Shown piece by piece: positions 1 to 64,000 of a DNA stretch of 64,000 nucleotides. Within the stretch, counting starts at the first letter, position 1; each line of letters starts with the position of its first letter. The position numbers and the translations under genes are program-made. Below the pieces are notes generated by a model. That model was not told the DNA's origin. It saw only the letters and a list, made by a program, of their open reading frames with translations, and made no database searches. This DNA comes from an uncultured delta proteobacterium. Its GTDB lineage: Bacteria > Desulfobacterota > Syntrophorhabdia > Syntrophorhabdales > WCHB1-27. The stretch is from positions 509,620 to 573,619 of the forward strand of contig CAWIGL010000003.1 in NCBI GenBank assembly GCA_963835595.1. Direction: 5' to 3'.

Positions 1-103
1 CTGGATGTTTTCCTTCAGCATTATTACGTTTTCCACTTTCTTTCACCTCGTCCGGTTTTGTGGTCCCATGCCGTCCGGGCCTTCAACCCGGTTAAAACCC
101 CTG

Positions 104-980
104 TTACGCCGGGCCGCCGAGCCGCTCAGGATGGGAATAGACCGAAAAACGGTTCCCCCGCACATAGCCCACAAGGGCAACGCCCAGGTCGCGGGCTATG
201 GAAACAGCGGCCCCCGTCGGCGAATGGCGCGAGACGACAACGGGCGTCTCCATCCTTGCGGCCTTGAGGAGCATCTCGGACGAGACGCGGCCCGTAGTCA
301 GCACCAGCCTGTCCCTCGTCGGTATCCCCCTCATCAGGCATTCGCCCTGTATCTTGTCGAGGGTGTTGTGCCGCCCGATATCCTCCGCAACCAGGAGCAG
401 CTCCTTTCCGTCCGCAAGGGCCGAGGTGTGTATGCCCCCCGTAACCCGCTGCGTCTCAATGTGCTCCTGGAGCTGCCTCATCAGCAAAAGGACCTCCTCC
501 GGCTTAACGGTAAAGGCCGAATCGACCTTCTTCGTCTCGATCTTGAAGACCGCCCCGCCGCCGCAGCCCGACGTGATCGTCCTCGATGTCGGCACCTGGT
601 AATCCGGGTTGACGAGCCTCACGTCCGCCATCGATTCCGTCCCGCAGACGCTCATGCCGGCCACGTCGCCTACGCCCGATATGATCCCCTCCGCATAGAG
701 GAACCCGTAAACAAGGCAGTCCAGCTTGGTCGGCGTGCATTGGATGGTGACGAGCTCCCTGGAGGTTCACGTAGACCGTGACCTCCTTCTCGAGGGGCAC
801 GCCGACCGAAGTCTTGGCCCATCCCCCGTCTGCAAAGCGGTCGCAGATTATCTCCTCCGCGACGCCCCTTGCCTCCGGCGCTTCAATCGGCTCCTGCATG
901 ATGCCCTTCGTTCTCTTTTCCGGCCCCAGGCTGGCGGCGTCTCCCGCCAACAACGCTGCCGAAGTCTCCCCGCTTGCCAC
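104..980 (-). CDS. fdhD: FdhD-like sulfurtransferase / Mo(W)-bisPGD enzyme maturation protein; frameshifted in this assembly
   Basis: ORFs 504-980 and 104-664 join into one FdhD-like protein (...VPLEKEVTVYVNL|RELVTIQCTPTKLDCLVYGFLYAEGII...GGIHTSAL...EDIGRHNTLDK...SRHSPT). The junction lies in a CC run at about 760-764. The start is GTG 980 or ATG 899. Confidence 0.75.
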
Positions 981-983
981 TGC

Positions 984-2136
984 CTATATCACCTCTTGCA
1001 GAACCTCGGTTATGTCCTTGACCTCTATAACGTCGCTGTAATTGAGCACAGCCCTGCTGTCCTCGAAATTCGTTATGCAATAGGGGCAGGCGGTGACGAC
1101 TTCCTTTACGCCCAGTCCTACGGCCTCTTTCGTCCTCAAATTGACGAACCTCTCGTTCTTCGGCGTCTCCGCCCAGATCCTGCCTCCGCCCATGCCGCAG
1201 CAGAGGGCGTCTTCCCGCGACTCGGAGAACTCGGTCAGCTCCAGGCCGGGTATCCTCTTAAGGACGTTGCGCGGCTCGTCGTATATGCCGTTGTGCCGGC
1301 CGAGGTAGCACGGGTCGTGATAAATGACCTTCTTCGCGTACTCGCCGCCGATCCTCAACCTCCCCGCGTCGAGAAGCTCCGAGAGGAGCTGCGTGATATG
1401 GATTATCTCGAAGTTCACCTTGAACTCGGGATACTCGTTCTTGAAGGTATGGTAGCAATGGGGGGAGGAGACAACGATCTTCTTTACCCCGTTGTCGATA
1501 AAGGTCTTGATGTTCTCTTTGGCAAGGCGCCTGAAAAGGTCCTCGTTGCCCGTCTTGCGGATGCTCTCGCCGCAGCAGCTCTCCTTGGCGCCCAGTATGC
1601 CGAAATCTACGCCTGCCTTCTGGAGGACGGCGGCCGTCGCCTTTGCCACCTTTTTCAGTCTAGGGTCGAAGCTCAGGTAGCAGCCGGGGAAATAGAGGAT
1701 CTCCATGCCTTCGGCAAACGGCTTTACGCGCCAACCCCTCCGCCCAGTCCGCCCTCGTCTTCCTGTCCTCATTGAAGGGGTTGCCCTGCGCGGCAAGGCC
1801 CGCGCTCACCGTGCGGTAGGGCTTGACCGACGCGTGGAAGACGTTGTACCCCGTCGCCATCCTGCGGATGGCCACCATGTCGTTGATCTGCTTCACGTCC
1901 CTGGGGCACCGCTGGGGGCACTTCCCGCAGGTCGTGCAGCGCCATATATCTTCCTTCTCGATCTCCGACAGGCCGAAAGTCGCTTCGCGGATGAGCTTGC
2001 GCATGCTGAACCTGCTCACCCGGTTCCAGGGGCAGACGGTGTCGCACTTTCCGCATTGGTAGCAGAACTTGACGGCGTCTCCGCCTTTCTCTTTTATCTC
2101 GTCTATTACCTCTTTGAAGGGGGCTACGGTCTCCAC
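984..2136 (-). CDS. bamD: HdrD/GlpC-type Fe-S oxidoreductase, BamD-like subunit of class II benzoyl-CoA reductase; one frameshift at about 1730
   Basis: ORFs 1660-2136 and 984-1796 join (...RADWAEGLAR|KPFAEGMEILYFPGCY...). There are two N-terminal ferredoxin motifs (CYQCGKCDTVCP, CTTCGKCPQRCP) and two CCG-type Cys motifs (SCCGES, LCCGMGGG). The gene lies directly downstream of the BamB and BamC homologs. Confidence 0.75.
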
Positions 2137-2170
2137 GATATTTTAGCCTCTTCTTTTATCTTTGCGTCTT

Positions 2171-2709
2171 TTAGCCCTTCTTCGTCATCCGGGCAACGGT
2201 ATCGACGACCTTCTGCAATCCATACTTGTCCACCATCGACGACAGCCCCGCTCCACGTCCTCCATCTCGACACCCTCTTCGACTTCCTCTTCCCTCTCTT
2301 CATAAATCAGGGCGTCGTTGATGCACCACTGCACGCAGAGCGGCTTTTCCTGGGGCGGGTCGTCCTCGCACATGTCGCACTTCAGGGGGAGGCCGGAATC
2401 GGGCTCCTTGAAGGTCTCCCTCGACGGGCACGAGGCCCTGCAGAAGCCGCACTCGTCGTATTCCTTCCCGTCGATGACGTATGCGTCCCTGCCCATGCAC
2501 TCTGCCGGCGTATACTCGCCCGCGTAGACGGGGAGGTAGACGTCCCTTATGGGGTCGCGGATCAGACGGATGCGCGACCTCGCCGGGTTGTTGCTGCCGT
2601 ACTTCGGGGTGGAGTGGAAGGCGGAGCAGATTACCTCGCACGCCCGGCAGCCGTTGCATTTGTCGGTGTCGATCTTGATCGTCTTGACTATTTTCTTAAC
2701 CTTGCTCAT
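2171..2709 (-). CDS. bamC: Multi-[4Fe-4S] ferredoxin-like protein, BamC-like
   Basis: Carries Cys clusters CNGCRACEVIC, CGFCRASCP and CDMCED..CVQWC. It overlaps the 3' end of the AOR-family gene by 14 nt. The called ORF ends at 2185 with a junk-like tail (CRRWWTSMDCRR). A shifted frame gives a protein-like tail (LSSMVDKYGLQKVVDTVARMTKKG*) ending at 2171, so a frameshift near 2255 is likely. Confidence 0.7.
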
Positions 2710-4667
2710 TTTTTATGATCCCTCTCTGCTCTAAGTCTTCGGCGACGTAACCCAGGTCGAGTGCCTGCAGGGACTCTTTAGTGGGGATGCCGTCGTTGTC
2801 CCAGCCCTTGAATTTGTAGTACGCGTCCAGGAGCTTCTCTTCGAGCTCGGGGAACCTTTTCTTCCAGTGGTCTTCCGGCGGCTTCTCGTCGGCCCTCCGC
2901 AGGCCCCTGCGCACGTTGATGCTCCTTATCAGGCTGCGGTTCCTCCTGTAGACCTGCTTCAAGCCCTCCTCGTCCATATCGACGCCAGCGCCGGATGAGA
3001 TGAGCTTCGGGTAATTGTGTATGTGGTAAGGGGGCTTCAGCGGGAAGGACGACAGGCCCGCGCATACGCCCAGGGCGTCGTCGATGTAGTGCATCATCTC
3101 CTGCCAGTCGACGATATCGACGGACATATCGACGGTCGGGTAATACGGGTTCGACCGCTCGCCCCGTAGGCTCCCAGTCCAGGACGTACTGCTTGAACTT
3201 CTCGTCCGGGACCTGGAGCCAATCCTTCACGAACTCCTCCCTCTCCTCCATCGTCATGAAGGGGGCCTGGGGGAACTGCCCCTCGATCTGGGTGATGTTT
3301 ATCTTCTCGCCGGTGGCATACATGAGGAAATAGACGGGGTTCAACATGCCGAGCTTGAGGGGCAACTGCTCGTGCTTCTTGATGTTGTTGTGGGCGAACG
3401 CCTCCGACCCCTTGCCGATCTTCTTGGCCGCCCAGTAAGTGCCGTCGGCGAGGATGTCCCCTATCCCTTCCCTGCGGACGATCCTGTCGAGGAGCCAGAA
3501 GAACTTGCCCTCGTTGTCGGTCGGGCACCCCTCGAAGTCGGCGTCCGTCAGGATGCCGGCCTCCTTCAGCTCGAAGGCGAAGGCCATGATCTGCGGGGTA
3601 GAGAAGCCGTCCACCCCGTACTCCGTGGCGCGCTGGGCGATCCTGAAGCCGAAATCGAGGTCGTCCACGAAGGCGGCCATCGTGTAGGTGAGCTTCGAGA
3701 AGCACTTCATCATGAAGGTGGAGATCCCCGGCACGGAGATGATAGCGCCGCACTTTATCGGGCAGTTATAGCAGCTGATGAGGCGCTTCCGCACCCCGAG
3801 CTGCGTATCCTTCCACTTCTTCTCGATCTCGTCGTTCCAGAAGTCCTTCCGCCGGGTGCGGGCATTGCCCCACATGAAGTTCTCGGTGTGCCACTTCTCG
3901 TCCGTATGGAGCATCTCCTGGGGCGAACCAAGGCCCTGGAGGATGGTCATGACGTTCGGGACCGGGTTGTCGTTCCGGTACTTTATATATTTGAGCACGT
4001 CGTTGCAGAGATCGAGGAACTCGGCCGGCCTGGCGAGGTTGATGTCCTTCGTCCCACGGACGGCTATCGCTTTTACCCCCTTGTCGCCCATGACTGCGCC
4101 GATGCCGAGCCGGCTGGCGCTCGACCTGCCCTGCTCGATAGAGGCCGTGAATACCCTGTTCTCGCCGGCCAGGCCGATGGCGGCCACCTGGGCGTTAGGC
4201 TCCTTAAGCTCCCTGCGGATGAGCTCCTGCGTCTCGACTGCGCCCTTGCCCTTCAGGTGGGAGGCATCGCGTATCTCCACCTTGTCGTTGTGTATCCATA
4301 TATAGACCAGGCTCGGGGACTTGCCGCGCAGGATGATCTTGTCATAGCCCGCATACTTCAGCTCCGGCGCAAAGAACCCCCCCATCATCGAGTACCCCAT
4401 CAGCAGGGTCTGGGGGGAATAGGTGGTGATAATCGTGCGGTTGGCGCCGGGGGCGGGCGTGCCGTCCAGAAGACCGGTGCCGAATATGAGCAGGTTGTCG
4501 GGAGAGAAAGGGTCTACGTCGGCGGGGACCCTGTCCCATAATATCTGCGCGTTGGTGCCCAGCCCGCCAAGGTGAAGGTCGGTCGCTTCTGCGTCGGTCG
4601 CCACCCTCTCAATGCTCCCCCGCGTAAGATCGATTTCCAGATTGAACCCTGTTTCTGCGTACCTCAT
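2696..4667 (-). CDS. bamB: Tungsten aldehyde:ferredoxin-oxidoreductase-family protein, BamB (active-site subunit of class II benzoyl-CoA reductase); one frameshift in the C-run 3162-3165
   Basis: The N-terminus MRYAETGFNLEIDLTRGSIERVATD...LGGLGTNAQILWDRVP...FSPDNLLIFGTG and internal blocks (EKWHTENFMWGNARTRRKDFW, LISCYNCPIKCGA, EKINITQIEGQFPQAP) match my recollection of Geobacter BamB. The C-terminal part lies in ORF 2696-3127 (VDIVDWQEMMHYIDDALGVCAGLSSFPLKPPYHIHNYPK). The junction is ...DWEPTG|ERSNPYYPTVDMS... Confidence 0.85.
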
Positions 4668-4761
4668 TTGTCGGCCCCTCTCAAGTACTTTTGCAGCCCG
4701 TCTTCGGCTGCTTGCTTCACATTCGTCTCACCCCTGGCACTTTGTTCATATTTTCACGTAC

Positions 4762-4790
4762 TGTATACCAAGCCAGGACTTCCCTGTCAA
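4762..4790 (-). promoter_or_regulatory. Candidate sigma70 promoter for bamB
   Basis: On the minus strand: TTGACA (4790-4785), a 17-nt spacer, then TATACA (4767-4762), about 95 nt upstream of the bamB ATG. Confidence 0.4.
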
Positions 4791-4929
4791 GACATTTCTT
4801 TCCCCAATCTGCGGCCCTTTTATTGCCCATTCCGCCCCTCCGGCCGCCGCCTCATCCCGGTCGCCCCGCTGCCCATATGCCCATGCGCCGCCCAATGGCT
4901 AGCCGCGTGCGCCTTGCCCTTCATCTCTC

Positions 4930-5718
4930 CTACGCCCCCGGCTGCAAGCGCCAGCCTATCTCTTCCGAAATCCGCCTCAATAAGCCCGTTATCTGAGGAA
5001 TCGACGCCTCGGACACCTGGCTCGTCAGGCTTACGGCCCAGACCGCCGCCTGGACGTCCTTCCCGCCCGCCGTAACCGGCACTGCAAAGGCGACCACGCC
5101 CTCAAGGTATTCTTCCCTGTCGTACGCTACGCCCTCGGCCCGGACCTTGAGGATCTCCTCCCTGTAGGCCGCTTTATCGACGATGGAGTGGGGCGTGAAC
5201 CTTTCGAGCTCCGTGCGGGCGAGGATGTCTTCGATCTCTTCGTCGGGCAGCAGGGAAAGCATCGCCTTGATGCCTGCGCCGGCCAGGACCGGCATCTGCA
5301 TCCCGATCTCCGACGACACGTTGATCCCGTGGCCGGCATCCACCTTGTCGATAAGGATGGCCCGCCGGTCGGAGCGAAGCCCCAGGAAGGCGGACAGCCC
5401 CGTCTCCGCGTTGATCGTCTCAAGGTAGGGGTGGACGGTCTGTATGAGGGCCGAGCGCCTCCCCGCCATGTTGGCAAGGACGTAAAAGCGCGTGCCGAAC
5501 CCGAACTTGCCGTCGCCATGATTTTCAAGGATATTGAGGTCCGTGAGGGTATGGCCGATGTTGAAGACCGTGCTCTTGTTGAGGTCGAGCTTGCCGGATA
5601 TGTCGCTGATCCCCATAGGCTCCTTCGACCTGGCGAGGAGCTCCAGGATGGCGAAGCACTTATCTATGGCAGGCACTCTCGTGAATCCAGGGGGCATGAC
5701 GCATCCAACCCGTTTCAT
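4930..5718 (-). CDS. IclR-family transcriptional regulator
   Basis: 262-aa intact ORF with an N-terminal wHTH (MGISDISGKLDLNKSTVFNIGHTL) and an IclR-type effector domain. An alternative start is ATG 5697. Confidence 0.85.
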   Translation of the reverse strand: MKRVGCVMPPGFTRVPAIDKCFAILELLARSKEPMGISDISGKLDLNKSTVFNIGHTLTDLNILENHGDGKFGFGTRFYVLANMAGRRSALIQTVHPYLETINAETGLSAFLGLRSDRRAILIDKVDAGHGINVSSEIGMQMPVLAGAGIKAMLSLLPDEEIEDILARTELERFTPHSIVDKAAYREEILKVRAEGVAYDREEYLEGVVAFAVPVTAGGKDVQAAVWAVSLTSQVSEASIPQITGLLRRISEEIGWRLQPGA

Positions 5719-6028
5719 CTATAGAACACATGTTTAATATAGCACGAATACCCCCTGCCTTGTCAAGAGCAAAAAGGCGAGCATGTGAAAAATTTCAAGA
5801 GGCCGCCGGGACAGGCCGCGCACCCCAACCATGCCGTCCGCCTCCGGGCCGCCTTGGCCGCCCCCTCTCCGGCCGCTTCCGCCCCTCTCTTGCGCGACGA
5901 GGCGTCGATATCTTATACACGGTGCATGGACGGCGACTGGCGAGGCCCCGGCCGCGGCCGCCAAACGTTCGCCGGATGAATTTTCTCCTGGCTTTGTCGC
6001 GGTTTTGGGGTATACTATAGAGTCGCTT

Positions 6029-6102
6029 GCGCCCATAGCTCAACTGGATAGAGTGCCGGACTACGAATCCGTAGGTTGCAGGTTCGAATCCTGCTGGGCG
6101 CG
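6029..6102 (+). tRNA. tRNA-Arg (anticodon ACG)
   Basis: Folds by hand into a cloverleaf: acceptor GCGCCCA/TGGGCGC, D arm GCTC..GAGT, anticodon loop CTACGAA, T arm GCAGG-TTCGAAT-CCTGC. No encoded CCA. Confidence 0.9.
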
Positions 6103-6220
6103 CATTTCTCAGGCTTTCTCACCCCGTCAGGCGCGGCGCCTGCGGCGACTTTTCCGCAGCCCGCCGCGCCTGATATATAATGAGTCACACGGAGCAGTCT
6201 CAGAAGCGGGATACAGGATC

Positions 6221-7281
6221 GTGAAAAAACGAAAGACAAGGGTAATCAGCGTCGGCGGCGTCAAGATCGGGGGCGGCAACCCCATCAGCGTCCAGTCCAT
6301 GCTCAAGACGGACCCCCAGAACTTCCAGGAGACGCTGAACCAGCTCCTCGACGTGAAAAGGGCGGGCTGCGAGATCATAAGGATCGCCCTGCCCCAGGAA
6401 GACACCTGCAAGATCATCCCCTTTCTGAAGCGGGAGGTCGATATACCGATCATAGGGGACGTCCACTTCAACCACCGCATCGCCCTGAAGGCCGTTGACG
6501 CGGGGATCGACGGCATCAGGATCAACCCCGGCACGATCAACAACACGAAAAAGCTGAAAGAGGTGGCGGTCGCCTGCCGGGACCGCCGCGTGCCCGTAAG
6601 GATAGGGATCAACGTAGGCTCCCTCGAAAAGAGGATCCTGAAGAAATACGCCAGGCCCGACGCGGACGCCATGGTGGAGAGCGCCCTCGACGCGGTGAAG
6701 CTCTTCGAGGACCAGGGGCACCCTGCCCTAAAGGTGTCGCTCAAGGCGTCCGATATCCTGCAGACCATAGAGGCCTACAGGAAATTCTCCCGCGCCTCCG
6801 ACGTCCCCCTCCACGTCGGCGTCACCGAGGCGGGGCCCGTCTTCTCCGGGCGTCATCAAGTCCGCCATAGGCATCGGGATACTCCTTCACGAGGGCATAG
6901 GCGACACGATAAGGGTCTCCCTCACGGGGGACCCCGTCTACGAGGTGACGGCGGGCTACCATATCCTGCGCGGCCTGGGCTTAAGGAAAAGGGGCATCAA
7001 TATCATCTCCTGCCCCACCTGCGGCAGGTGCAGGGTAAACTTGCGGGAAGTGGTCGAGGAATTCGAGAAAGAGGTCGCCTACGTCGATGCCTGCCTCGAT
7101 ATAGCCATCATGGGGTGCGAGGTAAACGGACCCGGCGAGGCCCGCGACGCAGACCTCGGCATCGCCTTCGGCGCGCAGAACGCCGTCCTTTTCTCGAAGG
7201 GGGCAGTCAAGAAGACGGGCATCCCCAGGGAGCTTGCCAAGGCAGATACTCGTCGAAGAGATACACAACCTTTCCCGCTAG
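6221..7281 (+). CDS. ispG: 4-hydroxy-3-methylbut-2-enyl diphosphate synthase (IspG/GcpE); two frameshifts (about 6849 and 7241)
   Basis: GTG start VKKRKTRVISVGGVKIGGGNPISVQSML...HVGVTEAGPVFSG|VIKSAIGIGILLHEGIGDTIRVSLTGDP...IISCPTCGRC...GCEVNGPGEA. The true tail QILVEEIHNLSR* is reached after a second shift. The upstream part of ORF 5831-7369 is spurious because it runs through the tRNA. Confidence 0.85.
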
Positions 7282-7902
7282 GACCCGCTCCCGCCCCCGC
7301 CGCCCGCCGCTTTCCTCTCCGCCGCCCTTCTCGTCAAGATCACCCGCTGAATCACGGTCAGGTGCGTAAAGACCGCAAGGATAACGACAACGGGCCGCAG
7401 GATATTGAAGAAGAGACCCGCGACGAGCAGGATGATCCTCTCCGACCTTTCGAGGAGGCCGTTCCTGCACCCGATCGACGCGGCCTCGGCCCGCGCCCTC
7501 GCGTAAGGGATGATGGCCGTCCCTATTGCGGCAAAGAAGGAGATCATCGCGAAAAGCGGGTCCGGGTGTCCTGCCGCGCAGAAAATGGATCGCGATGCCG
7601 AGCATGACGAGGAGGTCCGAGTAGCGGTCGAGGACCGAGTCGAGGAAGCCCCCGAAGGGCGTCGTCATCTTCGCGCTGCGCGCGACCGCCCCGTCGAGGA
7701 GGTCGAAAAAACCCGATACGAGAAGGAAGATGCCGGCCAGGAAGAGCGGCCAGCTGGATGCGGCAAGCGCCGAGGCGAGGAGCGAAAAAAAAAGCCCGAA
7801 AACGGTGAGGACATTCGGGCTGACGACCCTGCGGCCGAAAAGCAGGCGGTATATCCCGACCAGGAGAGGGTCGAGAGAATGGCCTATCCGAGAGCTAATC
7901 AA
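7278..7902 (-). CDS. CDP-alcohol phosphatidyltransferase (candidate phosphatidylinositol-phosphate synthase type); one frameshift at about 7565
   Basis: Carries the signature DGAVARSAKMTTPFGGFLDSVLD, which fits DG(x)2AR(x)8G(x)3D(x)3D. It is hydrophobic throughout. ORFs 7207-7902 and 7278-7547 join (...GIAIHFL..|DPLFAMISFFAAIG...). Confidence 0.75.
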
Positions 7903-7955
7903 AGGAAACCTCTAAGTCCGCCTGCGTCGCCTGGAGGAGATGGCGCCGGTAGCCC

Positions 7956-9070
7956 CCTGTTTCGCTATCTGAACCTCTCTCCCTTTATGAACTCCTCGAC
8001 CATCCTTCTGGCGACGTCGTCGGGGAACTGGCTCATGGGGTGCTTCATGGTATACCCCGATATCGACTCCAGAAGCGCCGCCCACGCCCCTGTCGCGGGC
8101 GATCTTGCAGCACCTTATGGCGTCTATGACGCACCCGCCGCTGTTCGGGGAGTCCTCGACGGAGAGGCGCAGCTCAAGGTCGATGGGGATGTCCCCGAAG
8201 ATCCTCCCCTCTATGCGGAGGAAGCAGACCTTGTTGTCCTTCTGCCAGGGGACGTAATCGGACGGCCCCACGTGGATGTTCTCCGGGGCGAGAGGCTTTT
8301 CCAGGAGGGACTGGACCGCCTCGGTCTTCGATATCTTCTTCGAGATGAGCCTGTCCCTGTTGAGCATGTTCAGGAAATCGGTATTGCCGCCCGTGTTGAG
8401 CTGGTACGTCCTGTCGATGGAGACGCCCCTGTCGGCAAAGAGCTTCGCCAGGATGCGATGGATGATCGTCGCCCCTATCTGCGACTTTACGTCGTCGCCC
8501 ACGACGGGGATCCTCTTCTCCTCGAACGCGGCGGCCCACCGCTCGTCGGAGGCGATGAATACGGGGATGCAGTTGATGAGGCTCACGCCCGTCTCCAGGC
8601 AGCAGGAGGCGTAAAACCTGCGCCGCCTCCTCCGACCCGACGGGGAGGTAGTTTATCAGGATATCTACCCCCCGCTCTTTCAATATGGCCGGCTACGTCG
8701 TCGGGCGCCCTATCCGCAGGGACGAACCTCCGGTCTTCGGGATAATCGGCCATGTGGGGGGAGACGCCGTCGAGGAGCCTGCCCATGGAGACCGTCATAT
8801 CGCCGTCGCTCAGGGCGGACGATGATCCGCTTCGTGCAGTTGGGCGGCGCGAAAATGGCCTCCCGGAAGGGCTTGCCCACCTTGCGCTTGTCTATGTCAA
8901 AGGCGGCGACGATCTTGATGCTTTCGGCGGTATAGCCGCATATCTCGTAATGCATCAATCCCGACGGCGACATCCGGTTTCCCTTTTTCCGGCAGTAATA
9001 GTCAATGCCCTGGGCCAGGGAGCTTGCACAATTGCCTGATCCCCACAATCGCTATCCGAATATCCCGCAT
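7956..9070 (-). CDS. ino1: myo-inositol-1-phosphate synthase; about 5 frameshifts (about 9038, 8815, 8686, 8615, 8080)
   Basis: The pieces join as MRDIRIAIVGI|GNCASSLAQGIDYY...NCTK...|SDGDMTVSMGRLLDGVSPHMADY...DDVAGH|LKERGVDILINYLPVGSEEAAQ|FYASCCLETGVSLINCIPVFIASD...QLNTGGNTDFLNML...SPNSGGCVIDAIRCCK...|LLESISGYTMKHPMSQF...EEFIKGERFR*. Confidence 0.8.
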
Positions 9071-9150
9071 GGAATCCCCTAGGCGTTTCTTCTCTTTTAA
9101 AATATTTATCGAAAAAAGTCAAAACAAAACGGCCCGATTCGACGGTCCCG

Positions 9151-9706
9151 TCAGGCCGTTTTGTATTGGCTGGCCCCCATCTCGTACAAATCATTACCGA
9201 AAACGTCGTTGATGACGAAAAGAGGAAAATCCTCGACGAGCAGCCTTGCGACCGCTTCAGGTCCGAGGTCCCCATAGGCGATGACTCGTATGTCTTGATG
9301 CACTTCGAAAGGAGCGCGCCGGCGCCCCCCGTCGCCGCCGAAATAGACCGCCTTATGCCCCTTTATGGCGTCCTTCACGGCCTGCGACCTCTTCCCCTTG
9401 CCTATCATCCCTTTGAGGCCGAGGGCGAGGAGCGTCGGGGCGTAGGCGTCCATCCGGGAGGCAGTCGTAGGGCCTGCCGCGCCGATAACGCGGCCGGGGG
9501 CAGGCGGGGTCGGCCCGCAGTAATAGATGACCTGCCCTTTGATGTCGAAGGGCAAAGGGCTGCCGTCGCGCGAGCGCGTCCATGAACCTCTTGTGCGCCG
9601 CGTCCCTCGCCGTGTAGATATAGCCGGAGAGCAGCACCTTGTCCCCCGACCTCAAGGCGGTCACGGTCCCCTCGTCGAGCGGCGTCTTTATCCGCTTTAT
9701 CTCCAT
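9151..9706 (-). CDS. fumB: Class I (Fe-S) fumarate hydratase / hydro-lyase, beta subunit; about 3 indels (about 9572, plus a compensating pair at 9325-9330 and about 9285)
   Basis: MEIKRIKTPLDEGTVTALRSGDKVLLSGYIYTARDAAHKRF...|DGSPLPFDIKGQVIYYCGPTP...AGPTTASRMD...KGMIGKGKRS...YGDLGPEAV. An RBS GGGGGA lies before ATG 9706. Confidence 0.8.
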
Positions 9707-9714
9707 CCGTCCCC

Positions 9715-10555
9715 CTAAAGCGTCACTTCCCTGACCCTGTGCGCGTGGCACTGTATGTTCACCGCTACCGGCAGCGACGCGATGTGGCAGGGCAGCGTCT
9801 TGATGTGGACGTCGAGGGCGGTCACCCTCCCCCCGTACCCGCCCGGCCCTATCCCCAGCCGGTTTATCTCCTCCAGCACCTCGACCTCCAGGCCCGCGAC
9901 GAAGGGGTCCGGGTTCCTCCGGCCGAAGGGGACCATCAGGGCCTCCTTCGATAGGAGCGCCGAGGTCTCGAAGTTGCCGCCTACGCCGACGCCCACCGTG
10001 ATCGGCGGGCAGGGGTTCGGCCCTCCCTTCTTCACCATCTCGACGACGAACGCCTTTATCCCCGGCACGCCGGCCGACGGGGTGAGCATCCTCACCTCGC
10101 TGTAGTTCTCGCTGCCTCCGCCCTTCGGCATGACGACGATCCTCACCCTGTCGCCCGCGACGATCGAGGTATGGATGATGGCAGGGGTGTTGTCGCCCGT
10201 GTTCTTCCTCGTGAAGGGGTTGCAGCAGGATTTCCGCAGGTAGCCTTTCCCGTAGGCGTCCCGGACGCCGGCAGTTACGGCCTCGTCCAGGGACCCGCCC
10301 GCTCAGGTGCACGTCCTGGCCGACCTCGATGAAGAGGACGGCCAGACCCGTGTCCTGGCATATCGGTATCCGCTCCCGCGCGGCGACTTCCGCGTTCTTC
10401 AGAAGCTCCCTGAGCACTTCTTTGCCTGCCGGCGATACTTCTTCGTCAACGGCCTTCGCCAGCCTGCCCAGGACGTCCTCGTGGAGGTCGATGTTCGCGT
10501 CGATAAACAGCTTCTCCACTGCGGCGGCAATATCTGCTACCGGCACTTCCCTCAT
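9715..10555 (-). CDS. fumA: Class I (Fe-S) fumarate hydratase / hydro-lyase, alpha subunit; one frameshift at about 10300
   Basis: MREVPVADIAAAVEKLFIDAN...RIPICQDTGLAVLFIEVGQDVHLSG|GSLDEAVTAGVRDAYGKGYLRKSCCNPF...VVMPKGGGSENYS...NIQCHAHR. Confidence 0.8.
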
Positions 10556-10557
10556 CG

Positions 10558-11905
10558 CTACTCCTTATATGCCTGGATGATGCCTTTCTCCATAAGGATA
10601 CCGACCTCGTCCCTCGCCCTCCTGATCTTCGCCTCGGCCATCGAGAAAAGCTCCTTCTCGCTCAGCTTCAGGCGGGCGACGCCCTGCTCCATCGCCTTCT
10701 TCGCGACTGCGACAGCCTCCCTGGGGAAGACCTCCCACTCGTCCATCGTGGGCAGCAGGTAGGTCTTCCGAGATGCCCTTGTCCTCTGCGCAGCGCGCCA
10801 ATTCCACGGCTGCCGCGATGCACATCTCGTCGGTGATCGTCTTCGCCATGACGTCGAGGGTGCCCCTGAAGATGGCGGGGAAGCCGATGGAGTTGTTGAC
10901 CTGGTTGGGGAAATCGCTCCTGCCCGTCGCGACGACCTGTGCGCCCGCCTCTTTGGCCTCCCACGGCCAGATCTCCGGGATAGGGTTGGCGCACGCGAAG
11001 ACGATGGCGTTGTCGGCCATCCTGGCGATCCATTCCTTCTTGATTACGTCCGGCCCGGATTTCGACAGGGCGATGACCGCGTCCTGGCCCGCTATGGCCT
11101 CCGGCATGTCGCCGTTCCTGCCCGCGCCGTTCGTCGCCTGGGCGAGCTCCCATTTCTCCTTGTGGCTCTTTGCGTCGATGTCCGTCCGCTTCTTCGAGAG
11201 GATGCCCTTGCTGTCAACGATCATCATCTTCTTCGGGTCCGCCCCCGCCTTGAAGAGCATCCGCGCAGTGCAGACGTTTGCCGCGCCTACGCCGATGAGC
11301 GTGATCTTCGCTTCATTCATAGGCTTCTTCACGACCTTCAGAGCGTTGATGAGACCGGCGACCGTGACGGCAGCCGTGCCCTGCTGGTCGTCGTGCCAGA
11401 CGGGGATGGGCGCCTCAGCGCGCAGCTTTTCGAGGATATAGAAGCACTTCGGGTTCGCAATGTCCTCCAGGTTGATGCCCCCGAACGTCGGGCAGAGGTA
11501 CTTGACGGTCTTGATGAACTCGTCCGGGTCCTTCGTGTCGAGGCAGATGGGAAAGGCATCGACGCCGCCCAGGTACTTGAACAGAAGGGCCTTCCCCTCC
11601 ATGACGGGCAGGCCGGCCATCGGCCCTATGTCGCCCAGGCCGAGGACGCGCGTGCCGTCCGTGACGATGGCGATCATGTTCCCTTTGTTCGTCATCTCGA
11701 AGACGGCCTCCGGGTTGCGCTGGATCTCCCTGCACGGCTCCGCGACGCCGGGGGTATACCAGATCGAGAAGTCGTTGATGTCCCTTATGACGCACTTCGG
11801 CACAATCTCGATCTTCCCGCGATAGTAAGGATGCATTTTCATCGCATCGGCAGCCGGCTTCTTCGCCTTTGCAAGAAGCTCTTCCTTCGTGACTTTCTTC
11901 TCCAT
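10558..11905 (-). CDS. maeB: NAD(P)-dependent malic enzyme (short form); one frameshift at about 10764
   Basis: YYRGKIEIVPKC...WYTPGVAEPC...VTDGTRVLGLGDIGP...INLEDI...WHDDQQGTA...LIGVGAANV. The C-terminus continues in ORF 10558-10746 (...GISED|YLLPTMDEWEVFPREAV...). Confidence 0.85.
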
Positions 11906-12240
11906 AGTCTCCTCACATTGCCGGGATGGTTTTATCGTTGCCCCGTTCCACCGGGCGCCCGCCCGCTTCCGGGCGCTTTCCGGCGCCCAACCCTCAACGA
12001 CACCCGGTCACCATAGAATATTTTATAATATAATCAGAGAACTTTGCTACAATATTATGTAATACGGAGAGGCGGAATAGGAAAAAAATTGGTATAAAGT
12101 TTTTTCCTTTTTCGAGGGGGCGCCGGGGCACCCGCGCGGCGGCACGCCGCGAGGGTCGCCAATAAATGACCCTGCTGCAAGCAGCAGGGTATCCGCTGAA
12201 CGCTTTTCGTGAGCGGGGAGGCTCCGCCGGCTTTACCGGC

Positions 12241-12270
12241 GGAGGGGGCGCTGAGCCCCAATAATTGCCT
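12241..12270 (+). repeat. Copy A of a 30-nt intergenic motif GGAGGGGGCGCTGAGCCCCAATAATTGCCT, preceded by a train of GC hairpins
   Basis: 28 of 30 nt are identical to 62965-62994 in the same orientation. Both copies follow a hairpin and, further upstream, a CCTTTTT..AGGGGG block (about 12105-12120 here). Confidence 0.6.
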
Positions 12271-12454
12271 GTTATAAGGTGTGCCAAAGCTCCAACGATG
12301 ATAGTCGGATGCGAAAAGCGCGGGAACGAAAGAGCGCGCAAAACAGCTTTTATGTGGGGAGAGGGTGATAGTATCCCTGTGGCAAGCTACAGGGAATCAA
12401 CAAGTTGACATTACCATAGCAAATTTTTCTTCCTGCCAGTATATTCTAGGGTAA

Positions 12455-14510
<2,056 letters not shown>

Positions 14511-14515
14511 ACATC

Positions 14516-15208
14516 ATGCAAGCTATCATCGCCGGAACGTCTTTATTGCGCTCTATGCTTTTCATCAACTGGGAAGAGGCTGCCGTGGATACGCCCTACG
14601 GCAAGGTTTCCGTCAGAAAGGCCTCGCGGCACCTTTTCCTTCAGCGCCACGGGAAAAAGGCGGTCCCGCCCCACATGATAAACCACAAGGCGAACATCTG
14701 GGCCTTGAAGAGCCTCGGCGTCGAAGGCGTGATAGCCGTCAACTCCGTCGGCAGCCTGAAGTCCGCCCTGCGGCCCGGCACGTTCGTCATACCCGACGAC
14801 TTTATTGCCTTCTGCGGCACCCCCAGCTTCTACGACTACGAGATGCACTTCACCGTCCCCATCATGAGCGCGGATTACGCCGCCCGGATGCACCGCGTCT
14901 GCACGGCGATGGAGGTGGAAGTGGCGCTTGGGGGCATCTACGTCCAGACGGCGGGGCCGCGCTTCGAGACGAGGGCGGAGGTCGGCGTGCTGAAGAAGGT
15001 GGGCGATGTCGTCGGCATGACGATGGCCTCGGAAGCGACCCTTTGCATGGAGTACTCCATCCCCTACGTAAGCCTCTGCTCGATCGACAACTACGCCAAC
15101 GGCATCCTCAAGGCCCCCCTCGCGATGGACGAGGTGGAGGAGCAGATCATCAGGAACGCCGCCACCATCGAGGCGGTCCTGCAGACGATCCTGGCCGAAG
15201 GCTTTTGA
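14516..15208 (+). CDS. mtnP: S-methyl-5'-thioadenosine (purine nucleoside) phosphorylase family protein
   Basis: 230-aa intact ORF with the PNP/MTAP-family pattern (FLQRHG...PPHMINHKANIWALKSLGV..VIAVNSVGSL...GPRFET.AE...VGMTM.SE). Confidence 0.75.
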   Translation: MQAIIAGTSLLRSMLFINWEEAAVDTPYGKVSVRKASRHLFLQRHGKKAVPPHMINHKANIWALKSLGVEGVIAVNSVGSLKSALRPGTFVIPDDFIAFCGTPSFYDYEMHFTVPIMSADYAARMHRVCTAMEVEVALGGIYVQTAGPRFETRAEVGVLKKVGDVVGMTMASEATLCMEYSIPYVSLCSIDNYANGILKAPLAMDEVEEQIIRNAATIEAVLQTILAEGF

Positions 15209-16467
15209 TGGACATCCTGATTAAAGGCGTCCGCCTCGGAGACGGCCGGGTCCGCGACATCTTCATCGAAAACGGCAGGATCGACGAGATATCGAAGGAA
15301 TGCAGGCGGCCCGCCGGCCGCACGATAGACGGGCAAGGCAAGGTCGCCCTGCCCTCTTTCATCAACGGACATACCCACGCTGCCATGACGCTCCTTCGCG
15401 GCTACGCGGACGATTTGCCCCTCAAGCAGTGGCTCGAAGAGAAGATCTGGGTGTTGGAGGCAAAGCTGACGGGCGAGGACGTTTACTGGGGCACGAAGCT
15501 CGCCTGCCTGGAGATGATAAAGAACGGCATCACCGTCTTCAATGATATGTACTGGTTCTGGGAGGATTCGGCCAGGGCTGTCTGCGAGATGGGGGTGCGC
15601 GCAATACTTTCGGGCGTCTTCATCGACATGCTCGACCCGAAAAAAGGCCGCGAGCAGATAGACGCGAACATTGCGCTCTTCGGCGTCGCGGATAAGTACC
15701 GGCCGAACGTCATCTTCGCCCTCGGGCCGCACGCAGTCTACAGCGTCTCGAAGGAGAGCCTTGCATGGATAGGCGAGTTCTCAAGGCAACACGCCCTGCC
15801 CGTCCACATGCATCTCGCTGAGAGCGCCGACGAGGCGGAGTTCACCAGGCAGAGGTACGGCCTCTCGCCCGTCGAGCTCCTGGACGACCTCGGCGTGCTG
15901 TCGGACAGGTTCGCCGGGGCGCACGGCTGCTGGCTCAACGGGGCTGACGCGGCGATCCTCGCAAGGTCCGGGGCGGCCCTCGTCACGAACCCCGTCTCCA
16001 ACCTGAAGCTCTCCGTCGGCAGCCTCTTCCCTTACAGGCTCGTCAGGGAGAGCGCCATCCCTTACTGCTTCGGCACGGACGGCCCATCGTCCAACAACGG
16101 CCTCGACATGATGGAGACGATGAAGCTCGCCTCCCTCCTGGCCAAGTTCTCGACCGGCGACCCCACTTTCCTGCCTGCCCGCGAGACTTACGAGCGCGCG
16201 ACGAAGGGGGCGGCCTGCATCTTCTCCCTCGGCGAGTGGGAGATCGCAGCCGGCTCGACGGCCGACATCATCCTTCTGGACCTGACAAGCCACCGATTCG
16301 TGCCGAACTTCGACATCTATTCGGACATCGTCTATTCCGCCCACTCGTGCGACGTTGACACGGTCATCTGCATGGGAAAGGTATTGATGGAGGGAAGGCG
16401 CGTGGAGGGCGAGGAGGAGATCATGGAGCACGCCCGCCGGATCGCAAGGGGCCTTCCTGCGCGATGA
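15208..16467 (+). CDS. mtaD: Amidohydrolase, 5-methylthioadenosine/S-adenosylhomocysteine deaminase-like
   Basis: The ATG overlaps the upstream stop (TGATG). MDILIKGVRL...LPSFINGHTHAAMTLLRGYADDLPL..WL, ...VHMHLAES..E, ...FGTDG. The longer ORF start at 15043 lies inside the previous gene. Confidence 0.8.
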   Translation: MDILIKGVRLGDGRVRDIFIENGRIDEISKECRRPAGRTIDGQGKVALPSFINGHTHAAMTLLRGYADDLPLKQWLEEKIWVLEAKLTGEDVYWGTKLACLEMIKNGITVFNDMYWFWEDSARAVCEMGVRAILSGVFIDMLDPKKGREQIDANIALFGVADKYRPNVIFALGPHAVYSVSKESLAWIGEFSRQHALPVHMHLAESADEAEFTRQRYGLSPVELLDDLGVLSDRFAGAHGCWLNGADAAILARSGAALVTNPVSNLKLSVGSLFPYRLVRESAIPYCFGTDGPSSNNGLDMMETMKLASLLAKFSTGDPTFLPARETYERATKGAACIFSLGEWEIAAGSTADIILLDLTSHRFVPNFDIYSDIVYSAHSCDVDTVICMGKVLMEGRRVEGEEEIMEHARRIARGLPAR

Positions 16468-16913
16468 GGCTCGTCTGCGATGCCATGCTGGGGAAGCTCG
16501 CCCGCTACCTGCGGATGCTCGGCCTCGACGCCGCCTACGCACCGAACAGGGCTGCCCTTGAGCGCATACGGCAGAGCGACCCCGACCGCGTCCTTCTGAC
16601 GCGCCGCCGCAGCGGGCGGCCTTCCGGCTTTGCCCGGACGGTCCGTATCGGGTCGGAGATCGCAAGGGAGCAGCTCAAGGAGGTCAAGCCGCTTATTGCG
16701 CCGCACCTGTCCCGCGAGACGGTCTTTTCCAGGTGCATCGAGTGCAACGTGGTGCTCGCGGACGTGGACAAACGGGACATCGAGCCGTCCGTCCCTGAGT
16801 TCGTCTACCATAATTACACGCGCTTCAAGACCTGCCCTTCCTGCAAGAGGGTCTACTGGGAAGGCTCCCACAGCAAAGGCATGGAGGCGCTTATAGAGGA
16901 AATCCTAGCGTGA
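16464..16913 (+). CDS. Mut7-C RNase-domain (DUF82, PIN-like) protein
   Basis: MRLVCDAMLGKLARYLRMLGLDA... plus a C-terminal zinc-ribbon pair (CIECN...CPSCK). It has 4-nt overlaps with both neighbours. Confidence 0.65.
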   Translation: MRLVCDAMLGKLARYLRMLGLDAAYAPNRAALERIRQSDPDRVLLTRRRSGRPSGFARTVRIGSEIAREQLKEVKPLIAPHLSRETVFSRCIECNVVLADVDKRDIEPSVPEFVYHNYTRFKTCPSCKRVYWEGSHSKGMEALIEEILA

Positions 16914-17563
16914 CGCCCTTCCCTTTTAAACAACTGATCGAACGGCTGAAAGATTACTACGCGGACGACGTGCCCGTAGTCACGAGGCTCGCAGCCCGCA
17001 GGCAGGACCCGTTCCTCGTGCTCATAGGCTGCCTTTTGAGTCTTCGGACCAAGGACGAGACGACGGATGCGGCGATGGGGCGCCTGATGGAAAAGGCGCG
17101 CACGCCGGAGGCGATCCTTGCAATGCCCGTTGCCGAGCTTGAGAAGGCGATATACCCCGTCGGCTTTTACAGGGTGAAGGCGCGCATCCTGAAAGACGTA
17201 TCGCGGACGGTCATCGAGAAATACGACAAGCGCGTCCCCGACTCTATAGAAGAGCTGCTCACGATCAAAGGCGTGGGGAGGAAGACGGCGAACATCGTCA
17301 TAACGGAGGGATTCGGCATACCCGGCGTAGCCGTGGACACCCACGTCCACCGCATCTCGAACAGGCTGGGCGCAGTAAAGACCAGGTCGCCGGGCGAGAC
17401 GGAAGACGAGCTGCGCCGGCTCCTTCCGAAAGAATACTGGATTCCCTTAAACCCCCTCCTCGTGACGCACGGCCGCCGGACGTGCGTGCCTATCTCGCCG
17501 TTTTGCAGCAGGTGCCCGGTGTCCGATATCTGCGGCCGGGTGGGCGTTACGCGCTCAAGATGA
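16910..17563 (+). CDS. nth: Endonuclease III (DNA glycosylase/AP lyase)
   Basis: HhH-GPD core (LLTIKGVGRKTANIVI...VDTHVHR) and the Fe-S loop CVPISPFCSRCPVSDIC. Confidence 0.9.
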   Translation: MTPFPFKQLIERLKDYYADDVPVVTRLAARRQDPFLVLIGCLLSLRTKDETTDAAMGRLMEKARTPEAILAMPVAELEKAIYPVGFYRVKARILKDVSRTVIEKYDKRVPDSIEELLTIKGVGRKTANIVITEGFGIPGVAVDTHVHRISNRLGAVKTRSPGETEDELRRLLPKEYWIPLNPLLVTHGRRTCVPISPFCSRCPVSDICGRVGVTRSR

Positions 17564-17621
17564 GCGCGCCCGGCGGGACGGGGCGACCTCTTCCGAGGCG
17601 CAAGCCCGGCCGGCGCGCCGG

Positions 17622-17651
17622 AAGCGCGATTCTGCCGCGCTTTATCTTTTT
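17622..17651 (+). terminator. Rho-independent terminator after nth
   Basis: Stem AAGCGCG / CGCGCTT with a 7-nt loop, followed by TATCTTTTT. Confidence 0.6.
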
Positions 17652-17678
17652 CCCGTTTATTCGATAATACGTTGAGTT

Positions 17679-19559
17679 ATGGAACAGGGACGCCGGGACC
17701 ATACTGCTATGACCAGCCCGAGGCGCGCTCGCAGGCCCCCCCTGCGACCGCCTTCGCACCCGGCGTTCGGCCGAGGGGCGGGGGCGGGCCTAAAAACGGC
17801 AGACCCGGCATCCGCCGAAGGGGCGGAGAAATTCAGGCTGCTCTTCGAGAACTCGCCGGACGCCATCGTCCTTCTGGACGGGGAGACGTACGTAGATTGC
17901 AATGAAGCGGCCCTAGTCATGCTGGGCTGCGAGCGAAAAGACCAGTTGATCGGCCTTACCCCCTTGGACGTAGCACCCGAAAGGCAGCCCGACGGGCGTC
18001 TTTCGCGGGACGTGGTCAGCGAGCACAACCAGGAAACGCTTCGGCAAGGGCGCAACCGTTTTGAATTCCTGCGCCGTACGATGGACGGCCGGGAGATCCT
18101 GGTGGAGGCCTCCCAGACGGTGGTGCCCATAGGGGGCAGGCAGATTTTCTACACCGTATTGAGGGATATCACCGAGCGCAAAAAGGCCGATGTCTGCCTC
18201 CAGGAGTCGGAGCGCAAGTTCAGGGACCTGGTGGAAAAGTCCCTCGTGGGCGTCTATCTGATCCAGGACGGCATTTTCAAATACGTCAACGCCCACTTCG
18301 CGGAGATCTACGGCTGCTCGGTGGAGGAGCTGACGAACCTGAAAGGCCCCAAAAACTTCACCCACCCGGACGACTGGCCGCTGGTGGAGGAGAACATACG
18401 GAGGAGGCTGTCGGGAGAGATAGACTCCATCAACTTCACCTTCAGGCTAATATTGGAAAACGGGGAGGTCCGCCATATGGAGGCTTACGGCTCCCGGACA
18501 GTCTATATGGGCAGGCCGGCGGTCATCGGCACCCTCCAGGATATCACCGAGCGCAAGGCGCGCGAGGAGGAGCTGCGCTGGAAGACGACCTTCCTCCAGG
18601 CGATGGTGCGCTCCTCGGATGACGGCATCCTGGTAGTCGATACCCACAAGGCGAAAGTTGTGGAAAACCAGCGGATGATCGACATGTGGAAGATACCGCA
18701 GCACATCGTGGACAACGGCGACGAGGAAGAAAAGATCGAGTACGTAATGTCGGTGATCAAGGACCCGCAGCGCTTCTACGACATGATCGTCCGCGTCTAC
18801 AACCACCCGGAAGAGACGGTGCGGGGCGAGTTCGAGCTTAAGGAAGGCACGGTGGTGGATGCCGGCTCCTATCCCGTCCTCGGCAAGGACGGGCAGCAAT
18901 ACGGCCGCATCTGGAAATTCCGCGACATCACGGAGATGCGACGCTACTGGGATATGCTGGAGGCGCTTTCGACGACGGACGGCCTTACGGGCCTTTCCAA
19001 CAGGAGGCGCTTCGACGAGTTCCTCGACCGGGAATGGCGCAGGGGCGTGCGCCAGCAATCGTACATATCGCTGATCCTGGTCGATATCGACCACTTCAAG
19101 GAGTTCAACGACTACTACGGCCACCAGGCGGGCGACGAGTGCCTGCAGCGGGTGGCGGGCGTGCTGCTGAGGGCGGTGAAGCGGCCCGGCGACCTGGCCG
19201 CCCGCTACGGCGGTGAAGAATTTGCGTGCGTCCTTTCCGACACCAACCCCGAAGGGGCCGTTGCGCTGGCACGGAGCATCATGGAAGAAATAAACAAGCT
19301 GGCCATACCTCACGGCCGCTCGCCTGCCGTGGACCGCATTTCCGTGAGTTGCGGCGTTGCGACGCTTGTGCCCGAGAAGGAGCAGATGTCGTCCGAGCTC
19401 GTCCGGGTGGCAGACCGGCTCCTTTACGCCGCAAAGGAAGAGGGGCGGAACAGAATGAAGAGCTGGCCCTTCGGAAAAGGGACGTCCACGGGCGGCATCG
19501 AGGGCGGCCCTGCCTCGCGGAAGGACGGGCTTGACTTCACAAACTTCGGCCTGGCGTGA
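17679..19559 (+). CDS. Multi-PAS diguanylate cyclase (GGDEF)
   Basis: Three PAS-like blocks (FRLLFENSPDAI.., FRDLVEKSLVGVY.., FLQAMVRSSDDGI..), each ending in DITERK/DITEM, then GGDEF (DGLTGLSNRRRF...RYGGEEFA). The R/P-rich first 40 aa make the exact start uncertain. Confidence 0.85.
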   Translation: MEQGRRDHTAMTSPRRARRPPLRPPSHPAFGRGAGAGLKTADPASAEGAEKFRLLFENSPDAIVLLDGETYVDCNEAALVMLGCERKDQLIGLTPLDVAPERQPDGRLSRDVVSEHNQETLRQGRNRFEFLRRTMDGREILVEASQTVVPIGGRQIFYTVLRDITERKKADVCLQESERKFRDLVEKSLVGVYLIQDGIFKYVNAHFAEIYGCSVEELTNLKGPKNFTHPDDWPLVEENIRRRLSGEIDSINFTFRLILENGEVRHMEAYGSRTVYMGRPAVIGTLQDITERKAREEELRWKTTFLQAMVRSSDDGILVVDTHKAKVVENQRMIDMWKIPQHIVDNGDEEEKIEYVMSVIKDPQRFYDMIVRVYNHPEETVRGEFELKEGTVVDAGSYPVLGKDGQQYGRIWKFRDITEMRRYWDMLEALSTTDGLTGLSNRRRFDEFLDREWRRGVRQQSYISLILVDIDHFKEFNDYYGHQAGDECLQRVAGVLLRAVKRPGDLAARYGGEEFACVLSDTNPEGAVALARSIMEEINKLAIPHGRSPAVDRISVSCGVATLVPEKEQMSSELVRVADRLLYAAKEEGRNRMKSWPFGKGTSTGGIEGGPASRKDGLDFTNFGLA

Positions 19560-19623
19560 TAAGATTTGCCATCGGCGCCTGTAGGGTCGCGGCGGCTGCG
19601 CGCCGGGGCAAAAAAGCGCGGGC

Positions 19624-19998
19624 ATGAATATAGACCAAAAATCCTTCGACAAGATAGTCAAAAAGGCCGTAAGCCGCGTACCGGAAGAGATACGCCGCCA
19701 CCTCGACAATATCATCATAACGGTCAGAAGGCGGCCCACGGCGGCGATGCTCAAGGAGCTCGGCCTTTCGCGCACCGACGACCTTCTCGGCCTCTTCCAG
19801 GGGGTCCCGCTGATCGAGCGGACGGTCACCGCGCCCCCACTTTTTCCCGACACCATATTCCTCTTCCAGGAGCCCTTGGAGAGGGCCTGCGATACGGTCG
19901 AGGAGCTGGAGGAGCAGATAGAGATAACGGTCGTGCACGAAGTAGCCCATTACATAGGCATGGGCGAGGACCGGCTGGCGGAGCTGGGGTACGCGTAA
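19624..19998 (+). CDS. Small zinc-metallopeptidase-like protein (DUF1025 type)
   Basis: 124 aa with the HExxH-like motif VVHEVAHYIG near the C-terminus. Confidence 0.6.
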   Translation: MNIDQKSFDKIVKKAVSRVPEEIRRHLDNIIITVRRRPTAAMLKELGLSRTDDLLGLFQGVPLIERTVTAPPLFPDTIFLFQEPLERACDTVEELEEQIEITVVHEVAHYIGMGEDRLAELGYA

Positions 19999-20106
19999 CG
20001 CGCCGAAAACCACTGCAAATAGGACGCGAAATCCCCTTTGAGTCCCCCTGTCGCGGGGCAGACTGCGATTTAGCAAATAAACCATTAAATTTTTTTAACA
20101 TTTCCC

Positions 20107-20136
20107 TTGACATCGTATTTCGTAGTTGCATATCAT
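20107..20136 (+). promoter_or_regulatory. Candidate sigma70 promoter of the cold-shock gene, with an AT-rich UP-like tract
   Basis: TTGACA (20107-20112), an 18-nt spacer, then TATCAT (20131-20136). It is preceded by AAATAAACCATTAAATTTTTTTAAC. Confidence 0.5.
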
Positions 20137-20182
20137 TACGTTCACCAGTATTAATTTATTTTTCAGAAAGGAGTTTTGCGGT

Positions 20183-20386
20183 ATGCCAGTAGGTAAGGTT
20201 AAGTGGTTCAATGACTCAAAGGGCTATGGATTCATCGAGCAGGATGAGGGGGGAGACGTTTTCGTGCATTATTCCGCCATCAAGCAGAACGGTTTCAAAA
20301 CCTTAAAAACAGGGGAGCAGGTCGAATTTGAGATCGTAAACGGGCCGAAAGGGCCACAGGCATCAAACGTAGTAAAGGTCGAATAA
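20183..20386 (+). CDS. cspA: Cold-shock protein (CspA family)
   Basis: [18 protein letters not shown] (RNP1) and DVFVHYS (RNP2). An RBS AAAGGAG lies 8 nt upstream. The ORF-track start at 20126 is an upstream extension. Confidence 0.9.
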
Positions 20387-20408
20387 AAGGGGATTCACTT
20401 CCCCTTTT
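20385..20408 (+). terminator. Hairpin terminator between convergent csp and mazG
   Basis: AAAAGGGG, an 8-nt loop, then CCCCTTTT followed by TC TCC TTTT. It overlaps the last codons of mazG. Confidence 0.55.
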
Positions 20409-21150
20409 TCTCCTTTTCTTTCATTTCATCCCAAAGGGCATCCATTGCTGCAAGGTTGCCCTTTGCCAAATCAAGGTTCCGTTCTACATTCACGAACCGC
20501 CTCAAGAATTTATCGATGGCGCGCCTAAGGGCGTTTTCAGGATCGATGCCGTGACGCCGTGAGATGTTCACGACCGTAAAGAGGACGTCGCCGATCTCCC
20601 CTTCTATCTCGTCCGCCGTCCCCGACTTTTCTGCTTCCTTAAGCTCGGCGACTTCTTCGCGCATCTTTTCGTGGATGTCGTCCAGCTTCTCCCAGTCGAA
20701 GCCGACTTTTGCCGCCCTTCTCGATATCAGGTAGGCCCGCAGAAGGGCGGGGAGTATCGCAGGCACGTGGGAGACGGGCGAATAATCGTCCTTCTCCGCC
20801 TTTTTGATCTCCTCCCAGCGCGCCTCGATCGGCCTTCCGTCGCCGTCCTTCAAAAAGACGTGCGGGTGCCTGCCGTACATTTTTTCGTACGCGCCCGTCA
20901 CAACGTCATTTATGTCGAACCGGCCCTTCTCCCTGCATATCTGCGATATGAAGACGATGTGGAAGAGGAGGTCGCCAAGCTCTTCCCTGAGCGCAGGGTA
21001 GTCTGCCTGCTCGATGGCCTCGATCAGCTCGTAGACCTCTTCGAGAAGGAACGTCTTGAAGGCGGCCTCCGTCTGCTTTTTGTCCCACGGGCAGCCCTCG
21101 TCGCCGCGCAGGGTCTCCATCAGATTCACGAGCTTGTCGAACGCTTCCAT
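20395..21150 (-). CDS. mazG: Nucleoside triphosphate pyrophosphohydrolase MazG
   Basis: GCPWDKKQT, then two MazG EExxE motifs (LLEEVYELIEAIE, REEVAELKEAE). Confidence 0.85.
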   Translation of the reverse strand: MEAFDKLVNLMETLRGDEGCPWDKKQTEAAFKTFLLEEVYELIEAIEQADYPALREELGDLLFHIVFISQICREKGRFDINDVVTGAYEKMYGRHPHVFLKDGDGRPIEARWEEIKKAEKDDYSPVSHVPAILPALLRAYLISRRAAKVGFDWEKLDDIHEKMREEVAELKEAEKSGTADEIEGEIGDVLFTVVNISRRHGIDPENALRRAIDKFLRRFVNVERNLDLAKGNLAAMDALWDEMKEKEKKGK

Positions 21151-22373
21151 ATCATCTCCAGAACGAGGCCCGCCGCCTTCTCCATCACGCCCCGCTGCGC
21201 CTCCAGGACGCCCCTTCCCGCCTCTGCGAGGTCCCTGCGCGCACCGGGGTCCTCCAAGACGAGCCTGATCCTGGAAAGCAACTCCGCAGCGTCATGGACC
21301 ATGAAGCCCGCCTTCGCGGCAAGCACGTCCCTGGCGACCTCCCTGAAGTTCTCTACGTGCGGACCGAAGACAACGGGGGCGCCGACAAAGAGCGGCTCCA
21401 GGATGTTCTGCCCGCCGTAAGGGGCAAGGCTCCCCCCTACGAACGCAACAAGGCTCGCTGCATAGATATCGACCAGGTCGCCGACCGTATCGACAAGGAC
21501 GATCCCGCCGGCCGCCTCCAGCCTGCCCTCCTTCATCGCCGAATAGCGCGTCACGGGGATGCCTTCGGGCAACTGCCTCTCGATGGCGGCGATCAGGGTC
21601 AATTCCCTCGGCGCAACGAAGACGCGCACGCCGGGAAAATCGGCCTTCAGCGCCTCGATGACGGGCATGAGCATGGGAAGCTCCTTTTCCCTGACGCTCC
21701 CGAAGGTCACGATGTCCCTCTCCGCCCGCGCCGGCGGAAGGCGGCCGGGGTCGCGGTAGTACTTAAGGTTCCCCGCTGCGACTACCTTAGACGGGTCTGC
21801 GCCGAGGGATACGAACCTCTCCGCGTGCGCCTCCGACTGGGCAATAACGAGGTCCACGGAATCGAAGAGGCCCTTGAAGAAGAAGGCGAGACGCCGGTAT
21901 CGCGGAAAGGCCCTGTCGGAGATGCGGCCGTTGACGATGATGACGGGGATGTTCCGCCGCGACGCGCCCCATATGAGGTTGGGCCATAGCTCCGTCTCGA
22001 CGAGGATAAGGGCGGCAAAGTCGGCTTCCCCGATGAAGCGCCTTATGCTGAAAGAGAGGTCGAAGGGCAGGGAGAAGACCTGCGCCGAGCCTCCGAGCGT
22101 CCGCCGCAGCATGTCCCTCGTGTAGTACGTGTTCGTGGTGACGACGAAGGGGCTTGGCGTCCTTGGCCGGAGGAAACCCATCAGGTTCTCGGCAACGACC
22201 GCCTCGCCGACGGACGCTGCGTGTATCCAGATCGCCCGCTTCAGCCCGTCGCCCGCCGGCTTCGGGAAGATGCGCTCGGAGAAATTGCGCCTGATCTTGG
22301 CCTTCGCGAGGAAAAAAGGCGCAAAGATTGGCAGGGCGGCCCAGACGAGCAGGCTGTATATCAGTCTCCGCAT
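21126..22373 (-). CDS. waaA: 3-deoxy-D-manno-octulosonic acid (Kdo) transferase
   Basis: 415-aa ORF with the N-terminal pattern IWIHAASVGE, a glycosyltransferase fold, and a position next to lipid A genes. Confidence 0.8.
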   Translation of the reverse strand: MRRLIYSLLVWAALPIFAPFFLAKAKIRRNFSERIFPKPAGDGLKRAIWIHAASVGEAVVAENLMGFLRPRTPSPFVVTTNTYYTRDMLRRTLGGSAQVFSLPFDLSFSIRRFIGEADFAALILVETELWPNLIWGASRRNIPVIIVNGRISDRAFPRYRRLAFFFKGLFDSVDLVIAQSEAHAERFVSLGADPSKVVAAGNLKYYRDPGRLPPARAERDIVTFGSVREKELPMLMPVIEALKADFPGVRVFVAPRELTLIAAIERQLPEGIPVTRYSAMKEGRLEAAGGIVLVDTVGDLVDIYAASLVAFVGGSLAPYGGQNILEPLFVGAPVVFGPHVENFREVARDVLAAKAGFMVHDAAELLSRIRLVLEDPGARRDLAEAGRGVLEAQRGVMEKAAGLVLEMIWKRSTSS

Positions 22374-23029
22374 ACGATCCTGTCCGCCGCCTCGGTGAGG
22401 GCGATCAGCTCCCGCTCGAGCCTTTGGCGCTCCCTCTCCAGGCCGTCTCCCCTCGTCTCCCGCGACACGTAGATGGGGTCACCCCACACGTAGACGATTT
22501 TCGAGAAGGGGTAAGGGAGGAGAAAGCGGTCCCAGGAGTCGAAAAGTTTTTTTTTACTTGCCCCGTAAGTCACGGGCACTATGGGCCTGCGGGTAAGCCT
22601 GGCGAGCTCTATTATGCCTTCCTTGACCTTGTGTCGCGGGCCTTTCGGCCCGTCCGGGGTTATGGCTATGTCCGTCCCTTCCGCAAGCTCGGCGATCATC
22701 TCCCTTATCGAGGAGACGGTCCCCTTCCTGTAGGAGCCCCTGACCGTGCCCATGCCGAAGTAGCCTATCACCCTCGCTATGAACTCGCCGTCCGCGTGGC
22801 GCGAGATGAGGACCTTCAGCCTCTGGCCTTTATAAGCAAAAGGCATGGCGAGCAGTCTGCCATGCCAGAAGCAGGCGATGATATTCTGACCCTCCTGCCG
22901 TAATCGGTCCACCGCCTCGTTGTTCACGTGCCTTATCCTGAGGGTGGTCCGCAGCACGATAAGGAAGAGGTAGACGACGGGAGGGAGCAGGCGGACGAGG
23001 AGCGCCTGCCTGAATTTCCTTCTAGACAT
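22361..23029 (-). CDS. DUF374 / lysophospholipid-acyltransferase-like protein
   Basis: 222 aa with an N-terminal TM segment and the FWHGRLL...ISRHADGE pattern. It sits in the typical position between msbA and waaA. Confidence 0.6.
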   Translation of the reverse strand: MSRRKFRQALLVRLLPPVVYLFLIVLRTTLRIRHVNNEAVDRLRQEGQNIIACFWHGRLLAMPFAYKGQRLKVLISRHADGEFIARVIGYFGMGTVRGSYRKGTVSSIREMIAELAEGTDIAITPDGPKGPRHKVKEGIIELARLTRRPIVPVTYGASKKKLFDSWDRFLLPYPFSKIVYVWGDPIYVSRETRGDGLERERQRLERELIALTEAADRIVCGD

Positions 23030-24785
23030 TTTTCAGTCTCTTGCCGATCCTGACGACCTTGTCGTTGGCCTCGTCCCTGAACTGCATCTCGTAGAGCCTC
23101 TTGTAGGGGCCTTCCGCCTCGATCAGCTCGCGGTGCGTCCCCTCTTGCGCGACCCGGCCGTCCGCGAGGACGACTATCCTGTCCGCGTTTATGATCGTGG
23201 ATAGCCTGTGGGCGATGACGATCGTCGTCCTTCCCTTCATCAGGTTCTCAAGGGCCTTCTGCACCTCCGTCTCGGATGCCGTGTCTAAGGCGCTTGTGGC
23301 CTCGTCGAGGATAAGGATCGGCGCGTCCTTGTAAAGCGCCCTTGCTATGGCGATCCTCTGTTTTTGCCCGCCGGAGAGCCTTATGCCCTTCTCACCCACT
23401 ATAGTGTCGAGCTTCTTCGGGAGTTTGGAGACGAACTCGGCGGCATACGCGGATCCCACCGCCGCCTCGATCTTCTCCATGTCCTTCTCTTTGCCGTGCG
23501 CAATGTTGTTTGCGACCGTGTCGTTGAAAAGGATCACGTCCTGCGTGACGAGGGCCATATTGGCCCGAAGGGAATTGAGGCTTATATCCCTGATGTCGAT
23601 GCCGTCTAGAGTGATCGACCCCTCCGTCGCATCGTAGAACCTCAGGATCAGGTTGACCAGGGTCGTCTTCCCCACGCCGCTTTCGCCCACCACCGCCAGG
23701 GTCTCGTTCCTGGCTATACGCAGGTTGATGTCGTTGAGGACCATCTTGTCCTCGTACTTGAACGACATGCCGGAAAGCTCGATCACCCCCTCTGCCGCCG
23801 CTATCTCGACGGCGTTCGGCTTGTCGCTTACCTCCGGCACGCGGTCAACGATCTCGAAGACCCTCTGCGCGGCTGCAAGCCCCTGCTGGATGTTGTGGTT
23901 CTCCTTGTTGAGCCTCTTGATCGGCTCATAGAGCAAAAGCAGCGCGGTAGTAAAGGAGAAAAAATTGCCGGGCGTCGATGCCCCGGAGATGACGGCAGCG
24001 CCGCCATACCAGATGATGAAGGCGACGGCGATGCCGCCGAGGACCTCCATAACGGGCGACGAAAGCGCCCTCACCTTGTAGCGCTTCAGCACGATGCGGA
24101 ACAGATACTCGTTCTCGTCCCGGAACTTGCCCTCTTCGTACCCCTCCATCGTAAACGCTTTCACTATCCTCTGGCCGGTGATCGTCTCATGGAGGAAGCT
24201 CGTCAGCCTGGCCATCGCCTTCTGGTTCTGCACGCTGATCTTGCGCAGCCGCCTCCCGAAGGCGATGATGGGGTACGTCGCGAAGGGAAGGACGATGAAG
24301 GCGATGATAGCGAGCTTCCAGTCGCGGTAGAAGACGACGAAGACGAGGCCGACGATCGTGAAGGCGTCCTTCAGCACGGCAGTGAAGGAGTCGGCCACTG
24401 CGCCCTGCACCAGGGTGATGTCGTTCGTGATGCGGGAGATGATGAGGCCCGTCGCCGTCTTGTCGAAGAAGGCGAGCGGCTGGAGCTGGAGGCGCCGGAA
24501 GACGAGGTTCCTTATGTCCGTTATGATCTTCTGGCCGACAAAGCCCATCAGATAGGCTTGCAGGTAATCGAAGACGCCCTTGGAAAGGTAGAGGAGCACG
24601 ACGCCGAAGGGGATGAGCACGAGCAGCGCGCCGTTCTTCTCGAAGAAGATCTTGTCCATGACGGGCTTGACGAGGTAGGCGGTAAGCCCGTTCGTGCCCG
24701 CGACGAAGGACATGAACGCCATAGCGAAGGCGAGCTTCACCCAGTACGGCTTCACGAATTGAAGGAGCCTCAAGTAGAGGGTCAT
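23022..24785 (-). CDS. msbA: Lipid A export ABC transporter permease/ATPase MsbA
   Basis: Six-TM N-terminal half, Walker A GESGVGKTT, signature LSGGQKQR, Walker B ILILDEATSALD. Confidence 0.9.
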   Translation of the reverse strand: MTLYLRLLQFVKPYWVKLAFAMAFMSFVAGTNGLTAYLVKPVMDKIFFEKNGALLVLIPFGVVLLYLSKGVFDYLQAYLMGFVGQKIITDIRNLVFRRLQLQPLAFFDKTATGLIISRITNDITLVQGAVADSFTAVLKDAFTIVGLVFVVFYRDWKLAIIAFIVLPFATYPIIAFGRRLRKISVQNQKAMARLTSFLHETITGQRIVKAFTMEGYEEGKFRDENEYLFRIVLKRYKVRALSSPVMEVLGGIAVAFIIWYGGAAVISGASTPGNFFSFTTALLLLYEPIKRLNKENHNIQQGLAAAQRVFEIVDRVPEVSDKPNAVEIAAAEGVIELSGMSFKYEDKMVLNDINLRIARNETLAVVGESGVGKTTLVNLILRFYDATEGSITLDGIDIRDISLNSLRANMALVTQDVILFNDTVANNIAHGKEKDMEKIEAAVGSAYAAEFVSKLPKKLDTIVGEKGIRLSGGQKQRIAIARALYKDAPILILDEATSALDTASETEVQKALENLMKGRTTIVIAHRLSTIINADRIVVLADGRVAQEGTHRELIEAEGPYKRLYEMQFRDEANDKVVRIGKRLKNV

Positions 24786-25915
24786 GCTTTTTGCCCTATC
24801 AGGCGGAGGACTTCTTCCGCTGCGACATCGTACGGGTCGCGGCCGGGGACCACGAGGCTTTTCCGCACGTCCTCCATCTCTTTCCGGATCGCGGGCCTAT
24901 CGTTATTTATCATAGAAAGCACCCTTTTGGCAATCTTTTCGGCATCGAGCGACTGCACGAACTCAGGGTACACCTCGTGCCCCGCTATCACGTTGGGCAG
25001 GCTTATGTGCCTCACCCGGACGACCATCCGGGCGATCAGGTAAGAAAGGGACGACACCCTGTAGACGACGACGGCCGGCACGCCGAGGACTGCCGCCTCC
25101 AGGGTCGCGCTGCCGGAGGCCACGACTGCCGCGTCCGCATGGGCAAGGCAGTCGTGTGGAAGCCCCCTCACGGGGATTATAAACGGCCTGCCCTCCAGAA
25201 AGTGCGCAAAGCACCCCTCGTCGAGGCTCTCGGCGACGGGAAGGAGGACCGTAAGGCGGCCTATCTCCGCGCGCAGGCGGTCCACAACCGCGCTGAGCGC
25301 GGGCAGGTGCCTTTTCACCTCGTTCTGCCTGCTCCCCGGCATCACGGCGACTACGGCGCCGCCGCTTTCGATGCCGAGCCGCCCGAAAAACTCGTCCTTG
25401 GTGTAGACAGGCTTCACCGTATGGGGGAATGGATGGCCCACGTACCTGACCGGGACGTCATGGCGCCTGTAAAGGGCCTCTTCGAAGGGAAGGATGCAAA
25501 GGACAAGATCGACGCGCTCTTTTATCTGCCTTATCCTTCCGCCCCTCCACGCCCACACCTGCGGCGGTATGAAATAGACGGTAGGGATGGAGAGCTTCTT
25601 CGCCAGGGCGGCTAATCTCAAGTTGAAGCCGGGGAAATCGACGAGCACGAGGAGGTCGGGCCTGCCTTCTATGAGCCGCCGCCTGATCGCGCGCCAAGCC
25701 CTCCATATATGGCGCGCCTTGCCGAAGACCTCGCTCACGCCCGTAATGGAGATGTCCCTGTAATCGTGGATGATATCGACGCCCGCCTCCGCGAGCCGCG
25801 AGCCGCCTATGCCGCTCCAGGCGATGTCTGCCGATGCCCCCACCGCGCCGACGAGCCGGGCTGCGTGCATCTCCCCCGACAGCTCGCCCGCTACGATTAC
25901 GGCCGTCCTGCTCAA
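24782..25915 (-). CDS. lpxB: Lipid-A-disaccharide synthase
   Basis: VAGELSGEMHAARLV...DFPGFNLRLA...IPPQVWAWR...GSATLEAA. The probable TTG start at 25915 overlaps the upstream TGA. The longer ORF reaching 26242 is an extension into the upstream gene. Confidence 0.8.
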   Translation of the reverse strand: MSRTAVIVAGELSGEMHAARLVGAVGASADIAWSGIGGSRLAEAGVDIIHDYRDISITGVSEVFGKARHIWRAWRAIRRRLIEGRPDLLVLVDFPGFNLRLAALAKKLSIPTVYFIPPQVWAWRGGRIRQIKERVDLVLCILPFEEALYRRHDVPVRYVGHPFPHTVKPVYTKDEFFGRLGIESGGAVVAVMPGSRQNEVKRHLPALSAVVDRLRAEIGRLTVLLPVAESLDEGCFAHFLEGRPFIIPVRGLPHDCLAHADAAVVASGSATLEAAVLGVPAVVVYRVSSLSYLIARMVVRVRHISLPNVIAGHEVYPEFVQSLDAEKIAKRVLSMINNDRPAIRKEMEDVRKSLVVPGRDPYDVAAEEVLRLIGQKA

Positions 25916-26856
25916 GGGCGTCCGCCCCCCTCCTGCGCGAGGCCGCGCTCGATCTCCGCCGTTATGTCGTTTGCCAGGGTGAGCGCCCGCAGCCCGTCCT
26001 CTCCGCTTACGATGGCTTCCGTCCCGTCCCTGACTGCCCGGATGAACGCCCGCAGCTCGTCGTAGACGGGGTCCGACCGGACTGCACGCCAGGTGCGCAC
26101 CTTCGTCCTGCCGTTGCGCCTCTCGCTCGTGAGCATCTCGCCCGCGGCAAGGTCGAGGGAAAACCAGCGGCCCTCCTCGACGACCCTGAATAGCCTCTCC
26201 CTCGTCTTCGACACCCTGCTCGCCGTGAGGGTCGCTACGCACCCCCCGGCGAACTCGATGCGCGCATTTGCGACGTCGATCCTTTCCGTAAGCACGGGCG
26301 CCCCGCTGGCGGTGAGCCCCTTGATCCCGTCCTTCACGAGGGAAAGGGCGAGGTCGATGTCATGGATCATGAGGTCGTGGACTACGTCGATGTCGGTCGA
26401 GCGGCCCGTAAAGGGGCTTATCCGGTGGGCCTCGATGAGGAGCGGCTTCGTGATCGCAGCCTTTGCCTTGCGGAAAGGGGGGCTGAAGCGCTCAAGGTGG
26501 CCCACGTGCAGCACGAGGCCCTTCCTGGCGGCGAGGTCGATCAGCTTCCTCGCCTCCGCCGGGTGGGCCGCAACGGGCTTCTCGACGAAGACGTGGACGC
26601 CGTTTTCGAGCAGCTCCCTCGCCACGGGGTAATGGGAGTCCGTCGTAGACGCGATTACAGCAGCCTGCAAGCCGTCAGCCAGGGCGCTGCGGTAATCCTC
26701 CCCGGCTGCGACGCCGTGTTCCCCGGCCGATCTTTCCGCCGCTGCAATGTCTGCGTCGACTATGCAGGTGAGCGAGACATCCCTCATGCCTGCGAGCTTG
26801 CGGGCGTGGATCCTGCCCATGTGGCCCGCCCCGATGAGGCACAGCCTCAGCGGCAT
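25912..26856 (-). CDS. Gfo/Idh/MocA-family NAD(P) oxidoreductase embedded in the lpx operon (GnnA-like position)
   Basis: LCLIGAGHMGRIHA Rossmann motif, EKP motif (VFVEKPVA), 314 aa. It is translationally coupled between lpxA and lpxB. Confidence 0.7.
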   Translation of the reverse strand: MPLRLCLIGAGHMGRIHARKLAGMRDVSLTCIVDADIAAAERSAGEHGVAAGEDYRSALADGLQAAVIASTTDSHYPVARELLENGVHVFVEKPVAAHPAEARKLIDLAARKGLVLHVGHLERFSPPFRKAKAAITKPLLIEAHRISPFTGRSTDIDVVHDLMIHDIDLALSLVKDGIKGLTASGAPVLTERIDVANARIEFAGGCVATLTASRVSKTRERLFRVVEEGRWFSLDLAAGEMLTSERRNGRTKVRTWRAVRSDPVYDELRAFIRAVRDGTEAIVSGEDGLRALTLANDITAEIERGLAQEGGGRP

Positions 26857-27611
26857 ATGCCCCTCTCCGATGCGCGGACGAACGCGACGAGCTCCCTGAT
26901 GTGCTCGCCCTGCAATTGCTTTTCGATGGCCTCGAGGGACGCCTCAAGGGAGAGGGACGAGCGGAAGAGGAGGCGGTAAGCCTTCTTCAGCGTTGCGATG
27001 TCGTCTTTCGAGAAGCCGCGCCTCTCCAGGCCGACCACGTTCAGCCCGTACAGGGTGGCCCTGTTGCCCGCCGCCATGACGAAAGGCGGGACGTCCTTGG
27101 GCACGCCGGTAAGGCCGCTGACGAAGGCGTACTTCCCCACCCTGCAGAACTGGTGGATGGCGCAGAGGCCCGAAAGGATGGCGAAGTCATCCACATACAC
27201 GTGGCCGCCAAGGGTAGCACAGTTCGCCATGATTACATTGTCTCCCACCACGCAGTCGTGGGCGATATGGCTGTAAGCCATGATGAAATTGTTGCTCCCC
27301 ACCCTCGTGGCGCCGCTCGACTTCGTGCCCCTGTTGATGGTCACGTATTCCCTGATGACGTTATTGTCCCCGACGATGCACGTCGTCTCCTCGCCCCTGT
27401 ACGTGATGTCCTGGGGTGGGCCGCCCAGGGAGACGAAGGGATGGACCGTGCAGGAGCTTCCCACGGTGGCAGCCCCGTCCACCGAAACATGGCTGATAAG
27501 TCGCGTTTTCGAGCCGATCACGGCCTTTCCGCCGACTATGCAGTAGGGGCCTATCTCAGCGTCGCCCGCTACCTGTGCGCCCTCTTCAACAACGGCCGTC
27601 GGGTGTATCAT
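26847..27611 (-). CDS. lpxA: Acyl-ACP--UDP-N-acetylglucosamine O-acyltransferase
   Basis: [14 protein letters not shown]..., left-handed beta-helix hexapeptide repeats, and a helical C-terminal domain. Confidence 0.9.
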
Positions 27612-28048
27612 AAACTCTCCTCATTCTGCTGAAGCACCGCCATAAGCTGCGCCTCAGCCACCTTCTTCCCGTCAACGAACGCCTGCGCGTCAAAGACCCA
27701 CATCCCTCGCCTGTGCTTGACGACCTCCAGCACCAGCTTCATCTGGTCGCCGGGCGTCACGGGCCTCCTGAACCTGGCCCCGTCGATGCCGACGAAGCGG
27801 ACGTCCCCCTTCAACTGGGGGTGCGACTTGAAGGCGAGGATGCCCGCAGTCTGGGCCAGAGCCTCGATGATGAGGACGCCCGGCATGATCGGCTTTCCCG
27901 GGAAATGGCCGGGGAAGAAAGGCTCGTTGAACGTCACGTTCTTCAGGCCCACGATCCTCTTTCCCGGCTCGTACTCCAGGACCCGGTCAACAAGGAGGAA
28001 AGGGAACGCATGGGGCAGCAATCTCTGAATCTCGTTGATCTCGATCAT
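27608..28048 (-). CDS. fabZ: 3-hydroxyacyl-ACP dehydratase
   Basis: [16 protein letters not shown]...[23 protein letters not shown]. The ATG at 28048 overlaps the lpxD stop. Confidence 0.9.
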
Positions 28049-29073
28049 CGTTTTTCGCCTTTGCGTATGCTCTCTTCGATCCCGTGCATCCTCTCGAAAA
28101 GCTCGGGCAGCCTCTTCAGGCAGGCCTGGAGCCTGAGCCACTCGCGATGCGGCAGGTGGGGGTTGCCGGCGATCACCGACCCTGCCTTGACGTCCTTCGT
28201 TATGCCCGTGCCCCCCGCAGCCATGACCCCGTCGCCTATCCCGACGTGGTCCCTTACGCCAACCTTTCCGCCCAATACGACGTTTCGCCCCACCGTGGTG
28301 CTCCCCGCTATGCCGACCTGCGAGACGAGGATCGAGTGAGCGCCTACGGATACATTGTGCGCCACCTGGACGAGGTTGTCTATCTTGGTCCCCTGCCCGA
28401 TGACCGTCCTGCCGAGGGAGCCCCTGTCTATACAGGTGTTCGCCCCTATCTCGACGTCGTCGCCGATCTCAAGAAAGCCCAGTTGGGGGAGCTTCCTGTG
28501 GCGGCTGCCGTCCCAGACGTAGCCGAAGCCGTCCGAGCCGAGGACGGCCCCCGCGTGGATGATGACCCTCTTGCCTATGCGCGTCCCGCCGTAAACCGAG
28601 ACGTTGGGGTAGATCACCGTGCCCGCCCCCACCCTCACGTCAGGACCGATGAAGCAGAAAGGGTGGACCACCGCGTCTTCTTCGATGACCGCCCCGCTCT
28701 CCACGCACGCGTAAGGAAGGACCGCCGCTTTGGCGGAGACGACTGCGTCAGGGGCCACGCGGGCGTCCGGGCTGACGCCCCGCTGCACGTCGCGCTTCTT
28801 CTCGAAGAGGGCTGCGACTTCGGCGTAGGCGACGCCGGGGTTCTCGACGAGGACCGCGTTTTTGCCCGCGAGAAGGACGGGGTCCGTCCCTTTGCCTGCT
28901 ACGACGGCCGTTGCCTCCGAGCCGGCAAGGAATTTCTCGAAGCCTTTATTAAGGAGAAAGGCGACGTCGCCCTTGCGTGCCTCCTTTAACGCCGCTATGC
29001 CGGTAATATCGGCCTCGCCGTCACCGGCCAGGACGCCCCCGACCCTCGACGCTATCTCCCTGAGCTTGATCAT
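28045..29073 (-). CDS. lpxD: UDP-3-O-acylglucosamine N-acyltransferase
   Basis: [13 protein letters not shown]...[10 protein letters not shown], then extended hexapeptide repeats. Confidence 0.9.
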
Positions 29074-29666
29074 TTTTTGCCGGGCGCAGGGACCGGCGCA
29101 GGCGCCGGGGCGCGCGAGGCCGGCACCTGTGCGGCGGGCCTCTTCTTGGCCCACTCGTTATAGAGGACAACCACCTTGTCGGTGATGTCCGACGAAGACG
29201 CCGCGTAGAGGATGCCGCCCTGGGTCTTCTCCAGTATAAGCGTATACTTCTCGCTTTCCCCCATACCCTTTATGACCTCTTCGAGGTCCTTCAGTATCCT
29301 CTGGATGAACTCCTGGTCCTTTTGCTGGAGCTCGGACTGGTAGTCGTTCGTGATCCTCTGGTAGTCCTTCAGCTTCGCCTGGTACTGTTTCTCTTTTTCC
29401 GCCCGCGCCTCAGGCGTTATCATGGCGGACTGCTTTTCCAGGGCGTCTTTCAGCCTCTGAAGCTCGTCCTGCCTATCGCCGACCTCTTTCTTGCGCTTAT
29501 CCAGCTCTTCGCTGAGCGCCTTCCGCGCTTCCTTGCCCCTGTCGGACTCGATCATCACCTTCTGCAGGTCCACGTACCCTATCCTGACGGCGGGCGCCTG
29601 CGCCCGCGCCGTAAACGGCGTGAGGACCAACGCAAGCAAAGCGACCGAAACTACGTATGTTCTCAT
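29070..29666 (-). CDS. skp: Periplasmic chaperone Skp/OmpH
   Basis: Signal peptide MRTYVVSVALLALVLTPFTARA, a charged coiled-coil body, and a position between bamA and lpxD. Confidence 0.85.
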   Translation of the reverse strand: MRTYVVSVALLALVLTPFTARAQAPAVRIGYVDLQKVMIESDRGKEARKALSEELDKRKKEVGDRQDELQRLKDALEKQSAMITPEARAEKEKQYQAKLKDYQRITNDYQSELQQKDQEFIQRILKDLEEVIKGMGESEKYTLILEKTQGGILYAASSSDITDKVVVLYNEWAKKRPAAQVPASRAPAPAPVPAPGKK

Positions 29667-29674
29667 GACTCCTC

Positions 29675-31921
29675 CTAAAATGGTCTGCCCATCGAAAAGT
29701 CGAAGACGTTGCTCTTCTCTCCCGGCTTCCTGTCCATGTTGAAACCCATCTCCACCGTAATGGGGCCCATGGGCGAGAACCACCGTATGCCGATGCCTGC
29801 CGCCGGGCGCAGGGATTGAAAGAAATTGGTGTTGTTGAAGCCTTTGCCGTAATCGAAAAACAAGAAACCTTTCAGGCCGGCCGGCTTGTATATGTTGAAA
29901 ATCCACTCCGTGTTGAAGTACAGCTCGCTCAAAGCCCCGATGACGTCGCCCGTCGCGGGGTCCAGCGGGCCTGCCGCGCCGTACTGGAAGCCCCTGACCG
30001 TCTGAATGCCGCCGACAAAGAACCTCTCAAAAACGGGCACGGTCTTCCCGCCATAGCCCGTGATGTTCCCCGCAGTGCCCCTCAGAAAGAACGTCGTGCC
30101 CCATTTGAAGGGGATATACTGGCCGTAAGAGGCAATCGATTTAATAAACTTGTTCTGGCCCCCAAAAGAGGGCGATGCGTCTTCGATGAAGAGATTCGAG
30201 ATGGAGCCCTTGCTCGGATTGAGCACGTCGTCTATCGTATTCCTCATGAGCGAGGCGCTGAACGCGGCCGTCGAACTCGACCCGGCCTGCTGCTGGATGA
30301 AGGTGCCTGCGTCGTATTCGATGTTGTAGACTTCGATATTCTGGTACCTGTACCCGAGGGCGCCCCTTATAAATTCGGTCAGAGGGCGTGAGACCGTAAT
30401 GCCTCCGCCGGACCCCTTGTAATCGTAAGTGCTGAATATTCTCTGGGTATTGAAAACGTTGTACGTAGTCGAAAAGTCTTTGTCGAACGTATACGGCTGG
30501 TTGAAGCTCAGGTTGTAAAGGTGCGCTATCGAGCTGAGCGAGGCGGTGAGGTAGGCGCCGTTGCCCGTGCCCAGAATATTCGTCTGGCTTATGCCGCCGG
30601 TTAGCAGGGCCTTTTCATACGTGCTGTACCCGACGCCCAGGGAGAGGGTGCCTGTCGGCTTCTCCTCGACGATCACGTCCAGGTTCATCTTGTCCGGCTC
30701 GTCCGTCTTGATCGTTTTCAGCTCCTCGGACTTGAAGAACGTCGTATTCCTCAGCCTCCTCTTGGTCCATTTCATTTTCGTAGCGGAATAGAGGTCCCCT
30801 TCCCCGAACCGGATCTCGCGCCTTATAACGTTGTCCTTCGTCTTGACATTGCCGATGATGTTGATGCGGTTGAAGTAGACCTCGGAGCCTTTGGCTATGT
30901 CGAATGTAATGTCCACCGTCCTGGCCTCGTCGTTGATCTGCGTCATGGGGGCCACATCGACGAAGGCATACCCCTTGTCCTGGTACATCTCCGTTATTGT
31001 GCCGACGTCCTCGTGGAAAAGGCTGGCCCGGAACGTGTTGCCCGCCTTGCTCTTCAGCCCTTTCCTGAGCACGGCCTCTTCGAAGACGAGGTCGCCCTTT
31101 ATCTGCACCTTTCCTATCTTATGGAGCTCCCCTTCCTCAAGGGCTACGTCTACGGAGATCGATTTTCCGTCCGGCGAGACGTGCACCACCGGCTGCTCCA
31201 CCTTGACCCTGACGTAGCCGTGGTCGTGGTAGAGGGCCTCGACATTCTTCCTGTCCTCCTCCAGCGCCTCCTCGTCCAGAATGCCCGAGCCCGTGAACCA
31301 GGAAAACCACCCTTTCACCCTCGTCCTCATGGCCCCGGCGAGGGTCCTCGCTTTGAGGTGCTTGTTCCCTTTGAAGGTGACCTTGCGCACGAAAGCCCTT
31401 TGCGGCTCCTGTATGACGAACCGCACCTCCGCCTTGTAGCCCTTCTCCGTGTCGATCTCGGAGTTGACCTTGGCTGCGTAATAGCCCTTGCCGGAGTATA
31501 ATTTCTTTATCTCCTCGACGCTTTCCTTCACCTTCTCGATGTTGAGGACGGTCCCCGATTTTATCTTCAGCTTGTCCCGTATGTCCACGGTCTTGATCTT
31601 TTTGTTGCCCGCTATGTAAATGGCGCTTATCGGGGGCCTTTCGATAACGACGAAGGTTACGATCTTGCCCTTCTCCGTGTCCTTCACGTCCACCAGGACG
31701 TCGCTGAAAAAACCGGTTTTATAAATATTCTTGAGGTCTTCCCCGACCTTGTTGGCGTCATAGATATCGCCCTCCTTGGTCTTCACCGCGTTGAAGACCA
31801 CCCCTCTGTCGATCCTCTCGTTGCCTATCACATCAACCTTTGCGACCTTCTCGTTCTCTGCCGCCAGCAAAAGGCCCGAATAGATGCAGCAAAACGCGAG
31901 GAATAAAGCCAATACTCTCAT
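29675..31921 (-). CDS. bamA: Outer-membrane protein assembly factor BamA (beta-barrel assembly; unrelated to benzoyl-CoA bam genes)
   Basis: 748 aa with a signal peptide, POTRA repeats, a C-terminal barrel and a terminal ...FDFSMGRPF. Confidence 0.9.
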   Translation of the reverse strand: MRVLALFLAFCCIYSGLLLAAENEKVAKVDVIGNERIDRGVVFNAVKTKEGDIYDANKVGEDLKNIYKTGFFSDVLVDVKDTEKGKIVTFVVIERPPISAIYIAGNKKIKTVDIRDKLKIKSGTVLNIEKVKESVEEIKKLYSGKGYYAAKVNSEIDTEKGYKAEVRFVIQEPQRAFVRKVTFKGNKHLKARTLAGAMRTRVKGWFSWFTGSGILDEEALEEDRKNVEALYHDHGYVRVKVEQPVVHVSPDGKSISVDVALEEGELHKIGKVQIKGDLVFEEAVLRKGLKSKAGNTFRASLFHEDVGTITEMYQDKGYAFVDVAPMTQINDEARTVDITFDIAKGSEVYFNRINIIGNVKTKDNVIRREIRFGEGDLYSATKMKWTKRRLRNTTFFKSEELKTIKTDEPDKMNLDVIVEEKPTGTLSLGVGYSTYEKALLTGGISQTNILGTGNGAYLTASLSSIAHLYNLSFNQPYTFDKDFSTTYNVFNTQRIFSTYDYKGSGGGITVSRPLTEFIRGALGYRYQNIEVYNIEYDAGTFIQQQAGSSSTAAFSASLMRNTIDDVLNPSKGSISNLFIEDASPSFGGQNKFIKSIASYGQYIPFKWGTTFFLRGTAGNITGYGGKTVPVFERFFVGGIQTVRGFQYGAAGPLDPATGDVIGALSELYFNTEWIFNIYKPAGLKGFLFFDYGKGFNNTNFFQSLRPAAGIGIRWFSPMGPITVEMGFNMDRKPGEKSNVFDFSMGRPF

Positions 31922-32079
31922 TCAGATAGCAAAATTAACAGATAAAGGGAAAATTGTAAAGGCAAAAAGGTCGCGCAGAATTCCTCCGGCCGCACGACGA
32001 ATCGCACTTGCGCACCTCGAAGACCGCGATTAGAGTTACGAAAAGAACCCAAATCTATTGCAGCGAAAGGGAGGGCACC

Positions 32080-32514
32080 ATGGCCAATGTAAAGGAGCTC
32101 CAGCAGCAGATCGTTTCCGGGATGAAGCGGTGGGAGGGGATCGAGGATGCAGCCCTCGCCTCCGCGTCGAGCATCATCGAAAAGACGGGAAACCCCTTTA
32201 TCCGGCTCGTCATGGAGACCATACGGCGCGACACCGAGATGCACCATACCGTGCAGGAATGGATCGCCCGCAGCATAGCGGACGACGCGGCAGCCCTCAC
32301 GTACGAAGAGATGGACCTCATATGGAAGCAGGTCGAGCGCCATATGGAGATGGAGCGGCAGATGGCGGCTATGGTGAGCGAGATGCTCGCCGAAGTCGCC
32401 GCCAAGCGCATGGTGATGCAGGAATACCTCCTTAATTTCCTCCTGGAGGACGAGACGAAGCATGCCCATCTTCTGGAGCGCCTCGAGAAGATAAAGATGG
32501 GCCTGCTCCCCTAA
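32080..32514 (+). CDS. Hypothetical helical protein (possibly a ferritin-like four-helix bundle)
   Basis: Good RBS (AAGGGAGGG) before ATG 32080. The sequence is E/H-rich with a helical pattern (RRDTEMHHTVQEW..., LEDETKHAHLLERL). The function was not recognised. Confidence 0.5.
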   Translation: MANVKELQQQIVSGMKRWEGIEDAALASASSIIEKTGNPFIRLVMETIRRDTEMHHTVQEWIARSIADDAAALTYEEMDLIWKQVERHMEMERQMAAMVSEMLAEVAAKRMVMQEYLLNFLLEDETKHAHLLERLEKIKMGLLP

Positions 32515-32737
32515 AGACCGCCGGGAAGGCGCAAGGCGCGGCCCCTGTGAAGACCGCCGGGGCCATGCGCGCCCCTGCCCTCTCGGGCGGTATCATTGCC
32601 GGGCGCGTTCAGCGGCCTCTTGAAACGGGACCGGGCGATGCCCCAAAGAGGCCGGAAAAAAGAAGACTGGAAAAAGTGAAGGGAAAGCCTGTATAATAAA
32701 AAGTCGTCCGACCGGCGTCCCGGCTTGCGAGCTCAAT

Positions 32738-32809
32738 GCCGACGTAGCTCAGTGGTAGAGCAAGTGATTCGTAATCACTAGGTCCGGGGTTCAAATCCCC
32801 GCGTCGGCT
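32738..32809 (+). tRNA. tRNA-Thr (anticodon CGT)
   Basis: Acceptor GCCGACG/CGTCGGC, D arm GCTC-AGTGGTA-GAGC, anticodon arm AGTGA-TTCGTAA-TCACT, T arm CGGGG-TTCAAAT-CCCCG. Confidence 0.9.
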
Positions 32810-32902
32810 TTATTGTTTTGCTGTTATTTCAACATGTATAATTTCGACCCCTCTCTAAAAACTGAGGCAAGGCGATGTGAAACTACGAAGGGGGAGATGC
32901 AC

Positions 32903-33940
32903 ATGAAAAGAACTAACGCCAAACATAGGTGGTTAGCGATATTCGCCGGCCTGGTATTCATGGCGAATGCGCCACTCACCGCCCGCGCGGTGGACTGTGC
33001 CCAACTTCCGCCACCCTATGATGGACCGATTTTCGATGCCAATGTGCAGACGTGGACAGCCAATTTGCAGGGATTGCCGGCGTTGGCCCCGCGCGCTGGA
33101 GTCAAGCGTCTGGCGCTCTTCGCCAACGCTAAGGCTGGTGGCACGGAAAGCGTCGCGGCGGTGCTGGCAGCGGCACGGGAGCATCCCAACCTGATCGTGC
33201 CTGGTGCGCCGAAGATCGGTTTCATTTCCGGCGGCGACCTGCCGGCCGATTTCGTGACTGCCACTCTGTCCGGCATCGCGAAAGGCACATACAAATTCGT
33301 CGGCGAGATACTCTACAGGCATGGCGACAAGCCGGATCATCACCCGACCCGGCTAGGACAGGTCTACGTCGATCCTCTGGCGCCGGGGACGGCGCGTCTG
33401 CTCGAGGGACTTAAGGGTCGTAACGCTCCGCTGCTGACCCACTGGGAAGCCTGGGCGTGGGACCAAGATCGCTCCCGCTTCGATCGCCTCTATTCGAGCT
33501 GGCCGCAACAGTGTTTCGTCCTGCCAAGCCTTGCCTATGGATCGCCGGAAAAGGCGGATGCCATCCTCTCGGCGCACCAAAATCTCTGGGGTACTATCTC
33601 GCGCCTGGTAGACGGGCGCTACAAGTTCGTCGATCCGGCCAAGGCGGCGAAGCTCGGTCCGGTGATGTTCGATTCCTGCGGCGCGCTCACGGCGGAGTGG
33701 CGTGCGGTGCTGATTAAGCACGCTGACCGCCTTATGTACGGCTCGGACGATTACTCGACTCAGCGCGGCGGCTGGGAGAATTACCCGCGCATCATCGCTA
33801 AATATCGCAAGATCGCCGGCCAATTGCCTCGCGACGTCGCGCGGAAGATCTCGTGGGATAACGCCGCCGCGGTTTATGATCGGGAACGCGCTGATGAAGG
33901 GGTTACGCACAGCGGTTCGACGGGGAAGAGCATATATTGA
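32903..33940 (+). CDS. Secreted amidohydrolase-2-family (TIM-barrel metal hydrolase-like) protein
   Basis: Signal peptide MKRTNAKHRWLAIFAGLVFMANAPLTARA. The C-terminal pattern LMYGSDDY...KISWDNAAAVY is typical of the PF04909-type fold. The assignment is tentative. Confidence 0.55.
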   Translation: MKRTNAKHRWLAIFAGLVFMANAPLTARAVDCAQLPPPYDGPIFDANVQTWTANLQGLPALAPRAGVKRLALFANAKAGGTESVAAVLAAAREHPNLIVPGAPKIGFISGGDLPADFVTATLSGIAKGTYKFVGEILYRHGDKPDHHPTRLGQVYVDPLAPGTARLLEGLKGRNAPLLTHWEAWAWDQDRSRFDRLYSSWPQQCFVLPSLAYGSPEKADAILSAHQNLWGTISRLVDGRYKFVDPAKAAKLGPVMFDSCGALTAEWRAVLIKHADRLMYGSDDYSTQRGGWENYPRIIAKYRKIAGQLPRDVARKISWDNAAAVYDRERADEGVTHSGSTGKSIY

Positions 33941-34055
33941 TACGGGAGGGTAACCGGCTTTCTTTTCGCAATGCTGCACCGGCACCCCCTTATCTGCACC
34001 ATTTTGCTTTTGTCTATTCGACCGGTCCGACTTATAATAAAATAGAAGCTATAGG

Positions 34056-36158
34056 TTGCCCTGCGCCCTGAGTGCGGAGGAGTTAATGCCCACCGACCCG
34101 ACAAACGTTCACGCTCTTCGTCGAAGGGCGGAAAAGGTGCTGCGTGAGGCCCCGGAGAAGCTGGCCGCCATGTCCGGGACAGACCTCCAGAAGCTCGTTC
34201 ATGAACTCTCGGTCTATCAAATTGAGCTTGAGATGCAGAACGAGGAACTCCGCAGAGCCCAGGAGCAGCTGGAAGAGGCGCGCAGTCAATATGCCGACCT
34301 CTATGATTTCGCCCCGGTCGGTTATCTGACCTTCAACAAGATGGAGCTCGTCACCAGGGCAAACCTCACCGCGTGCGGCCTCCTCCACGTTGAAAGAAGC
34401 CTCCTCGTCAGAAAGGCTTTTACCCTTTTCATCCATCCCGAGTCCCAGGAACTCTTCTACCTCCACAAAAAGAAAGTACTGGAGACAACGACTACGCAGA
34501 CCTGCCAGCTCGTGCTGAAAAGAAAAGACGGGACCTTGTTCGATGCCCAACTGGAGAGCATTGCCGCACAGGCTGAGGGGACCACCGTTATCCGCACCGT
34601 CCTCACCGACATCACCGAGCGCAAACAAGCCGAGAAGGCGCTGCACGAATCTGAAAAGCGGTACCGCACGCTATTCAATGCAATCGACGAAGGCTTCTGC
34701 ATCATCCAAATGATTTTCGACGACAACGAAAAACCGATTGACTATCGCTTTCTGGAAGTCAACGCGGCGTTCGAGAAACAGACGGGGCTCATCGACGCCC
34801 AAGGCAAGAGAATGCGCGAGCTTGCCCCGGAGCACGAAGGGTACTGGTTTGAAATCTACGGGAGAATTGCTCTCACGGGGCAACCGGTTCGCTTTGAGAA
34901 TCGCGCCGAACAACTGCACCGCTGGCATGACGTGTACGCCTTCAGATATGGTCAACCGAAAAACCGCCAGGTCGCAATTCTTTTTCACGACATCACCGAG
35001 CAGAAGCGCGTAGAGGCCCAGCTCCGCCAGGCACAAAAAATGGAGGCCATAGGCACGCTCACGGGAGGCATTGCCCACGATTTCAACAATATCTTAGCCG
35101 CCGTCATCGGGTTCACGCAACTCGTAGAAAGCCACGTCCCTAAAGAGAGCAGGGAGGCGCATCACCTGAAGAGGATCATGGAGTCTTCCCTGCGAGGCCG
35201 GGAGCTGATTAAACAAATGCTCACCTACAGCAGTATGAGCGAGCGGGAGAAGAAACCCCTGCGTTTGGCCAACATCGTCAAGGAGACCGTGAAACTCCTT
35301 CGGGCGACCACGCCGACGACGATCATCATCAAGGTCGACACCTTGGGTGAATCCGGCGTGATCCTCGCAGACCCTACACAGATGCAGCAGGTCGTCATAA
35401 ATCTCTGCACAAACGCCGCGCACGCTATGCGGGAGAAGGGCGGGACTCTCGACATCCGACTGGACAACTACCAGGTTCCTCCGTCGGGTGGAAACCCCCA
35501 CGGGATCAAGCCCGGCCTTTATACAAGACTGACCGTTCGCGACACGGGCGCCGGCGTGTCTCCCGACATCATGGAGAAAATATTCGACCCCTTCTTTACC
35601 ACGAAGAAACTCGGAGAGGGAACCGGATTGGGTCTCTCGGTCGTCTGCGGCATCGTGAAACAATCCAACGGGTATGTTGCAGTTGAGAGCGAACCCGGCA
35701 GAGGGTCTGCTTTCACCGTATATTTCCCTCAGATTGCAACCACTGGAGGGCCGGAAGCCGATGCGCTCAATGACGATGAGATTCCCACAGGCTCCGAGCG
35801 TATCCTCTTCGTCGACGACGAAGAAGCCCTCATGGAGATGGGTGAAGACCTCCTCACCGAACTCGGCTACGAGGTGACATCCCGCATGAGCAGCAAGGAA
35901 GCCCTTTCCCTCTTCGCGGCGGACCCATCCCGATTCGATCTTGTCATTACCGACCAAACCATGCCGGAAATGACAGGCGTCGAGCTTGCGAAAGAGGTTC
36001 TCGCAATCAGGGCGGACATGCCCATCATCATGTGTACGGGTTTCAGTTATCTCGTCGATGAGGACAAAGCCAAGGCGGCGGAAATCAAAGCTTTTGCGAT
36101 GAAGCCACTAACGAAAAACGAGATTGCGAAGACGATCAGGAAAGTGCTGGAGAAGTAG
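34056..36158 (+). CDS. Hybrid sensor histidine kinase (coiled coil, 2 PAS, HisKA, HATPase, receiver)
   Basis: PAS blocks each end in DITERK/DITEQK. H-box GGIAHDFNNIL, N-box NLCTNAAHAM, G-boxes DTGAGV and GTGLGLS, receiver ILFVDDEE...DLVITDQTMPEMTG...AMKP. Confidence 0.9.
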   Translation: MPCALSAEELMPTDPTNVHALRRRAEKVLREAPEKLAAMSGTDLQKLVHELSVYQIELEMQNEELRRAQEQLEEARSQYADLYDFAPVGYLTFNKMELVTRANLTACGLLHVERSLLVRKAFTLFIHPESQELFYLHKKKVLETTTTQTCQLVLKRKDGTLFDAQLESIAAQAEGTTVIRTVLTDITERKQAEKALHESEKRYRTLFNAIDEGFCIIQMIFDDNEKPIDYRFLEVNAAFEKQTGLIDAQGKRMRELAPEHEGYWFEIYGRIALTGQPVRFENRAEQLHRWHDVYAFRYGQPKNRQVAILFHDITEQKRVEAQLRQAQKMEAIGTLTGGIAHDFNNILAAVIGFTQLVESHVPKESREAHHLKRIMESSLRGRELIKQMLTYSSMSEREKKPLRLANIVKETVKLLRATTPTTIIIKVDTLGESGVILADPTQMQQVVINLCTNAAHAMREKGGTLDIRLDNYQVPPSGGNPHGIKPGLYTRLTVRDTGAGVSPDIMEKIFDPFFTTKKLGEGTGLGLSVVCGIVKQSNGYVAVESEPGRGSAFTVYFPQIATTGGPEADALNDDEIPTGSERILFVDDEEALMEMGEDLLTELGYEVTSRMSSKEALSLFAADPSRFDLVITDQTMPEMTGVELAKEVLAIRADMPIIMCTGFSYLVDEDKAKAAEIKAFAMKPLTKNEIAKTIRKVLEK

Positions 36159-36189
36159 GAATCTCTGTTATTTTCTCTTTTATTTTCGC

Positions 36190-36249
36190 TTGACAATCTA
36201 CTACGTCCGTATGTACCATTGATTAATATATAAAAACTAGGTTTATATA
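36190..36249 (+). promoter_or_regulatory. Candidate promoter plus palindromic operator upstream of the CoA-ligase gene
   Basis: TTGACA (36190-36195), 18 nt, TACCAT (36214-36219), then the inverted repeat TATATAAA-N7-TTTATATA at 36227-36249. Confidence 0.3.
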
Positions 36250-36281
36250 CGCAAACCAGCCTATGGAACGGGAGGTACGCG

Positions 36282-37860
36282 ATGGGCGGCATATGCGTTC
36301 ATATCGGTGAGATGCTGGCGCGGAACGCGCGAATGTATCCGAACGACGTGGCCCTCGTCGAAAGGATACCCGCGGAGGGGAAACGCAAAGAGATCACGTG
36401 GAAGGAATTCGACGACCGCGCCAACAGATTCTCCAGGGTACTCTCGGAAAAGGGCATCAGGAAGGGCGACAAGGTCGTCCATTTCATGAACAATTCGATA
36501 GAGTGGCTTGCCGCCTATTTCGGCATAGTCAGAACGGGCGCCTGGGCGGTTCCTCTCAATTTTCGCTTTACCGCCGATGATCTGAGGTATTGCGCAGACG
36601 TCGCGGAGCCTAGCCTGATGGTCTTCGACGAGGAGTTCTCACCCAGGGTCGCAGCAGTCAAGGATCAATTGTCCGTCCGGGATTATATCTGCCTGGGCGA
36701 TAATATCCCGGACTACGCCGAAAATTTTTCAGAGCTTGTAAACGGCGCCTCCCCTGCGCCTTTGGGCACGGAGCTGGGCCACGACGATGTCTGCGGCCTC
36801 TACTTTACCTCGGGGACGACGGGCCAGCCGAAACCGATACTCCTTACCCACAAGAATATGATATCGGCCTGCATCACGGAACATGCCCACCACCATCAGA
36901 CCAGGAAAGACATCTTTATCCTCATCCCACCCCTCTACCATACGGGCGCCAAGATGCATTGGTTCGGCAGCCTTATCGTGGGTGGGTCGGCGGTGATCCT
37001 CAGGGGCGTCTCCCCTGAATGGGTCCTTGAGGCAGTGAGCGAGGAAGGGGGAACGATTGTCTGGCTCCTCGTCCCCTGGGCGCAGGACGTTCTGCTGAAG
37101 CTCGACTCCGGTGCGCTCAAGCCGGAGAACTACAAGCTCGGCCAGTGGAGGCTGATGCACATAGGCGCCCAGCCCGTCCCTCCGAGCCTTATCCTGCATT
37201 GGAGGGATTACTTCCCGAGCATGGAGTTTGACAATAACATGGGCCTCAGCGAGGCTACCGGGCCAGGGTGCGTCCACCTGGGGATCGAGAACCGGCATAA
37301 GGTCGGGGCTATCGGCGTGCCGGGGTTCAACTGGGAGGCGCGGGTCGTCGATGAGAACGGCAGCGACGCGCCCGTCGGGCAGAACGGGGAGCTTATCGTC
37401 CGTGGCGACGGGGTTATGCGGGAGTACTACAAGAACCCCGAGGCGACGTCGAAGACGCTCAGGGACGGTTGGCTCTTCACCGGAGATATGGTCCGGTGCG
37501 ACGAAGACGGGTTCCTCTGGATCGTCGACAGAAAGAAGGACGTGATCATAACGGGCGGGGAGAATGTCTTTCCCGTGGAAGTGGAAGATTTTATCCATAC
37601 CAATCCGAACGTAAAGGATGCCGCAGTCATCGGCTTGCCCGACGAGAGGCTCGGTGAGATCGTAGCCGCCATCATAGAAGTGATACCCGGCAAGACGGTC
37701 ACGGAGGAAGAGATTCTCAAGTTCCTGGAACCCCTCCCCCGGTACAAACGACCGAGGAAAGATCTTCTTTGGCGAAATCCCCCGGAACCCTACCGGCAAG
37801 ATCGAAAAGCCGAAGCTCAGAAAAAAATACGCAGGCAGGGAGGAGGCATTCAAGGCCTAG
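36282..37860 (+). CDS. AMP-forming acyl/aryl-CoA synthetase; one frameshift at about 37760
   Basis: YFTSGTTGQPKPI, YHTG, FTGDMV, DRKKDVIITGGENVFP. The true tail RK|IFFGEIPRNPTGKIEKPKLRKKYAGREEAFKA* is recovered in a shifted frame. Confidence 0.85.
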
Positions 37861-37916
37861 CGAGGCGGCTGAAGGAAGTCCTGGAGCGCGCGTGAGGCCG
37901 CAGGAGGCAGTAAGGC

Positions 37917-38726
37917 ATGGCGGTAGTCAAATCGGCGGACAGGGTCGTGCAGATACTTGAGGCGATAGCCTCCAAGGATGGGGGCCTGGCCAACAGCGAG
38001 CTTTCGACGATGCTGGGCATTCCGAAGGGCAGCCTCTCGTTCCTCCTTTCCAACCTTGTCGAGCGCGACTACCTGTCCTTCAATCCCCAGCGAAAGCTTT
38101 ACAACCTCGGAGCAGGGCTGCTCGTTCTCGTCGGCCGGTATCTGAACAACCTCGATATCGTGCGGGTGGGGCGTCAGATCGTCCGCAGACTCGTCCGGGA
38201 ATTGAATGAGGATGTCGAGATCGTCGTCAGAAGGGGGGACCAGATGCTCTTCCTCTATAAGGACGAATCGCAGAGACCCGTCAAGTACTCCATCGCGGCC
38301 GGCGGCCTCGGCCCCCTCTACGCGATATCGGCGGGAAAATGCATCCTCGCCTTCATGCCTGAGGAGGAGGCCGGCGCATATCTCGACCGTGTAGCGCTTT
38401 CCCCCATTACGGAGGAGACTATCACCGACAAGAACGTCCTGAAGCGCGAGCTTGAGGCGATACGCTCTAGCTGGCTGGCGTACGGGCGGCAGGAATACTA
38501 CGACAACGTCTGCGGGATCGCCGCCCCGGTGCTCGACATTCACGGCGCTATCGCGGGCGCGGTTGTGGTCACTATGGAGGCCGCCCGCTTCAACCCGGAG
38601 CACAGGGCTTTTATCGAGCCCAGGCTGCGCGATGCAGCCTCAAGGCTCTCCCGCCGGCTCGGCTTCGGGGGCCCATACGGCGGCCCCGCCGTTCGAAAAG
38701 CCGCTCGATCGAAAAAGGAGGACTGA
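37917..38726 (+). CDS. IclR-family transcriptional regulator
   Basis: VKSADRVVQILEAIA...NSELSTMLGIPKGSLSFLLSNL wHTH plus an IclR effector domain. Confidence 0.85.
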   Translation: MAVVKSADRVVQILEAIASKDGGLANSELSTMLGIPKGSLSFLLSNLVERDYLSFNPQRKLYNLGAGLLVLVGRYLNNLDIVRVGRQIVRRLVRELNEDVEIVVRRGDQMLFLYKDESQRPVKYSIAAGGLGPLYAISAGKCILAFMPEEEAGAYLDRVALSPITEETITDKNVLKRELEAIRSSWLAYGRQEYYDNVCGIAAPVLDIHGAIAGAVVVTMEAARFNPEHRAFIEPRLRDAASRLSRRLGFGGPYGGPAVRKAARSKKED

Positions 38727-38729
38727 GCG

Positions 38730-39260
38730 ATGGGAACGATGAAAGACAGCAAAAAAACATCCGGCCGGGCGCCTTCCATCACCCTGACCGTCAACGACCG
38801 ACGGTACGAGCTGGAGGTCGGACAGGGCGAGGGGGAGTTGCAAGTCTCGGACACGCTGACCCATACCCTCAGGGAGACGCTGGGCCTGACGGGCACCAAG
38901 CTCTCGTGCGACAACGGCGCGTGCGGGTGCTGCACCGTCCTCATAAACGGGAAGGCCAGGCTCTCCTGCATGACGCTCACGGTCGAGTGCGACGGAAAGG
39001 AGATAAGGACCATCGAAGGGCTGAGGGACCCCGTAACGGGCAGTCTCGACCCCATTCAGCAGGCATTCGTAGATCATACGGCGTTTCAGTGCGGGTATTG
39101 CACGCCGGGCATGATTATGAGCGCAAAGGCCCTCCTCAACGACAACCCCCGACCGACGGAGGACGAGGTGAAAGAGGCTTTGTCCGGCAATTTCTGCCGG
39201 TGCATCAGCCACTACCATGTGGTCAGGGCCGTCCTCGCAGCGTCGGAGAACGTGAGGTGA
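38730..39260 (+). CDS. Xanthine-dehydrogenase-family enzyme, [2Fe-2S] small subunit
   Basis: CDNGACGCCTVLINGKA..SC and CGYCTPGMIMSA...GNFCRC motifs. RBS AAGGAGG. Confidence 0.9.
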   Translation: MGTMKDSKKTSGRAPSITLTVNDRRYELEVGQGEGELQVSDTLTHTLRETLGLTGTKLSCDNGACGCCTVLINGKARLSCMTLTVECDGKEIRTIEGLRDPVTGSLDPIQQAFVDHTAFQCGYCTPGMIMSAKALLNDNPRPTEDEVKEALSGNFCRCISHYHVVRAVLAASENVR

Positions 39261-39264
39261 TAAA

Positions 39265-41562
39265 ATGGCCGACAAGTACCGATACATAGGCAAGGCTTCA
39301 CCCAGAAAAGACGCCGTTGACATCGTCACGGGGGCAACCAGGTTCCTCGACGACAACAAGCAGATCAAGTTTCCCGACCTCCTCCACGCAAAGGTGCTCC
39401 GCAGCCCCCACCCCCATGCGCTTATAAAGAAGATCGACTGTAGCAAGGCGCGGGGATTGAAGGGCGTCAAGGCGGTGCTTACCTGGGAAGACGTCCCCGA
39501 TTGGAAGGGGGGCACGCCCAGGGTGCTTCGCATCCTCGACCGCAAGGTCCGGTTCGTCGGCGATGCGGTCGCCCTTGTGGCGGCCGTCAGCGAGAGGATA
39601 GCCAAGGAGGCCCTTCGTCTTATCGACGTGGAATACGAGGTCCTTCCGGCGGTCTTCGACGTCGATGACGCCCTCAAGCCCGGCGCCCCCCAGTTGCATG
39701 ACGACCTTCCGGGCAATATCGCCACGCCGGGGTCGGGCATTCTCGGCCCGAAGGGGCTGACGCAAGTGGTCATGGGGGACGTGAAGAAAGGTTTTGAAGA
39801 GGCCGACGTCATAACCGAAGGGACCTTCGGGTACGAGAAGACGCCGAACCCTATCCCGCCGGAGCCTCCGGGCGTCGTTGCCCTCTGGGAGGATCCGAAC
39901 AAGGCCACCTTCTGGGTCGCAAATCAGTCGCCCTACCTCGACAAGATCGCACTCTACCACAATTTCGGCAGAAAGATAGACGTGAGGATTCACGGGGGTC
40001 CGTGCGGAGGGAGCTACGGATCGCGGACCATGTCCTGGCAGATGCAGACATACGCGCTACTGCTGAGCAAGGCCACGGGCAGGCCCGTGAAGCTCATCCT
40101 GACCAAAGAGGAGCACCTGGCCACGTTCACGCTCAGGCTCGGCTCCCGTATGCGCGCAAAGGTAGGCATGAAAAAAGACGGGACCGTGACGGCGATATCG
40201 GGCACGTGGCTCGTCGGGACGGGGTACTACTCCTTCAGCACCCAGTTTATGGTCGGGGTCGGGGCCGGTGAAGCCCAGTTGATGGTCCGATGCCCGAACT
40301 GGGACCTGAAGCCCATCATCGTCTGCACCAACCGCAACGCCTCCGGGCCGGTCCGAGGCTTCGGCGGCCAGGAGCTCAAATGCGCCCTTATCCCCCTCCT
40401 CTGTCTCGCTATGGAGAAGGCGGGCGTCGATCCCCTCGAATTCTTCAAGAAGAACTTTGCCAGGCCCGGCGACGGGTACTTCTGGAGGGACGGCATCTGG
40501 TATACCTACAGGGGGGCGGAGTATTGGAGGGCGATGGTGAAAGGGGCCGAGCGTTTCGGATGGAAGGAGAAATGGAAAGGGTGGCTCAAGCCCAGCTCGG
40601 TGGACGGCGCGAAGCGCAGGGGCGTAGGGGTCGGCATCCACGGAAATGCAGACGTGGGCGAGGATTCATCGGAGGCGCATATCTACCTTCGGCCGGATGG
40701 AACGGTGCTTGTTAATTCGAACCTTACGGAGCACGGAACAGGGCAGTGGAGCAACCTGCACAAGATGGTGGCCGAAGTGCTGCAAGTGCCCCTGGACCGC
40801 GTAACGGTCACTCCGTCGGACACGCTCTTCAACCCTTACGAGTTCGGACCGTCGGGGTCAAGGGGTACATACGCAATCGGCAGCGCATTCATAAACGCGG
40901 CCGAAGACGCCAGGAAGAAACTCCTCGAGATCTTTGCCCCCATGCTCAACGAAGACCCGCAGGGCCTGGACACGGTCGACGGGATGGTCTTCAGGAAGAA
41001 TAACCCGGACAAGAAGATACCGTGGCGCGCGATGGGCTTCGACCGGACCGTGACCGGGATAGGGCGCTTCGAGCCTGATTACACCATGTCCAACTGCATG
41101 ACGACCTTTGTCGAGGCGGAGGTCGATACCGAGACCGGTAAGGTGGACCTGGTGCGCGTCGTCAATGCAACCGACGTGGGCCAGATCATAAACCCGCAGG
41201 CCCTCGAAGGCCAGCTCAACGGGTGCCTGGGGTCGGCGGGCCTCGACAGCGCCCTCTTCGAGGAAACGGTCCTCGACCCTTCGACCGGACGTATGCTCAA
41301 CGCCAACATGATCGACTACAAGTGGCGCACCTCCTCGGAGCTGCCCCCGATAGAGAACGTGGTCCTTGAGACGCCTTTTCCGACCCACCGCTTCGGAGCG
41401 ATAGGGGTCGGGGAAGTTGCGACGGCGCCGGGGCCTATAGCAGTCCTCATCGCCGTCTCGAACGCCATCGGCACGTGGGTGCACGAGTACCCCCTTACAC
41501 CGGACAAGATTCTCAGGGCCCTCGGGAAGTTGCCGCCCGTCCGTCAAGGAGGTGTCTCATGA
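39265..41562 (+). CDS. Xanthine-dehydrogenase / aldehyde-oxidase-family molybdopterin-binding large subunit
   Basis: 765 aa with an a/b-hammerhead N-terminus (YIGKASPRKDAVDIVTGATRFLDD...AKVLRSPHPHA.IKKID) and C-terminal GAIGVGE. Confidence 0.9.
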   Translation: MADKYRYIGKASPRKDAVDIVTGATRFLDDNKQIKFPDLLHAKVLRSPHPHALIKKIDCSKARGLKGVKAVLTWEDVPDWKGGTPRVLRILDRKVRFVGDAVALVAAVSERIAKEALRLIDVEYEVLPAVFDVDDALKPGAPQLHDDLPGNIATPGSGILGPKGLTQVVMGDVKKGFEEADVITEGTFGYEKTPNPIPPEPPGVVALWEDPNKATFWVANQSPYLDKIALYHNFGRKIDVRIHGGPCGGSYGSRTMSWQMQTYALLLSKATGRPVKLILTKEEHLATFTLRLGSRMRAKVGMKKDGTVTAISGTWLVGTGYYSFSTQFMVGVGAGEAQLMVRCPNWDLKPIIVCTNRNASGPVRGFGGQELKCALIPLLCLAMEKAGVDPLEFFKKNFARPGDGYFWRDGIWYTYRGAEYWRAMVKGAERFGWKEKWKGWLKPSSVDGAKRRGVGVGIHGNADVGEDSSEAHIYLRPDGTVLVNSNLTEHGTGQWSNLHKMVAEVLQVPLDRVTVTPSDTLFNPYEFGPSGSRGTYAIGSAFINAAEDARKKLLEIFAPMLNEDPQGLDTVDGMVFRKNNPDKKIPWRAMGFDRTVTGIGRFEPDYTMSNCMTTFVEAEVDTETGKVDLVRVVNATDVGQIINPQALEGQLNGCLGSAGLDSALFEETVLDPSTGRMLNANMIDYKWRTSSELPPIENVVLETPFPTHRFGAIGVGEVATAPGPIAVLIAVSNAIGTWVHEYPLTPDKILRALGKLPPVRQGGVS

Positions 41563-43910
41563 GGCCTTTTTCCCACATCGACGCCCATTCGATAGAGTCG
41601 GCGCTTGCCGCGTTGAAGCGGTACGGGGGCAAGGCCCGGCTTTTCGCGGGCGGCACGGACGTCTTGGGCGCGCTGAAAAACGAATTTCTTCCCGGCTACC
41701 CGGAGGCGATCATCAACATAAAGGGCATCGAAGGGCTTGACGCCGTCCGTGAGGATGCAGGAGGGCTGAAGATCGGCGCCCTTGCCACCCTTGCCGAAAT
41801 AGCCGCCTCACCATCGATCAACGAGCGATATAAGGCGCTCGCCGAAGCGGCCCGCTCCGTTGCAACGCCCCAGGTCAGAAATGCGGCGACAGTCGGCGGA
41901 AACCTCGCCCAGGACGTCCGCTGTTGGTACTACAGATATCCCGACGCCCTGGGAGGGCAAATCGTCTGCCTGCGAAAGGGGGGCAAGACGTGCAACGCCC
42001 TTTTCGGGGACAACAGGTATCACTCGATATTCGGCTCGGCCCCGATGGAGCAATATCCGTGCTCTTCACACTGTCCGGCCTCGACCGATATACCCCTCTA
42101 TTTGAGCAAAGTCAAGAGCGGCGACCTTTCGGATGCAGCCGGGATACTTCTCGCAGCCAATCCGATGCCGGCCGTCACCGGGAGGGTCTGCCCGATGTTC
42201 TGTGAGCCCGCGTGCAACCGCGCTGGGCACGACGAGCCCGTGGCCATACGCTGCGTCGAGCGGTTCCTGGGTGACCGCATCCTCGAAGAACCGGCCCGGT
42301 TCTTCAGGCCCCCTGCTACTGAATCGGGGAAGAAGGCGGCCGTTATCGGCTCCGGGCCTGCCGGGCTTGCGGCGGCCTATTATCTCAGGAAGCACGGACA
42401 CGGGGTGACGGTCTTCGAGAGGGCGCCGGCGCCGGGAGGTATGCTCGTCTCCGCGATACCGCCCTATCGCCTGCCGAAAGGCGTTGTAGAGAAAGAGATT
42501 CGGGCCCTGGAGTCCATGGGGATCGCGTTCAGGTGCGGCGTTGCCGTCGGAAAGGACCCGACCACGGCACGCCTCATGGAAACTTTCGACGCGGTTTTTG
42601 CAGCGGCGGGCGCGTGGAAGGAGCGGTCCCTGGGGATCAAGGGCGAAGAGATCGCGCTGTCGGGACTCTCCGTCCTCAACAGGGTGAATACGGGCTTCCT
42701 GGAGATGCCTTGGAAGAAGGTCGCCGTGATCGGCGGCGGGAATGTCGCCATCGATGTGGCAAGGACGCTTCTCAGGCTCGGCGCCAGACCCGTAGTGCTC
42801 TACCGGCGGACCCGGAACGAGATGCCGGCCCTGAAGGACGGGATCGTCAAGGCGGAAGAAGACGGCATCCCTTTCAAGTTCCTTACCTTGCCGATGGAAG
42901 CGGCCCGGGTAAAGGACGGTGTCCTTCTGACGTGCAGGCGCATGAAGCTCGGGTCTCCCGACGCATCGGGCAGGCGAGCCCCGGTTCCCAGGGAAGGCTC
43001 GGATTTTACCATGACCGTCGATGCGGTTATCAAGGCCATCGGCGAAGAGCCGGACAGATCGTTTCTCCCTGCGGACCTGAGACGGAGAATAAAAGTCGGA
43101 GGCGGGTCCCCGCTTTTCTTCGACAAAAACCTCTTTGCAGGCGGCGACTTCGTGACCGGCCCCTCGACGGTTATCGAGGCCGTGGCCTCCGGGCGCGATG
43201 CGGCGCGCGCCATACATGCGTGGCTCCGGGGCGACGAGCCGTCGCTGCCGGCCCGCGAAGCCGGGCCTCGCTTCACCGCGCCTTCCTACGATCCGACCGC
43301 CCGTATAAAAGTCCCTGTTATGCCAAAGGCCGAACGGATCAAGGGCCTGGACGAAGAAGACGGGGGCGCGGCGGCCGAGGCCGTAATCGCAGAGGCCGGG
43401 AGGTGCTTCAATTGCGGCTGCGTGGCGGTAAGCCCTTCGGATATAGGCCTGGCGCTCGTAGCGCTCGACGCGCGCATCGTGACAACCAAGCGGGCCTTGA
43501 GCGCGGAAGAGTTCTTTTCCGCCACCGCAGCGCGCTCGACTGTTCTCGGCGGCGACGAGTTGATAACCGAAATTCAAGTTCCGAGGCCGGCTGCGGGCGC
43601 GCGACAGGTGTACTCGAAGTTCACCTTGCGAAAACCTATCGATTTTGCCATTGCCGGCGTCGCGTGTGTCGTTACCATGCGAGACGGCGTCTGTTCCAAG
43701 GCCCGTATCGCCCTGGGCGGGGTGGCTGCGGAGCCTGTGCGGGCGAGGGAGGCCGAGAAATTCCTCGCGGAGCGTCGGATCGACACCCCAACGGCTGAGG
43801 CGGCAGCGCAATTGGCGGTAGAGGGGGCAAGGCCTTTGAGCGATAACGCCTACAAGGTCGAGATTATCAAAACCCTCGTGAAAAGGGCCATCGTCTCCGC
43901 AAGCCGTTAG
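41559..43910 (+). CDS. FAD-binding subunit of the Mo enzyme with an inserted GltD/NfnB-like Fe-S + NAD(P)H-flavin module (783 aa)
   Basis: The ATG overlaps the upstream TGA. The N-terminus is CO-dehydrogenase-flavoprotein-like (LFAGGTDVLGALK, ATVGGNLAQ). The insert follows: CPASTDIPLYL...TGRVCPMFCEPACNR...KKAAVIGSGPAGLAAAYYL...VAVIGGGNVAIDVART...LFAGGDFV. The C-terminal flavoprotein domain then resumes (YSKFTLRKPIDFAIAGVACV...ARIALGGVAAEPVR). Confidence 0.8.
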   Translation: MRPFSHIDAHSIESALAALKRYGGKARLFAGGTDVLGALKNEFLPGYPEAIINIKGIEGLDAVREDAGGLKIGALATLAEIAASPSINERYKALAEAARSVATPQVRNAATVGGNLAQDVRCWYYRYPDALGGQIVCLRKGGKTCNALFGDNRYHSIFGSAPMEQYPCSSHCPASTDIPLYLSKVKSGDLSDAAGILLAANPMPAVTGRVCPMFCEPACNRAGHDEPVAIRCVERFLGDRILEEPARFFRPPATESGKKAAVIGSGPAGLAAAYYLRKHGHGVTVFERAPAPGGMLVSAIPPYRLPKGVVEKEIRALESMGIAFRCGVAVGKDPTTARLMETFDAVFAAAGAWKERSLGIKGEEIALSGLSVLNRVNTGFLEMPWKKVAVIGGGNVAIDVARTLLRLGARPVVLYRRTRNEMPALKDGIVKAEEDGIPFKFLTLPMEAARVKDGVLLTCRRMKLGSPDASGRRAPVPREGSDFTMTVDAVIKAIGEEPDRSFLPADLRRRIKVGGGSPLFFDKNLFAGGDFVTGPSTVIEAVASGRDAARAIHAWLRGDEPSLPAREAGPRFTAPSYDPTARIKVPVMPKAERIKGLDEEDGGAAAEAVIAEAGRCFNCGCVAVSPSDIGLALVALDARIVTTKRALSAEEFFSATAARSTVLGGDELITEIQVPRPAAGARQVYSKFTLRKPIDFAIAGVACVVTMRDGVCSKARIALGGVAAEPVRAREAEKFLAERRIDTPTAEAAAQLAVEGARPLSDNAYKVEIIKTLVKRAIVSASR

Positions 43911-43978
43911 GAGAAGGCAGCCGGCGCATAATAAGGCCGGGGCGAGGGAGCTAAGAGTGCGGCATCACAGGGAAAACT

Positions 43979-44003
43979 CCCTCTCCCTGATGAGGGGAGA
44001 GGG
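43979..44003 (-). terminator. Hairpin terminator for the minus-strand operon, abutting a G-tract
   Basis: CCCTCTCCC / GGGAGAGGG stem with a 7-nt loop. On the minus strand it is followed by AGTTTTCC. On the plus strand it is followed by GGGTGGGGGTGGGGGTGGGGGTGAGGG (44001-44027). Confidence 0.5.
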
Positions 44004-44046
44004 TGGGGGTGGGGGTGGGGGTGAGGGCATATTCTTTCACATGTTC

Positions 44047-44331
44047 TCACCCGCCGCCGACGATGAGCATGTTGACCGCTACCGTGTCCCCGTCGTTCAG
44101 AGCCGAGTCGAGTCCCCCGCACAAATGTAATTCGACGTCGTTGACCCTCACTTCCCAGTCGTCCTCGATATCGGCAGCGCTGTCCTTGACATACCGCACG
44201 TTTCTGGCGCCCGCCATAACGGACAGCTCTTCCAGGAATTGCCCGACGCTAACGGCGGGCCGGTCGAGCTCGACGCTTTCCCTGCCTTCAAGCCCAGGCA
44301 GAAAAATGTTCGACTTTAAATGAATCACCAT
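44047..44331 (-). CDS. MoaD/ThiS-family ubiquitin-like small protein (C-terminal GGG)
   Basis: 94 aa ending ...NDGDTVAVNMLIVGGG*, a beta-grasp sulfur-carrier-like pattern. Confidence 0.6.
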   Translation of the reverse strand: MVIHLKSNIFLPGLEGRESVELDRPAVSVGQFLEELSVMAGARNVRYVKDSAADIEDDWEVRVNDVELHLCGGLDSALNDGDTVAVNMLIVGGG

Positions 44332-44357
44332 TACGCGCCTGTTCCCTCAACTCAAAC

Positions 44358-45422
44358 TCAATAGTCGTAGGCCGTCGGCACCTTTTTCGACTTTTCCTGC
44401 CGCTTCCAGTAGTCGATGCGCTCGTTGATGAAGCCGAGCCACGTGTCTACCTCGGCAGGCTTGTAGCCCTTCGACGTCATATCTTTCTTGAACTCCACGA
44501 TGACCGGCTCCGCGGCCTTGACCCACTTGGCGCTCTCCGCATCGCCTATCGCAACCATGCTGCCGCCCTGCTTGATAAAGAACTCCCTGCCCTCGATATC
44601 GATATTGTTCCACGCGACGGCCCATCTTTCGATGAATTCCTTGGAGTGCTCCGTTATCACCCTCTGCACGTCCGCCGGCAGGCTGTTCCATTTGTGCTTG
44701 TTCATGACTACATAAAAGGCGAAAACGCTCCCCACCTTCCACGACGCGGTCGTATACTTCTCCACTTCCCCCGTCTTCCAGCCCTTGAGCTGCTCCAGCG
44801 GACCGAGGTTGCCTTCGAGGACGCCCCTCCTCAGCGCATCATAGATGTCTGCCATCTCGAACGGCACAGGCACGGCCCCAAGGGCCTTCACTATATCCCC
44901 TATCCTTCCGGTGCCCCTGATCTTCAGCCCTTTCAGGTCTTCCAGCGTTCTCACCGGCTTGCTCAACGTCTGCAGGACGTTCGGCGGGCTTGTGCTGAAC
45001 ATGATGGGGTGGTAGTTGTCCCATTCCTTCGGCTTGAACTTCTCGTAAAAGTCGTTCGACACATGGGTGGCGATCCAACTGCTCGGAAAACCGAGGGGAA
45101 GCTCCATGATCTCCATGACGGGAAAACGGCCACGGGAGTACGAGCAGTGGGAAAGGCCGATATCGGCTATGCCGGTGGAGACGCCCGCCGCCATCTTGGG
45201 CGCGGAGAGGAGCGTGCCGCCCGTATACTGGCGGATCTCCACTTTCCCGGCGAGCTTCTTGTTCAGCTCTTCGCACCACTTCTCCATCATGGTCGAGTTC
45301 ATGTGGGTCGGCGGAAAGAAATTGGCGAACTTGAGCTTTATCACGTCCGCCGAGCTTACCGAATACGTCGATAAGACTACCGAGAAGATAAAGACGACTA
45401 TCGATGCGACTTTTCTTGTCAT
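44358..45422 (-). CDS. TRAP-transporter solute-binding protein (DctP family), no adjacent membrane subunits
   Basis: Signal peptide MTRKVASIVVFIFSVVLSTYSVSSA, then the DctP-like pattern (KLKFANFFPPTH..., LKGLKIRGTG...). Confidence 0.8.
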   Translation of the reverse strand: MTRKVASIVVFIFSVVLSTYSVSSADVIKLKFANFFPPTHMNSTMMEKWCEELNKKLAGKVEIRQYTGGTLLSAPKMAAGVSTGIADIGLSHCSYSRGRFPVMEIMELPLGFPSSWIATHVSNDFYEKFKPKEWDNYHPIMFSTSPPNVLQTLSKPVRTLEDLKGLKIRGTGRIGDIVKALGAVPVPFEMADIYDALRRGVLEGNLGPLEQLKGWKTGEVEKYTTASWKVGSVFAFYVVMNKHKWNSLPADVQRVITEHSKEFIERWAVAWNNIDIEGREFFIKQGGSMVAIGDAESAKWVKAAEPVIVEFKKDMTSKGYKPAEVDTWLGFINERIDYWKRQEKSKKVPTAYDY

Positions 45423-45520
45423 TTGCTTTGCCCCCTTTTTTTACTTTTTTACCCCCCGCAACTGCTTGCGTATACTTTCCCTTTCCGGCGCACCTCCTTT
45501 TATCCGTTGAGAACCGGCTG

Positions 45521-45997
45521 CTATTTTTTCGCCATCGCCTTTGCGGCCGCCATGACCGAATCGACGATCTGCTGGTAACCCGTGCACCGGCAGAGGTTGC
45601 CGGAGATCGCAGTCCGCGCCTCGAGGGGCGTAGGGTCCGGGTTTTCGTCGAGCAGCGCCTTGGCGGACATAATCATGCCGGGCGTGCAGAAACCGCACTG
45701 GATGCCGCCGTGCTGCACGAACGCCTCCTGGATCGGGTGCAGCTTCTCGCCGTCCGCCAACCCTTCGATGGTCGTGATGCTCCTGCCCTGCGCGTCGAGG
45801 GCGAGGACCAGGCACGAGGCGACGGGCTTGCCGTCCATAAGCACCGTGCACGCGCCGCACTCCCCTTCGCTGCACGACTTCTTGGTCCCCGTGAGGCCGA
45901 GCTTGTCGCGGAGCACCTCCACCAGCGTCAGGTGCGATTCTATCCCTATGGCGTAGGCAACGCCGTTTACGGTGAGCGTCAATGGAACCGGGGTCAT
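45521..45997 (-). CDS. Xanthine-dehydrogenase-family enzyme, [2Fe-2S] small subunit (second set)
   Basis: CSEGECGACTVLMDGKPV.SC and CGFCTPGMIMSA...GNLCRCTGY. The ATG at 45997 overlaps the upstream stop. Confidence 0.9.
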   Translation of the reverse strand: MTPVPLTLTVNGVAYAIGIESHLTLVEVLRDKLGLTGTKKSCSEGECGACTVLMDGKPVASCLVLALDAQGRSITTIEGLADGEKLHPIQEAFVQHGGIQCGFCTPGMIMSAKALLDENPDPTPLEARTAISGNLCRCTGYQQIVDSVMAAAKAMAKK

Positions 45998-46881
45998 CGT
46001 GCTCCTCCTTCCGTCGATCGATTGAGCGCAGCGATCAGGGCCCGCCTGGTAAGCACCTCGACCATGCTGCAGCGATAGTCCAATGAAGAGCGGACATCCG
46101 TGATGGGCCTGCAGACGGCGCCGCATACCCTGCCCACCTCGGCGGCAAGCCCCTCGGTGAGGACCTTGCCTTCCAGCATCCCCTCCGCCTCCGTAGCCAT
46201 GATGGGCGTAGGGGCAACTGCGCCGAGGGCGACCTTTGCAGACCGGCACACCCCGCCCTTATCGAGGAAGACGAAGGCTGCGGCGCCGACGAGGGCGAGG
46301 TCGAGGGCCGCTCGCCGCATCAGCTTGAGGTAGGCCCCTTTCCCTTTGGGGTCGGGGAGAGTTATGTGCGTCAGGATTTCCGCTGCGCCGATGGTGCAGG
46401 CAGCAGGCCCGGCGAAAAGGCCCCCGACGTGACAGGTGCGCCCGCCCGCGGGACCGGTGATATGCGCCTGCGCAGACAACACCATCAGGGGCGGCGCCAT
46501 GTCTGCCGAAGGGACGGCGCTCACGAGGTTCCCCCCTATCGTCGCAAGCGTCCTGACCTGGGGGGAGGCCATCACGGAGGCCGCGTCCCAAAGCGGCGTG
46601 TAGACCTCCCTGATTACCTCCGAGCGCAGGATTTCGGCAATCGTCGTTAAGGCGCCGATGGTGAGACCCTGGGCATCGACCTTTATGCCCGAAAGCCCTT
46701 CGATGCCCTTGAGGTTGATAAGGTGAGACGGCGCAGCCGTGCGCTTTTTCATAGCGAGGAGAAGGTCCGTCCCGCCTGCGAGGAGCTTCGCGCTGCCGCC
46801 GAAGGCGCCAAGGAGGTCGAGCGCTTCGGGAAGCGAGGCGGGCGCGTGGTATTCGAATTTCGGCAATCTTCTGATAAACAT
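45994..46881 (-). CDS. FAD-binding (CO-dehydrogenase-flavoprotein-like) medium subunit (second set, conventional size)
   Basis: MFIRRLPKFEYHAPASL...LLAGGTDLLLAMK...TIGGNL...LKLMRRAALDLALVGAAA. 295 aa with no insertion. Confidence 0.85.
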   Translation of the reverse strand: MFIRRLPKFEYHAPASLPEALDLLGAFGGSAKLLAGGTDLLLAMKKRTAAPSHLINLKGIEGLSGIKVDAQGLTIGALTTIAEILRSEVIREVYTPLWDAASVMASPQVRTLATIGGNLVSAVPSADMAPPLMVLSAQAHITGPAGGRTCHVGGLFAGPAACTIGAAEILTHITLPDPKGKGAYLKLMRRAALDLALVGAAAFVFLDKGGVCRSAKVALGAVAPTPIMATEAEGMLEGKVLTEGLAAEVGRVCGAVCRPITDVRSSLDYRCSMVEVLTRRALIAALNRSTEGGAR

Positions 46882-49166
46882 CACTTTCCCTCCTTTTTCT
46901 TCAGCTCCGCGAGGATCTTCTCCGGCGTAATGGGGAGGTCCCTGATGCGGACGCCCACCGCGTCGTAAACGCCGTTGGCGATGGCCGCGATAGTCGAGCA
47001 GGAGCTTGCCTCGCCTGCCCCCTTCGCCCCGAACGGGCCGTAGGGGTCGTGGGTGTGCACGTGGTCTACGATGTACTCCGGGGTGTCGAGGGCGGTAGGC
47101 TGTTTGTAGTCCCTCCAGGAGTGGTTGAGCATAACCCCGTGCCCGTCGTAAAGGGCCTCTTCGAGGAGGGCGTGGCCGGTCATGTGCGCCGAGCCCCCGT
47201 TCACCTGGCCTTCCAGCATAACGGGATGGATGGGCTGGCCCGCGTCGTCGGCGCTCACGCCTTTCCGCAGGCTCACCTTTCCCGTCTCCAGATCGACGTC
47301 CATCTCGACGGCCGTCGCGATGAAATCGATGCCGTGGGCGAGGTTCCCCGCGCCCGTCTTCCAATCGACGAGGTCGATGTCCGTCGCGGCCCAGTAGCCC
47401 CTGCCGTAAAGCGGCGTGCCCATATCGTAATAGGCGGTCCTGACCGCATCGATGAACTTCATGCCTTTCTTCGGGTCGTCCTTGACGTATATCCTCGAAC
47501 CCTTGAATTCGAGGTCTTCAGGCTTGCCGCCCAGTTTCTTTACCGCGATCTCCGCGAGCTGACGTTTCAGATCGTTGGCCGCCGCTATCGTGGCGTTTCC
47601 GTCCCAGTACGTGCACCGGTCGGAGAACATGCCGGAGTCGAGGATCGCCGTATCCGAGTCGCTCGGCCCCTGTATCACGTCCCCGAAGGCGATGCCCAGG
47701 ACCTCGGCGGCCATCTGGCAGAAGACCGTGTTGCAGCCCTGGCCGATCTCCGTGCCGCCGTGGGTCAGCACGATTTTGCCGTCTTCCTGGAGCTTGAGAA
47801 GGACCGACGACCCGAAATGGCCGCCCAGCCTCACCCCCGACGGGTGTGACGCGCAACTGAAGCCTATGCCGCGCCCTTTCGGGCGGGACTTCCTGCTTTC
47901 CTTCCAGCCGATCGTCCCCGCCGACTTCTCGATGCATTCGGGAAGGCCGCAGACATCGACGACAACGCCGTTCGCCGTAGTCCAGTTGTTCGTCACCGCG
48001 TTGACGGACCGTATCTCCACCTGGTCGATGCCTATCTCCTCGGCCACGATGCCGAGCAGGGAATCGACCGCGTACTGGGCCAGCACGATCTCCTGCCCCC
48101 TTACCGTGCCGCAGGGCGCCCTGTTCGAGTAGACGAGCTTGCCGTGATACTCGACGGCGGGCACCTTGTACGGAAGGTTGAGCCACGCCCCGAAGAAATA
48201 GATATTGAAAGGGCCGATGCCGGAGATAGGCCCGCCTTCCAGCACGCACTCCGCCTTGAGGGCCGTGATCTTGCCGTTCTTCTTCACCCCAATCTTCAGG
48301 GTGGCGTCCATCGCGTTGCGCTGCCTGTACCCCGCGAGCACCTCATCGTAATTGAGCACGATCTTGACGGGCCGGTTCGTGACCTGCGCCAGCCTGACCG
48401 CCGCGAAATCGACATCGAAGGGGTCGTGCTTGCCGGAGAATGCGCCGCCGACAAAGGGCGTCACCAGGCGCATCTTCGACAGTGGCAGGTCCAGTGCCCT
48501 GCACATGTGGCGCCAGGTCGGATAAGGGCTCTGCTTGGAGCCCTGCAAAAGGACGCGCCCCGTCGAGTCCACCTCCGCGAGGCACGCATGGGGCTCGATG
48601 AAGCCGACAGCCACGCGCTGGGAGCTGAATTTCTCCTCCCTTATGTAGTCCGCTTCGCTGAATCCTTTCTCCGGGTCTCCGAACATGAAATCGGAGGTAT
48701 AGGCGATGTTGCTCGTGCAGAACTCGTTGACCAGGGGGGCGCCGGCCTTAAGGGCGTCCTGCGCGGTCAGCACCACGGGCAGCTCTTCGTACTCGACCTT
48801 GATAAGGTCGAGGGCCTCTTCCGCCGTATCCTCGTCGATAGCCGCGACTGCGGCTACACCTTCGCCGAAATGGTGCACCTTCGTCACGGGCATGGGCAAC
48901 TGGTCCCGCGTGTCGGGCCTCGTGCCGAAAGGGATGCCGGGGAAATCCTTCCCCGTTATGACCGCCAGCACCCCCGGAAGCTTTTTCGCCCTGCTCGTAT
49001 CGATGTCCAGTATCTTCGCATGGGCCAGGGTGCTCCTCAGTATCTTGCCGTGGAGCATCCCCGGCGCAACGAGGTCACCCGCGTAGCGCGCCTTGCCCGT
49101 AGCCTTGACCCGCCCGTCCGTCCTCTCCACGGGCTTGCCGACCACCTGGTATTCTTCCCTCTCCAT
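46881..49166 (-). CDS. Xanthine-dehydrogenase-family molybdopterin-binding large subunit (second set; 4-hydroxybenzoyl-CoA-reductase-like candidate)
   Basis: MEREEYQVVGKPVERTDGRVKATGKARYAGDL...GKILRSTLAHAKILDIDTS... 761 aa from ATG 49166. The upstream part of the 803-aa ORF is an extension. Confidence 0.85.
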   Translation of the reverse strand: MEREEYQVVGKPVERTDGRVKATGKARYAGDLVAPGMLHGKILRSTLAHAKILDIDTSRAKKLPGVLAVITGKDFPGIPFGTRPDTRDQLPMPVTKVHHFGEGVAAVAAIDEDTAEEALDLIKVEYEELPVVLTAQDALKAGAPLVNEFCTSNIAYTSDFMFGDPEKGFSEADYIREEKFSSQRVAVGFIEPHACLAEVDSTGRVLLQGSKQSPYPTWRHMCRALDLPLSKMRLVTPFVGGAFSGKHDPFDVDFAAVRLAQVTNRPVKIVLNYDEVLAGYRQRNAMDATLKIGVKKNGKITALKAECVLEGGPISGIGPFNIYFFGAWLNLPYKVPAVEYHGKLVYSNRAPCGTVRGQEIVLAQYAVDSLLGIVAEEIGIDQVEIRSVNAVTNNWTTANGVVVDVCGLPECIEKSAGTIGWKESRKSRPKGRGIGFSCASHPSGVRLGGHFGSSVLLKLQEDGKIVLTHGGTEIGQGCNTVFCQMAAEVLGIAFGDVIQGPSDSDTAILDSGMFSDRCTYWDGNATIAAANDLKRQLAEIAVKKLGGKPEDLEFKGSRIYVKDDPKKGMKFIDAVRTAYYDMGTPLYGRGYWAATDIDLVDWKTGAGNLAHGIDFIATAVEMDVDLETGKVSLRKGVSADDAGQPIHPVMLEGQVNGGSAHMTGHALLEEALYDGHGVMLNHSWRDYKQPTALDTPEYIVDHVHTHDPYGPFGAKGAGEASSCSTIAAIANGVYDAVGVRIRDLPITPEKILAELKKKEGK

Positions 49167-49194
49167 TATTGCCCCCTTGTCGGATTTGTGCGCG

Positions 49195-50853
49195 TTAAAT
49201 CTTCCCTTCTTTTTCCATCTTATTTTTGATCTCCTCCCGCAGGGCCTTCTTGTCCACCTTGCCCACCTTCGTGAAAGGCAGCACCTCGACAAGCTCGACC
49301 CTTTCGGGCAGTTGCACGACCGAGGCCCCGACGCCCTTCAGGAACGATACGATATCTTCGAGGGTAGGCGCAAAACCAGGCTTCGGCACTACGAAGGCGC
49401 AGGTCCTCTCGCCCAGTATCTTATCCGGCATGGCGACGACGGCCGAGTCGGCAACTGCCGGATGCATGCTCATCATGTTCTCGATCTCGACTGCGCTGAT
49501 GTTCTCTCCGCCCCTGATAATGATGTCCTTTATGCGGCCCGTGACCCAGATGTTCCCCTCCTCGTCCTTCTTTGCCTGGTCGCCTGTCCTGAAAAAACCG
49601 TCCTTCGTGAAGACCTTCGCCCTGTCCTCCTCCGAGGAGTCGAAATAGCCCGTAAAGACACCCGGCCCCTTCGATACGAGCTCGCCTTCCCCGTTGACGG
49701 GCAGCTCCCTGTCTTCCTGATCGACGACTTTCAGCTCGTCGTACGGGCAGATAGGCTTGCCCACGCTGCCGCATATGAGGTCTATGCTGTCGCCCAGCTT
49801 CGTGCTGGAGCAGGTCCCTTCCACCGAGCCGAACCCGTTGACGAACTGGGCGCCGATCCTCTCACGGACGCTCTTGACCAGCTCGTGGGTGCTCGACGCA
49901 CCGCCGACGGAGACCTTCTTGAGGGAGCTCAGATCGTAGTCGCCCAGGTTCTCCATCTGCATGACCCTCGCGATCAGCGCGGGGACGGTCGGGATCGCAG
50001 TCACCTTCTCCTTCTCGATCCAGGCGCATATGTCTTCGGGCTTCGTCGAGTCGAGGAGCACCAGCTTTGCGTGGCAGAAAAGCGACGCAGCCATCCCCCA
50101 GTGGACGCTCAGGTTGTGGCCGAGGGGGGCGATGACCATGACCGTGTCCTGGCACGTCAGGTCCCACCGGTACGTGTGGTACTCGACATTGTTCCAGTAG
50201 CAGTTGTGCGTGCGGGGACTGAGCTTCGGCAGCCCCGTCGTGCCTCCCGTCGGCAGGATCTGGGAGACCTCGTCGGGGTCGGGGCGCCTCTCTTCGAGGG
50301 CCTTGAGGGTCTGCGCCGTCAGCGCTTCCCGCGCAATCAACGTATCGAGCCGATGGTAGTCCGTCGCCTCCGATGGCCTCGCCTGGATGATGTGCTTTAT
50401 CTGGGGGTTTTCCTTGAGAACTGCGTCGATGGTCGGCTGGTAGGCGATCTTGCCGTACTGCTGCGGTAGGATCCACGCGACGGGCTTCGTCAGCCTGCTC
50501 AGGTGGTTGATCTCCAGCGCGTTGTGGCGCGGTATCAGCACTACGATAATGGCGCCTATCTTCTGGAGGGCAAGCCAGGAGAAGACGAACTCGTGCCAGT
50601 TCGGGAGCTGCAGAAGCACCCTGTCTTTCTCCCTGATGCCAAGCTCCATCAAAGCGACGGCCAGCTTGTCTACGGCCTCGCGCAGCTCCCTGTTGGTCCA
50701 GCGGCCTGCGTCGTCAACCAGGCCGATTTTCTCAGGGTAAATGTCGGTGTGCTTGTTGAAGAAGTCGCCCCAGGTCATGCCGAGCCACCACTTCAACGCG
50801 GTATACTTCTCTATGTCCGCGCCCACGTATGGCGCGCAGCCCTTTATAGGCAT
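49195..50853 (-). CDS. Aryl-CoA/AMP ligase (2,3-dihydroxybenzoate-AMP-ligase-like adenylating enzyme)
   Basis: LPTGGTTGLPK, GHNL, FRTGD, GRIKDIIIRGGENIS, C-terminal KVGKVDKK. 552 aa, intact. Confidence 0.85.
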   Translation of the reverse strand: MPIKGCAPYVGADIEKYTALKWWLGMTWGDFFNKHTDIYPEKIGLVDDAGRWTNRELREAVDKLAVALMELGIREKDRVLLQLPNWHEFVFSWLALQKIGAIIVVLIPRHNALEINHLSRLTKPVAWILPQQYGKIAYQPTIDAVLKENPQIKHIIQARPSEATDYHRLDTLIAREALTAQTLKALEERRPDPDEVSQILPTGGTTGLPKLSPRTHNCYWNNVEYHTYRWDLTCQDTVMVIAPLGHNLSVHWGMAASLFCHAKLVLLDSTKPEDICAWIEKEKVTAIPTVPALIARVMQMENLGDYDLSSLKKVSVGGASSTHELVKSVRERIGAQFVNGFGSVEGTCSSTKLGDSIDLICGSVGKPICPYDELKVVDQEDRELPVNGEGELVSKGPGVFTGYFDSSEEDRAKVFTKDGFFRTGDQAKKDEEGNIWVTGRIKDIIIRGGENISAVEIENMMSMHPAVADSAVVAMPDKILGERTCAFVVPKPGFAPTLEDIVSFLKGVGASVVQLPERVELVEVLPFTKVGKVDKKALREEIKNKMEKEGKI

Positions 50854-50910
50854 AGGATTGCCCCTCCTTTCTTATCCGGTCCCGTATCGATTCGGCCCCT
50901 CTACCGTAAT

Positions 50911-51723
50911 CTACAAGCCCTGCGCCACCTCTCGCTCTCTTTGACCTTCCCCGTCGAACCCGAGCCTGCGCGATATCCGCCCCGTTGCCTCTTTCAGCTT
51001 GCCCGCGATGGAACGGTGCTGCTCCGGGTCGAAATGGGACCGCAGAAGCGTCACTACGACGGATGCGGCCACATCCCCGTAAGCGTTGAAGATGGGGGCG
51101 GCTATCGCGTTCATATCCTCGTAATACTCGGCGTACCCGTAGGCGACCCCCTCCAAGCGGACCTTCGCGAGCTCCCGCCTCAGCGCTTCGGGGTCGGTTA
51201 TCGTGTTCGCGCTAAAGGCGGTAAGCGTCACGGAAGCCATGTACTTCGACATCTCGTCTTCGGGCAGGTACGCAAGGATAGCCTTCCCCGCAGCGGTCGC
51301 GTAGGCTGCCGCGCAATCGCCGACGGCTATCACGTGCCTCAGCGTCCTGGTGCTGTCCACGCCGTAAAGGAAAAGGACCTCCGTGCCCTTCATGATGGTA
51401 AGCTCGGCGTCCTCGTCAACCTCCGCAACCAGCTCGTGCATGATCGGCCTTGCGACGCGCACGAGGTTGTACGTAGACAGGTAGCGCGAGCTTAAGGCCA
51501 GGAGCTTCGGGCCGAGAAAGTAGCGCCTGTTCGACGCGGAATAGACAAGGTAATCGCGGCCGAGGAGATTGGACAGCAATGGCGTCAGGCTGCCCTTGGG
51601 AATCCCCGAGGTCCTGCACAGCTCGCCGTGGGTGATGCCGTTGTCCCTGGCGGCAATCGTCTCAAGTATGAGGATGACCCTGTCGGCCGATTTTACTATC
51701 GCCATATCGCCATTGTCGCGCAT
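50911..51723 (-). CDS. IclR-family transcriptional regulator
   Basis: VKSADRVILILETIA...HGELCRTSGIPKGSLTPLLSNL plus an effector domain. It is paralogous to 37917-38726. Confidence 0.85.
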   Translation of the reverse strand: MRDNGDMAIVKSADRVILILETIAARDNGITHGELCRTSGIPKGSLTPLLSNLLGRDYLVYSASNRRYFLGPKLLALSSRYLSTYNLVRVARPIMHELVAEVDEDAELTIMKGTEVLFLYGVDSTRTLRHVIAVGDCAAAYATAAGKAILAYLPEDEMSKYMASVTLTAFSANTITDPEALRRELAKVRLEGVAYGYAEYYEDMNAIAAPIFNAYGDVAASVVVTLLRSHFDPEQHRSIAGKLKEATGRISRRLGFDGEGQREREVAQGL

Positions 51724-51727
51724 CGGG

Positions 51728-51768
51728 ATAGATGTAGTTCACATGCGCAAACTATTGTTTGCATCTAT
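51728..51768. promoter_or_regulatory. Nested palindromes immediately upstream of the IclR gene (candidate autoregulatory operator)
   Basis: ATAGATG (51728-51734) pairs with CATCTAT (51762-51768), enclosing GCAAAC-TATT-GTTTGC (51747-51762). Confidence 0.3.
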
Positions 51769-51945
51769 GACCTATTCAAGGATATTTCAGGGCGATCTGG
51801 TTGTCAAGAAAAAACTCTTCACGAAAAAGACCCCGAAAAGGAAGATATGATATGCTATCATTGGGCACGGAAATGACGACTGATAATAACGAACAGGCAC
51901 TAAAATATAAATAGCAAACGGGATTATAAAGTCGGGAGGTCATGA

Positions 51946-52164
51946 ATGTTCAAGACGGTCGCTTATATCGAGAAAGACACCGAAACGGGGTTCTATGTTG
52001 CGACGGTTCCGGGCATTCCCGGTGCTCACACCCAGGCGGCGACGCTCGATGAGCTGCAAGAGAACCTGAAGGAAGTGGTGGAACTCTGCCTGGAGGAGAT
52101 GGACGCAGAGACAAGAAAACAATTGCCGGAATTTGTGGGATTGCAGCAGATAGAAGAATCATGA
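51946..52164 (+). CDS. HicB-like (UPF0150) antitoxin-family protein
   Basis: 72 aa, MFKTVAYIEKDTETGFYVATVPGIPGAHTQAATLDELQENLKEVVELCLE. An RBS GGGAGG lies 6 nt upstream. Confidence 0.7.
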   Translation: MFKTVAYIEKDTETGFYVATVPGIPGAHTQAATLDELQENLKEVVELCLEEMDAETRKQLPEFVGLQQIEES

Positions 52165-52427
52165 AAGACAGGAAAACAAACGAAATCGATGAGATGCGGC
52201 CGGAGTACGACTTCGATTATTCAAAAGCCGTTCAAGGAAAGTTCTACCGTCGATTGCTTGCAGAAGGGTCCAACGTGGCCGTCCTTGAGCCGGACGTGGC
52301 TAAGGCGTTCCATGACTCTGCTTCGGTAAACGAGGCCCTGAGGTCGCTCCTGGAGCTGACCCGTTCAACGAAGCATCTGACGAAGCGCTCAAGCGGCCGT
52401 GGAAAGAAAATTCCCGCCCGAGCGTGA
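52161..52427 (+). CDS. Small antitoxin-like protein (EYDF..SKA..GKFY motif plus an RHH-like tail)
   Basis: ATGA overlap with the HicB-like gene. MRPEYDFDYSKAVQGKFYRRL...VAVLEPDVAKAFHDSASVNEALRSLLEL resembles small antitoxins I recall from TA loci. The family was not firmly identified. Confidence 0.45.
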   Translation: MKDRKTNEIDEMRPEYDFDYSKAVQGKFYRRLLAEGSNVAVLEPDVAKAFHDSASVNEALRSLLELTRSTKHLTKRSSGRGKKIPARA

Positions 52428-52430
52428 AGA

Positions 52431-52520
52431 AACGAAAAAGGGGACAGGCTACTTTTCCGTATCCTATCATTTGTGGTTCCCACACTCATCACTGAAAAGT
52501 AGCCTGTCCCCTTTTTCGTT
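52431..52520. repeat. 27-bp perfect inverted repeat (AACGAAAAAGGGGACAGGCTACTTTTC) with a 36-nt loop, between convergent genes
   Basis: The arms at 52431-52457 and 52494-52520 are exact reverse complements. A third copy of the core lies at 53898-53920. Confidence 0.85.
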
Positions 52521-52598
52521 CAGTATGCTTGTGTCGCGAAATAAAGCCATCAGGCCACGCCAATTTCGTTAACGTCATTTCTATGGCCGGTCCTCCGC

Positions 52599-53573
52599 TC
52601 AACTCTTGAAGAACTCCCTTATACAGGCCATGGCACAAATCGTAACATCCCTCAACGGCTCCTCCTTGAAGTATCCACGGTAGTGTTCTAATCGCTTCCA
52701 TTCTTCGATGCGGCTGCACCCTCCGTGCACCAGTTCTGATCTTAGGTCGAAAAGTTCCTCTGCCCGCTCCGTCCATCCTTTGTCATCAGCAAAAACCTTC
52801 GTCACCCCTTCCTTAATTTTCGACTCCACCTGTCCCCTGATGCCAAACAAAGCATCCAGTGCTATAAACAGCTGAATGAATTTTTGTCCCCCCGTCGCCA
52901 TTATGCTATTGTGTATAAATTGTGACGCCACCGAAGCCCTTCGGGCCTTTTCCCCTCCCGCGCCGTCACGGGACTTGTACCATTCAACCACCTGCCGAAT
53001 TACCCCATCACTCACTGCTATCTTGCTCAACAGAGGATGGAGCACTATACCGATAGAAGTGTAGACGAGTTCTTCTGAGAACTGCATACAATACGATACA
53101 GGGTAATCAGCGCTCCTACGGAGCACACGGGGATTGGATGAATATTCAAAAGATAACAAGACCGAGATGAAAGTCTTCATTCGCTCCCCGGCTATTTGTA
53201 GCGCTCCTGTCTTAGTTCCTTTAATTTCACAAACCAACCAACTTTCGGGCATGCCTCTGAACAATCTATCCGTAGAACCGGTAACCATACCGGTCTGAGG
53301 ACTCCAACTTCTTACCCCAGAGTACTTCAAGCCCATCCTATCCCAGGCATCCCTGTTTGCGGGTTCAAGGATCGATAGGCCATCGAATCCAATCTCGCTG
53401 GAAGGAACAGACATACGATAAAGGGGGTAGGCTATCAGCCATTCTTTTAGCTCTTGAATCATAGCTTTATGAATCACCTCCCATAGCCGCTTTGAAAATT
53501 CCCTAACATCTTCTATTTTTCTCGCCGAAAACAGAGTGTCTACCTCATGTCCACAGACCTTACCTAGCATCAA
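52599..53573 (-). CDS. Hypothetical protein with a C-terminal HEPN-like Rx4H motif (candidate abortive-infection/toxin RNase)
   Basis: 324-aa ORF in an AT-richer segment. The C-terminal helical region is FIALDALFGIRGQ...AEELFDLRSELVHGG (R278-H283, nt 52725-52742). It may be fused with the upstream ORF 53560-53889. Confidence 0.55.
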   Translation of the reverse strand: MMLGKVCGHEVDTLFSARKIEDVREFSKRLWEVIHKAMIQELKEWLIAYPLYRMSVPSSEIGFDGLSILEPANRDAWDRMGLKYSGVRSWSPQTGMVTGSTDRLFRGMPESWLVCEIKGTKTGALQIAGERMKTFISVLLSFEYSSNPRVLRRSADYPVSYCMQFSEELVYTSIGIVLHPLLSKIAVSDGVIRQVVEWYKSRDGAGGEKARRASVASQFIHNSIMATGGQKFIQLFIALDALFGIRGQVESKIKEGVTKVFADDKGWTERAEELFDLRSELVHGGCSRIEEWKRLEHYRGYFKEEPLRDVTICAMACIREFFKS

Positions 53574-53889
53574 ATAAAGACGGGTTCAAAGCATTTTCTT
53601 TAAGCGCGTTAACTATCGCCGCGCTGAAGCCCTCCAAGTCTCCAAACCGTAAGTTTGTGTCGTAAAGCATGGCCATGGAGCATATGTCCTTGATATGCAA
53701 CCCGGCAGAAGGTGCACACCACCAGATCAGACCTATTCCCCCGTATGGTTGTAAAGGTGTTCTGTTAGCAAAGAACTGGCATTCTAAAGGAGTACGCTCC
53801 TTCAAATTGATACTCTTTGTAACCGATATGACTTTGCCAAGTATATGGTCCAGCTTCATCCTAGACTCAGCCTCTTGTTTTCCCCACAA
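53560..53889 (-). CDS. Hypothetical protein, either a separate upstream gene or the N-terminal part of the HEPN-motif protein
   Basis: 109-aa ORF overlapping the start of 52599-53573 by 14 nt in a T-rich stretch. It has the same low GC as its neighbour. Confidence 0.4.
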   Translation of the reverse strand: MWGKQEAESRMKLDHILGKVISVTKSINLKERTPLECQFFANRTPLQPYGGIGLIWWCAPSAGLHIKDICSMAMLYDTNLRFGDLEGFSAAIVNALKENALNPSLFDAR

Positions 53890-53897
53890 ATCGGAAA

Positions 53898-53920
53898 GAA
53901 AAAGGGGACAGGCTACTTTT
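53898..53920 (+). repeat. Third copy of the GAAAAAGGGGACAGGCTACTTTT repeat core
   Basis: 23 of 23 nt identical to 52434-52456. It is direct relative to copy 1 and inverted relative to copy 2, so copies 2 and 3 bracket the HEPN-motif gene(s). Confidence 0.85.
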
Positions 53921-54203
53921 TCGCCCTCCCTCCGCGCCCTGCGCTCCGATCACATGTTAATCATAGCCACCAGTAATGGTGTATTGCAAGAAAAACATTC
54001 TGCGGCTCTCTTTCAGGAAGAATCAGGTGAGCGATTAGGTCTACGATAACATAAGCGTATTTCGGGGTGCGAGGGCGGCCGGAGAGATTTTCGATGGATT
54101 TCCTGTTGTTTTTCGACGGCGCGCGACGCAGCATACTTTTTGTGTATGTGAGGAGCCGCGCCTAGAAAAACGACGGGAAAGGCGCGAAAATAACCCGGCC
54201 GCC

Positions 54204-55931
54204 TTATAGACTAATCACGTCGGAAGGACAGGTGGAGACGCACAGACCACATGCCACGCATGTATCCTGTTTGATGTGCGCCTTCGGGACGGCGCTCTCC
54301 GTCTGCGGGCCGAAAAGTGCAAGGGGCATCTGCACAAGCTCGATCTCGATGGCCCCGTGGGGGCACGCCTCCTTGCACGCGCCGCAGCCGCTGCACCGCT
54401 CTTCGTTGACTTCCGGCAGCACCCGCTCCTCTTCGTCGTCGAGGCGCATCTCTCCTGCCGCCCCGAGCACCTCGCGGGCCTCCCACCTTGCAGCGCGCGG
54501 GTGGCGGATGAAACCCACATGGTATCGCTTCCGTCCCCATTTCGTCGGCGACCACCGAAGCTGCGGCTCGGACCTGTGAGCGGAGAGAAATTCTTTGTCG
54601 CGCAACGGCGCGACATAGTCCTCAAGCCGGAAGACCCTATCGACCGCGAAGCTCATCTCCCTGCCGCCGCCCGCGACGACAACCGACCCGCCGTCGAGCC
54701 TGACGTCCTCTCCCTCTTCCAGGTGGACGAAAAGGACGCCCTCCCGCCGCGCTTCTTCGTAAGCAAGCTCTTCGTAAGAGGGGGCGGCCATGTTGCGCGT
54801 CAGCACGTAGACCGTCTTCCCGGCCCTGCGCAGGTTTCTGGCAGCCTCGATGAACCGGGACGAGAAAAACTCGTAGAACATCCGCGTCGCCGGGTCGTCC
54901 GTCCCCAGGTAGAAAAGGCAGGAATCGAACGGGCCGTCGGGAAGTGCGATCTCCGGCGGCTCTTCCCTGTATAGCCTGGGGTCGTGCGGTGCCGCCGCGT
55001 GCGCAGCGTCATGGGCGGCAGCGAAACCCGCGCCGAAGCCCGTTAAGATCGCGTCTTTTATATTCATCGGCTCAAGGGCGCCTCCGCAGGCGTAGACCCC
55101 GTCGGCGTCCGTGCGCAAGGCCCCCTTTTCTTCGACGAAGCCAAAGGCATTGAGCGAAAAATTGAAAACGCCGGCAAGCTCCCGCAAGGCCGGGTTGGGG
55201 CGCAGGCCGATCGCCAGCACGACGTAGTCGAACGCCTCTTCGACGAGCTTCCCGCCCGCGAAATAGCGCAGCCGCACCTCGTCCCCTTCCGCCTCGAAGT
55301 ACCGCGAGTTGGCCCTTATGAACCTGACGCCTCCGTCGCGGTATATCTTCTCCATGAAGAACTCGCTCCCGAAGAGGCGAAGGTCGTTATAGAAAACGGT
55401 GATCGCAGGCGCCGCCCTCTGGAGTGTCCATTTTATCTCCCTGATCGTGTAGGAGCAGCAGACGGACGAGCACAAGGGGTATTCCTCGCAGCGTGAGCCG
55501 ACGCAGAGGACAAAGGCGATCCGGTTGAAGTCCGCAGGCAACTCGCCGTTGCGCTGGTCGATCAGGGCGTCGTATTCGAGGCTCGTCAATACCCTCGGCC
55601 CTTTATAGGCGATGGGGTCGTAAGGGGAAAGGCCCGTCGCTACGACCACTCTGTCCGCATCCAGCGTCCGGCCGTCCGAAAGGGTGAGCAGAAACGCGCC
55701 GTCCTTCCGCTGGGCCGCAACGATCTTCGCGCTTCTGATAACGGTAAGGCGGGGGTTTCCGCCGATCTCGTCGTGAAAGGTCTTGAACCCGACGCGGCAG
55801 TTGGCGATGCGCGCCATGAGGCCGCCCGGCTCGGCCGCAGATTCGACCACAACGGCATTGTGCCCCTCTTTGAGGATGACCTTTGCCGCCGATATGCCGC
55901 TGATGCCTCCGCCAGCTATGACTACGTTCAT
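54204..55931 (-). CDS. HdrA-like FAD oxidoreductase with a C-terminal 2x[4Fe-4S] ferredoxin domain (atypical; lacks the HdrA N-terminal domain)
   Basis: MNVVIAGGGISGISAA, FVLCVGSRCEEYPLCSSVCC, DGVYACGG, CSGCGACKEACP and CVACGLCVSTCP. 575 aa, intact. Confidence 0.8.
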   Translation of the reverse strand: MNVVIAGGGISGISAAKVILKEGHNAVVVESAAEPGGLMARIANCRVGFKTFHDEIGGNPRLTVIRSAKIVAAQRKDGAFLLTLSDGRTLDADRVVVATGLSPYDPIAYKGPRVLTSLEYDALIDQRNGELPADFNRIAFVLCVGSRCEEYPLCSSVCCSYTIREIKWTLQRAAPAITVFYNDLRLFGSEFFMEKIYRDGGVRFIRANSRYFEAEGDEVRLRYFAGGKLVEEAFDYVVLAIGLRPNPALRELAGVFNFSLNAFGFVEEKGALRTDADGVYACGGALEPMNIKDAILTGFGAGFAAAHDAAHAAAPHDPRLYREEPPEIALPDGPFDSCLFYLGTDDPATRMFYEFFSSRFIEAARNLRRAGKTVYVLTRNMAAPSYEELAYEEARREGVLFVHLEEGEDVRLDGGSVVVAGGGREMSFAVDRVFRLEDYVAPLRDKEFLSAHRSEPQLRWSPTKWGRKRYHVGFIRHPRAARWEAREVLGAAGEMRLDDEEERVLPEVNEERCSGCGACKEACPHGAIEIELVQMPLALFGPQTESAVPKAHIKQDTCVACGLCVSTCPSDVISL

Positions 55932-56612
55932 AACTTGCCGCCCTCTCCCATGACGTAGAGCAAAAGGTCGGTCAGATAGACGACCTTCCTGTCACCGGTG
56001 AAGGTTGTAAGAGCCATGTGGCACAGGGGACAGAAGACAACGAGGGTTCCCGCCGATTTTTCGAGGATCAGCGTGGAGAGTTTTTCAGTGGCCCATTTGC
56101 CGGCGAAGAACCGGCTGCCCCCGCAGCACTTGTCCTTCACCTTCTCCCCTTCTATCTCCCCGCCGAAGAAGGCAATCGCCTCCTCCATGACGTTCTTGTT
56201 CTTTATGGCCGTGCCTTCGGGCCGCAAGAGTATGCATCCGTAATAGGGCGTGAAGACGCGCCCTTTGAGGTCCCGCTTGGCCGGAAGGCGCGAAAGCGCA
56301 TCGTTGTCGATAAGCTCCAGGGGACTTAAAACATTGTGCGTGCGCCCTCTGTCCGCTTCCTTGAGGTTTTTATAGCAGGCGGGGCACGGGGCGACGACGC
56401 CCGGCCGCCCCAGCTTTTGCGCCTTTTGGAGGTTCTCCCCCGAAAGCTTAAGCAGCTCCCTCCGGTCCCCGTACTCCATCGCCCCGCAGCAGTTCCAGTC
56501 GGGCACATCGCTGAGGGCTGTGGCCCAGGGCAGCGGCGATGCGCCTCACGCCCTTGTCGAGGGTGCGCGCGGAAGCCGTCAGGGAGCAGCCGGGGTAATA
56601 GGCGTAATCCAT
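55928..56612 (-). CDS. hdrB: Heterodisulfide-reductase subunit B-like (CCG domains); one frameshift at about 56515
   Basis: MDYAYYPGCSLTASARTLDKGVRRIAAALGHS|LSDVPDWNCCGA...PCPACY...YYGCILLRP...KCCGG...CPLCH. Confidence 0.8.
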
Positions 56613-57064
56613 CTATCTCCTCTTAACCCTGTGGGGCAGGTGGAAGCTCATGTAGCCCGTCCATCGCGTGAGGTGCTTTATGTAGCCCTCCGTTATCGAG
56701 AAAGCGCAGGGACCGCATGAATACATACGGCTCGTACACCCTGCCCACGTAGGCCACGGACGCCTTGAACGCCCTCTCGAAGGGCGAAGCGACGCCCAAT
56801 GCCTCCCGCAGCGCCATGATGACCTCAGGCACGCGCACCTGCCAGGGGCAGGCGGCAGTGCAGCGGTAGCAGCCCGTGCAGTAGCGGACAAGGTCGTCCT
56901 GCGGGCCCTATCTCTCCGCCGAGAAACAGCCGCGCGAGAAGCTCCTGCGGGTTGACGCCGAGGCCGAGGTCGTTCACCGTGCAGACGGAAGCGCATATCT
57001 TGCAGCCGAGGCAGACCGAAAGGTCTTCCCTGCGCACGCCCGCGAGCTCTATGATCGTTGTCAA
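56613..57064 (-). CDS. hdrC: Heterodisulfide-reductase subunit C-like; two frameshifts (about 56905 and 56720)
   Basis: CLGCKICASVCTV...LFLGGEI|..QDDLVRYCTGCYRCTAACPWQVRVPEVIMALRE...|..FSITEGYIKHLTRWTGYMSFHLPHRVKRR*. The stop directly abuts the hdrB ATG (TAGATG). Confidence 0.75.
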
Positions 57065-58088
57065 TCATCTGCATCGTGCAGCTCGTCCTCCTGGAACGTC
57101 AGATAGGGTATGGCCTCTTCGGCGTCGCGGCCCGACATATAGCCGAACATCCCTTGGAGCCTCTCCGATATGCCCTTGAAGTACGTCGCCAGAGGGATCG
57201 ACTGCGGGCATGCCTCCTCGCACGCCCCGCACCCGACGCAGCTCTGTGAGACGTGGAACATCCTCACCAGATGGAAGACCTCCCGCCCTTGCGGCATGGC
57301 GCCCTGCCCCGTGCGCAGCACTTTGTTGAGCAGGGCGTCGCCCTTCGGCAGGTATTCGTCGCCGTTGAAGAGACAATCGATGCAGTAGCAGACAGGGCAG
57401 ACGTCGCGGCAGTTCTTGCACATGATGCACGAGGCGAAGTCCTTCGCAAAGGCGGCCATGTCCGTATGGAAAGCACCGCCCTTTGGTGACACGGCTTCGG
57501 CCAGGAGCATATCCGGCATCGCATCCGCTGCCTCGCCCTCGATCGAGCTCGAGGAAGGCATCGCCTTTTTCCGTATAGGAGCAAGGCCCAAAGGCTGCCG
57601 TCCGCCGCCGCGCGCACGCCCGCGTCCCCGACGACGCCCCTTCTCTCCCTGCACGTCCGGCAGGCGGGGCGCATCCTGTCGGGCGTCTTTGAAGTATTCG
57701 GCAAGGCCCGGCGCCTCGGCGGGCAGGTCGGCGATCTTCTCCTTCGACGAGACGGTGCCGGGGCAATCGACGGAGACGGCGATGATGCCCGCGGGCTCGA
57801 TCTGGGTCAGCTTGACCAGCTCGACGTACGCCCTTATCTCGCACGGCCGGAGCATGAGGACGATCCTTGCGCCCTTCGAGAAGAGGCGGCGCAGATAGAG
57901 CGCGCCGTTCACGTCGAAGTACGGGTTGAAAAGCGCGTGGCCGTCGATGCGTTCCCTTGAATATCCGGTGGCGGACGCCTTCTGCGCCCCTCTCGAACCC
58001 GAAGACGAGGCAGCCCTCGTCGCCGAGGAACCCGCTCGAGGGCCCTTTCGAGCGCGCCTTCCTTAATCTTTTTTGCCTGCGTCTGCAT
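57061..58088 (-). CDS. Hdr-associated Fe-S protein (AsrA/FrhB-like, two C-terminal 4Fe-4S motifs); 2 or more frameshifts (about 58035, about 57955, possibly more near 57600-57700)
   Basis: MQTQAKKIKEGALERALE|SGFLGDEGCLVFGFERG...RIFK|ERIDGHALFNPYFDVNGALYLRR...MLRPCEIRAYVEL...VDCPGTV...CIMCKNCRDVCPVCYC...CVGCGACEEACP. The family assignment is tentative. Confidence 0.6.
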
Positions 58089-58485
58089 GGGCGGCTTCCT
58101 TTATCTCGTCGTACATGGCGGTCACCTTTTCGAACGAAGCGGCGCGCCTCCGCGGCGCTCACCCAGAAGAGGCGCAGCTTCTCCTTCATGGAGAAGGCGT
58201 CGAGCATCTCCTTCAGGGCCGCGATCTTCCGCCTCGTAAAATAGTTCCCCTTGATGAAATGGCAGTCGCCCGGATGGCAGCCCGCCACGAAGACCGCGTC
58301 CGCGCCGTCGAAGATCGACTTTATGACGAACGCAGGGTCCACCCTGCTTGAGCAGGGCACCTGGACGAGCCTCACCCCTTCGGGGTACTTCATCCTGAGG
58401 CTCCCCGCCATCTCGGACGCCTTGAACGTGCAGAAGGAGCAGGCAAAGCCGACTATCTGGGGGCTCTTTCCGCTTTTTCTTCCAT
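58063..58485 (-). CDS. mvhD: MvhD-like (methyl-viologen-reducing hydrogenase delta subunit family) protein; two frameshifts (A5 run at about 58472, and about 58135)
   Basis: MEEK..|GKSPQIVGFACSFCTFKASEMAGSLRMKYPEGVRLVQVPCSSRVDPAFVIKSIFDGADAVFVAGCHPGDCHF...LFWVSAAEARRF|FEKVTAMYDEIKE... Confidence 0.8.
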
Positions 58486-58513
58486 GATATCCCTCTCGCC
58501 TCTCATAACTTGC

Positions 58514-60197
58514 TCATATGGCCTCCACGAGGGCCGCGATCTCGTCGTCTATCGCGTTGTCGATGTAGCCCCGCAGGCCTGATCGGCCGAGGACGGGCAG
58601 GTGGCGTTGCACAGGCCGCAGCCCATGCAGGCCGCCTCCTCGACGCGGACGATCCTGCGCCGCCTCGTCGTACTTTATCGCCTTCGCCACGCACGCCCTC
58701 TCGCACATCCTGCATCCGCTGCACCGCTTTACATCGACCACGGCGACGAAGGGGTCCACGACGGCGAATCCCGCGCTCAAAAAGCCGTAGAGCTTCACCG
58801 CCGAGGCCCTGCCGTGGTTGATCGCCTCTTCCATGTCCTTCGGGCCGGAGCACGTCCCCGCTATGAAGATGCCCTTGACCGCCGTGTCGTAAGGGCCTGC
58901 AGCTTTATGTGGGCCTCCAGGAAGAACCTGTCCTTGTCGAGGGCGATCTTCATAAGCGACGCAGATCGGCGGCGCTGTCCGCCGGCGGAGACATGCCGAT
59001 GGAGAGCACGGCCAGGTCGAACTCCCGCTCGAAGGGCTCGCCGAGGAGCGTATCTTCGCCCCTTACAAGAAGGCCAGTCGGGCCCGGGATGATCTCAGCC
59101 ACGTTTCCCCTCGTGAAGAGGACGCCCTTCTCCTGCGTCTCCTCGAAGAACTCCTCCCCGCCGCGCGGGTGCGCCCGGACGTCCATGTAGAAGCACTCGA
59201 CGTAGGAGTCCTCGTACCTCTGCCTTGACGGCCTCGGCCGCGCGCAGGGCGTTGATGCAGCAGACCCTGGAGCAGTACGGCCTGCCTATCTGCTCGTCCC
59301 TCGACCCGACGCAATGGAGGATGGCGACCCTCGGCTTCGCCGGCAGGGAAAGGCTGTCCGCCCTTTGCTCGAAATCGACGGTAGTCATGACCGCGCTCGT
59401 CTTTCCCGTAGGCAAGCTCCGGCTTCGCCGATGCGTCGAAGGGTGAGAACCCGATGGCGACGATGCAGCCCCCGGCCGTTATCTCCCTCTCGCCGTCCGG
59501 CGTATGGAGCGTCGCCCTGTAGTTGCCGAAGGCGCCCTCGAAATCGACGACCGTCGTGGAGGTGAAGATCTCGACGTTCTCCCTGCCGCGAAGCTCCGCC
59601 TCCATCTGCGCCGATAACGGCCGCGCCGTCCTTCCTTATGGGCCAGATGTCCTTCAATGTCCTCACGTGGCCGCCAAGGACCGGCCCCTTCTCGACGAGA
59701 TAGACGCGCATGCCCATGTTCGACAGGAATAGCGCGGCCGACAGGCCGGAGACGCCCCCGCCGACGATCAGGGCGGACTTCGTCACCTCGACCGTCTTCT
59801 CTTCGAGGGGCACGTAGTGGGCGGCCGAATAGAGACCGGCCCGGATGAGCCTTATCGCCTTCTCCGTGTTGCGGGCGACGTCGTCGCCGACCCAGGAGCA
59901 GTGCTCCCTGATGCCCACCCGCCGCAGCAGGAAGGGGTTGAGGTCGGACTTCCGCAGCACGTCCTTGAAAAGCTCGTCGTGGAGCGACGGCGTGCAGGAG
60001 GCGATGACTACGCGGTCGAGGCCCTCTTTCTCGATGCCCTCCCGGATCATGTCCTGGCCCGGCTCGGAGCAGACAAAGGGGTAGTCGGACGCGACGACGA
60101 CGTTGGGGAACGTGCTGAAGTAGTCGCGGACCTTCCGCACATCGACCGTCTGCTTGATGTTGTGCCCGCAATGGCAGATAAATATGCCCGTTTTCAC
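58514..60197 (-). CDS. hdrA: HdrA-type flavoprotein (N-terminal Cys domain, FAD domain, C-terminal ferredoxin domain); about 7 frameshifts
   Basis: GTG start overlapping the upstream [23 protein letters not shown]...VCSEPGQ...VVIASCTP...REHCSWV...[17 protein letters not shown]...|AQMEAELRG...|[14 protein letters not shown]...[22 protein letters not shown]...|[18 protein letters not shown]...|[14 protein letters not shown]..|[20 protein letters not shown]...[11 protein letters not shown]...|[20 protein letters not shown]..|[20 protein letters not shown]. The shifts lie at about 59610, 59410, 59225, 58957, 58900, 58648 and 58585. Confidence 0.75.
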
Positions 60198-62900
60198 CTG
60201 CTTATATACTCCAGGCAGCGCGACGCCGCCTCCCCCGCCGAGGCCACCGTGTCGGGCACGTCCTTCGGCCCGGAGGCCATGCCGCAGACGAATATGCCTT
60301 CTACGTTCGTCTTCGACGGGGCGATGGCGTCAACCTTTATGAAGCCGTAGACGTCCCGCTCGACGGAGGCCATCTCGCACAGATCGGCCGTCTCCGCGCG
60401 CGGCCTCACGCCCGTCGCAAGGACGACCACATCGACCTCGATTTCCGCAAGCTCGCCTGAGAGCATGTCCTCCACCCTTACGAGAAGCCCGTTTGCGCCC
60501 TTCGTCACCTCTCCGGGGATGCCCCTTATGTAGCGGACGCCCGCCTCCTGCGTGGATCTTGTAGAATTCCTCGTAGCTCTTCCCGTAGGCGCGCACGTCG
60601 ATATAGGAGACATAGACCTCGGCGTCCCTTATCCTGTCGATGACGATGCTCGCGTGCTTCGCCGTGTACATGCAGCAGACCCGCGAGCAGAACCGCGCGC
60701 CCGTCTGTCGGTCCCTGGAGCCGACGCACTGGATGAAGAAGAAGCGCTTCGGCTCTTTGCCGTTGATGATGATATCGCCGCCCGTCGGACCCGTGACCGA
60801 GCAGATCCGCTCGAACTCGATGCCCGTCATCACGCCTTCGAGGCTGCCGTAGCCGTATTCCCTTTTTTCCGTCGGGTCGTAAAGGTCGAACCCAGGCGCA
60901 AGGATGATGCCGTCGCAGGCAAGGTCTATCGTCTCGTCCTTCATCGTGTAGTCGATGGCCTTCACCTCGCACCGCCGCTCGCACTCCCCGCACTCGATGC
61001 AGCCCTCCACCTGGCCCGCGAGGCAGCGGGACGCCTCCCGGCTTGCGCCTTCCGGCCCGTAGGCCAGGCGGACCTCCCGGAAATCGGCAATCCTTGCCTC
61101 CGGCGGCTCTTCCGGCACAGGCTCGCGGCCGCATGACGCGATCTTTGCCTTGATATCCGGCCTTCTCCGCATCCGACAGGGCCTGGGGCCGGGGGCTATC
61201 TCTTCCGGCGCTGAAAGGTCCTCACCTTTCATGTACCTGTCCATCGAGACCGCCGCCCTCTTGCCTGCGGCTATGGCGTCGATCACGTAGGCCGGGCCTG
61301 TCGCCACGTCGCCCCCGGCGAATATTCCGGCCCGGCTCGTCGCCCCTGTCGCAGGGTCCGTCTTTATCGTACCGGCCTCCGATACGGCTATGGAAAGGGC
61401 ATCCGCAAAAGAGACTTCCGGCGACTGGCCGAGGGCCGTGATGACCATATCGAAGGGCAGGCGGAACTCGGAATCCTCTACGGGGCGCGGCCGCCTGCGG
61501 CCCGATGCGTCCGGCTCGCCAAGCTTCATGCGGACGCACTCTATCCCGGTAAGCTCCCCTTCGCTGCCGATGAACTTAACAGGCGCCGCCAGAAACTCCA
61601 GGGCGATCCCTTCTGCCGCGAGGGCCTCCACCTCTTCGGCCGCTGCGGGCATCTCTGCGGCTGTCCTGCGGTAGACGACGGTCACGTCGCTGCCGAGCCT
61701 TCTCGCCGTCCTCGCGCAATCGACCGCCGTGTTGCCGCCGCCTATAACGGCTGCGCGCCTGCCCACCGAAAGCGGTTCGCCGGACTCGACGCCGCGCAGG
61801 AACGTCAGGCCGTCGATGACCCCCGCAAGCCCTTCGCCCGGGACGCCGAGGGCGATGCCTTGCGGCGCGCCCGTGCCGATAAAGACCGCGTCGTAACCGG
61901 CCGCTATCTTATCGAGGGCCACCTCCCTGCCTACCGATACGCCGCATTCGATGCGGACGCCAAGCCTGCGGATGTAGTCGATCTCTGCGGCAAGCTCCGA
62001 TTTGGGCAGCCTGTATTCCGGTATCGCGTACCTCAACATGCCGCCGGGCTCGGGCAGCGCCTCGAAGACCGTCACGTCGTGGCCGAGCAGCGCGAGGTCG
62101 TGGGCGCAGGCAAGACCCGCGGGGCCTGCCCCGACGATAGCCGCCTTCTTCCCTGTCTCCTGGGCGCGGAGCGGCGGCGCAGGCGCAGGCGCGAGGTCCG
62201 CGACAGCGCGCTTTATGTCGCGGATCGCCAATGGCTGGTCGATCTCTCCCCTGTTGCAGACGCCTTCGCATGGCGCGTAGCAGACCCTCCCGCAGACGGA
62301 AGGAAAAGGATTCGTCTGCCTTATAAGGAGATAGGCGTCCTCGAACCTCCCCTCGCTCGCGTGCTTGAGATAGCCGGGGACGTTCGTATGGACGGGGCAG
62401 GCTGCCATGCACGCCGCCTTGCACTGCCTAGGGGCGCGCTTGTCTATGCTCGCCTTGTTGGGGATCGCCTGGGGGAAGGGGATGTAGATCGCCTTGCGCG
62501 GCCCCGTCCCCATGTTGAACTCGCTCTTCATCACGACGGGACAGAAGACCGAGCACGCTCCGCACGCGTTGCACTTCGATATATCGACGAAGCGCGACTT
62601 TTTCAGAAGCGTGACTGCGAAGCCGTCGCCCGATTTCTTTATCGCGACGGGCCGCGTCCACGACAGAAGGTCGATGTTCTTTTTCAGCGCGACCTCGACC
62701 ATCTTGGGCGAGAGGGTGCATGTCGAGCAGTCGAGGGTGGGGAATGTCTTGTCGAGCTGTATCATCCTCCCGCCTATCGACGGCCCCGCCTCGACCATCG
62801 TCACGCGCACGCCGCACGAGGCAAGGTCGAGGGCGGCAGTGATACCGCCGATGCCGCCGCCAACCACGAGGACATGCTTATCCCCCATTTCGCCGATCAA
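60194..62900 (-). CDS. Large HdrA-type protein with an inserted GltD/NfnB-like NAD(P)H module (HdrL-like, about 900 aa); one frameshift at about 60558
   Basis: VLVVGGGIGGITAALDLA, LDKTFPTLDCSTCTLSPKM, CNACGACSVFCP. The insert is CPVHTNVPGYL...CGRVCYAPCEGVC...KKAAIVGAGPAGLACAHDL...AAVIGGGNTAVDCART...GIFAGGDV. HdrA then resumes: CIECGECERRCE, FIQCVGSRD, CSRVCCMY. The tail STQEAGVRYIRG...FVCGMASGPKD lies in ORF 60194-60613. The start is TTG 62900 or ATG 62888. Confidence 0.8.
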
Positions 62901-62964
62901 TGCATTTTCCTTTTTTTAAGGGGGACGACCCGCTAAAGCGGGTGCCCCGACGAGCTTTGCTCGT

Positions 62965-62994
62965 GGAGGGGGCGCTGAGCCTCAATGATTGCCT
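62965..62994 (+). repeat. Copy B of the 30-nt intergenic motif (GGAGGGGGCGCTGAGCCTCAATGATTGCCT)
   Basis: 28 of 30 nt identical to 12241-12270. It is preceded by hairpins (CCCGC-TAAA-GCGGG; ACGAGC-TTTG-CTCGT) and CCTTTTTTTAAGGGGG at about 62913-62928. It lies in the etfA-hdrL spacer. Confidence 0.6.
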
Positions 62995-63002
62995 ATCCCC
63001 AT

Positions 63003-63938
63003 TCATCCTTTTAAGACATCTTTCATCTTGTCCCGGAGCTTGTTCGCGTCCCCAACGAAGCCGAAATGGGCGTACTGGAATATAGGCGCTTCCGGGTCCT
63101 TGTTGATCGCTATGATGCACTCCGAGTCCTTCATCCCCGCTATGTGCTGGAACGCCCCGGAGATCCCCATCGCAAAGTAGACCTTCGGCTTGACCGTCTT
63201 GCCGGAGGTTCCCACCTGGCGCGGCTTGGGGAGCCATGCCTTGTCGATGACGGGCCTCGACGCGCTGAGCACAGCCTTGAGGAGGTCCGCAAGCTCCTCG
63301 TATCCCGGTATCTCATCCTTGCTCCCGATGCCCCTGCCGACGGAGAGCAGGAAATCGGCCTTCGTGATGTCGATGGCCCCCTTCTCTTCCTCGACGTATT
63401 CGACGAAGCTCCTTCCGGGGTCCGTCTCCACGGCCTCAAGCACGGTCTCTGCCGCAGGCGCGCCTTTGGGGACGGCCTGCTCCTTGAAGCTCCCGCTCCG
63501 CACCGTCGCTACGAACCCGCCCATCTGCGGCCTGAACTCGCCGAATATCTTGTCCGAGTAATAGCTCTTCAGGAAAACATTCTTCTCAGGGTCGTACCCG
63601 CTCACGTCCGTTATGAGAGGCAGGCCGAGCGCGCCCGCGGCATACGACGCAAGCTCGATCCCCGACGATGAGCCGGTGAAAAGGAAGGCGTCGGGTTTAC
63701 CGGCCGCGTCGATCGCCTTTTGGAGTATGCGGACCATATTGAGGGGATTTAAGAAGTCCGTCTCCTGCACCTGCGCCCTTATGACCGCGTCGGCCAGATC
63801 GCCGCTGCCGAAGGCGACCCCGGCGGGCGCGAGGAGCCGTACCTCTTTGCCGAGGAGGCGCGCGAGGCCGATAGCGTCGAGGTTCCTCTCCTCGAAGAGA
63901 CCGCGCCTTACCTCCGCGACGACCAGTGCGTAGCTCAT
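63003..63938 (-). CDS. etfA: Electron transfer flavoprotein, alpha subunit
   Basis: [10 protein letters not shown]... The C-terminal FAD-binding region is [13 protein letters not shown]...[10 protein letters not shown]...[29 protein letters not shown]...[13 protein letters not shown]. The ATG at 63938 overlaps the upstream stop. Confidence 0.85.
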
Positions 63939-64000
63939 TGATACACCCCCTTCTCCTTCAGGATGCCGAGAAGCTCCTTGCATACGCCGTCGGCCTCCCC
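63935..64000 (-). CDS. etfB: Electron transfer flavoprotein beta subunit, C-terminal fragment (runs off the window)
   Basis: The reverse strand reads ...[21 protein letters not shown], with ATGA coupling to etfA. The call rests on position and on a C-terminal tail typical of EtfB. Confidence 0.5.
   Translation of the reverse strand, partial: GEADGVCKELLGILKEKGVYQ

Follow-up and report, generated by a model that had tools for sequence, protein, structure and literature searches.

Results

An interrupted flavoprotein gene beside a CoA ligase

The window (the whole 64,000-nucleotide stretch of DNA that we analysed) contains a co-directional cluster with the gene order CoA ligase, IclR regulator, and small, large and medium subunit of a molybdenum enzyme of the xanthine dehydrogenase (XDH) family. 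The gaps between these genes are 21, 3, 4 and -4 bp, and a gene for the TRAP solute-binding protein DctP adjoins the cluster (Table 1). The product of the medium-subunit gene is 783 amino acids long and consists of an XDH-family FAD subunit that is interrupted by a 459 amino acid module of the GltD/NfnB type. The reading frame is uninterrupted (41475/41559..43910, + strand). Its ATG at 41559 shares 4 bp (ATGA) with the stop of the upstream Mo-subunit gene and corresponds to residue 1 of the closest homologue (P0001; 1-782 versus 1-782, 85% identity).

Table 1. Coordinates of the fused gene, its parts and its neighbors in the window
Feature	Position	Strand	Evidence
AMP-dependent acyl/aryl-CoA ligase, first gene of the co-directional cluster	36282..37895	+	Pfam AMP-binding, E 7e-75
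IclR-family regulator, ends 3 bp before the 2Fe-2S subunit gene	37917..38726	+	blastp cluster with the IclR gene 50911-51723 (Pfam IclR_C)
Small subunit, 2 x [2Fe-2S] (XDH-family gamma)	38730..39260	+	Pfam Fer2_2 (E 1.5e-30) and Fer2
Large molybdopterin subunit, HcrA-like	39265..41562	+	Pfam Ald_Xan_dh_C, MoCoBD_1, MoCoBD_2
Fused subunit, residues 1-161: N-terminal XDH-type FAD domain with C122, C137, C145	41559..42041	+	aligns with HcrB 1rm6_B 22-159, PaoB 5g5g_B 13-154, 5y6q_B 2-155
Fused subunit, residues 162-619: inserted GltD/NfnL-type module	42042..43415	+	Pfam, NCBIfam, PDB matches, Foldseek
Fused subunit, residues 620-783 and stop: C621, rest of FAD domain, CO_deh_flav_C	43416..43910	+	aligns with 5y6q_B 155-326 from N618-C-G-C621; Pfam
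G+C-rich stem-loop between convergent gene ends, terminator-like	43979..44003	-	9-pair stem, 7 G-C; consensus scan only
TRAP solute-binding protein DctP	44358..45422	-	Pfam DctP, E 1.6e-45
Paralogous cluster, overall (context)	45521..51723	-	Pfam, NCBIfam
Paralogous cluster: 2Fe-2S subunit	45521..45994	-
Paralogous cluster: 295-aa FAD subunit without Fe-S loop	45994..46881	-	Pfam
Paralogous cluster: HcrA-like Mo subunit	46881..49172	-
Paralogous cluster: aryl-CoA ligase	49195..50853	-
Paralogous cluster: IclR regulator	50911..51723	-	Pfam IclR_C

Pfam finds four domains in this one ORF: FAD_binding_5 in two stretches (best 4-118, profile 3-113 of 170, E 5e-33), Fer4_20 (165-243, 2e-21), Pyr_redox_2 (259-545, 3e-24) and CO_deh_flav_C (691-779, E 1e-18). 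The order FAD_binding_5 then CO_deh_flav_C, with the small and large subunit genes directly upstream, is that of an XDH-family FAD subunit. The NCBIfam GltD-like models PRK12814 and PRK12771 span residues 165-626 (E about 1e-123). An earlier note, made from the sequence alone, had described an FAD subunit split by a complete GltD/NfnB (NfnL)-type module. Pfam, NCBIfam and structure-sequence alignments all confirm this, and the motifs quoted there are all present; the large insert is only slightly longer than the claimed "about 450" residues. The paralogue in the neighboring cluster is the ordinary subunit that the note took it for, with one contiguous FAD_binding_5 domain. The protein is not a subunit of the E. 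coli YgfK type, which is a separate protein of roughly 1000 residues: TIGR03315 (YgfK) matches residues 167-564 (5.5e-84), the GltD-like part alone, and scores 282 bits against a cut-off of 835.

The CoA-ligase gene has an apparent 1-nt frameshift near 37755-37765. Read in the +1 frame (...GKIFFGEIPRNPTGKIEKPKLRKKY), the gene regains its true C-terminus, which ends at about 37860. NCBIfam gave this ligase only generic or below-cut-off matches and no substrate-naming family. A promoter-like site lies nearby (36190-36219). DctP probably imports the carboxylate substrate. The Mo subunit of the paralogous cluster scores 646 bits on TIGR03194, which places it nearer HcrA than its counterpart in the fused operon, still under the cut-off.

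The insert lies in an iron-sulfur loop

When the insert is removed in silico (minus 162-619), what is left of the protein can be aligned from one end to the other with over 100 unfused FAD subunits of 323-349 amino acids, at 99-100% coverage and 53-63% identity. Against one of these, P0209, residues 1-160 are 60% identical and the C-terminal host part is 46% identical (to P0209 162-322). The junction reads "...HAIMGGKGC163FAV" in P0209 and "...HSIFGSA[insert]GC621VAV" in the fused protein. As read from these alignments, the insertion into the FAD subunit is clean. The site falls in the loop that holds the [4Fe-4S] cluster in the HcrB/PaoB subclass, after its third Cys (C145) and before its fourth (C621), and the four predicted loop Cys, which follow about residue 115, are conserved across the family. 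C122, C137 and C145 align with HcrB Cys122, Cys138 and Cys146. HcrB Cys155 falls on Tyr154; the counterparts of C621 are the loop Cys of 5y6q_B and C163 of P0209. The two halves of the host subunit have different best matches: the N-terminal half is closest to HcrB, the C-terminal half to 5y6q_B and PaoB, which also have the fourth Cys where the query has it.

The inserted module and its predicted clusters

The module has the composition of a GltD/NfnB (NfnL)-like protein, i.e., a two-[4Fe-4S] Fer4_20 domain (165-243) followed by an FAD/NAD(P)H domain with two GxGxxG/A motifs, GSGPAG (264-269) in the FAD Rossmann fold and GGGNVA (392-397) in the NAD(P)H Rossmann fold. After the latter come YRR (415-417), a linker (about 560-612) and the first residues of the motif RCFNCGC (C616, C619). 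Its PDB matches (overall range 1e-62 to 1e-103) include 9n5u_A (1.9e-103), 9bov_A (1e-99) and NfnB 4ylf_B (1.6e-84), and a Foldseek search with the predicted model gives NfnABC, StnC, NfnL, GltD and DPD as top matches. The AF2 model was used for this fold search only. Its module core has a pLDDT of 80-95, and it is silent on inter-cluster distances because all three cluster regions lie below 50 and the pTM is 0.52.

In the alignment with NfnA of C. saccharolyticus (9bov_A), C172, C211, C215 and E234 fall on Cys108, Cys147, Cys151 and Lys170. In the cryo-EM structure these four NfnA residues coordinate cluster A7, which is the first to take electrons from the FAD that NADPH has reduced (PMC11829005). 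A Glu at the position of E234 is also found in T. maritima NfnB. The query motif RCFNCGC aligns with RCLECGC and RCMSCGC of NfnA. Among 26 family representatives, down to 34-37% identity, ten cysteines are present in 26/26 (C122, C137, C168, C172, C211, C215, C219, C616, C619 and C621), while C145 and E234 are each kept in 25/26. C232 is not conserved in this set and was rejected as a cluster ligand. The 11 conserved cysteines and Glu234 would therefore provide exactly 12 ligands, as predicted for three [4Fe-4S] clusters. Both Rossmann motifs are invariant among the representatives, and RCxxCxC(V/L)A at the junction is a family-wide motif. The YRR after the second Rossmann motif is shared by the query and the NADPH-binding NfnA and NfnB; CLE takes its place in 15 of the 26 relatives. 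These motifs suggest that the module in the window is specific for NADPH.

The HdrA-like gene at 60194-62900 carries the same kind of module (Pfam: Fer4_20 159-237, Pyr_redox_2 252-546), as had been noticed before. There are apparent indel frameshifts at several places in this region, and the window also encodes Hdr/Mvh/ETF-type bifurcation machinery. The two modules are 42% identical over 406 amino acids, and each is 41-51% identical to unrelated NfnL-like modules. Because they are no closer to each other than to these, a recent graft or intragenomic copy shared by the two genes can be ruled out. The idea of a portable cassette holds at the level of the family, since the module region (166-622) is found in hundreds of other architectures besides the HdrA-like gene.

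Distribution of the fused architecture

We found more than 120 full-length homologues of the fused subunit, and about 30 clusters at the 50% identity level keep the fused architecture. A scan of genome contigs gave at least 562 related genome stretches, the best 80 of which keep the colinear architecture; all of these 80 come from MAGs and none from a cultured carrier. The carriers amount to several hundred species-level genomes, often with several paralogues each, and belong to Syntrophorhabdales, other Desulfobacterota, Dehalococcoidia, Actinomycetota, Acidobacteriota and Bathyarchaeia. The fused gene directly follows those for the 2Fe-2S and Mo subunits in 73 of 74 related loci.

This distribution bears on the suspicion that assembly or indel errors joined two or three genes into an artificial long ORF. 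Apparent indel frameshifts do occur in other parts of the window, in the 3' end of the CoA-ligase gene and in the HdrA-like region. However, residues 1-782 are colinear with homologues from hundreds of independent assemblies in several phyla, the junction motif is kept family-wide, and the host halves flank the insert on both sides, an arrangement that a simple gene fusion cannot produce. On the strength of the homologues, the colinear loci and the clean excision in silico, we reject an artificial fusion, to which we assign next to no probability.

The neighboring genes are shared mainly by the closest relatives. CoA ligase, IclR and TRAP genes are frequent beside the fused gene in its nearest clade: a homologous CoA ligase is next to it in 20 of 83 loci, which belong mainly to this clade, and IclR genes of the same blastp cluster occur at 18 of the 83, with IclR genes also upstream of the trimer in loci L001 and L084. 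A DctP gene follows the closest ortholog as well (locus L083). Unfused relatives, which JGI names YagS (PaoB)-like, sit in the same type of operon with CoA ligase and DctPQM, these genes preceding the unfused relative in locus L085. No separate GltD-like gene, as a "split" ancestor might have had, was seen beside unfused relatives in three loci. Outside Desulfobacterota most loci lack a CoA ligase and the neighbors are varied (MFS, TctABC and ABC transporters, SDR). With such different neighbors, the substrates of the family must differ and may be free acids.

Discussion

Proposed electron path and direction

In 4-hydroxybenzoyl-CoA reductase the loop [4Fe-4S] cluster is where electrons enter from ferredoxin. 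We think there is a reasonable case, short of a strong one, that the trimer encoded at 38730-43910 is a self-sufficient NADPH-dependent enzyme resembling aryl-CoA reductive dehydroxylases, with a built-in electron-input module. NADPH would pass a hydride to the FAD of the module, and the electrons would then travel through a proximal [4Fe-4S] cluster (C172, C211, C215, E234), a distal one (C168, C219, C616, C619) and the loop cluster (C122, C137, C145, C621) to the XDH-type FAD and from there, via the two [2Fe-2S] clusters of the small subunit, to the Mo cofactor. In such a path C616-x2-C619-x-C621 would supply ligands to two neighboring clusters and so stitch the module to its host. According to published descriptions, GltD-like modules supply another protein or domain with electrons from NAD(P)H by way of low-potential [4Fe-4S] clusters (PMC8097209). 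The direct wiring of a Mo enzyme to NAD(P)H, which the earlier note had proposed, we infer from the conserved ligand pattern, which supports it well; the fused enzyme probably runs directly on NADPH instead of ferredoxin. In a Syntrophorhabdales-like syntroph, its role may be the NADPH-driven reductive removal of a ring substituent (e.g., hydroxyl) from an aromatic acid, for which the TRAP system would provide uptake and the adjacent CoA ligase activation. The use of NADPH would spare scarce reduced ferredoxin.

The direction of flow and the substrate in this proposal are inferred from relatives and gene context, and the same wiring could run in reverse. The enzyme would then be an anaerobic hydroxylase or dehydrogenase of a (hetero)aromatic acid, CoA ester or aldehyde, with water as the oxygen source and with NADP+ (NAD+ in CLE-type relatives) receiving the electrons that leave through the loop cluster and then the module, so that the module replaces an external acceptor of the PaoABC type. 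The C-terminal half of the FAD subunit and its fourth-Cys arrangement, nearest the oxidative 5y6q_B and PaoB (PaoABC works oxidatively), speak for this direction, and the Cys arrangement counts against a dehydroxylase. The same direction is favored by the YagS (PaoB)-like name of the unfused relatives, the neighborhoods without CoA ligases outside Desulfobacterota, and the NADH-like CLE motif of 15 of the 26 representatives, a typical feature of catabolic dehydrogenases. Near its C-terminus the Mo subunit keeps the usual catalytic Glu (GVGE), and an NADP+-dependent nicotinate dehydrogenase is known. The CoA ligase, which has its apparent frameshift to count against the dehydroxylase reading, does not fix the direction either, because XDH-family enzymes that hydroxylate CoA esters exist (furoyl-CoA dehydrogenase). 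Against the oxidative direction, the Mo subunit is clearly nearest the reductive HcrA, the module in the window has the NADPH-type YRR and NADPH usually serves as a reductant in cells, and CoA ligase, TRAP and IclR genes in a Syntrophorhabdales-type genome fit the funnelling of substituted benzoates to benzoyl-CoA. We therefore consider the oxidative direction rather unlikely, if worth keeping in view.

It is also conceivable that the module is a site of flavin-based bifurcation, its FAD acting as in NfnSL and making low-potential electrons from NADPH for radical (Birch-like) dehydroxylation at Mo, with the high-potential electron going to a second acceptor; alternatively, electrons of NADPH and ferredoxin would be combined. 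The earlier note had named reverse or confurcating flow in a reductive dehydroxylation as a possibility, which is plausible as a hypothesis. The proximal cluster would have Cys3-Glu ligation as in the bifurcating NfnB and not the Lys of NfnABC-type modules, the chemistry of 4-hydroxybenzoyl-CoA reductase is thought to need electrons more negative than NADPH, and Hdr/Mvh/ETF-type machinery is encoded in the same window. However, no NfnS/NfnA-like partner (FNR-like FAD and [2Fe-2S]) or second-branch gene is conserved in the 83 neighborhoods, and no such partner was seen at 36000-51800 of the window, although one may be encoded elsewhere. In the closest solved relatives the FAD of the module ends the chain: in NfnABC it is a plain NADPH entry point, explicitly non-bifurcating (PMC11829005). 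GltS and DPD use the same module linearly via very low-potential clusters (PMC8097209). Bifurcation thus seems a poor prospect for this enzyme. If it did occur, this would be the first flavin-based electron-bifurcating enzyme of the molybdenum hydroxylase family, and it would account for the dehydroxylation of aromatic rings by energy-limited syntrophs at no cost in ferredoxin or ATP.

The linear, NADPH-driven dehydroxylase that we favor bears on the question of the electron donor. Reductive removal of ring substituents by XDH-family enzymes, of which 4-hydroxybenzoyl-CoA reductase is the prototype, is to our knowledge known only with ferredoxin as donor, and reduced ferredoxin is costly for strict anaerobes and syntrophs. 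The locus offers a testable answer, in which a ferredoxin-docking cluster loop has been turned into a socket for an NAD(P)H-oxidising module. The architecture is widespread, exists in NADPH-like and NADH-like versions and goes without a specific name; it probably represents an unrecognised and significant route in the anaerobic degradation of aromatic, lignin-derived or heterocyclic acids. As a natural domain insertion in which a CxxCxC motif would be common to two neighboring clusters, it could also be useful for engineering self-sufficient molybdoenzymes.

Comparison with known systems

No account of the fused architecture was found in the full-text literature, although the genome paper of Syntrophorhabdus aromaticivorans (doi 10.1111/1462-2920.12444), outside our scope, may discuss Hcr-like genes. 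Nor did we find the architecture among solved structures and curated families, or biochemical data on any family member in the literature; no characterised enzyme class of this kind turned up in either literature or databases.

The closest system in overall design is HcrABC of Thauera aromatica (1RM6/1SB3), which has the same three-subunit XDH-family layout and an FAD-subunit [4Fe-4S] loop at the same position, with three of the four loop Cys aligned, and whose CoA-thioester substrate comes from a dedicated ligase. HcrA is the best solved relative of the Mo subunit (1rm6_A, 7.6e-75; next best 4e-57). Unlike the query, HcrB has only 324 amino acids and receives electrons from free ferredoxin, whereas the query loop houses a module with predicted NADPH, FAD and 2x[4Fe-4S] sites and has its fourth Cys placed as in PaoB. 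Orthology to HcrABC is rejected, as the three subunits score far below the NCBIfam equivalog cut-offs (359 versus 995 bits on TIGR03194 for alpha, 147 versus 405 on TIGR03195 for beta, 160 versus 258 on TIGR03193 for gamma, HcrC), and the substrate therefore need not be 4-hydroxybenzoyl-CoA. PaoABC of E. coli (5G5G) and the Methylobacillus aldehyde oxidase (5Y6Q) share with the query the loop RCxYYR...C...C...H-x-I/V-x-G...C-x-A-x-x-P-S-D. They differ in being oxidative aldehyde oxidoreductases with neither a nucleotide-binding module nor a CoA-ligase context, and their Mo subunits are more distant from that of the query than HcrA is.

Other XDH-family systems resemble the query in part. The substrate of urolithin C dehydroxylase (Ucd) is a free polyphenol and not a CoA ester, and we know of no fused nucleotide module in this enzyme. 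Ucd of Enterocloster is an XDH-family enzyme of a strict anaerobe, proposed to be a reductive aromatic dehydroxylase (PMC11760930). E. coli XdhD-YgfM-YgfK and AegA/YgfT, like the query, combine an XDH-family Mo enzyme and FAD subunit with a GltD-like NAD(P)H/Fe-S flavoprotein, in their case as separate polypeptides; these GltD-like proteins have genetic links to XDH-family enzymes and to the use of urate. YgfM is not known to carry an Fe-S loop. AegA has been proposed to act in the reductive degradation of urate (PMC8097209).

NfnABC/StnABC (9BOV, 9N5U, 8OH5), NfnB of NfnSL (4YLF), GltD and DPD are homologous to the whole insert (E 1e-84 to 1e-103). NfnA of NfnABC has the linker and the RCxxCGC motif in common with it, while the predicted proximal-cluster ligand of the query is Glu as in NfnB and not Lys as in NfnABC. 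In these enzymes the module serves as an NADPH-FAD-2x[4Fe-4S] entry device and either forms a subunit of its own or is joined in tandem to Fdh-like, DHODH-like or ferredoxin domains; in the fused subunit described here, the module is nested in the cluster loop of its host.

Architecture of the fused FAD subunit

The earlier note had read the gene at 41559-43910 as an FAD subunit of the xanthine dehydrogenase (XDH) family split by a GltD/NfnB-like module, and domain parsing with Pfam and NCBIfam bears this out with overwhelming statistical support. In NCBIfam, the matches to HcrB and to XdhB each fall into two stretches with a gap between them, and the GltD-like models PRK12814 and PRK12771 cover residues 165-626 (E about 1e-123). 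For the start codon there are two candidates; the ATG overlaps the upstream gene's stop codon by 4 bp, and the closest homologue (P0001), aligned over residues 1-782 to residues 1-782 of our protein with 85% identity, starts at the same place. In the Pfam scan, the paralogue at 45994-46881 is an ordinary subunit of 295 amino acids.

Features of the fused operon and its surroundings (nucleotide positions of the window; domains in residues of the fused subunit)
Feature	Position	Strand	Remark
Hybrid PAS/histidine kinase/receiver protein	34056-36158	+	directly upstream of the CoA-ligase operon
Promoter-like site	36190-36219		upstream of CoA ligase
CoA ligase	36282-37895	+	first gene of fused operon
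IclR	37917-38726	+	second gene
2Fe-2S subunit	38730-39260	+	third gene
Mo subunit	39265-41562	+	fourth gene
Fused FAD subunit	41559 (ATG) or 41475 (GTG) to 43910	+	single open reading frame, 783 aa
FAD_binding_5 (Pfam)	two stretches, best = residues 4-118		profile positions 3-113 of 170
Fer4_20 (Pfam)	residues 165-243
Pyr_redox_2 (Pfam)	residues 259-545
CO_deh_flav_C (Pfam)	residues 691-779
94-aa ORF	44047-44331	-	ends ...IVGGG; between fused operon and DctP gene
TRAP solute-binding protein (DctP)	44358-45422		next after fused operon
IclR, aryl-CoA ligase, HcrA-like trimer with normal FAD subunit	45521-51723	-	second cluster
HdrA-like/2x[4Fe-4S] protein	54204-55931	-
CCG-domain HdrB/C-like protein	55928-56506	-
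MvhD/FlpD-containing protein	57065-58411	-
HdrA-like with NfnL-type insert	60194-62900	-	then a further HdrA-like gene
ETF-alpha	63003-63983	-

The host half before the insert (residues 1-161) aligns with residues 22-159 of HcrB, the FAD subunit of 4-hydroxybenzoyl-CoA reductase (HcrABC; 1rm6_B), with residues 13-154 of PaoB (5g5g_B) and with residues 2-155 of the medium subunit of a Methylobacillus aldehyde oxidase (5y6q_B). After the insert, N618-C-G-C621 is where the alignment restarts, from residue 155 of 5y6q_B on. An unfused relative of 329 amino acids (P0209) is 60% identical to residues 1-160 and 46% identical to residues 620-779, and its junction reads ...HAIMGGKGC163FAV, against ...HSIFGSA[162-619]GC621VAV in the fused protein. 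When residues 162-619 were removed in silico and the remaining 325 amino acids used as a search query, they matched more than 100 unfused FAD subunits (323-349 amino acids) with 99-100% length coverage and 53-63% identity. These belong to Desulfomonilaceae, Desulfatiglandales and other Thermodesulfobacteriota, and carry the JGI annotation YagS (PaoB)-like. Such an end-to-end match argues that the 459-amino-acid module was cleanly inserted into a pre-existing subunit family.

Judged from the alignments, the insertion site is the loop for the additional [4Fe-4S] cluster of HcrB and PaoB-type subunits. In HcrB this cluster takes electrons from ferredoxin. C122, C137 and C145 lie opposite HcrB Cys122, Cys138 and Cys146, which, with Cys155, hold the cluster in the 1RM6 structure. 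Cys155 falls on Tyr154, so the fourth ligand would follow the PaoB/5y6q arrangement: C621, beyond the insert.

Identity of the insert

By sequence, the closest solved relative of the insert is the NfnL-like domain of NfnA from Thermococcus sibiricus NfnABC (9n5u_A; E 1.9e-103), followed by that of Caldicellulosiruptor saccharolyticus NfnA (9bov_A; 1e-99) and by Thermotoga maritima NfnB (4ylf_B; 1.6e-84); further ones are StnC (8oh5_C), Pyrococcus furiosus NfnI-L, GltD and DPD. Foldseek, run with an AF2 model of the fused subunit, ranks the solved relatives identically. The model is confident in both Rossmann domains and the host halves; with pLDDT <50 in all Fe-S regions and a pTM of 0.52, it is no guide to domain packing.

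Modules with the same boundaries (166-622) turn up in about a hundred other architectures (50%-identity representatives), among them standalone proteins of about 560 amino acids, whose terminal motif runs on into a ferredoxin domain (RCFLCGTCNSCGNC...CP in P0154), and fusions of 1100-1250 amino acids. Going by these relatives, the insert can indeed be called a portable cassette, as had been proposed, in the sense of a family with many architectures. A recent graft shared with the HdrA-like gene of the window did not stand: the two copies are 42% identical over 406 amino acids, no closer than unrelated members.

Predicted clusters and nucleotide preference

In the cryo-EM structure of C. saccharolyticus NfnABC, NADPH reduces the module FAD, which is the end of the chain and not the bifurcating site, and electrons then pass from cluster A7 to A6 to A3; A7 is held by Cys108, Cys147, Cys151 and Lys170 (PMC11829005). 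These four ligands align with C172, C211, C215 and E234 of the fused subunit; a Glu at the last position is also found in T. maritima NfnB (“ERF”). The motif RCFNCGC lies opposite RCLECGC and RCMSCGC of the two NfnA proteins. We aligned 26 family representatives, with identity down to about 35%. Ten cysteines (C122, C137, C168, C172, C211, C215, C219, C616, C619 and C621) are present in all 26, C145 and E234 in 25 each (with Lys for E234 in the one exception), and C232 is not conserved. The eleven conserved Cys and one Glu make exactly the twelve ligands of three [4Fe-4S] clusters. By homology, C172, C211, C215 and E234 would hold a proximal cluster and C122, C137, C145 and C621 the loop cluster; elimination leaves C168, C219, C616 and C619 for a distal one. 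If this assignment is right, the motif C616-x2-C619-x-C621 serves two adjacent clusters and would keep the exit cluster of the module beside the entry cluster of the host.

The same representatives all share the dinucleotide motifs G264-S-G-P-A-G269 and G392-G-G-N-V-A397. The second is followed by Y415-R-R, a motif shared with NADPH-binding NfnA and NfnB sequences. Across the family, the residues after the second Rossmann strand are YRR (NADPH-like) in 10 of 26 and CLE (NADH-like) in 15, which suggests a switch of nucleotide specificity. There seem to be, as far as these motifs tell, NADPH-type and NADH-type versions of the fused subunit, the window protein being of the NADPH type.

Distribution

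Database searches return more than 120 full-length homologues of about 781 amino acids (58-85% identity) on many independent contigs, and the full architecture is kept in about 30 clusters (50% level), down to 37% identity. Scanning one genome per GTDB species, we found at least 562 genome stretches with a relative of the fused subunit. The best 80 all come from metagenome-assembled genomes (MAGs) and fall in Syntrophorhabdales, Syntrophaceae, other Desulfobacterota, Dehalococcoidia, Actinomycetota (Gaiellales, Thermoleophilia), Acidobacteriota, a Leptospirales MAG and a Bathyarchaeia MAG. The closest of these 80 is a locus of a Syntrophorhabdales MAG (L020; 88% identity), and several genomes among them have two paralogues. 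We have very little doubt that the fused architecture is real and ancient. One homologue (P0145; 1730 amino acids) carries a complete Mo subunit, about 890 amino acids long, ahead of the NfnL-split FAD subunit in a single polypeptide; it is a further fusion step within the same family. The window itself holds Gram-negative envelope genes (BamA, LpxA/B/D, FabZ, MsbA, KdtA) and Hdr/Mvh/ETF genes, consistent with a Syntrophorhabdales-like syntroph.

Operon and gene neighbourhood

From the CoA ligase to the fused subunit the intergenic gaps are 21, 3, 4 and -4 bp, and a stem-loop lies 3' of the last gene. We clustered the ORFs of 83 loci. In 73 of 74 loci a Mo subunit lies upstream of the fused gene, and at least 52 have a recognisable 2Fe-2S subunit. 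The fused gene has a homologous CoA ligase next to it in 20 of the 83, nearly all of them Desulfobacterota in the clade closest to the window, and an IclR gene in 18; a DctP gene also follows the closest ortholog of the fused subunit. The remaining neighbours vary (MFS, TctABC and ABC transporters, SDR, ADH, further XDH-family paralogues). Unfused loci include one with IclR, trimer and nearby AMP-binding genes (L084), one with CoA ligase, DctPQM and trimer (L085), and one with unfused and fused trimers back to back (L086). A separate GltD-like gene is missing from all three, so the enzymes without the fusion presumably depend on a soluble carrier, like HcrABC. At L086 (1-8972 of one Thermodesulfobacteriota contig) the two designs are neighbours: a fused-type trimer in the order M-S-L (fused subunit 789 amino acids) and a divergent unfused one in the order S-L-M (FAD subunit 323 amino acids).

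Several other features of the window deserve mention. The hybrid kinase may be a sensor of the pathway, and the 94-aa ORF, whose match to the ThiS/MoaD family is weak (E 0.009, below cut-off), may be a ubiquitin-like sulfur carrier. In the second cluster the Mo subunit scores 646 bits on TIGR03194, much closer to HcrA than its counterpart in the fused operon, and the FAD subunit is without the [4Fe-4S] loop that defines HcrB; the cluster is, by its sequence, HcrA-like yet without a ferredoxin-entry cluster. The module in the HdrA-like gene reads “VVYRRT” in the alignment with the insert, again the NADPH type, and the cluster at 54204-63983 (- strand) is probably a flavin-based bifurcation complex, also with an NADPH-type module. 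At least three frame changes cross the HdrA-like/NfnL gene and the next HdrA-like gene (59063-62900, - strand). The 856-aa HdrA-like ORF ends in junk after “...YEEFYK”, its continuation, “QEAGVRYIRGIPGEV...”, lying in the ORF at 60194-60613; more breaks lie near 59600 and 59400. The CoA ligase of the fused operon also shifts frame, close to an A-rich run (about 37755-37765): as annotated, the reading frame runs out in junk rich in Arg and Lys, and in the +1 frame the C-terminus is canonical (...RGKIFFGEIPRNPTGKIEKPKLRKKYAGREEAFKA), the stop lying at about 37860. Either a 1-nt sequencing indel or a pseudogene would account for the shift; taken with the breaks in the HdrA region, it points to homopolymer indel errors in the assembly.

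Enzyme class and direction of electron flow

The best solved relative of the Mo subunit is HcrA (7.6e-75), followed by quinoline oxidoreductase (4e-57). Since the scores of all three subunits fall well short of NCBIfam's equivalog cut-offs for HcrABC, we call the enzyme HcrABC-like and not a 4-hydroxybenzoyl-CoA reductase; the CoA ligases of the window match only generic NCBIfam models. The best-supported reading is a self-sufficient enzyme, in which the ferredoxin entry site of HcrB-type subunits would have been turned into a socket for a GltD/NfnL-type NADPH:Fe-S module. Electrons would run along a linear wire from NADPH to FAD, through three [4Fe-4S] clusters in turn to the next FAD, and over 2x[2Fe-2S] to Mo. 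For the organism of the window we favour the reductive direction: an acid imported by the TRAP system would be converted to an aryl-CoA, which NADPH would then serve to dehydroxylate or to defunctionalise in a similar way. We judge it probable that the enzyme has in this module its built-in NAD(P)(H) port; whether its role is specifically a reductive one on aryl-CoA we regard as an even question.

The main rival reverses the wire: electrons would flow outward in an anaerobic hydroxylation, with NADP+ as acceptor. The PaoB-like arrangement of the loop, the NADH-type relatives within the family and the varied gene contexts in other phyla all speak for such a direction, although the affinity to HcrA, the CoA-ligase operon and the NADPH-type motif favour the reductive one. 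A bifurcating or confurcating version is possible too, the NfnB-like Glu ligand (E234) being a hint of it, but no conserved second-branch partner appears among the neighbours at the 83 loci.

Comparison with known systems

Neither a PDB sequence search nor Foldseek returned a solved structure with the fused arrangement, no NCBIfam model reaches its cut-off on the fused subunit, and source databases use generic names (“FAD binding domain-containing protein” or concatenated COG names). A 2021 review of GltD-like modules names GltS, DPD, Nfn and AegA/YgfT and no XDH-family fusion (PMC8097209). Our full-text literature search, whose scope left out many subscription papers in which a passing mention is possible, found no description of the architecture. 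The nesting of the fusion in a cluster loop, its spread among uncultured anaerobes and the NADPH/NADH dichotomy appear to be undescribed. The components and the general logic are already known: GltD-like modules serve the same linear wiring in glutamate synthase and DPD (PMC8097209), and in NfnABC, the nearest solved homologue, the module likewise wires NADPH linearly to a cluster (PMC11829005).

Follow-up and report, generated by a model that had tools for sequence, protein, structure and literature searches.

Most of a conserved eleven-gene operon of the Syntrophorhabdales, syntrophic degraders of aromatic compounds, lies on the minus strand between positions 54204 and 64000 of the 64,000-nucleotide stretch of DNA analysed here (the window), which holds roughly the downstream nine-tenths of it. 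The gene order is acyl-CoA dehydrogenase (ACAD), hdrD/bamD-like gene, etfB, etfA, hdrL, hdrA, mvhD, fdhB-like gene, hdrC, hdrB, and hdrA2, and no transmembrane helices were found in any subunit encoded by the operon, whose products are soluble. With somewhat better than even probability, these proteins would form one soluble cytoplasmic complex that ties the acyl-CoA/enoyl-CoA couple to HdrA-type flavin-based electron bifurcation, or to confurcation in reverse.

Extent, integrity and conservation of the operon

An earlier, sequence-only reading of the window described nine tightly coupled genes, probably a single operon, with no obvious partner enzyme. The coupling is borne out by the gene junctions, which comprise a GTGA at 60194-60197, a 26-nt overlap of mvhD with the Fe-S protein gene at 58063-58088, a 14-nt overlap of the latter with hdrC ending at 57061, and an ATGA at 55928-55931. 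The junction read as TAGATG at 56612-56615 also exists, but its G is spurious, and three other assemblies show a 1-nt TAATG overlap there. The gene families that had been called (EtfA, HdrL with a GltD module, HdrA, MvhD, an Fe-S protein, HdrC, HdrB, and a third HdrA-like protein) were all recovered on the minus strand by Pfam and PDB sequence searches, though the window really contains eight genes and a sliver of etfB (about its last 65 nt, 63935-64000), as the body of etfB lies beyond the right edge. The apparent lack of a partner enzyme is likewise an effect of this edge, past which the operon runs on: in the same organism (locus L090), etfA is preceded upstream by etfB, then by genes for a soluble Fe-S/CCG protein resembling HdrD/BamD and for an acyl-CoA dehydrogenase. 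The sequence to the right thus supplies partners, but none from the Flx-Hdr, MetFV-Hdr, Ldh-Etf, Qmo, or Mvh/Fdh-Hdr systems; the cluster is not an ortholog of any of these, their partner genes being missing both from the window and, to a distance of 7-10 kb, from 71 related loci.

The suspicion that the frameshifts in the window are assembly errors proved correct. Four to five single bases that the window carries between 56518 and 57055 are missing from three contigs of the same organism, two of them short-read (L003, L004) and one from ENA, all of which give intact HdrC and HdrB. In etfA, a short-read contig matches the window with 100% identity, and the ENA contig has nine extra bases. The genes of the cluster are intact in relatives.

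In a synteny search, the order of the ten genes from the hdrD-like gene to hdrA2 was unchanged across all 71 Syntrophorhabdales-type loci examined (55 complete and 16 cut by contig ends), including that of S. aromaticivorans UI. The census of upstream neighbours in these loci recorded an ACAD within 7 kb in 33, a CoA ligase in 29, a sigma-54 regulator in 22, and a DctPQM (TRAP) transporter in 17-18, while downstream of the cluster it revealed no conserved neighbour. The link to acyl-CoA dehydrogenases first suggested from sequence is therefore upheld, the ACAD gene being directly upstream in the same organism, though it does not adjoin the operon in every locus and in strain UI is encoded on the opposite strand. 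The same organism's contig also has a divergent PAS kinase/sigma-54 activator, together with a -24/-12-like element, TGGTACGAAGATTGCT, 65 bp before the ACAD gene, and the operon is probably sigma-54 controlled.

Predicted properties of the encoded subunits

At the upstream end of the operon, the best solved relatives of the ACAD are Bcd (5ol2_C) and CarC. The CCG protein encoded beside the etf genes finds its closest similarity in the cytoplasmic, ETF-docking portion of mycobacterial EMO/EtfD (9ojn, 7e-54). It shares 41-44% identity with the BamD of the window; its SPHC, which is invariant, replaces CxxC, as in that BamD. Docking of ETF has been seen structurally on this domain type, in both BamD and EMO (bioRxiv 10.64898/2026.04.10.717634, 10.64898/2026.08.18.745454). 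Only the 3' end of etfB (63935..64000, minus strand) falls in the window; the full gene (252-259 aa, PF01012), seen in the same organism (L002/L090) and in L005/L008, is directly upstream of etfA and overlaps it, and the closest solved relative of its product is the non-bifurcating W3A1 ETF beta subunit (1o94_C, 8.7e-36). The etfA gene (63003..63938, minus) encodes a 311-aa alpha subunit with Pfam ETF and ETF_alpha matches, the exact protein being recorded in a short-read contig. It is devoid of an N-terminal ferredoxin domain, and its best PDB matches are the Geobacter ETF (5ow0_A, 8e-42) and 5ol2_A (3e-40). Going by this similarity ranking, the ETF would be a conventional one, closest to non-bifurcating ETFs. 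Comparison with L005 places a REP-like hairpin element of about 100 bp (62895..63002) in the etfA/hdrL junction; it is seen in L001, L002, and L090, and relatives have a 4-nt ATGA overlap free of the insert. A related copy occurs at 12210-12272 of the window, with further copies in other Syntrophorhabdales loci.

The hdrL gene (60197..62900, minus) encodes a thioredoxin-reductase-like HdrA core with an inserted ferredoxin domain, inside which sits a GltD/NfnB-like NAD(P)H module (Fer4_20 and Pyr_redox_2). Residues 161-568 match NfnA (9n5u, 9e-123) and the flanking parts match HdrA (5odc, 2e-110). With one spurious base at 60558 removed, the ORF is restored to 897-901 aa, and its identity to P0001 and P0002 is 89-90%. 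The NAD(P)H-type module noted in the earlier reading is indeed present in the window's HdrL, but it is not obligatory, as the equivalent gene lacks it in strain UI and eight other loci. The motifs FPTLDC(S/A)TC and CCMYTAK, the latter with the equivalent of Lys409 of HdrA (PMC6405883), are invariant in 55/55 orthologs. Judged by such motifs, HdrL is the only HdrA-type protein of the operon to keep the hallmarks of a bifurcating flavin, the DCSxC pair and the Lys409 equivalent.

HdrA (58514..60197, minus; 557 aa once corrected, with an intact 557-aa ORF of the same gene in L002; PDB HdrA, 5e-122) is composed of an N-terminal cluster domain, a TrxR-like core, and a C-terminal 2x[4Fe-4S] domain, and so has the two terminal cluster domains missing from HdrL. 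Alignment and conservation show neither the inserted ferredoxin domain nor the CxxC motif in it, and Arg in place of Lys409. The intact hdrA2 gene (54204..55931, minus; 575 aa; Pfam; PDB HdrA, 9e-32) encodes a degenerate HdrA-like flavoprotein that has a Cys motif of the HA4 type and, like HdrA, Arg in place of Lys409. Its middle domain of about 185 aa drew no hhalign match, and a 2x[4Fe-4S] domain forms the C-terminus. In Nfn and Etf, the bifurcating FAD is contacted at N5 by an Arg (PMC6405883), and HdrA and HdrA2 may therefore be bifurcating sites as well.

Four smaller proteins accompany these flavoproteins. MvhD (58063..58485, minus; start and stop read off the sequence) is a 140-aa [2Fe-2S] adaptor matching Pfam FlpD (2.9e-32) and, in NCBIfam, VhuD and the HdrA2 C-terminus. 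The di-cluster Fe-S protein (57061..58088, minus), frameshifted in the window and 337-339 aa long in relatives, matches FdhB subunits of Fdh-Hdr supercomplexes (9t1s_M, 1.4e-22; 7bkb_E, 3.6e-19) over its C-terminal di-cluster domain and an N-terminal 'LRPCEIR' segment, and resembles the subunit that feeds MvhD/HdrA in those assemblies. HdrC (56613..57074, minus; 152 aa) bears two cubane-cluster motifs; its gene was traced by tblastn in three frames across three to four spurious inserted bases and is intact in L002, L003, and L004, with an NCBIfam HdrC match below the cut-off. HdrB (55928..56612, minus; one spurious base at 56518) is a canonical 227-aa protein (Pfam CCG; PDB HdrB, 7e-11) with two CCG domains and all ten cysteines, its CCG and CxxC motifs being invariant in 53/53 orthologs.

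A proposed complex and the alternatives to it

We infer the following contacts and electron route for a single complex. The acyl-CoA dehydrogenase would exchange electrons with the conventional ETF, which would dock onto the soluble BamD/EMO-like protein at the latter's non-cubane-cluster (CCG) domain. In the high-potential branch, the two cubane clusters of this protein would link it to HdrL, at the HA4-type cluster and bifurcating FAD. Bifurcation is placed on an HdrA-type flavin instead of the ETF because the ETF is most similar to non-bifurcating ones, and no quinone would take part, as the CCG protein has no haem or membrane domain. The low-potential branch would leave HdrL through the inserted ferredoxin domain, which bears the NfnB/GltD-like module in most species, this organism included; in about one species in eight that module is missing and the insert presumably serves ferredoxin. 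HdrA would supply the cluster domains that HdrL lacks, and a third two-electron route would lead through MvhD, HdrA, the FdhB-like protein, and HdrA2 to the canonical HdrBC, which may act on a thiol/disulfide. As estimated from standard potentials, confurcation of reduced ETF and reduced ferredoxin to NAD(P)H would be thermodynamically marginal. Counting against this reading too are the REP-like insert between etfA and hdrL in this organism, the loci with a non-adjacent ACAD, the possibility of bifurcating sites in HdrA and HdrA2, and the presence of a canonical HdrBC in a cluster to which no thiol carrier gene is linked.

Co-transcription is no proof of one complex, and a possible, though rather unlikely, alternative is that one transcript encodes two separate units: a trio of ACAD, ETF, and soluble Fe-S oxidoreductase, and an 'HdrABC/HdrL' NAD(P)H:disulfide/ferredoxin bifurcating complex, of a type proposed for sulfate reducers, that would make no use of ETF and whose HdrB would reduce a DsrC-like or other disulfide. 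HdrL, MvhD, the FdhB-like Fe-S protein, and HdrABC do occur in the absence of etf, both in Syntrophobacter fumaroxidans (Sfum_0819-0824) and Desulfobacterium autotrophicum (PMC5947623, PMC2702500) and in more distant loci of our own set (L051-L055, L084-L089); HdrB keeps all ten cysteines of the catalytic heterodisulfide site, and the trio is common elsewhere (PMC5606693). The CCG protein, however, has neither a haem nor a membrane domain, nor any other module for an acceptor, and would lead nowhere by itself, and BamD, its nearest functional analogue, is attached to an HdrA-type subunit. The ten-gene order is invariant across the 71 loci, relatives have a 4-nt overlap between etfA and hdrL, and the GltD module that two units would need is missing in nine loci.

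The sequence-only reading had instead suggested that a class II benzoyl-CoA reductase, its bamBC(D) genes lacking bamEFGHI of their own, relies on the cluster for electron delivery and energy coupling, an explanation that now appears improbable. The two loci do share the 64-kb window, the architecture resembles BamDEF plus ETF (bioRxiv 10.64898/2026.04.10.717634), and bamE seems truncated near residue 731 of 940 in the organism's ENA assembly, a truncation that may be a misassembly, with no bamFGHI after it. The bam locus (1..4667, minus) is nevertheless separate from the hdr/etf operon. Pfam and frame translations identify bamB (about 2696-4667, frameshifted; homologs 86-97% identical are named BamB), bamC (2188-2709), bamD (987-2142), fdhD (107-983), and the first codons of bamE (about 1-40), which starts near 40 and leaves the window at its left edge; the missing genes are thus another edge effect, and among the loci compared for gene context (L091-L094), a relative whose BamB is 90% identical possesses the whole of bamBCD-fdhD-bamE(Sec)FGHI. 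Moreover, bamB and bamC are absent within 10 kb of the cluster in all of about 80 loci, some 50 kb with housekeeping genes separate the two loci in the window, and the conserved neighbours of the cluster are instead ACAD, CoA ligase, and TRAP transporter genes. Finally, a decaying pseudogene array with real frameshifts, to which at least a dozen frame breaks within 9.8 kb might point, is scarcely credible given that the extra bases are absent from independent short-read contigs and a second assembly, leaving the ORFs intact, that break positions differ between the two long assemblies, that intact orthologs 60-90% identical exist in 55 genomes, and that housekeeping-type genes such as bamB are frameshifted too.

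Relation to known systems

The Hdr core is not unprecedented, since by description it corresponds to the 'HdrABC/HdrL' clusters, uncharacterised systems of sulfate reducers and syntrophs for which there are genome and proteome data only: these comprise HdrL (an HdrA/GltD fusion), MvhD, a formate dehydrogenase beta-like Fe-S protein, HdrA, HdrB, and HdrC, and locus VIII of D. autotrophicum has an hdrL/hdrA tandem and hdrD as well (PMC5947623, PMC2702500). Those clusters, however, are without etfBA, ACAD, and the sigma-54/TRAP/CoA-ligase context and have been discussed as DsrC-linked, and the HdrL of nine Syntrophorhabdales loci departs from theirs in having no GltD part. The class II benzoyl-CoA reductase of Geobacter metallireducens, Bam[(BC)2DEFGHI]2 with ETF in the role of high-potential acceptor, likewise sets a bifurcating HdrA-type flavin beside a non-bifurcating HdrA-like unit, an MvhD-type adaptor, and a pyridine-nucleotide input module, and its soluble HdrD-like CCG protein with a Cys-to-Ser change hands the high-potential electron to a conventional ETF. 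The operon differs in having no BamBC tungsten module, three separate HdrA proteins in place of one fused Sec-containing BamE, a short MvhD (140 aa, no HTH), a GltD/NfnB-type module inserted in HdrL where Bam has a NuoEFG-type BamGHI, and an extra canonical HdrBC and FdhB-like protein.

The methanogenic Mvh/Fdh-HdrABC complexes share the domain logic of HdrA (N-terminal domain, TrxR core, HA4 motif, C-terminal ferredoxin domain), the Lys409 and DCSxC pair (here in HdrL), MvhD, an FdhB-like connector, HdrC, and a ten-cysteine HdrB. The operon, in contrast, encodes no hydrogenase or formate dehydrogenase catalytic subunit, splits HdrA functions over three paralogs, and adds ETF and a second CCG module, and CoM-S-S-CoB is not expected in a bacterium. 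FlxABCD-HdrABC of Desulfovibrio and Flox-Hdr of syntrophs resemble it in their NAD(P)H link, MvhD-type adaptor, bacterial HdrABC, and proposed bifurcation/confurcation, but the operon has no FlxA-type flavin/[2Fe-2S] subunit, would bind NAD(P)H at the GltD module inside an HdrA paralog, and adds ETF, ACAD, and a BamD-like protein. Bcd-EtfAB and CarCDE likewise link an ACAD-ETF pair to pyridine nucleotide and ferredoxin, and the operon would be a functional analogue of Bcd-Etf, although bifurcation here would occur on an HdrA-type flavin and not on the ETF. In EMO (EtfD)-ETF, too, ETF docks on a non-cubane-cluster domain, but there with the haem/membrane domain and quinone that the CCG protein of the operon does without. 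The component parts of the operon are known, whereas their combination in the Syntrophorhabdales is uncharacterised.

Gene content and genomic setting of the etf-hdr cluster

The minus strand between 54204 and 64000 carries eight genes plus a short fragment of a ninth, identified by six-frame translation together with Pfam, tblastn and PDB sequence searches. In the direction of transcription, the last ~65 nt of etfB at the right edge of the window are followed by etfA (63003-63938), hdrL (60197-62900), hdrA (58514-60197), mvhD (58063-58485), a gene for an FdhB-like Fe-S protein (57061-58088), hdrC (56613-57074), hdrB (55928-56612) and a third HdrA-like gene, hdrA2 (54204-55931). The start and stop overlaps on which the sequence-only reading had based a single operon are present in the sequence. 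Terminator and promoter scans within the cluster returned matches at chance level only, and no NCBIfam equivalog scored above its cut-off for any cluster subunit.

Frame breaks in the cluster, which that reading had proposed to correct with reads, are assembly errors. The window was compared with other assemblies of the same organism, comprising one 158-kb ENA contig (97-99% identical) and three short-read contigs found by exact-protein look-up. The stretch 56518-57055 of the window holds 4-5 extra single bases that are missing from all three other assemblies, in which hdrC and hdrB are intact. For etfA, the window agrees with the short-read contig and it is the ENA contig that has nine extra bases, while in relatives the cluster genes are intact throughout. 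Frame-breaking single-base indels occur across the whole window (for example at 53564, 49928, 2696-2778 in the 3' end of bamB and 1700-2140 in bamD), affecting bamB, bamD, fdhD and an AMP-ligase beyond the cluster. Over 19.8 kb, ~50 indels distinguish the window from the ENA contig. Polishing is needed before any gene call is made from the contig of the window.

Intergenic insertions were observed in the operon. A ~100-bp copy of a hairpin-rich REP/MITE-like element family lies at the etfA/hdrL junction (62895-63002), where it is flanked by a AATGGGGAT-like direct repeat, is confirmed by the short-read contig and replaces the 4-nt overlap of the relatives. A related REP-like copy is found at 12210-12272, and several tandem copies are present at ~22800-23120 of the homologous locus L072. 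A different insertion of ~190 bp separates hdrA from mvhD in the ENA assembly (L002 7239-7432, equivalent to L090 13881-14074) and is absent from the window, which indicates that it is polymorphic between strains.

The operon extends to the right of position 64000. The same-organism ENA contig (L090) continues with etfB, a soluble Fe-S protein with CCG domains and an acyl-CoA dehydrogenase (ACAD), so the earlier impression of a cluster with no obvious partner enzyme was a product of where the window ends. Further upstream, this contig encodes a PAS histidine kinase in divergent orientation, together with a response regulator dependent on sigma-54 and a TRAP transporter (DctPQM). The ACAD gene is preceded at a distance of 65 bp by a -24/-12-like element, TGGTACGAAGATTGCT, and in 12 other loci the cluster has strict sigma-54 consensus sites on its upstream side. 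The ACAD gene lies directly upstream of the cluster in L090, in a relative (L005) and in many other loci. A census of flanking ORF families around the cluster loci counted upstream ACAD genes in 33 loci (30 members on the same strand), AMP-forming CoA ligases in 29, sigma-54 regulators in 22 and DctP, DctQ and DctM in 17-18, and found no conserved family on the downstream side. Directly downstream of hdrA2 in the window is a low-GC stretch (51940-54050; GC 0.49 vs ~0.61) that contains a 401-aa ORF, frameshifted here and unmatched in Pfam, as well as a pair of small ORFs, one of them with a weak HicB-antitoxin-like match. Since no equivalent gene is kept downstream in other genomes, this stretch looks like a species-specific insertion.

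Conservation and subunit features

Homologs of the corrected HdrL number in the thousands; the 120 closest are ~900 aa long, 68-96% identical and mostly from Syntrophorhabdales MAGs. When one genome was scanned for each GTDB species, 80 loci were recovered, and their synteny was assessed by tblastn, for which a relative with intact genes supplied the ten query proteins. The gene combination singled out by the sequence-only reading proved to be a conserved unit, as the CCG protein gene (hdrD-like), etfB, etfA, hdrL, hdrA, mvhD, the fdhB-like gene, hdrC, hdrB and hdrA2 follow the same order in 71/71 Syntrophorhabdales-type loci (55 complete and 16 cut by contig ends only), including that of the isolate Syntrophorhabdus aromaticivorans UI. 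More distant relatives (Dehalococcoidia and Acidulodesulfobacterium-like MAGs) have HdrL, HdrA, MvhD and HdrB or HdrC, without etf. None of the ten cluster proteins has a transmembrane segment.

HdrA and HdrL are complementary in their domains. The 557-aa HdrA aligns with methanogen HdrA (E = 5e-122) and consists of an N-terminal cluster domain, a TrxR-like core and a C-terminal di-cluster domain, without an inserted ferredoxin domain or an FPTxDCSxC motif. HdrL, conversely, has no N- or C-terminal domains and carries FPTLDC(S/A)TC, the HA4 cysteine motif and a lysine that follows the CC pair by five residues. This lysine aligns with Lys409 of Methanothermococcus thermolithotrophicus HdrA, which forms a hydrogen bond to N5 of the bifurcating FAD (PMC6405883). 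The HA4 motif, this lysine and the DCSxC pair are invariant in 55/55 HdrL orthologs, and HdrL is the only cluster protein to combine all three; HdrA and HdrA2 lack the CxxC pair and have Arg in place of Lys409. A further module interrupts the ferredoxin insert of HdrL and is closest, among solved structures, to NAD(P)H flavoproteins of the NfnA/NfnB/GltD type (9n5u, 9e-123).

This NAD(P)H module varies among species. S. aromaticivorans UI (L068 9977-11284) and eight other loci (L067, L071, L073, L075, L076, L077, L080 and L081) have a short-form hdrL gene that encodes a 430-445 aa HdrA core, as against ~900 aa, in which the CxxC motif is kept and the whole GltD/NfnB insert is missing; the surrounding 10 kb of these loci contain no GltD-like gene either. 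Seven short-form loci could be included in a neighbour-joining tree of four other cluster subunits, where they fall in at least four separate places among the long-form loci. Such scatter implies repeated loss or gain, and the GltD module is thus an evolutionarily labile accessory on the branch that reduces ferredoxin, the low-potential branch, in canonical HdrA.

The same "GltD insertion" design as in HdrL was observed elsewhere in the window, in a xanthine-dehydrogenase-family (4-hydroxybenzoyl-CoA-reductase-like) gene set (41475-43910, plus strand, with 38730-41562). Its 811-aa FAD subunit contains a Fer4_20 and Pyr_redox_2 GltD/NfnB-like NAD(P)H module between FAD_binding_5 and CO_deh_flav_C, while a second Hcr-like set (45521-49292, minus strand) has an ordinary FAD subunit. 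Each of the two sets is accompanied by its own AMP-forming ligase and IclR regulator.

The remaining Hdr subunits form a canonical HdrBC-MvhD set, composed of HdrB with two CCG motifs and all ten cysteines of its two non-cubane clusters, HdrC with two cubane motifs, and MvhD. The FdhB-like protein matches the FdhB subunits that join formate dehydrogenase to MvhD/HdrA in methanogen supercomplexes. HdrA2 includes a conserved middle domain of ~185 aa (residues ~315-500; window ~54430-54990) that has no match in Pfam or PDB sequences and none, by hhalign, to the HdrA N-terminal domain, MvhD or the N-terminal part of the FdhB-like protein; a low-confidence AlphaFold2 model computed without an alignment (pLDDT 34) suggests an alternating beta/alpha pattern.

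The CCG protein encoded next to etf is 363-364 aa long, with two cubane motifs and two CCG domains. Among solved structures it comes closest to the cytoplasmic portion of mycobacterial EMO/EtfD (9ojn_A, 7.4e-54, residues 33-346), and it shares 41-44% identity with the window's own BamD. Both proteins have SPHC in place of the CxxC of HdrB, a substitution invariant in 64/64 orthologs of the CCG protein. With a maximum 19-residue hydropathy of 1.05, it has no transmembrane segment. In a ranking by similarity only, the top places for EtfB go to the non-bifurcating ETFs of W3A1 and Paracoccus (8.7e-36 and 2.4e-25, vs 2.3e-21 for CarD), and the ranking for EtfA is mixed. The ACAD is Bcd/CarC-like and of the short- or medium-chain type, with Bcd (5ol2_C) and CarC as its best PDB matches; NCBIfam did not identify its substrate (best match AcrC, 374 bits against a cut-off of 640).

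Relation to benzoyl-CoA reductase and other known systems

The sequence-only reading had suggested that the cluster might serve a class II benzoyl-CoA reductase whose bamBCD genes lacked adjacent bamEFGHI. Pfam and frame translations place bamB, bamC and bamD at 984-4667, with a BamB that is 86-97% identical to proteins annotated as such. However, the supposedly missing genes begin within the window, where bamD is followed by an fdhD-like sulfurtransferase gene (107-983) and the start of bamE (~40), which runs off the left edge, and a relative with a 90% identical BamB (L092 13684-21601) encodes bamBCD, fdhD, bamE, bamF (FlpD plus HTH), bamG, bamH and bamI. In the ENA assembly of the same organism (L091 13687-17143), the bamE match ends at residue ~731/940 and is followed by unrelated genes and no bamFGHI, which is either a misassembly or a real rearrangement. 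The relative's bamE was called as 76 + 940 aa around an in-frame TGA in FPTNDCSM*ILAPK (L092 ~14776-14778), whose position within DCSM* makes selenocysteine probable. This residue would be the second of the CxxC pair by the bifurcating flavin, where the equivalent pair of HdrL is Cys/Cys. The bam locus and the etf-hdr cluster are separated by ~50 kb of housekeeping genes, and none of the loci has a bamB or bamC in the 10 kb around the cluster. Substitution of the cluster for BamEFGHI is therefore not supported.

The overall logic of the cluster parallels that of BamDEF(GHI) with ETF, and both include a soluble CCG protein of the BamD type whose distal cluster site is modified. The cluster lacks BamBC, and its modules differ: BamE is a fused double-HdrA with selenocysteine, whereas the HdrA paralogs of the cluster are separate proteins (29-41% identical to BamE); BamF is long and carries an HTH, whereas MvhD has 140 aa and none; and the NuoEFG-like BamGHI have no counterpart among Complex1_51K or 2Fe-2S_thioredx genes. 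Judged by published descriptions, the HdrABC/HdrL clusters of Syntrophobacter fumaroxidans (Sfum_0819-0824) and Desulfobacterium autotrophicum share HdrL, MvhD, the FdhB-like protein and the HdrABC set but have no etf, in contrast to the etfBA genes present here. HdrABC/HdrL is known from genomes and proteomes only, having been detected in S. fumaroxidans proteomes and as the D. autotrophicum hdrL/hdrA locus (PMC5947623; PMC2702500). EMO/EtfD shares its cubane and non-cubane (CCG) domains with the CCG protein, on which ETF would dock similarly, but has an N-terminal haem b transmembrane domain that the CCG protein lacks. As in Bcd-Etf and CarCDE, the ACAD is encoded with etfBA.

Mvh/Fdh-Hdr systems have a linked MvhAG or FdhA, whereas the cluster has an FdhB-like connector only; this assignment was ruled out, as neither the window region nor L090 nor the flanking 7-10 kb of 71 loci contain such a catalytic subunit. 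Gene content likewise excluded Flx-Hdr (no FlxA NAD(P)H:flavin/[2Fe-2S] subunit or FlxBC domains in any cluster protein), MetFV-Hdr (MetF and MetV absent), Ldh-Etf (lacking a GlcD-type dehydrogenase), FixABCX (FixC and FixX absent), QmoABC (neither a membrane subunit nor apr genes) and sHdr sulfur-oxidation clusters (no LbpA, DsrE or TusA, and a generic HdrA match to 6tjr only). We found no published name for an Etf-Hdr cluster, although Nobu et al. (2015), who described the S. aromaticivorans genome, may mention it.

Candidate electron flow and its significance

In the HdrA-type bifurcation of benzoyl-CoA reductase, the high-potential acceptor is a conventional ETF that binds to BamD at its non-cubane-cluster domain (10.64898/2026.04.10.717634), and docking of ETF on such a domain has also been shown for EMO (10.64898/2026.08.18.745454). 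Starting from the gene content, conservation and motifs established for the cluster, we propose a wiring by analogy and from the motif pattern, in which subunit contacts, direction and the third substrate are inferred. ACAD and ETF would exchange electrons with the BamD-like CCG protein, which would feed, or be fed by, the HA4 cluster and bifurcating FAD of HdrL. The low-potential branch would be the ferredoxin insert of HdrL, leading to NAD(P)H in long-form and to ferredoxin in short-form species. A third, two-electron route would comprise MvhD, HdrA, the FdhB-like protein, HdrA2 and HdrBC and possibly end at a thiol/disulfide on HdrB. The canonical HdrABC-MvhD module acts on a heterodisulfide (CoM-S-S-CoB or DsrC); no thiol-carrier gene is linked to the cluster. 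In the reductive direction, NAD(P)H or a thiol would reduce an enoyl-CoA and generate low-potential electrons, and in the oxidative, syntrophic direction, reduced ferredoxin or NAD(P)H would help to lift the electrons of ETF. An estimate based on standard potentials makes confurcation marginal if it leads to NAD(P)H only and balanced if it leads to a disulfide at ~-200 mV. The most far-reaching version, a soluble HdrA-type bifurcating enzyme in Syntrophorhabdales with ETF on the BamD-like protein as high-potential partner, NAD(P)H or ferredoxin as low-potential partner, and an HdrBC two-electron site acting on a candidate bacterial thiol/disulfide, is offered as a speculative reading that we consider rather unlikely.

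The cluster bears on two questions in syntrophic aromatic degraders, namely how ETF reduced by acyl-CoA dehydrogenases is re-oxidised and where low-potential electrons come from. A 2026 preprint reports that ETF is also reduced by class II benzoyl-CoA reductase (10.64898/2026.04.10.717634). By pairing ETF with an HdrA-type bifurcation module via a non-cubane-cluster protein of the ETF-docking kind, the cluster represents a testable candidate for a second ETF-using Hdr-type bifurcation, outside benzoyl-CoA reductase, and adds context for the bacterial HdrABC/HdrL family. Its interest rests on strict conservation in an order of syntrophic aromatic degraders, the existence of a cultured strain and direct testability, and the presence or absence of the NAD(P)H module is natural variation that can be used experimentally. 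If the far-reaching version is true, the enzyme run in reverse would lift the electrons of acyl-CoA oxidation, as well as those that class II benzoyl-CoA reductase passes to ETF, to a potential of ~-200 mV or lower with neither membrane nor quinone, and would give syntrophic aromatic degradation a cytoplasmic route in place of the EMO reverse redox loop.
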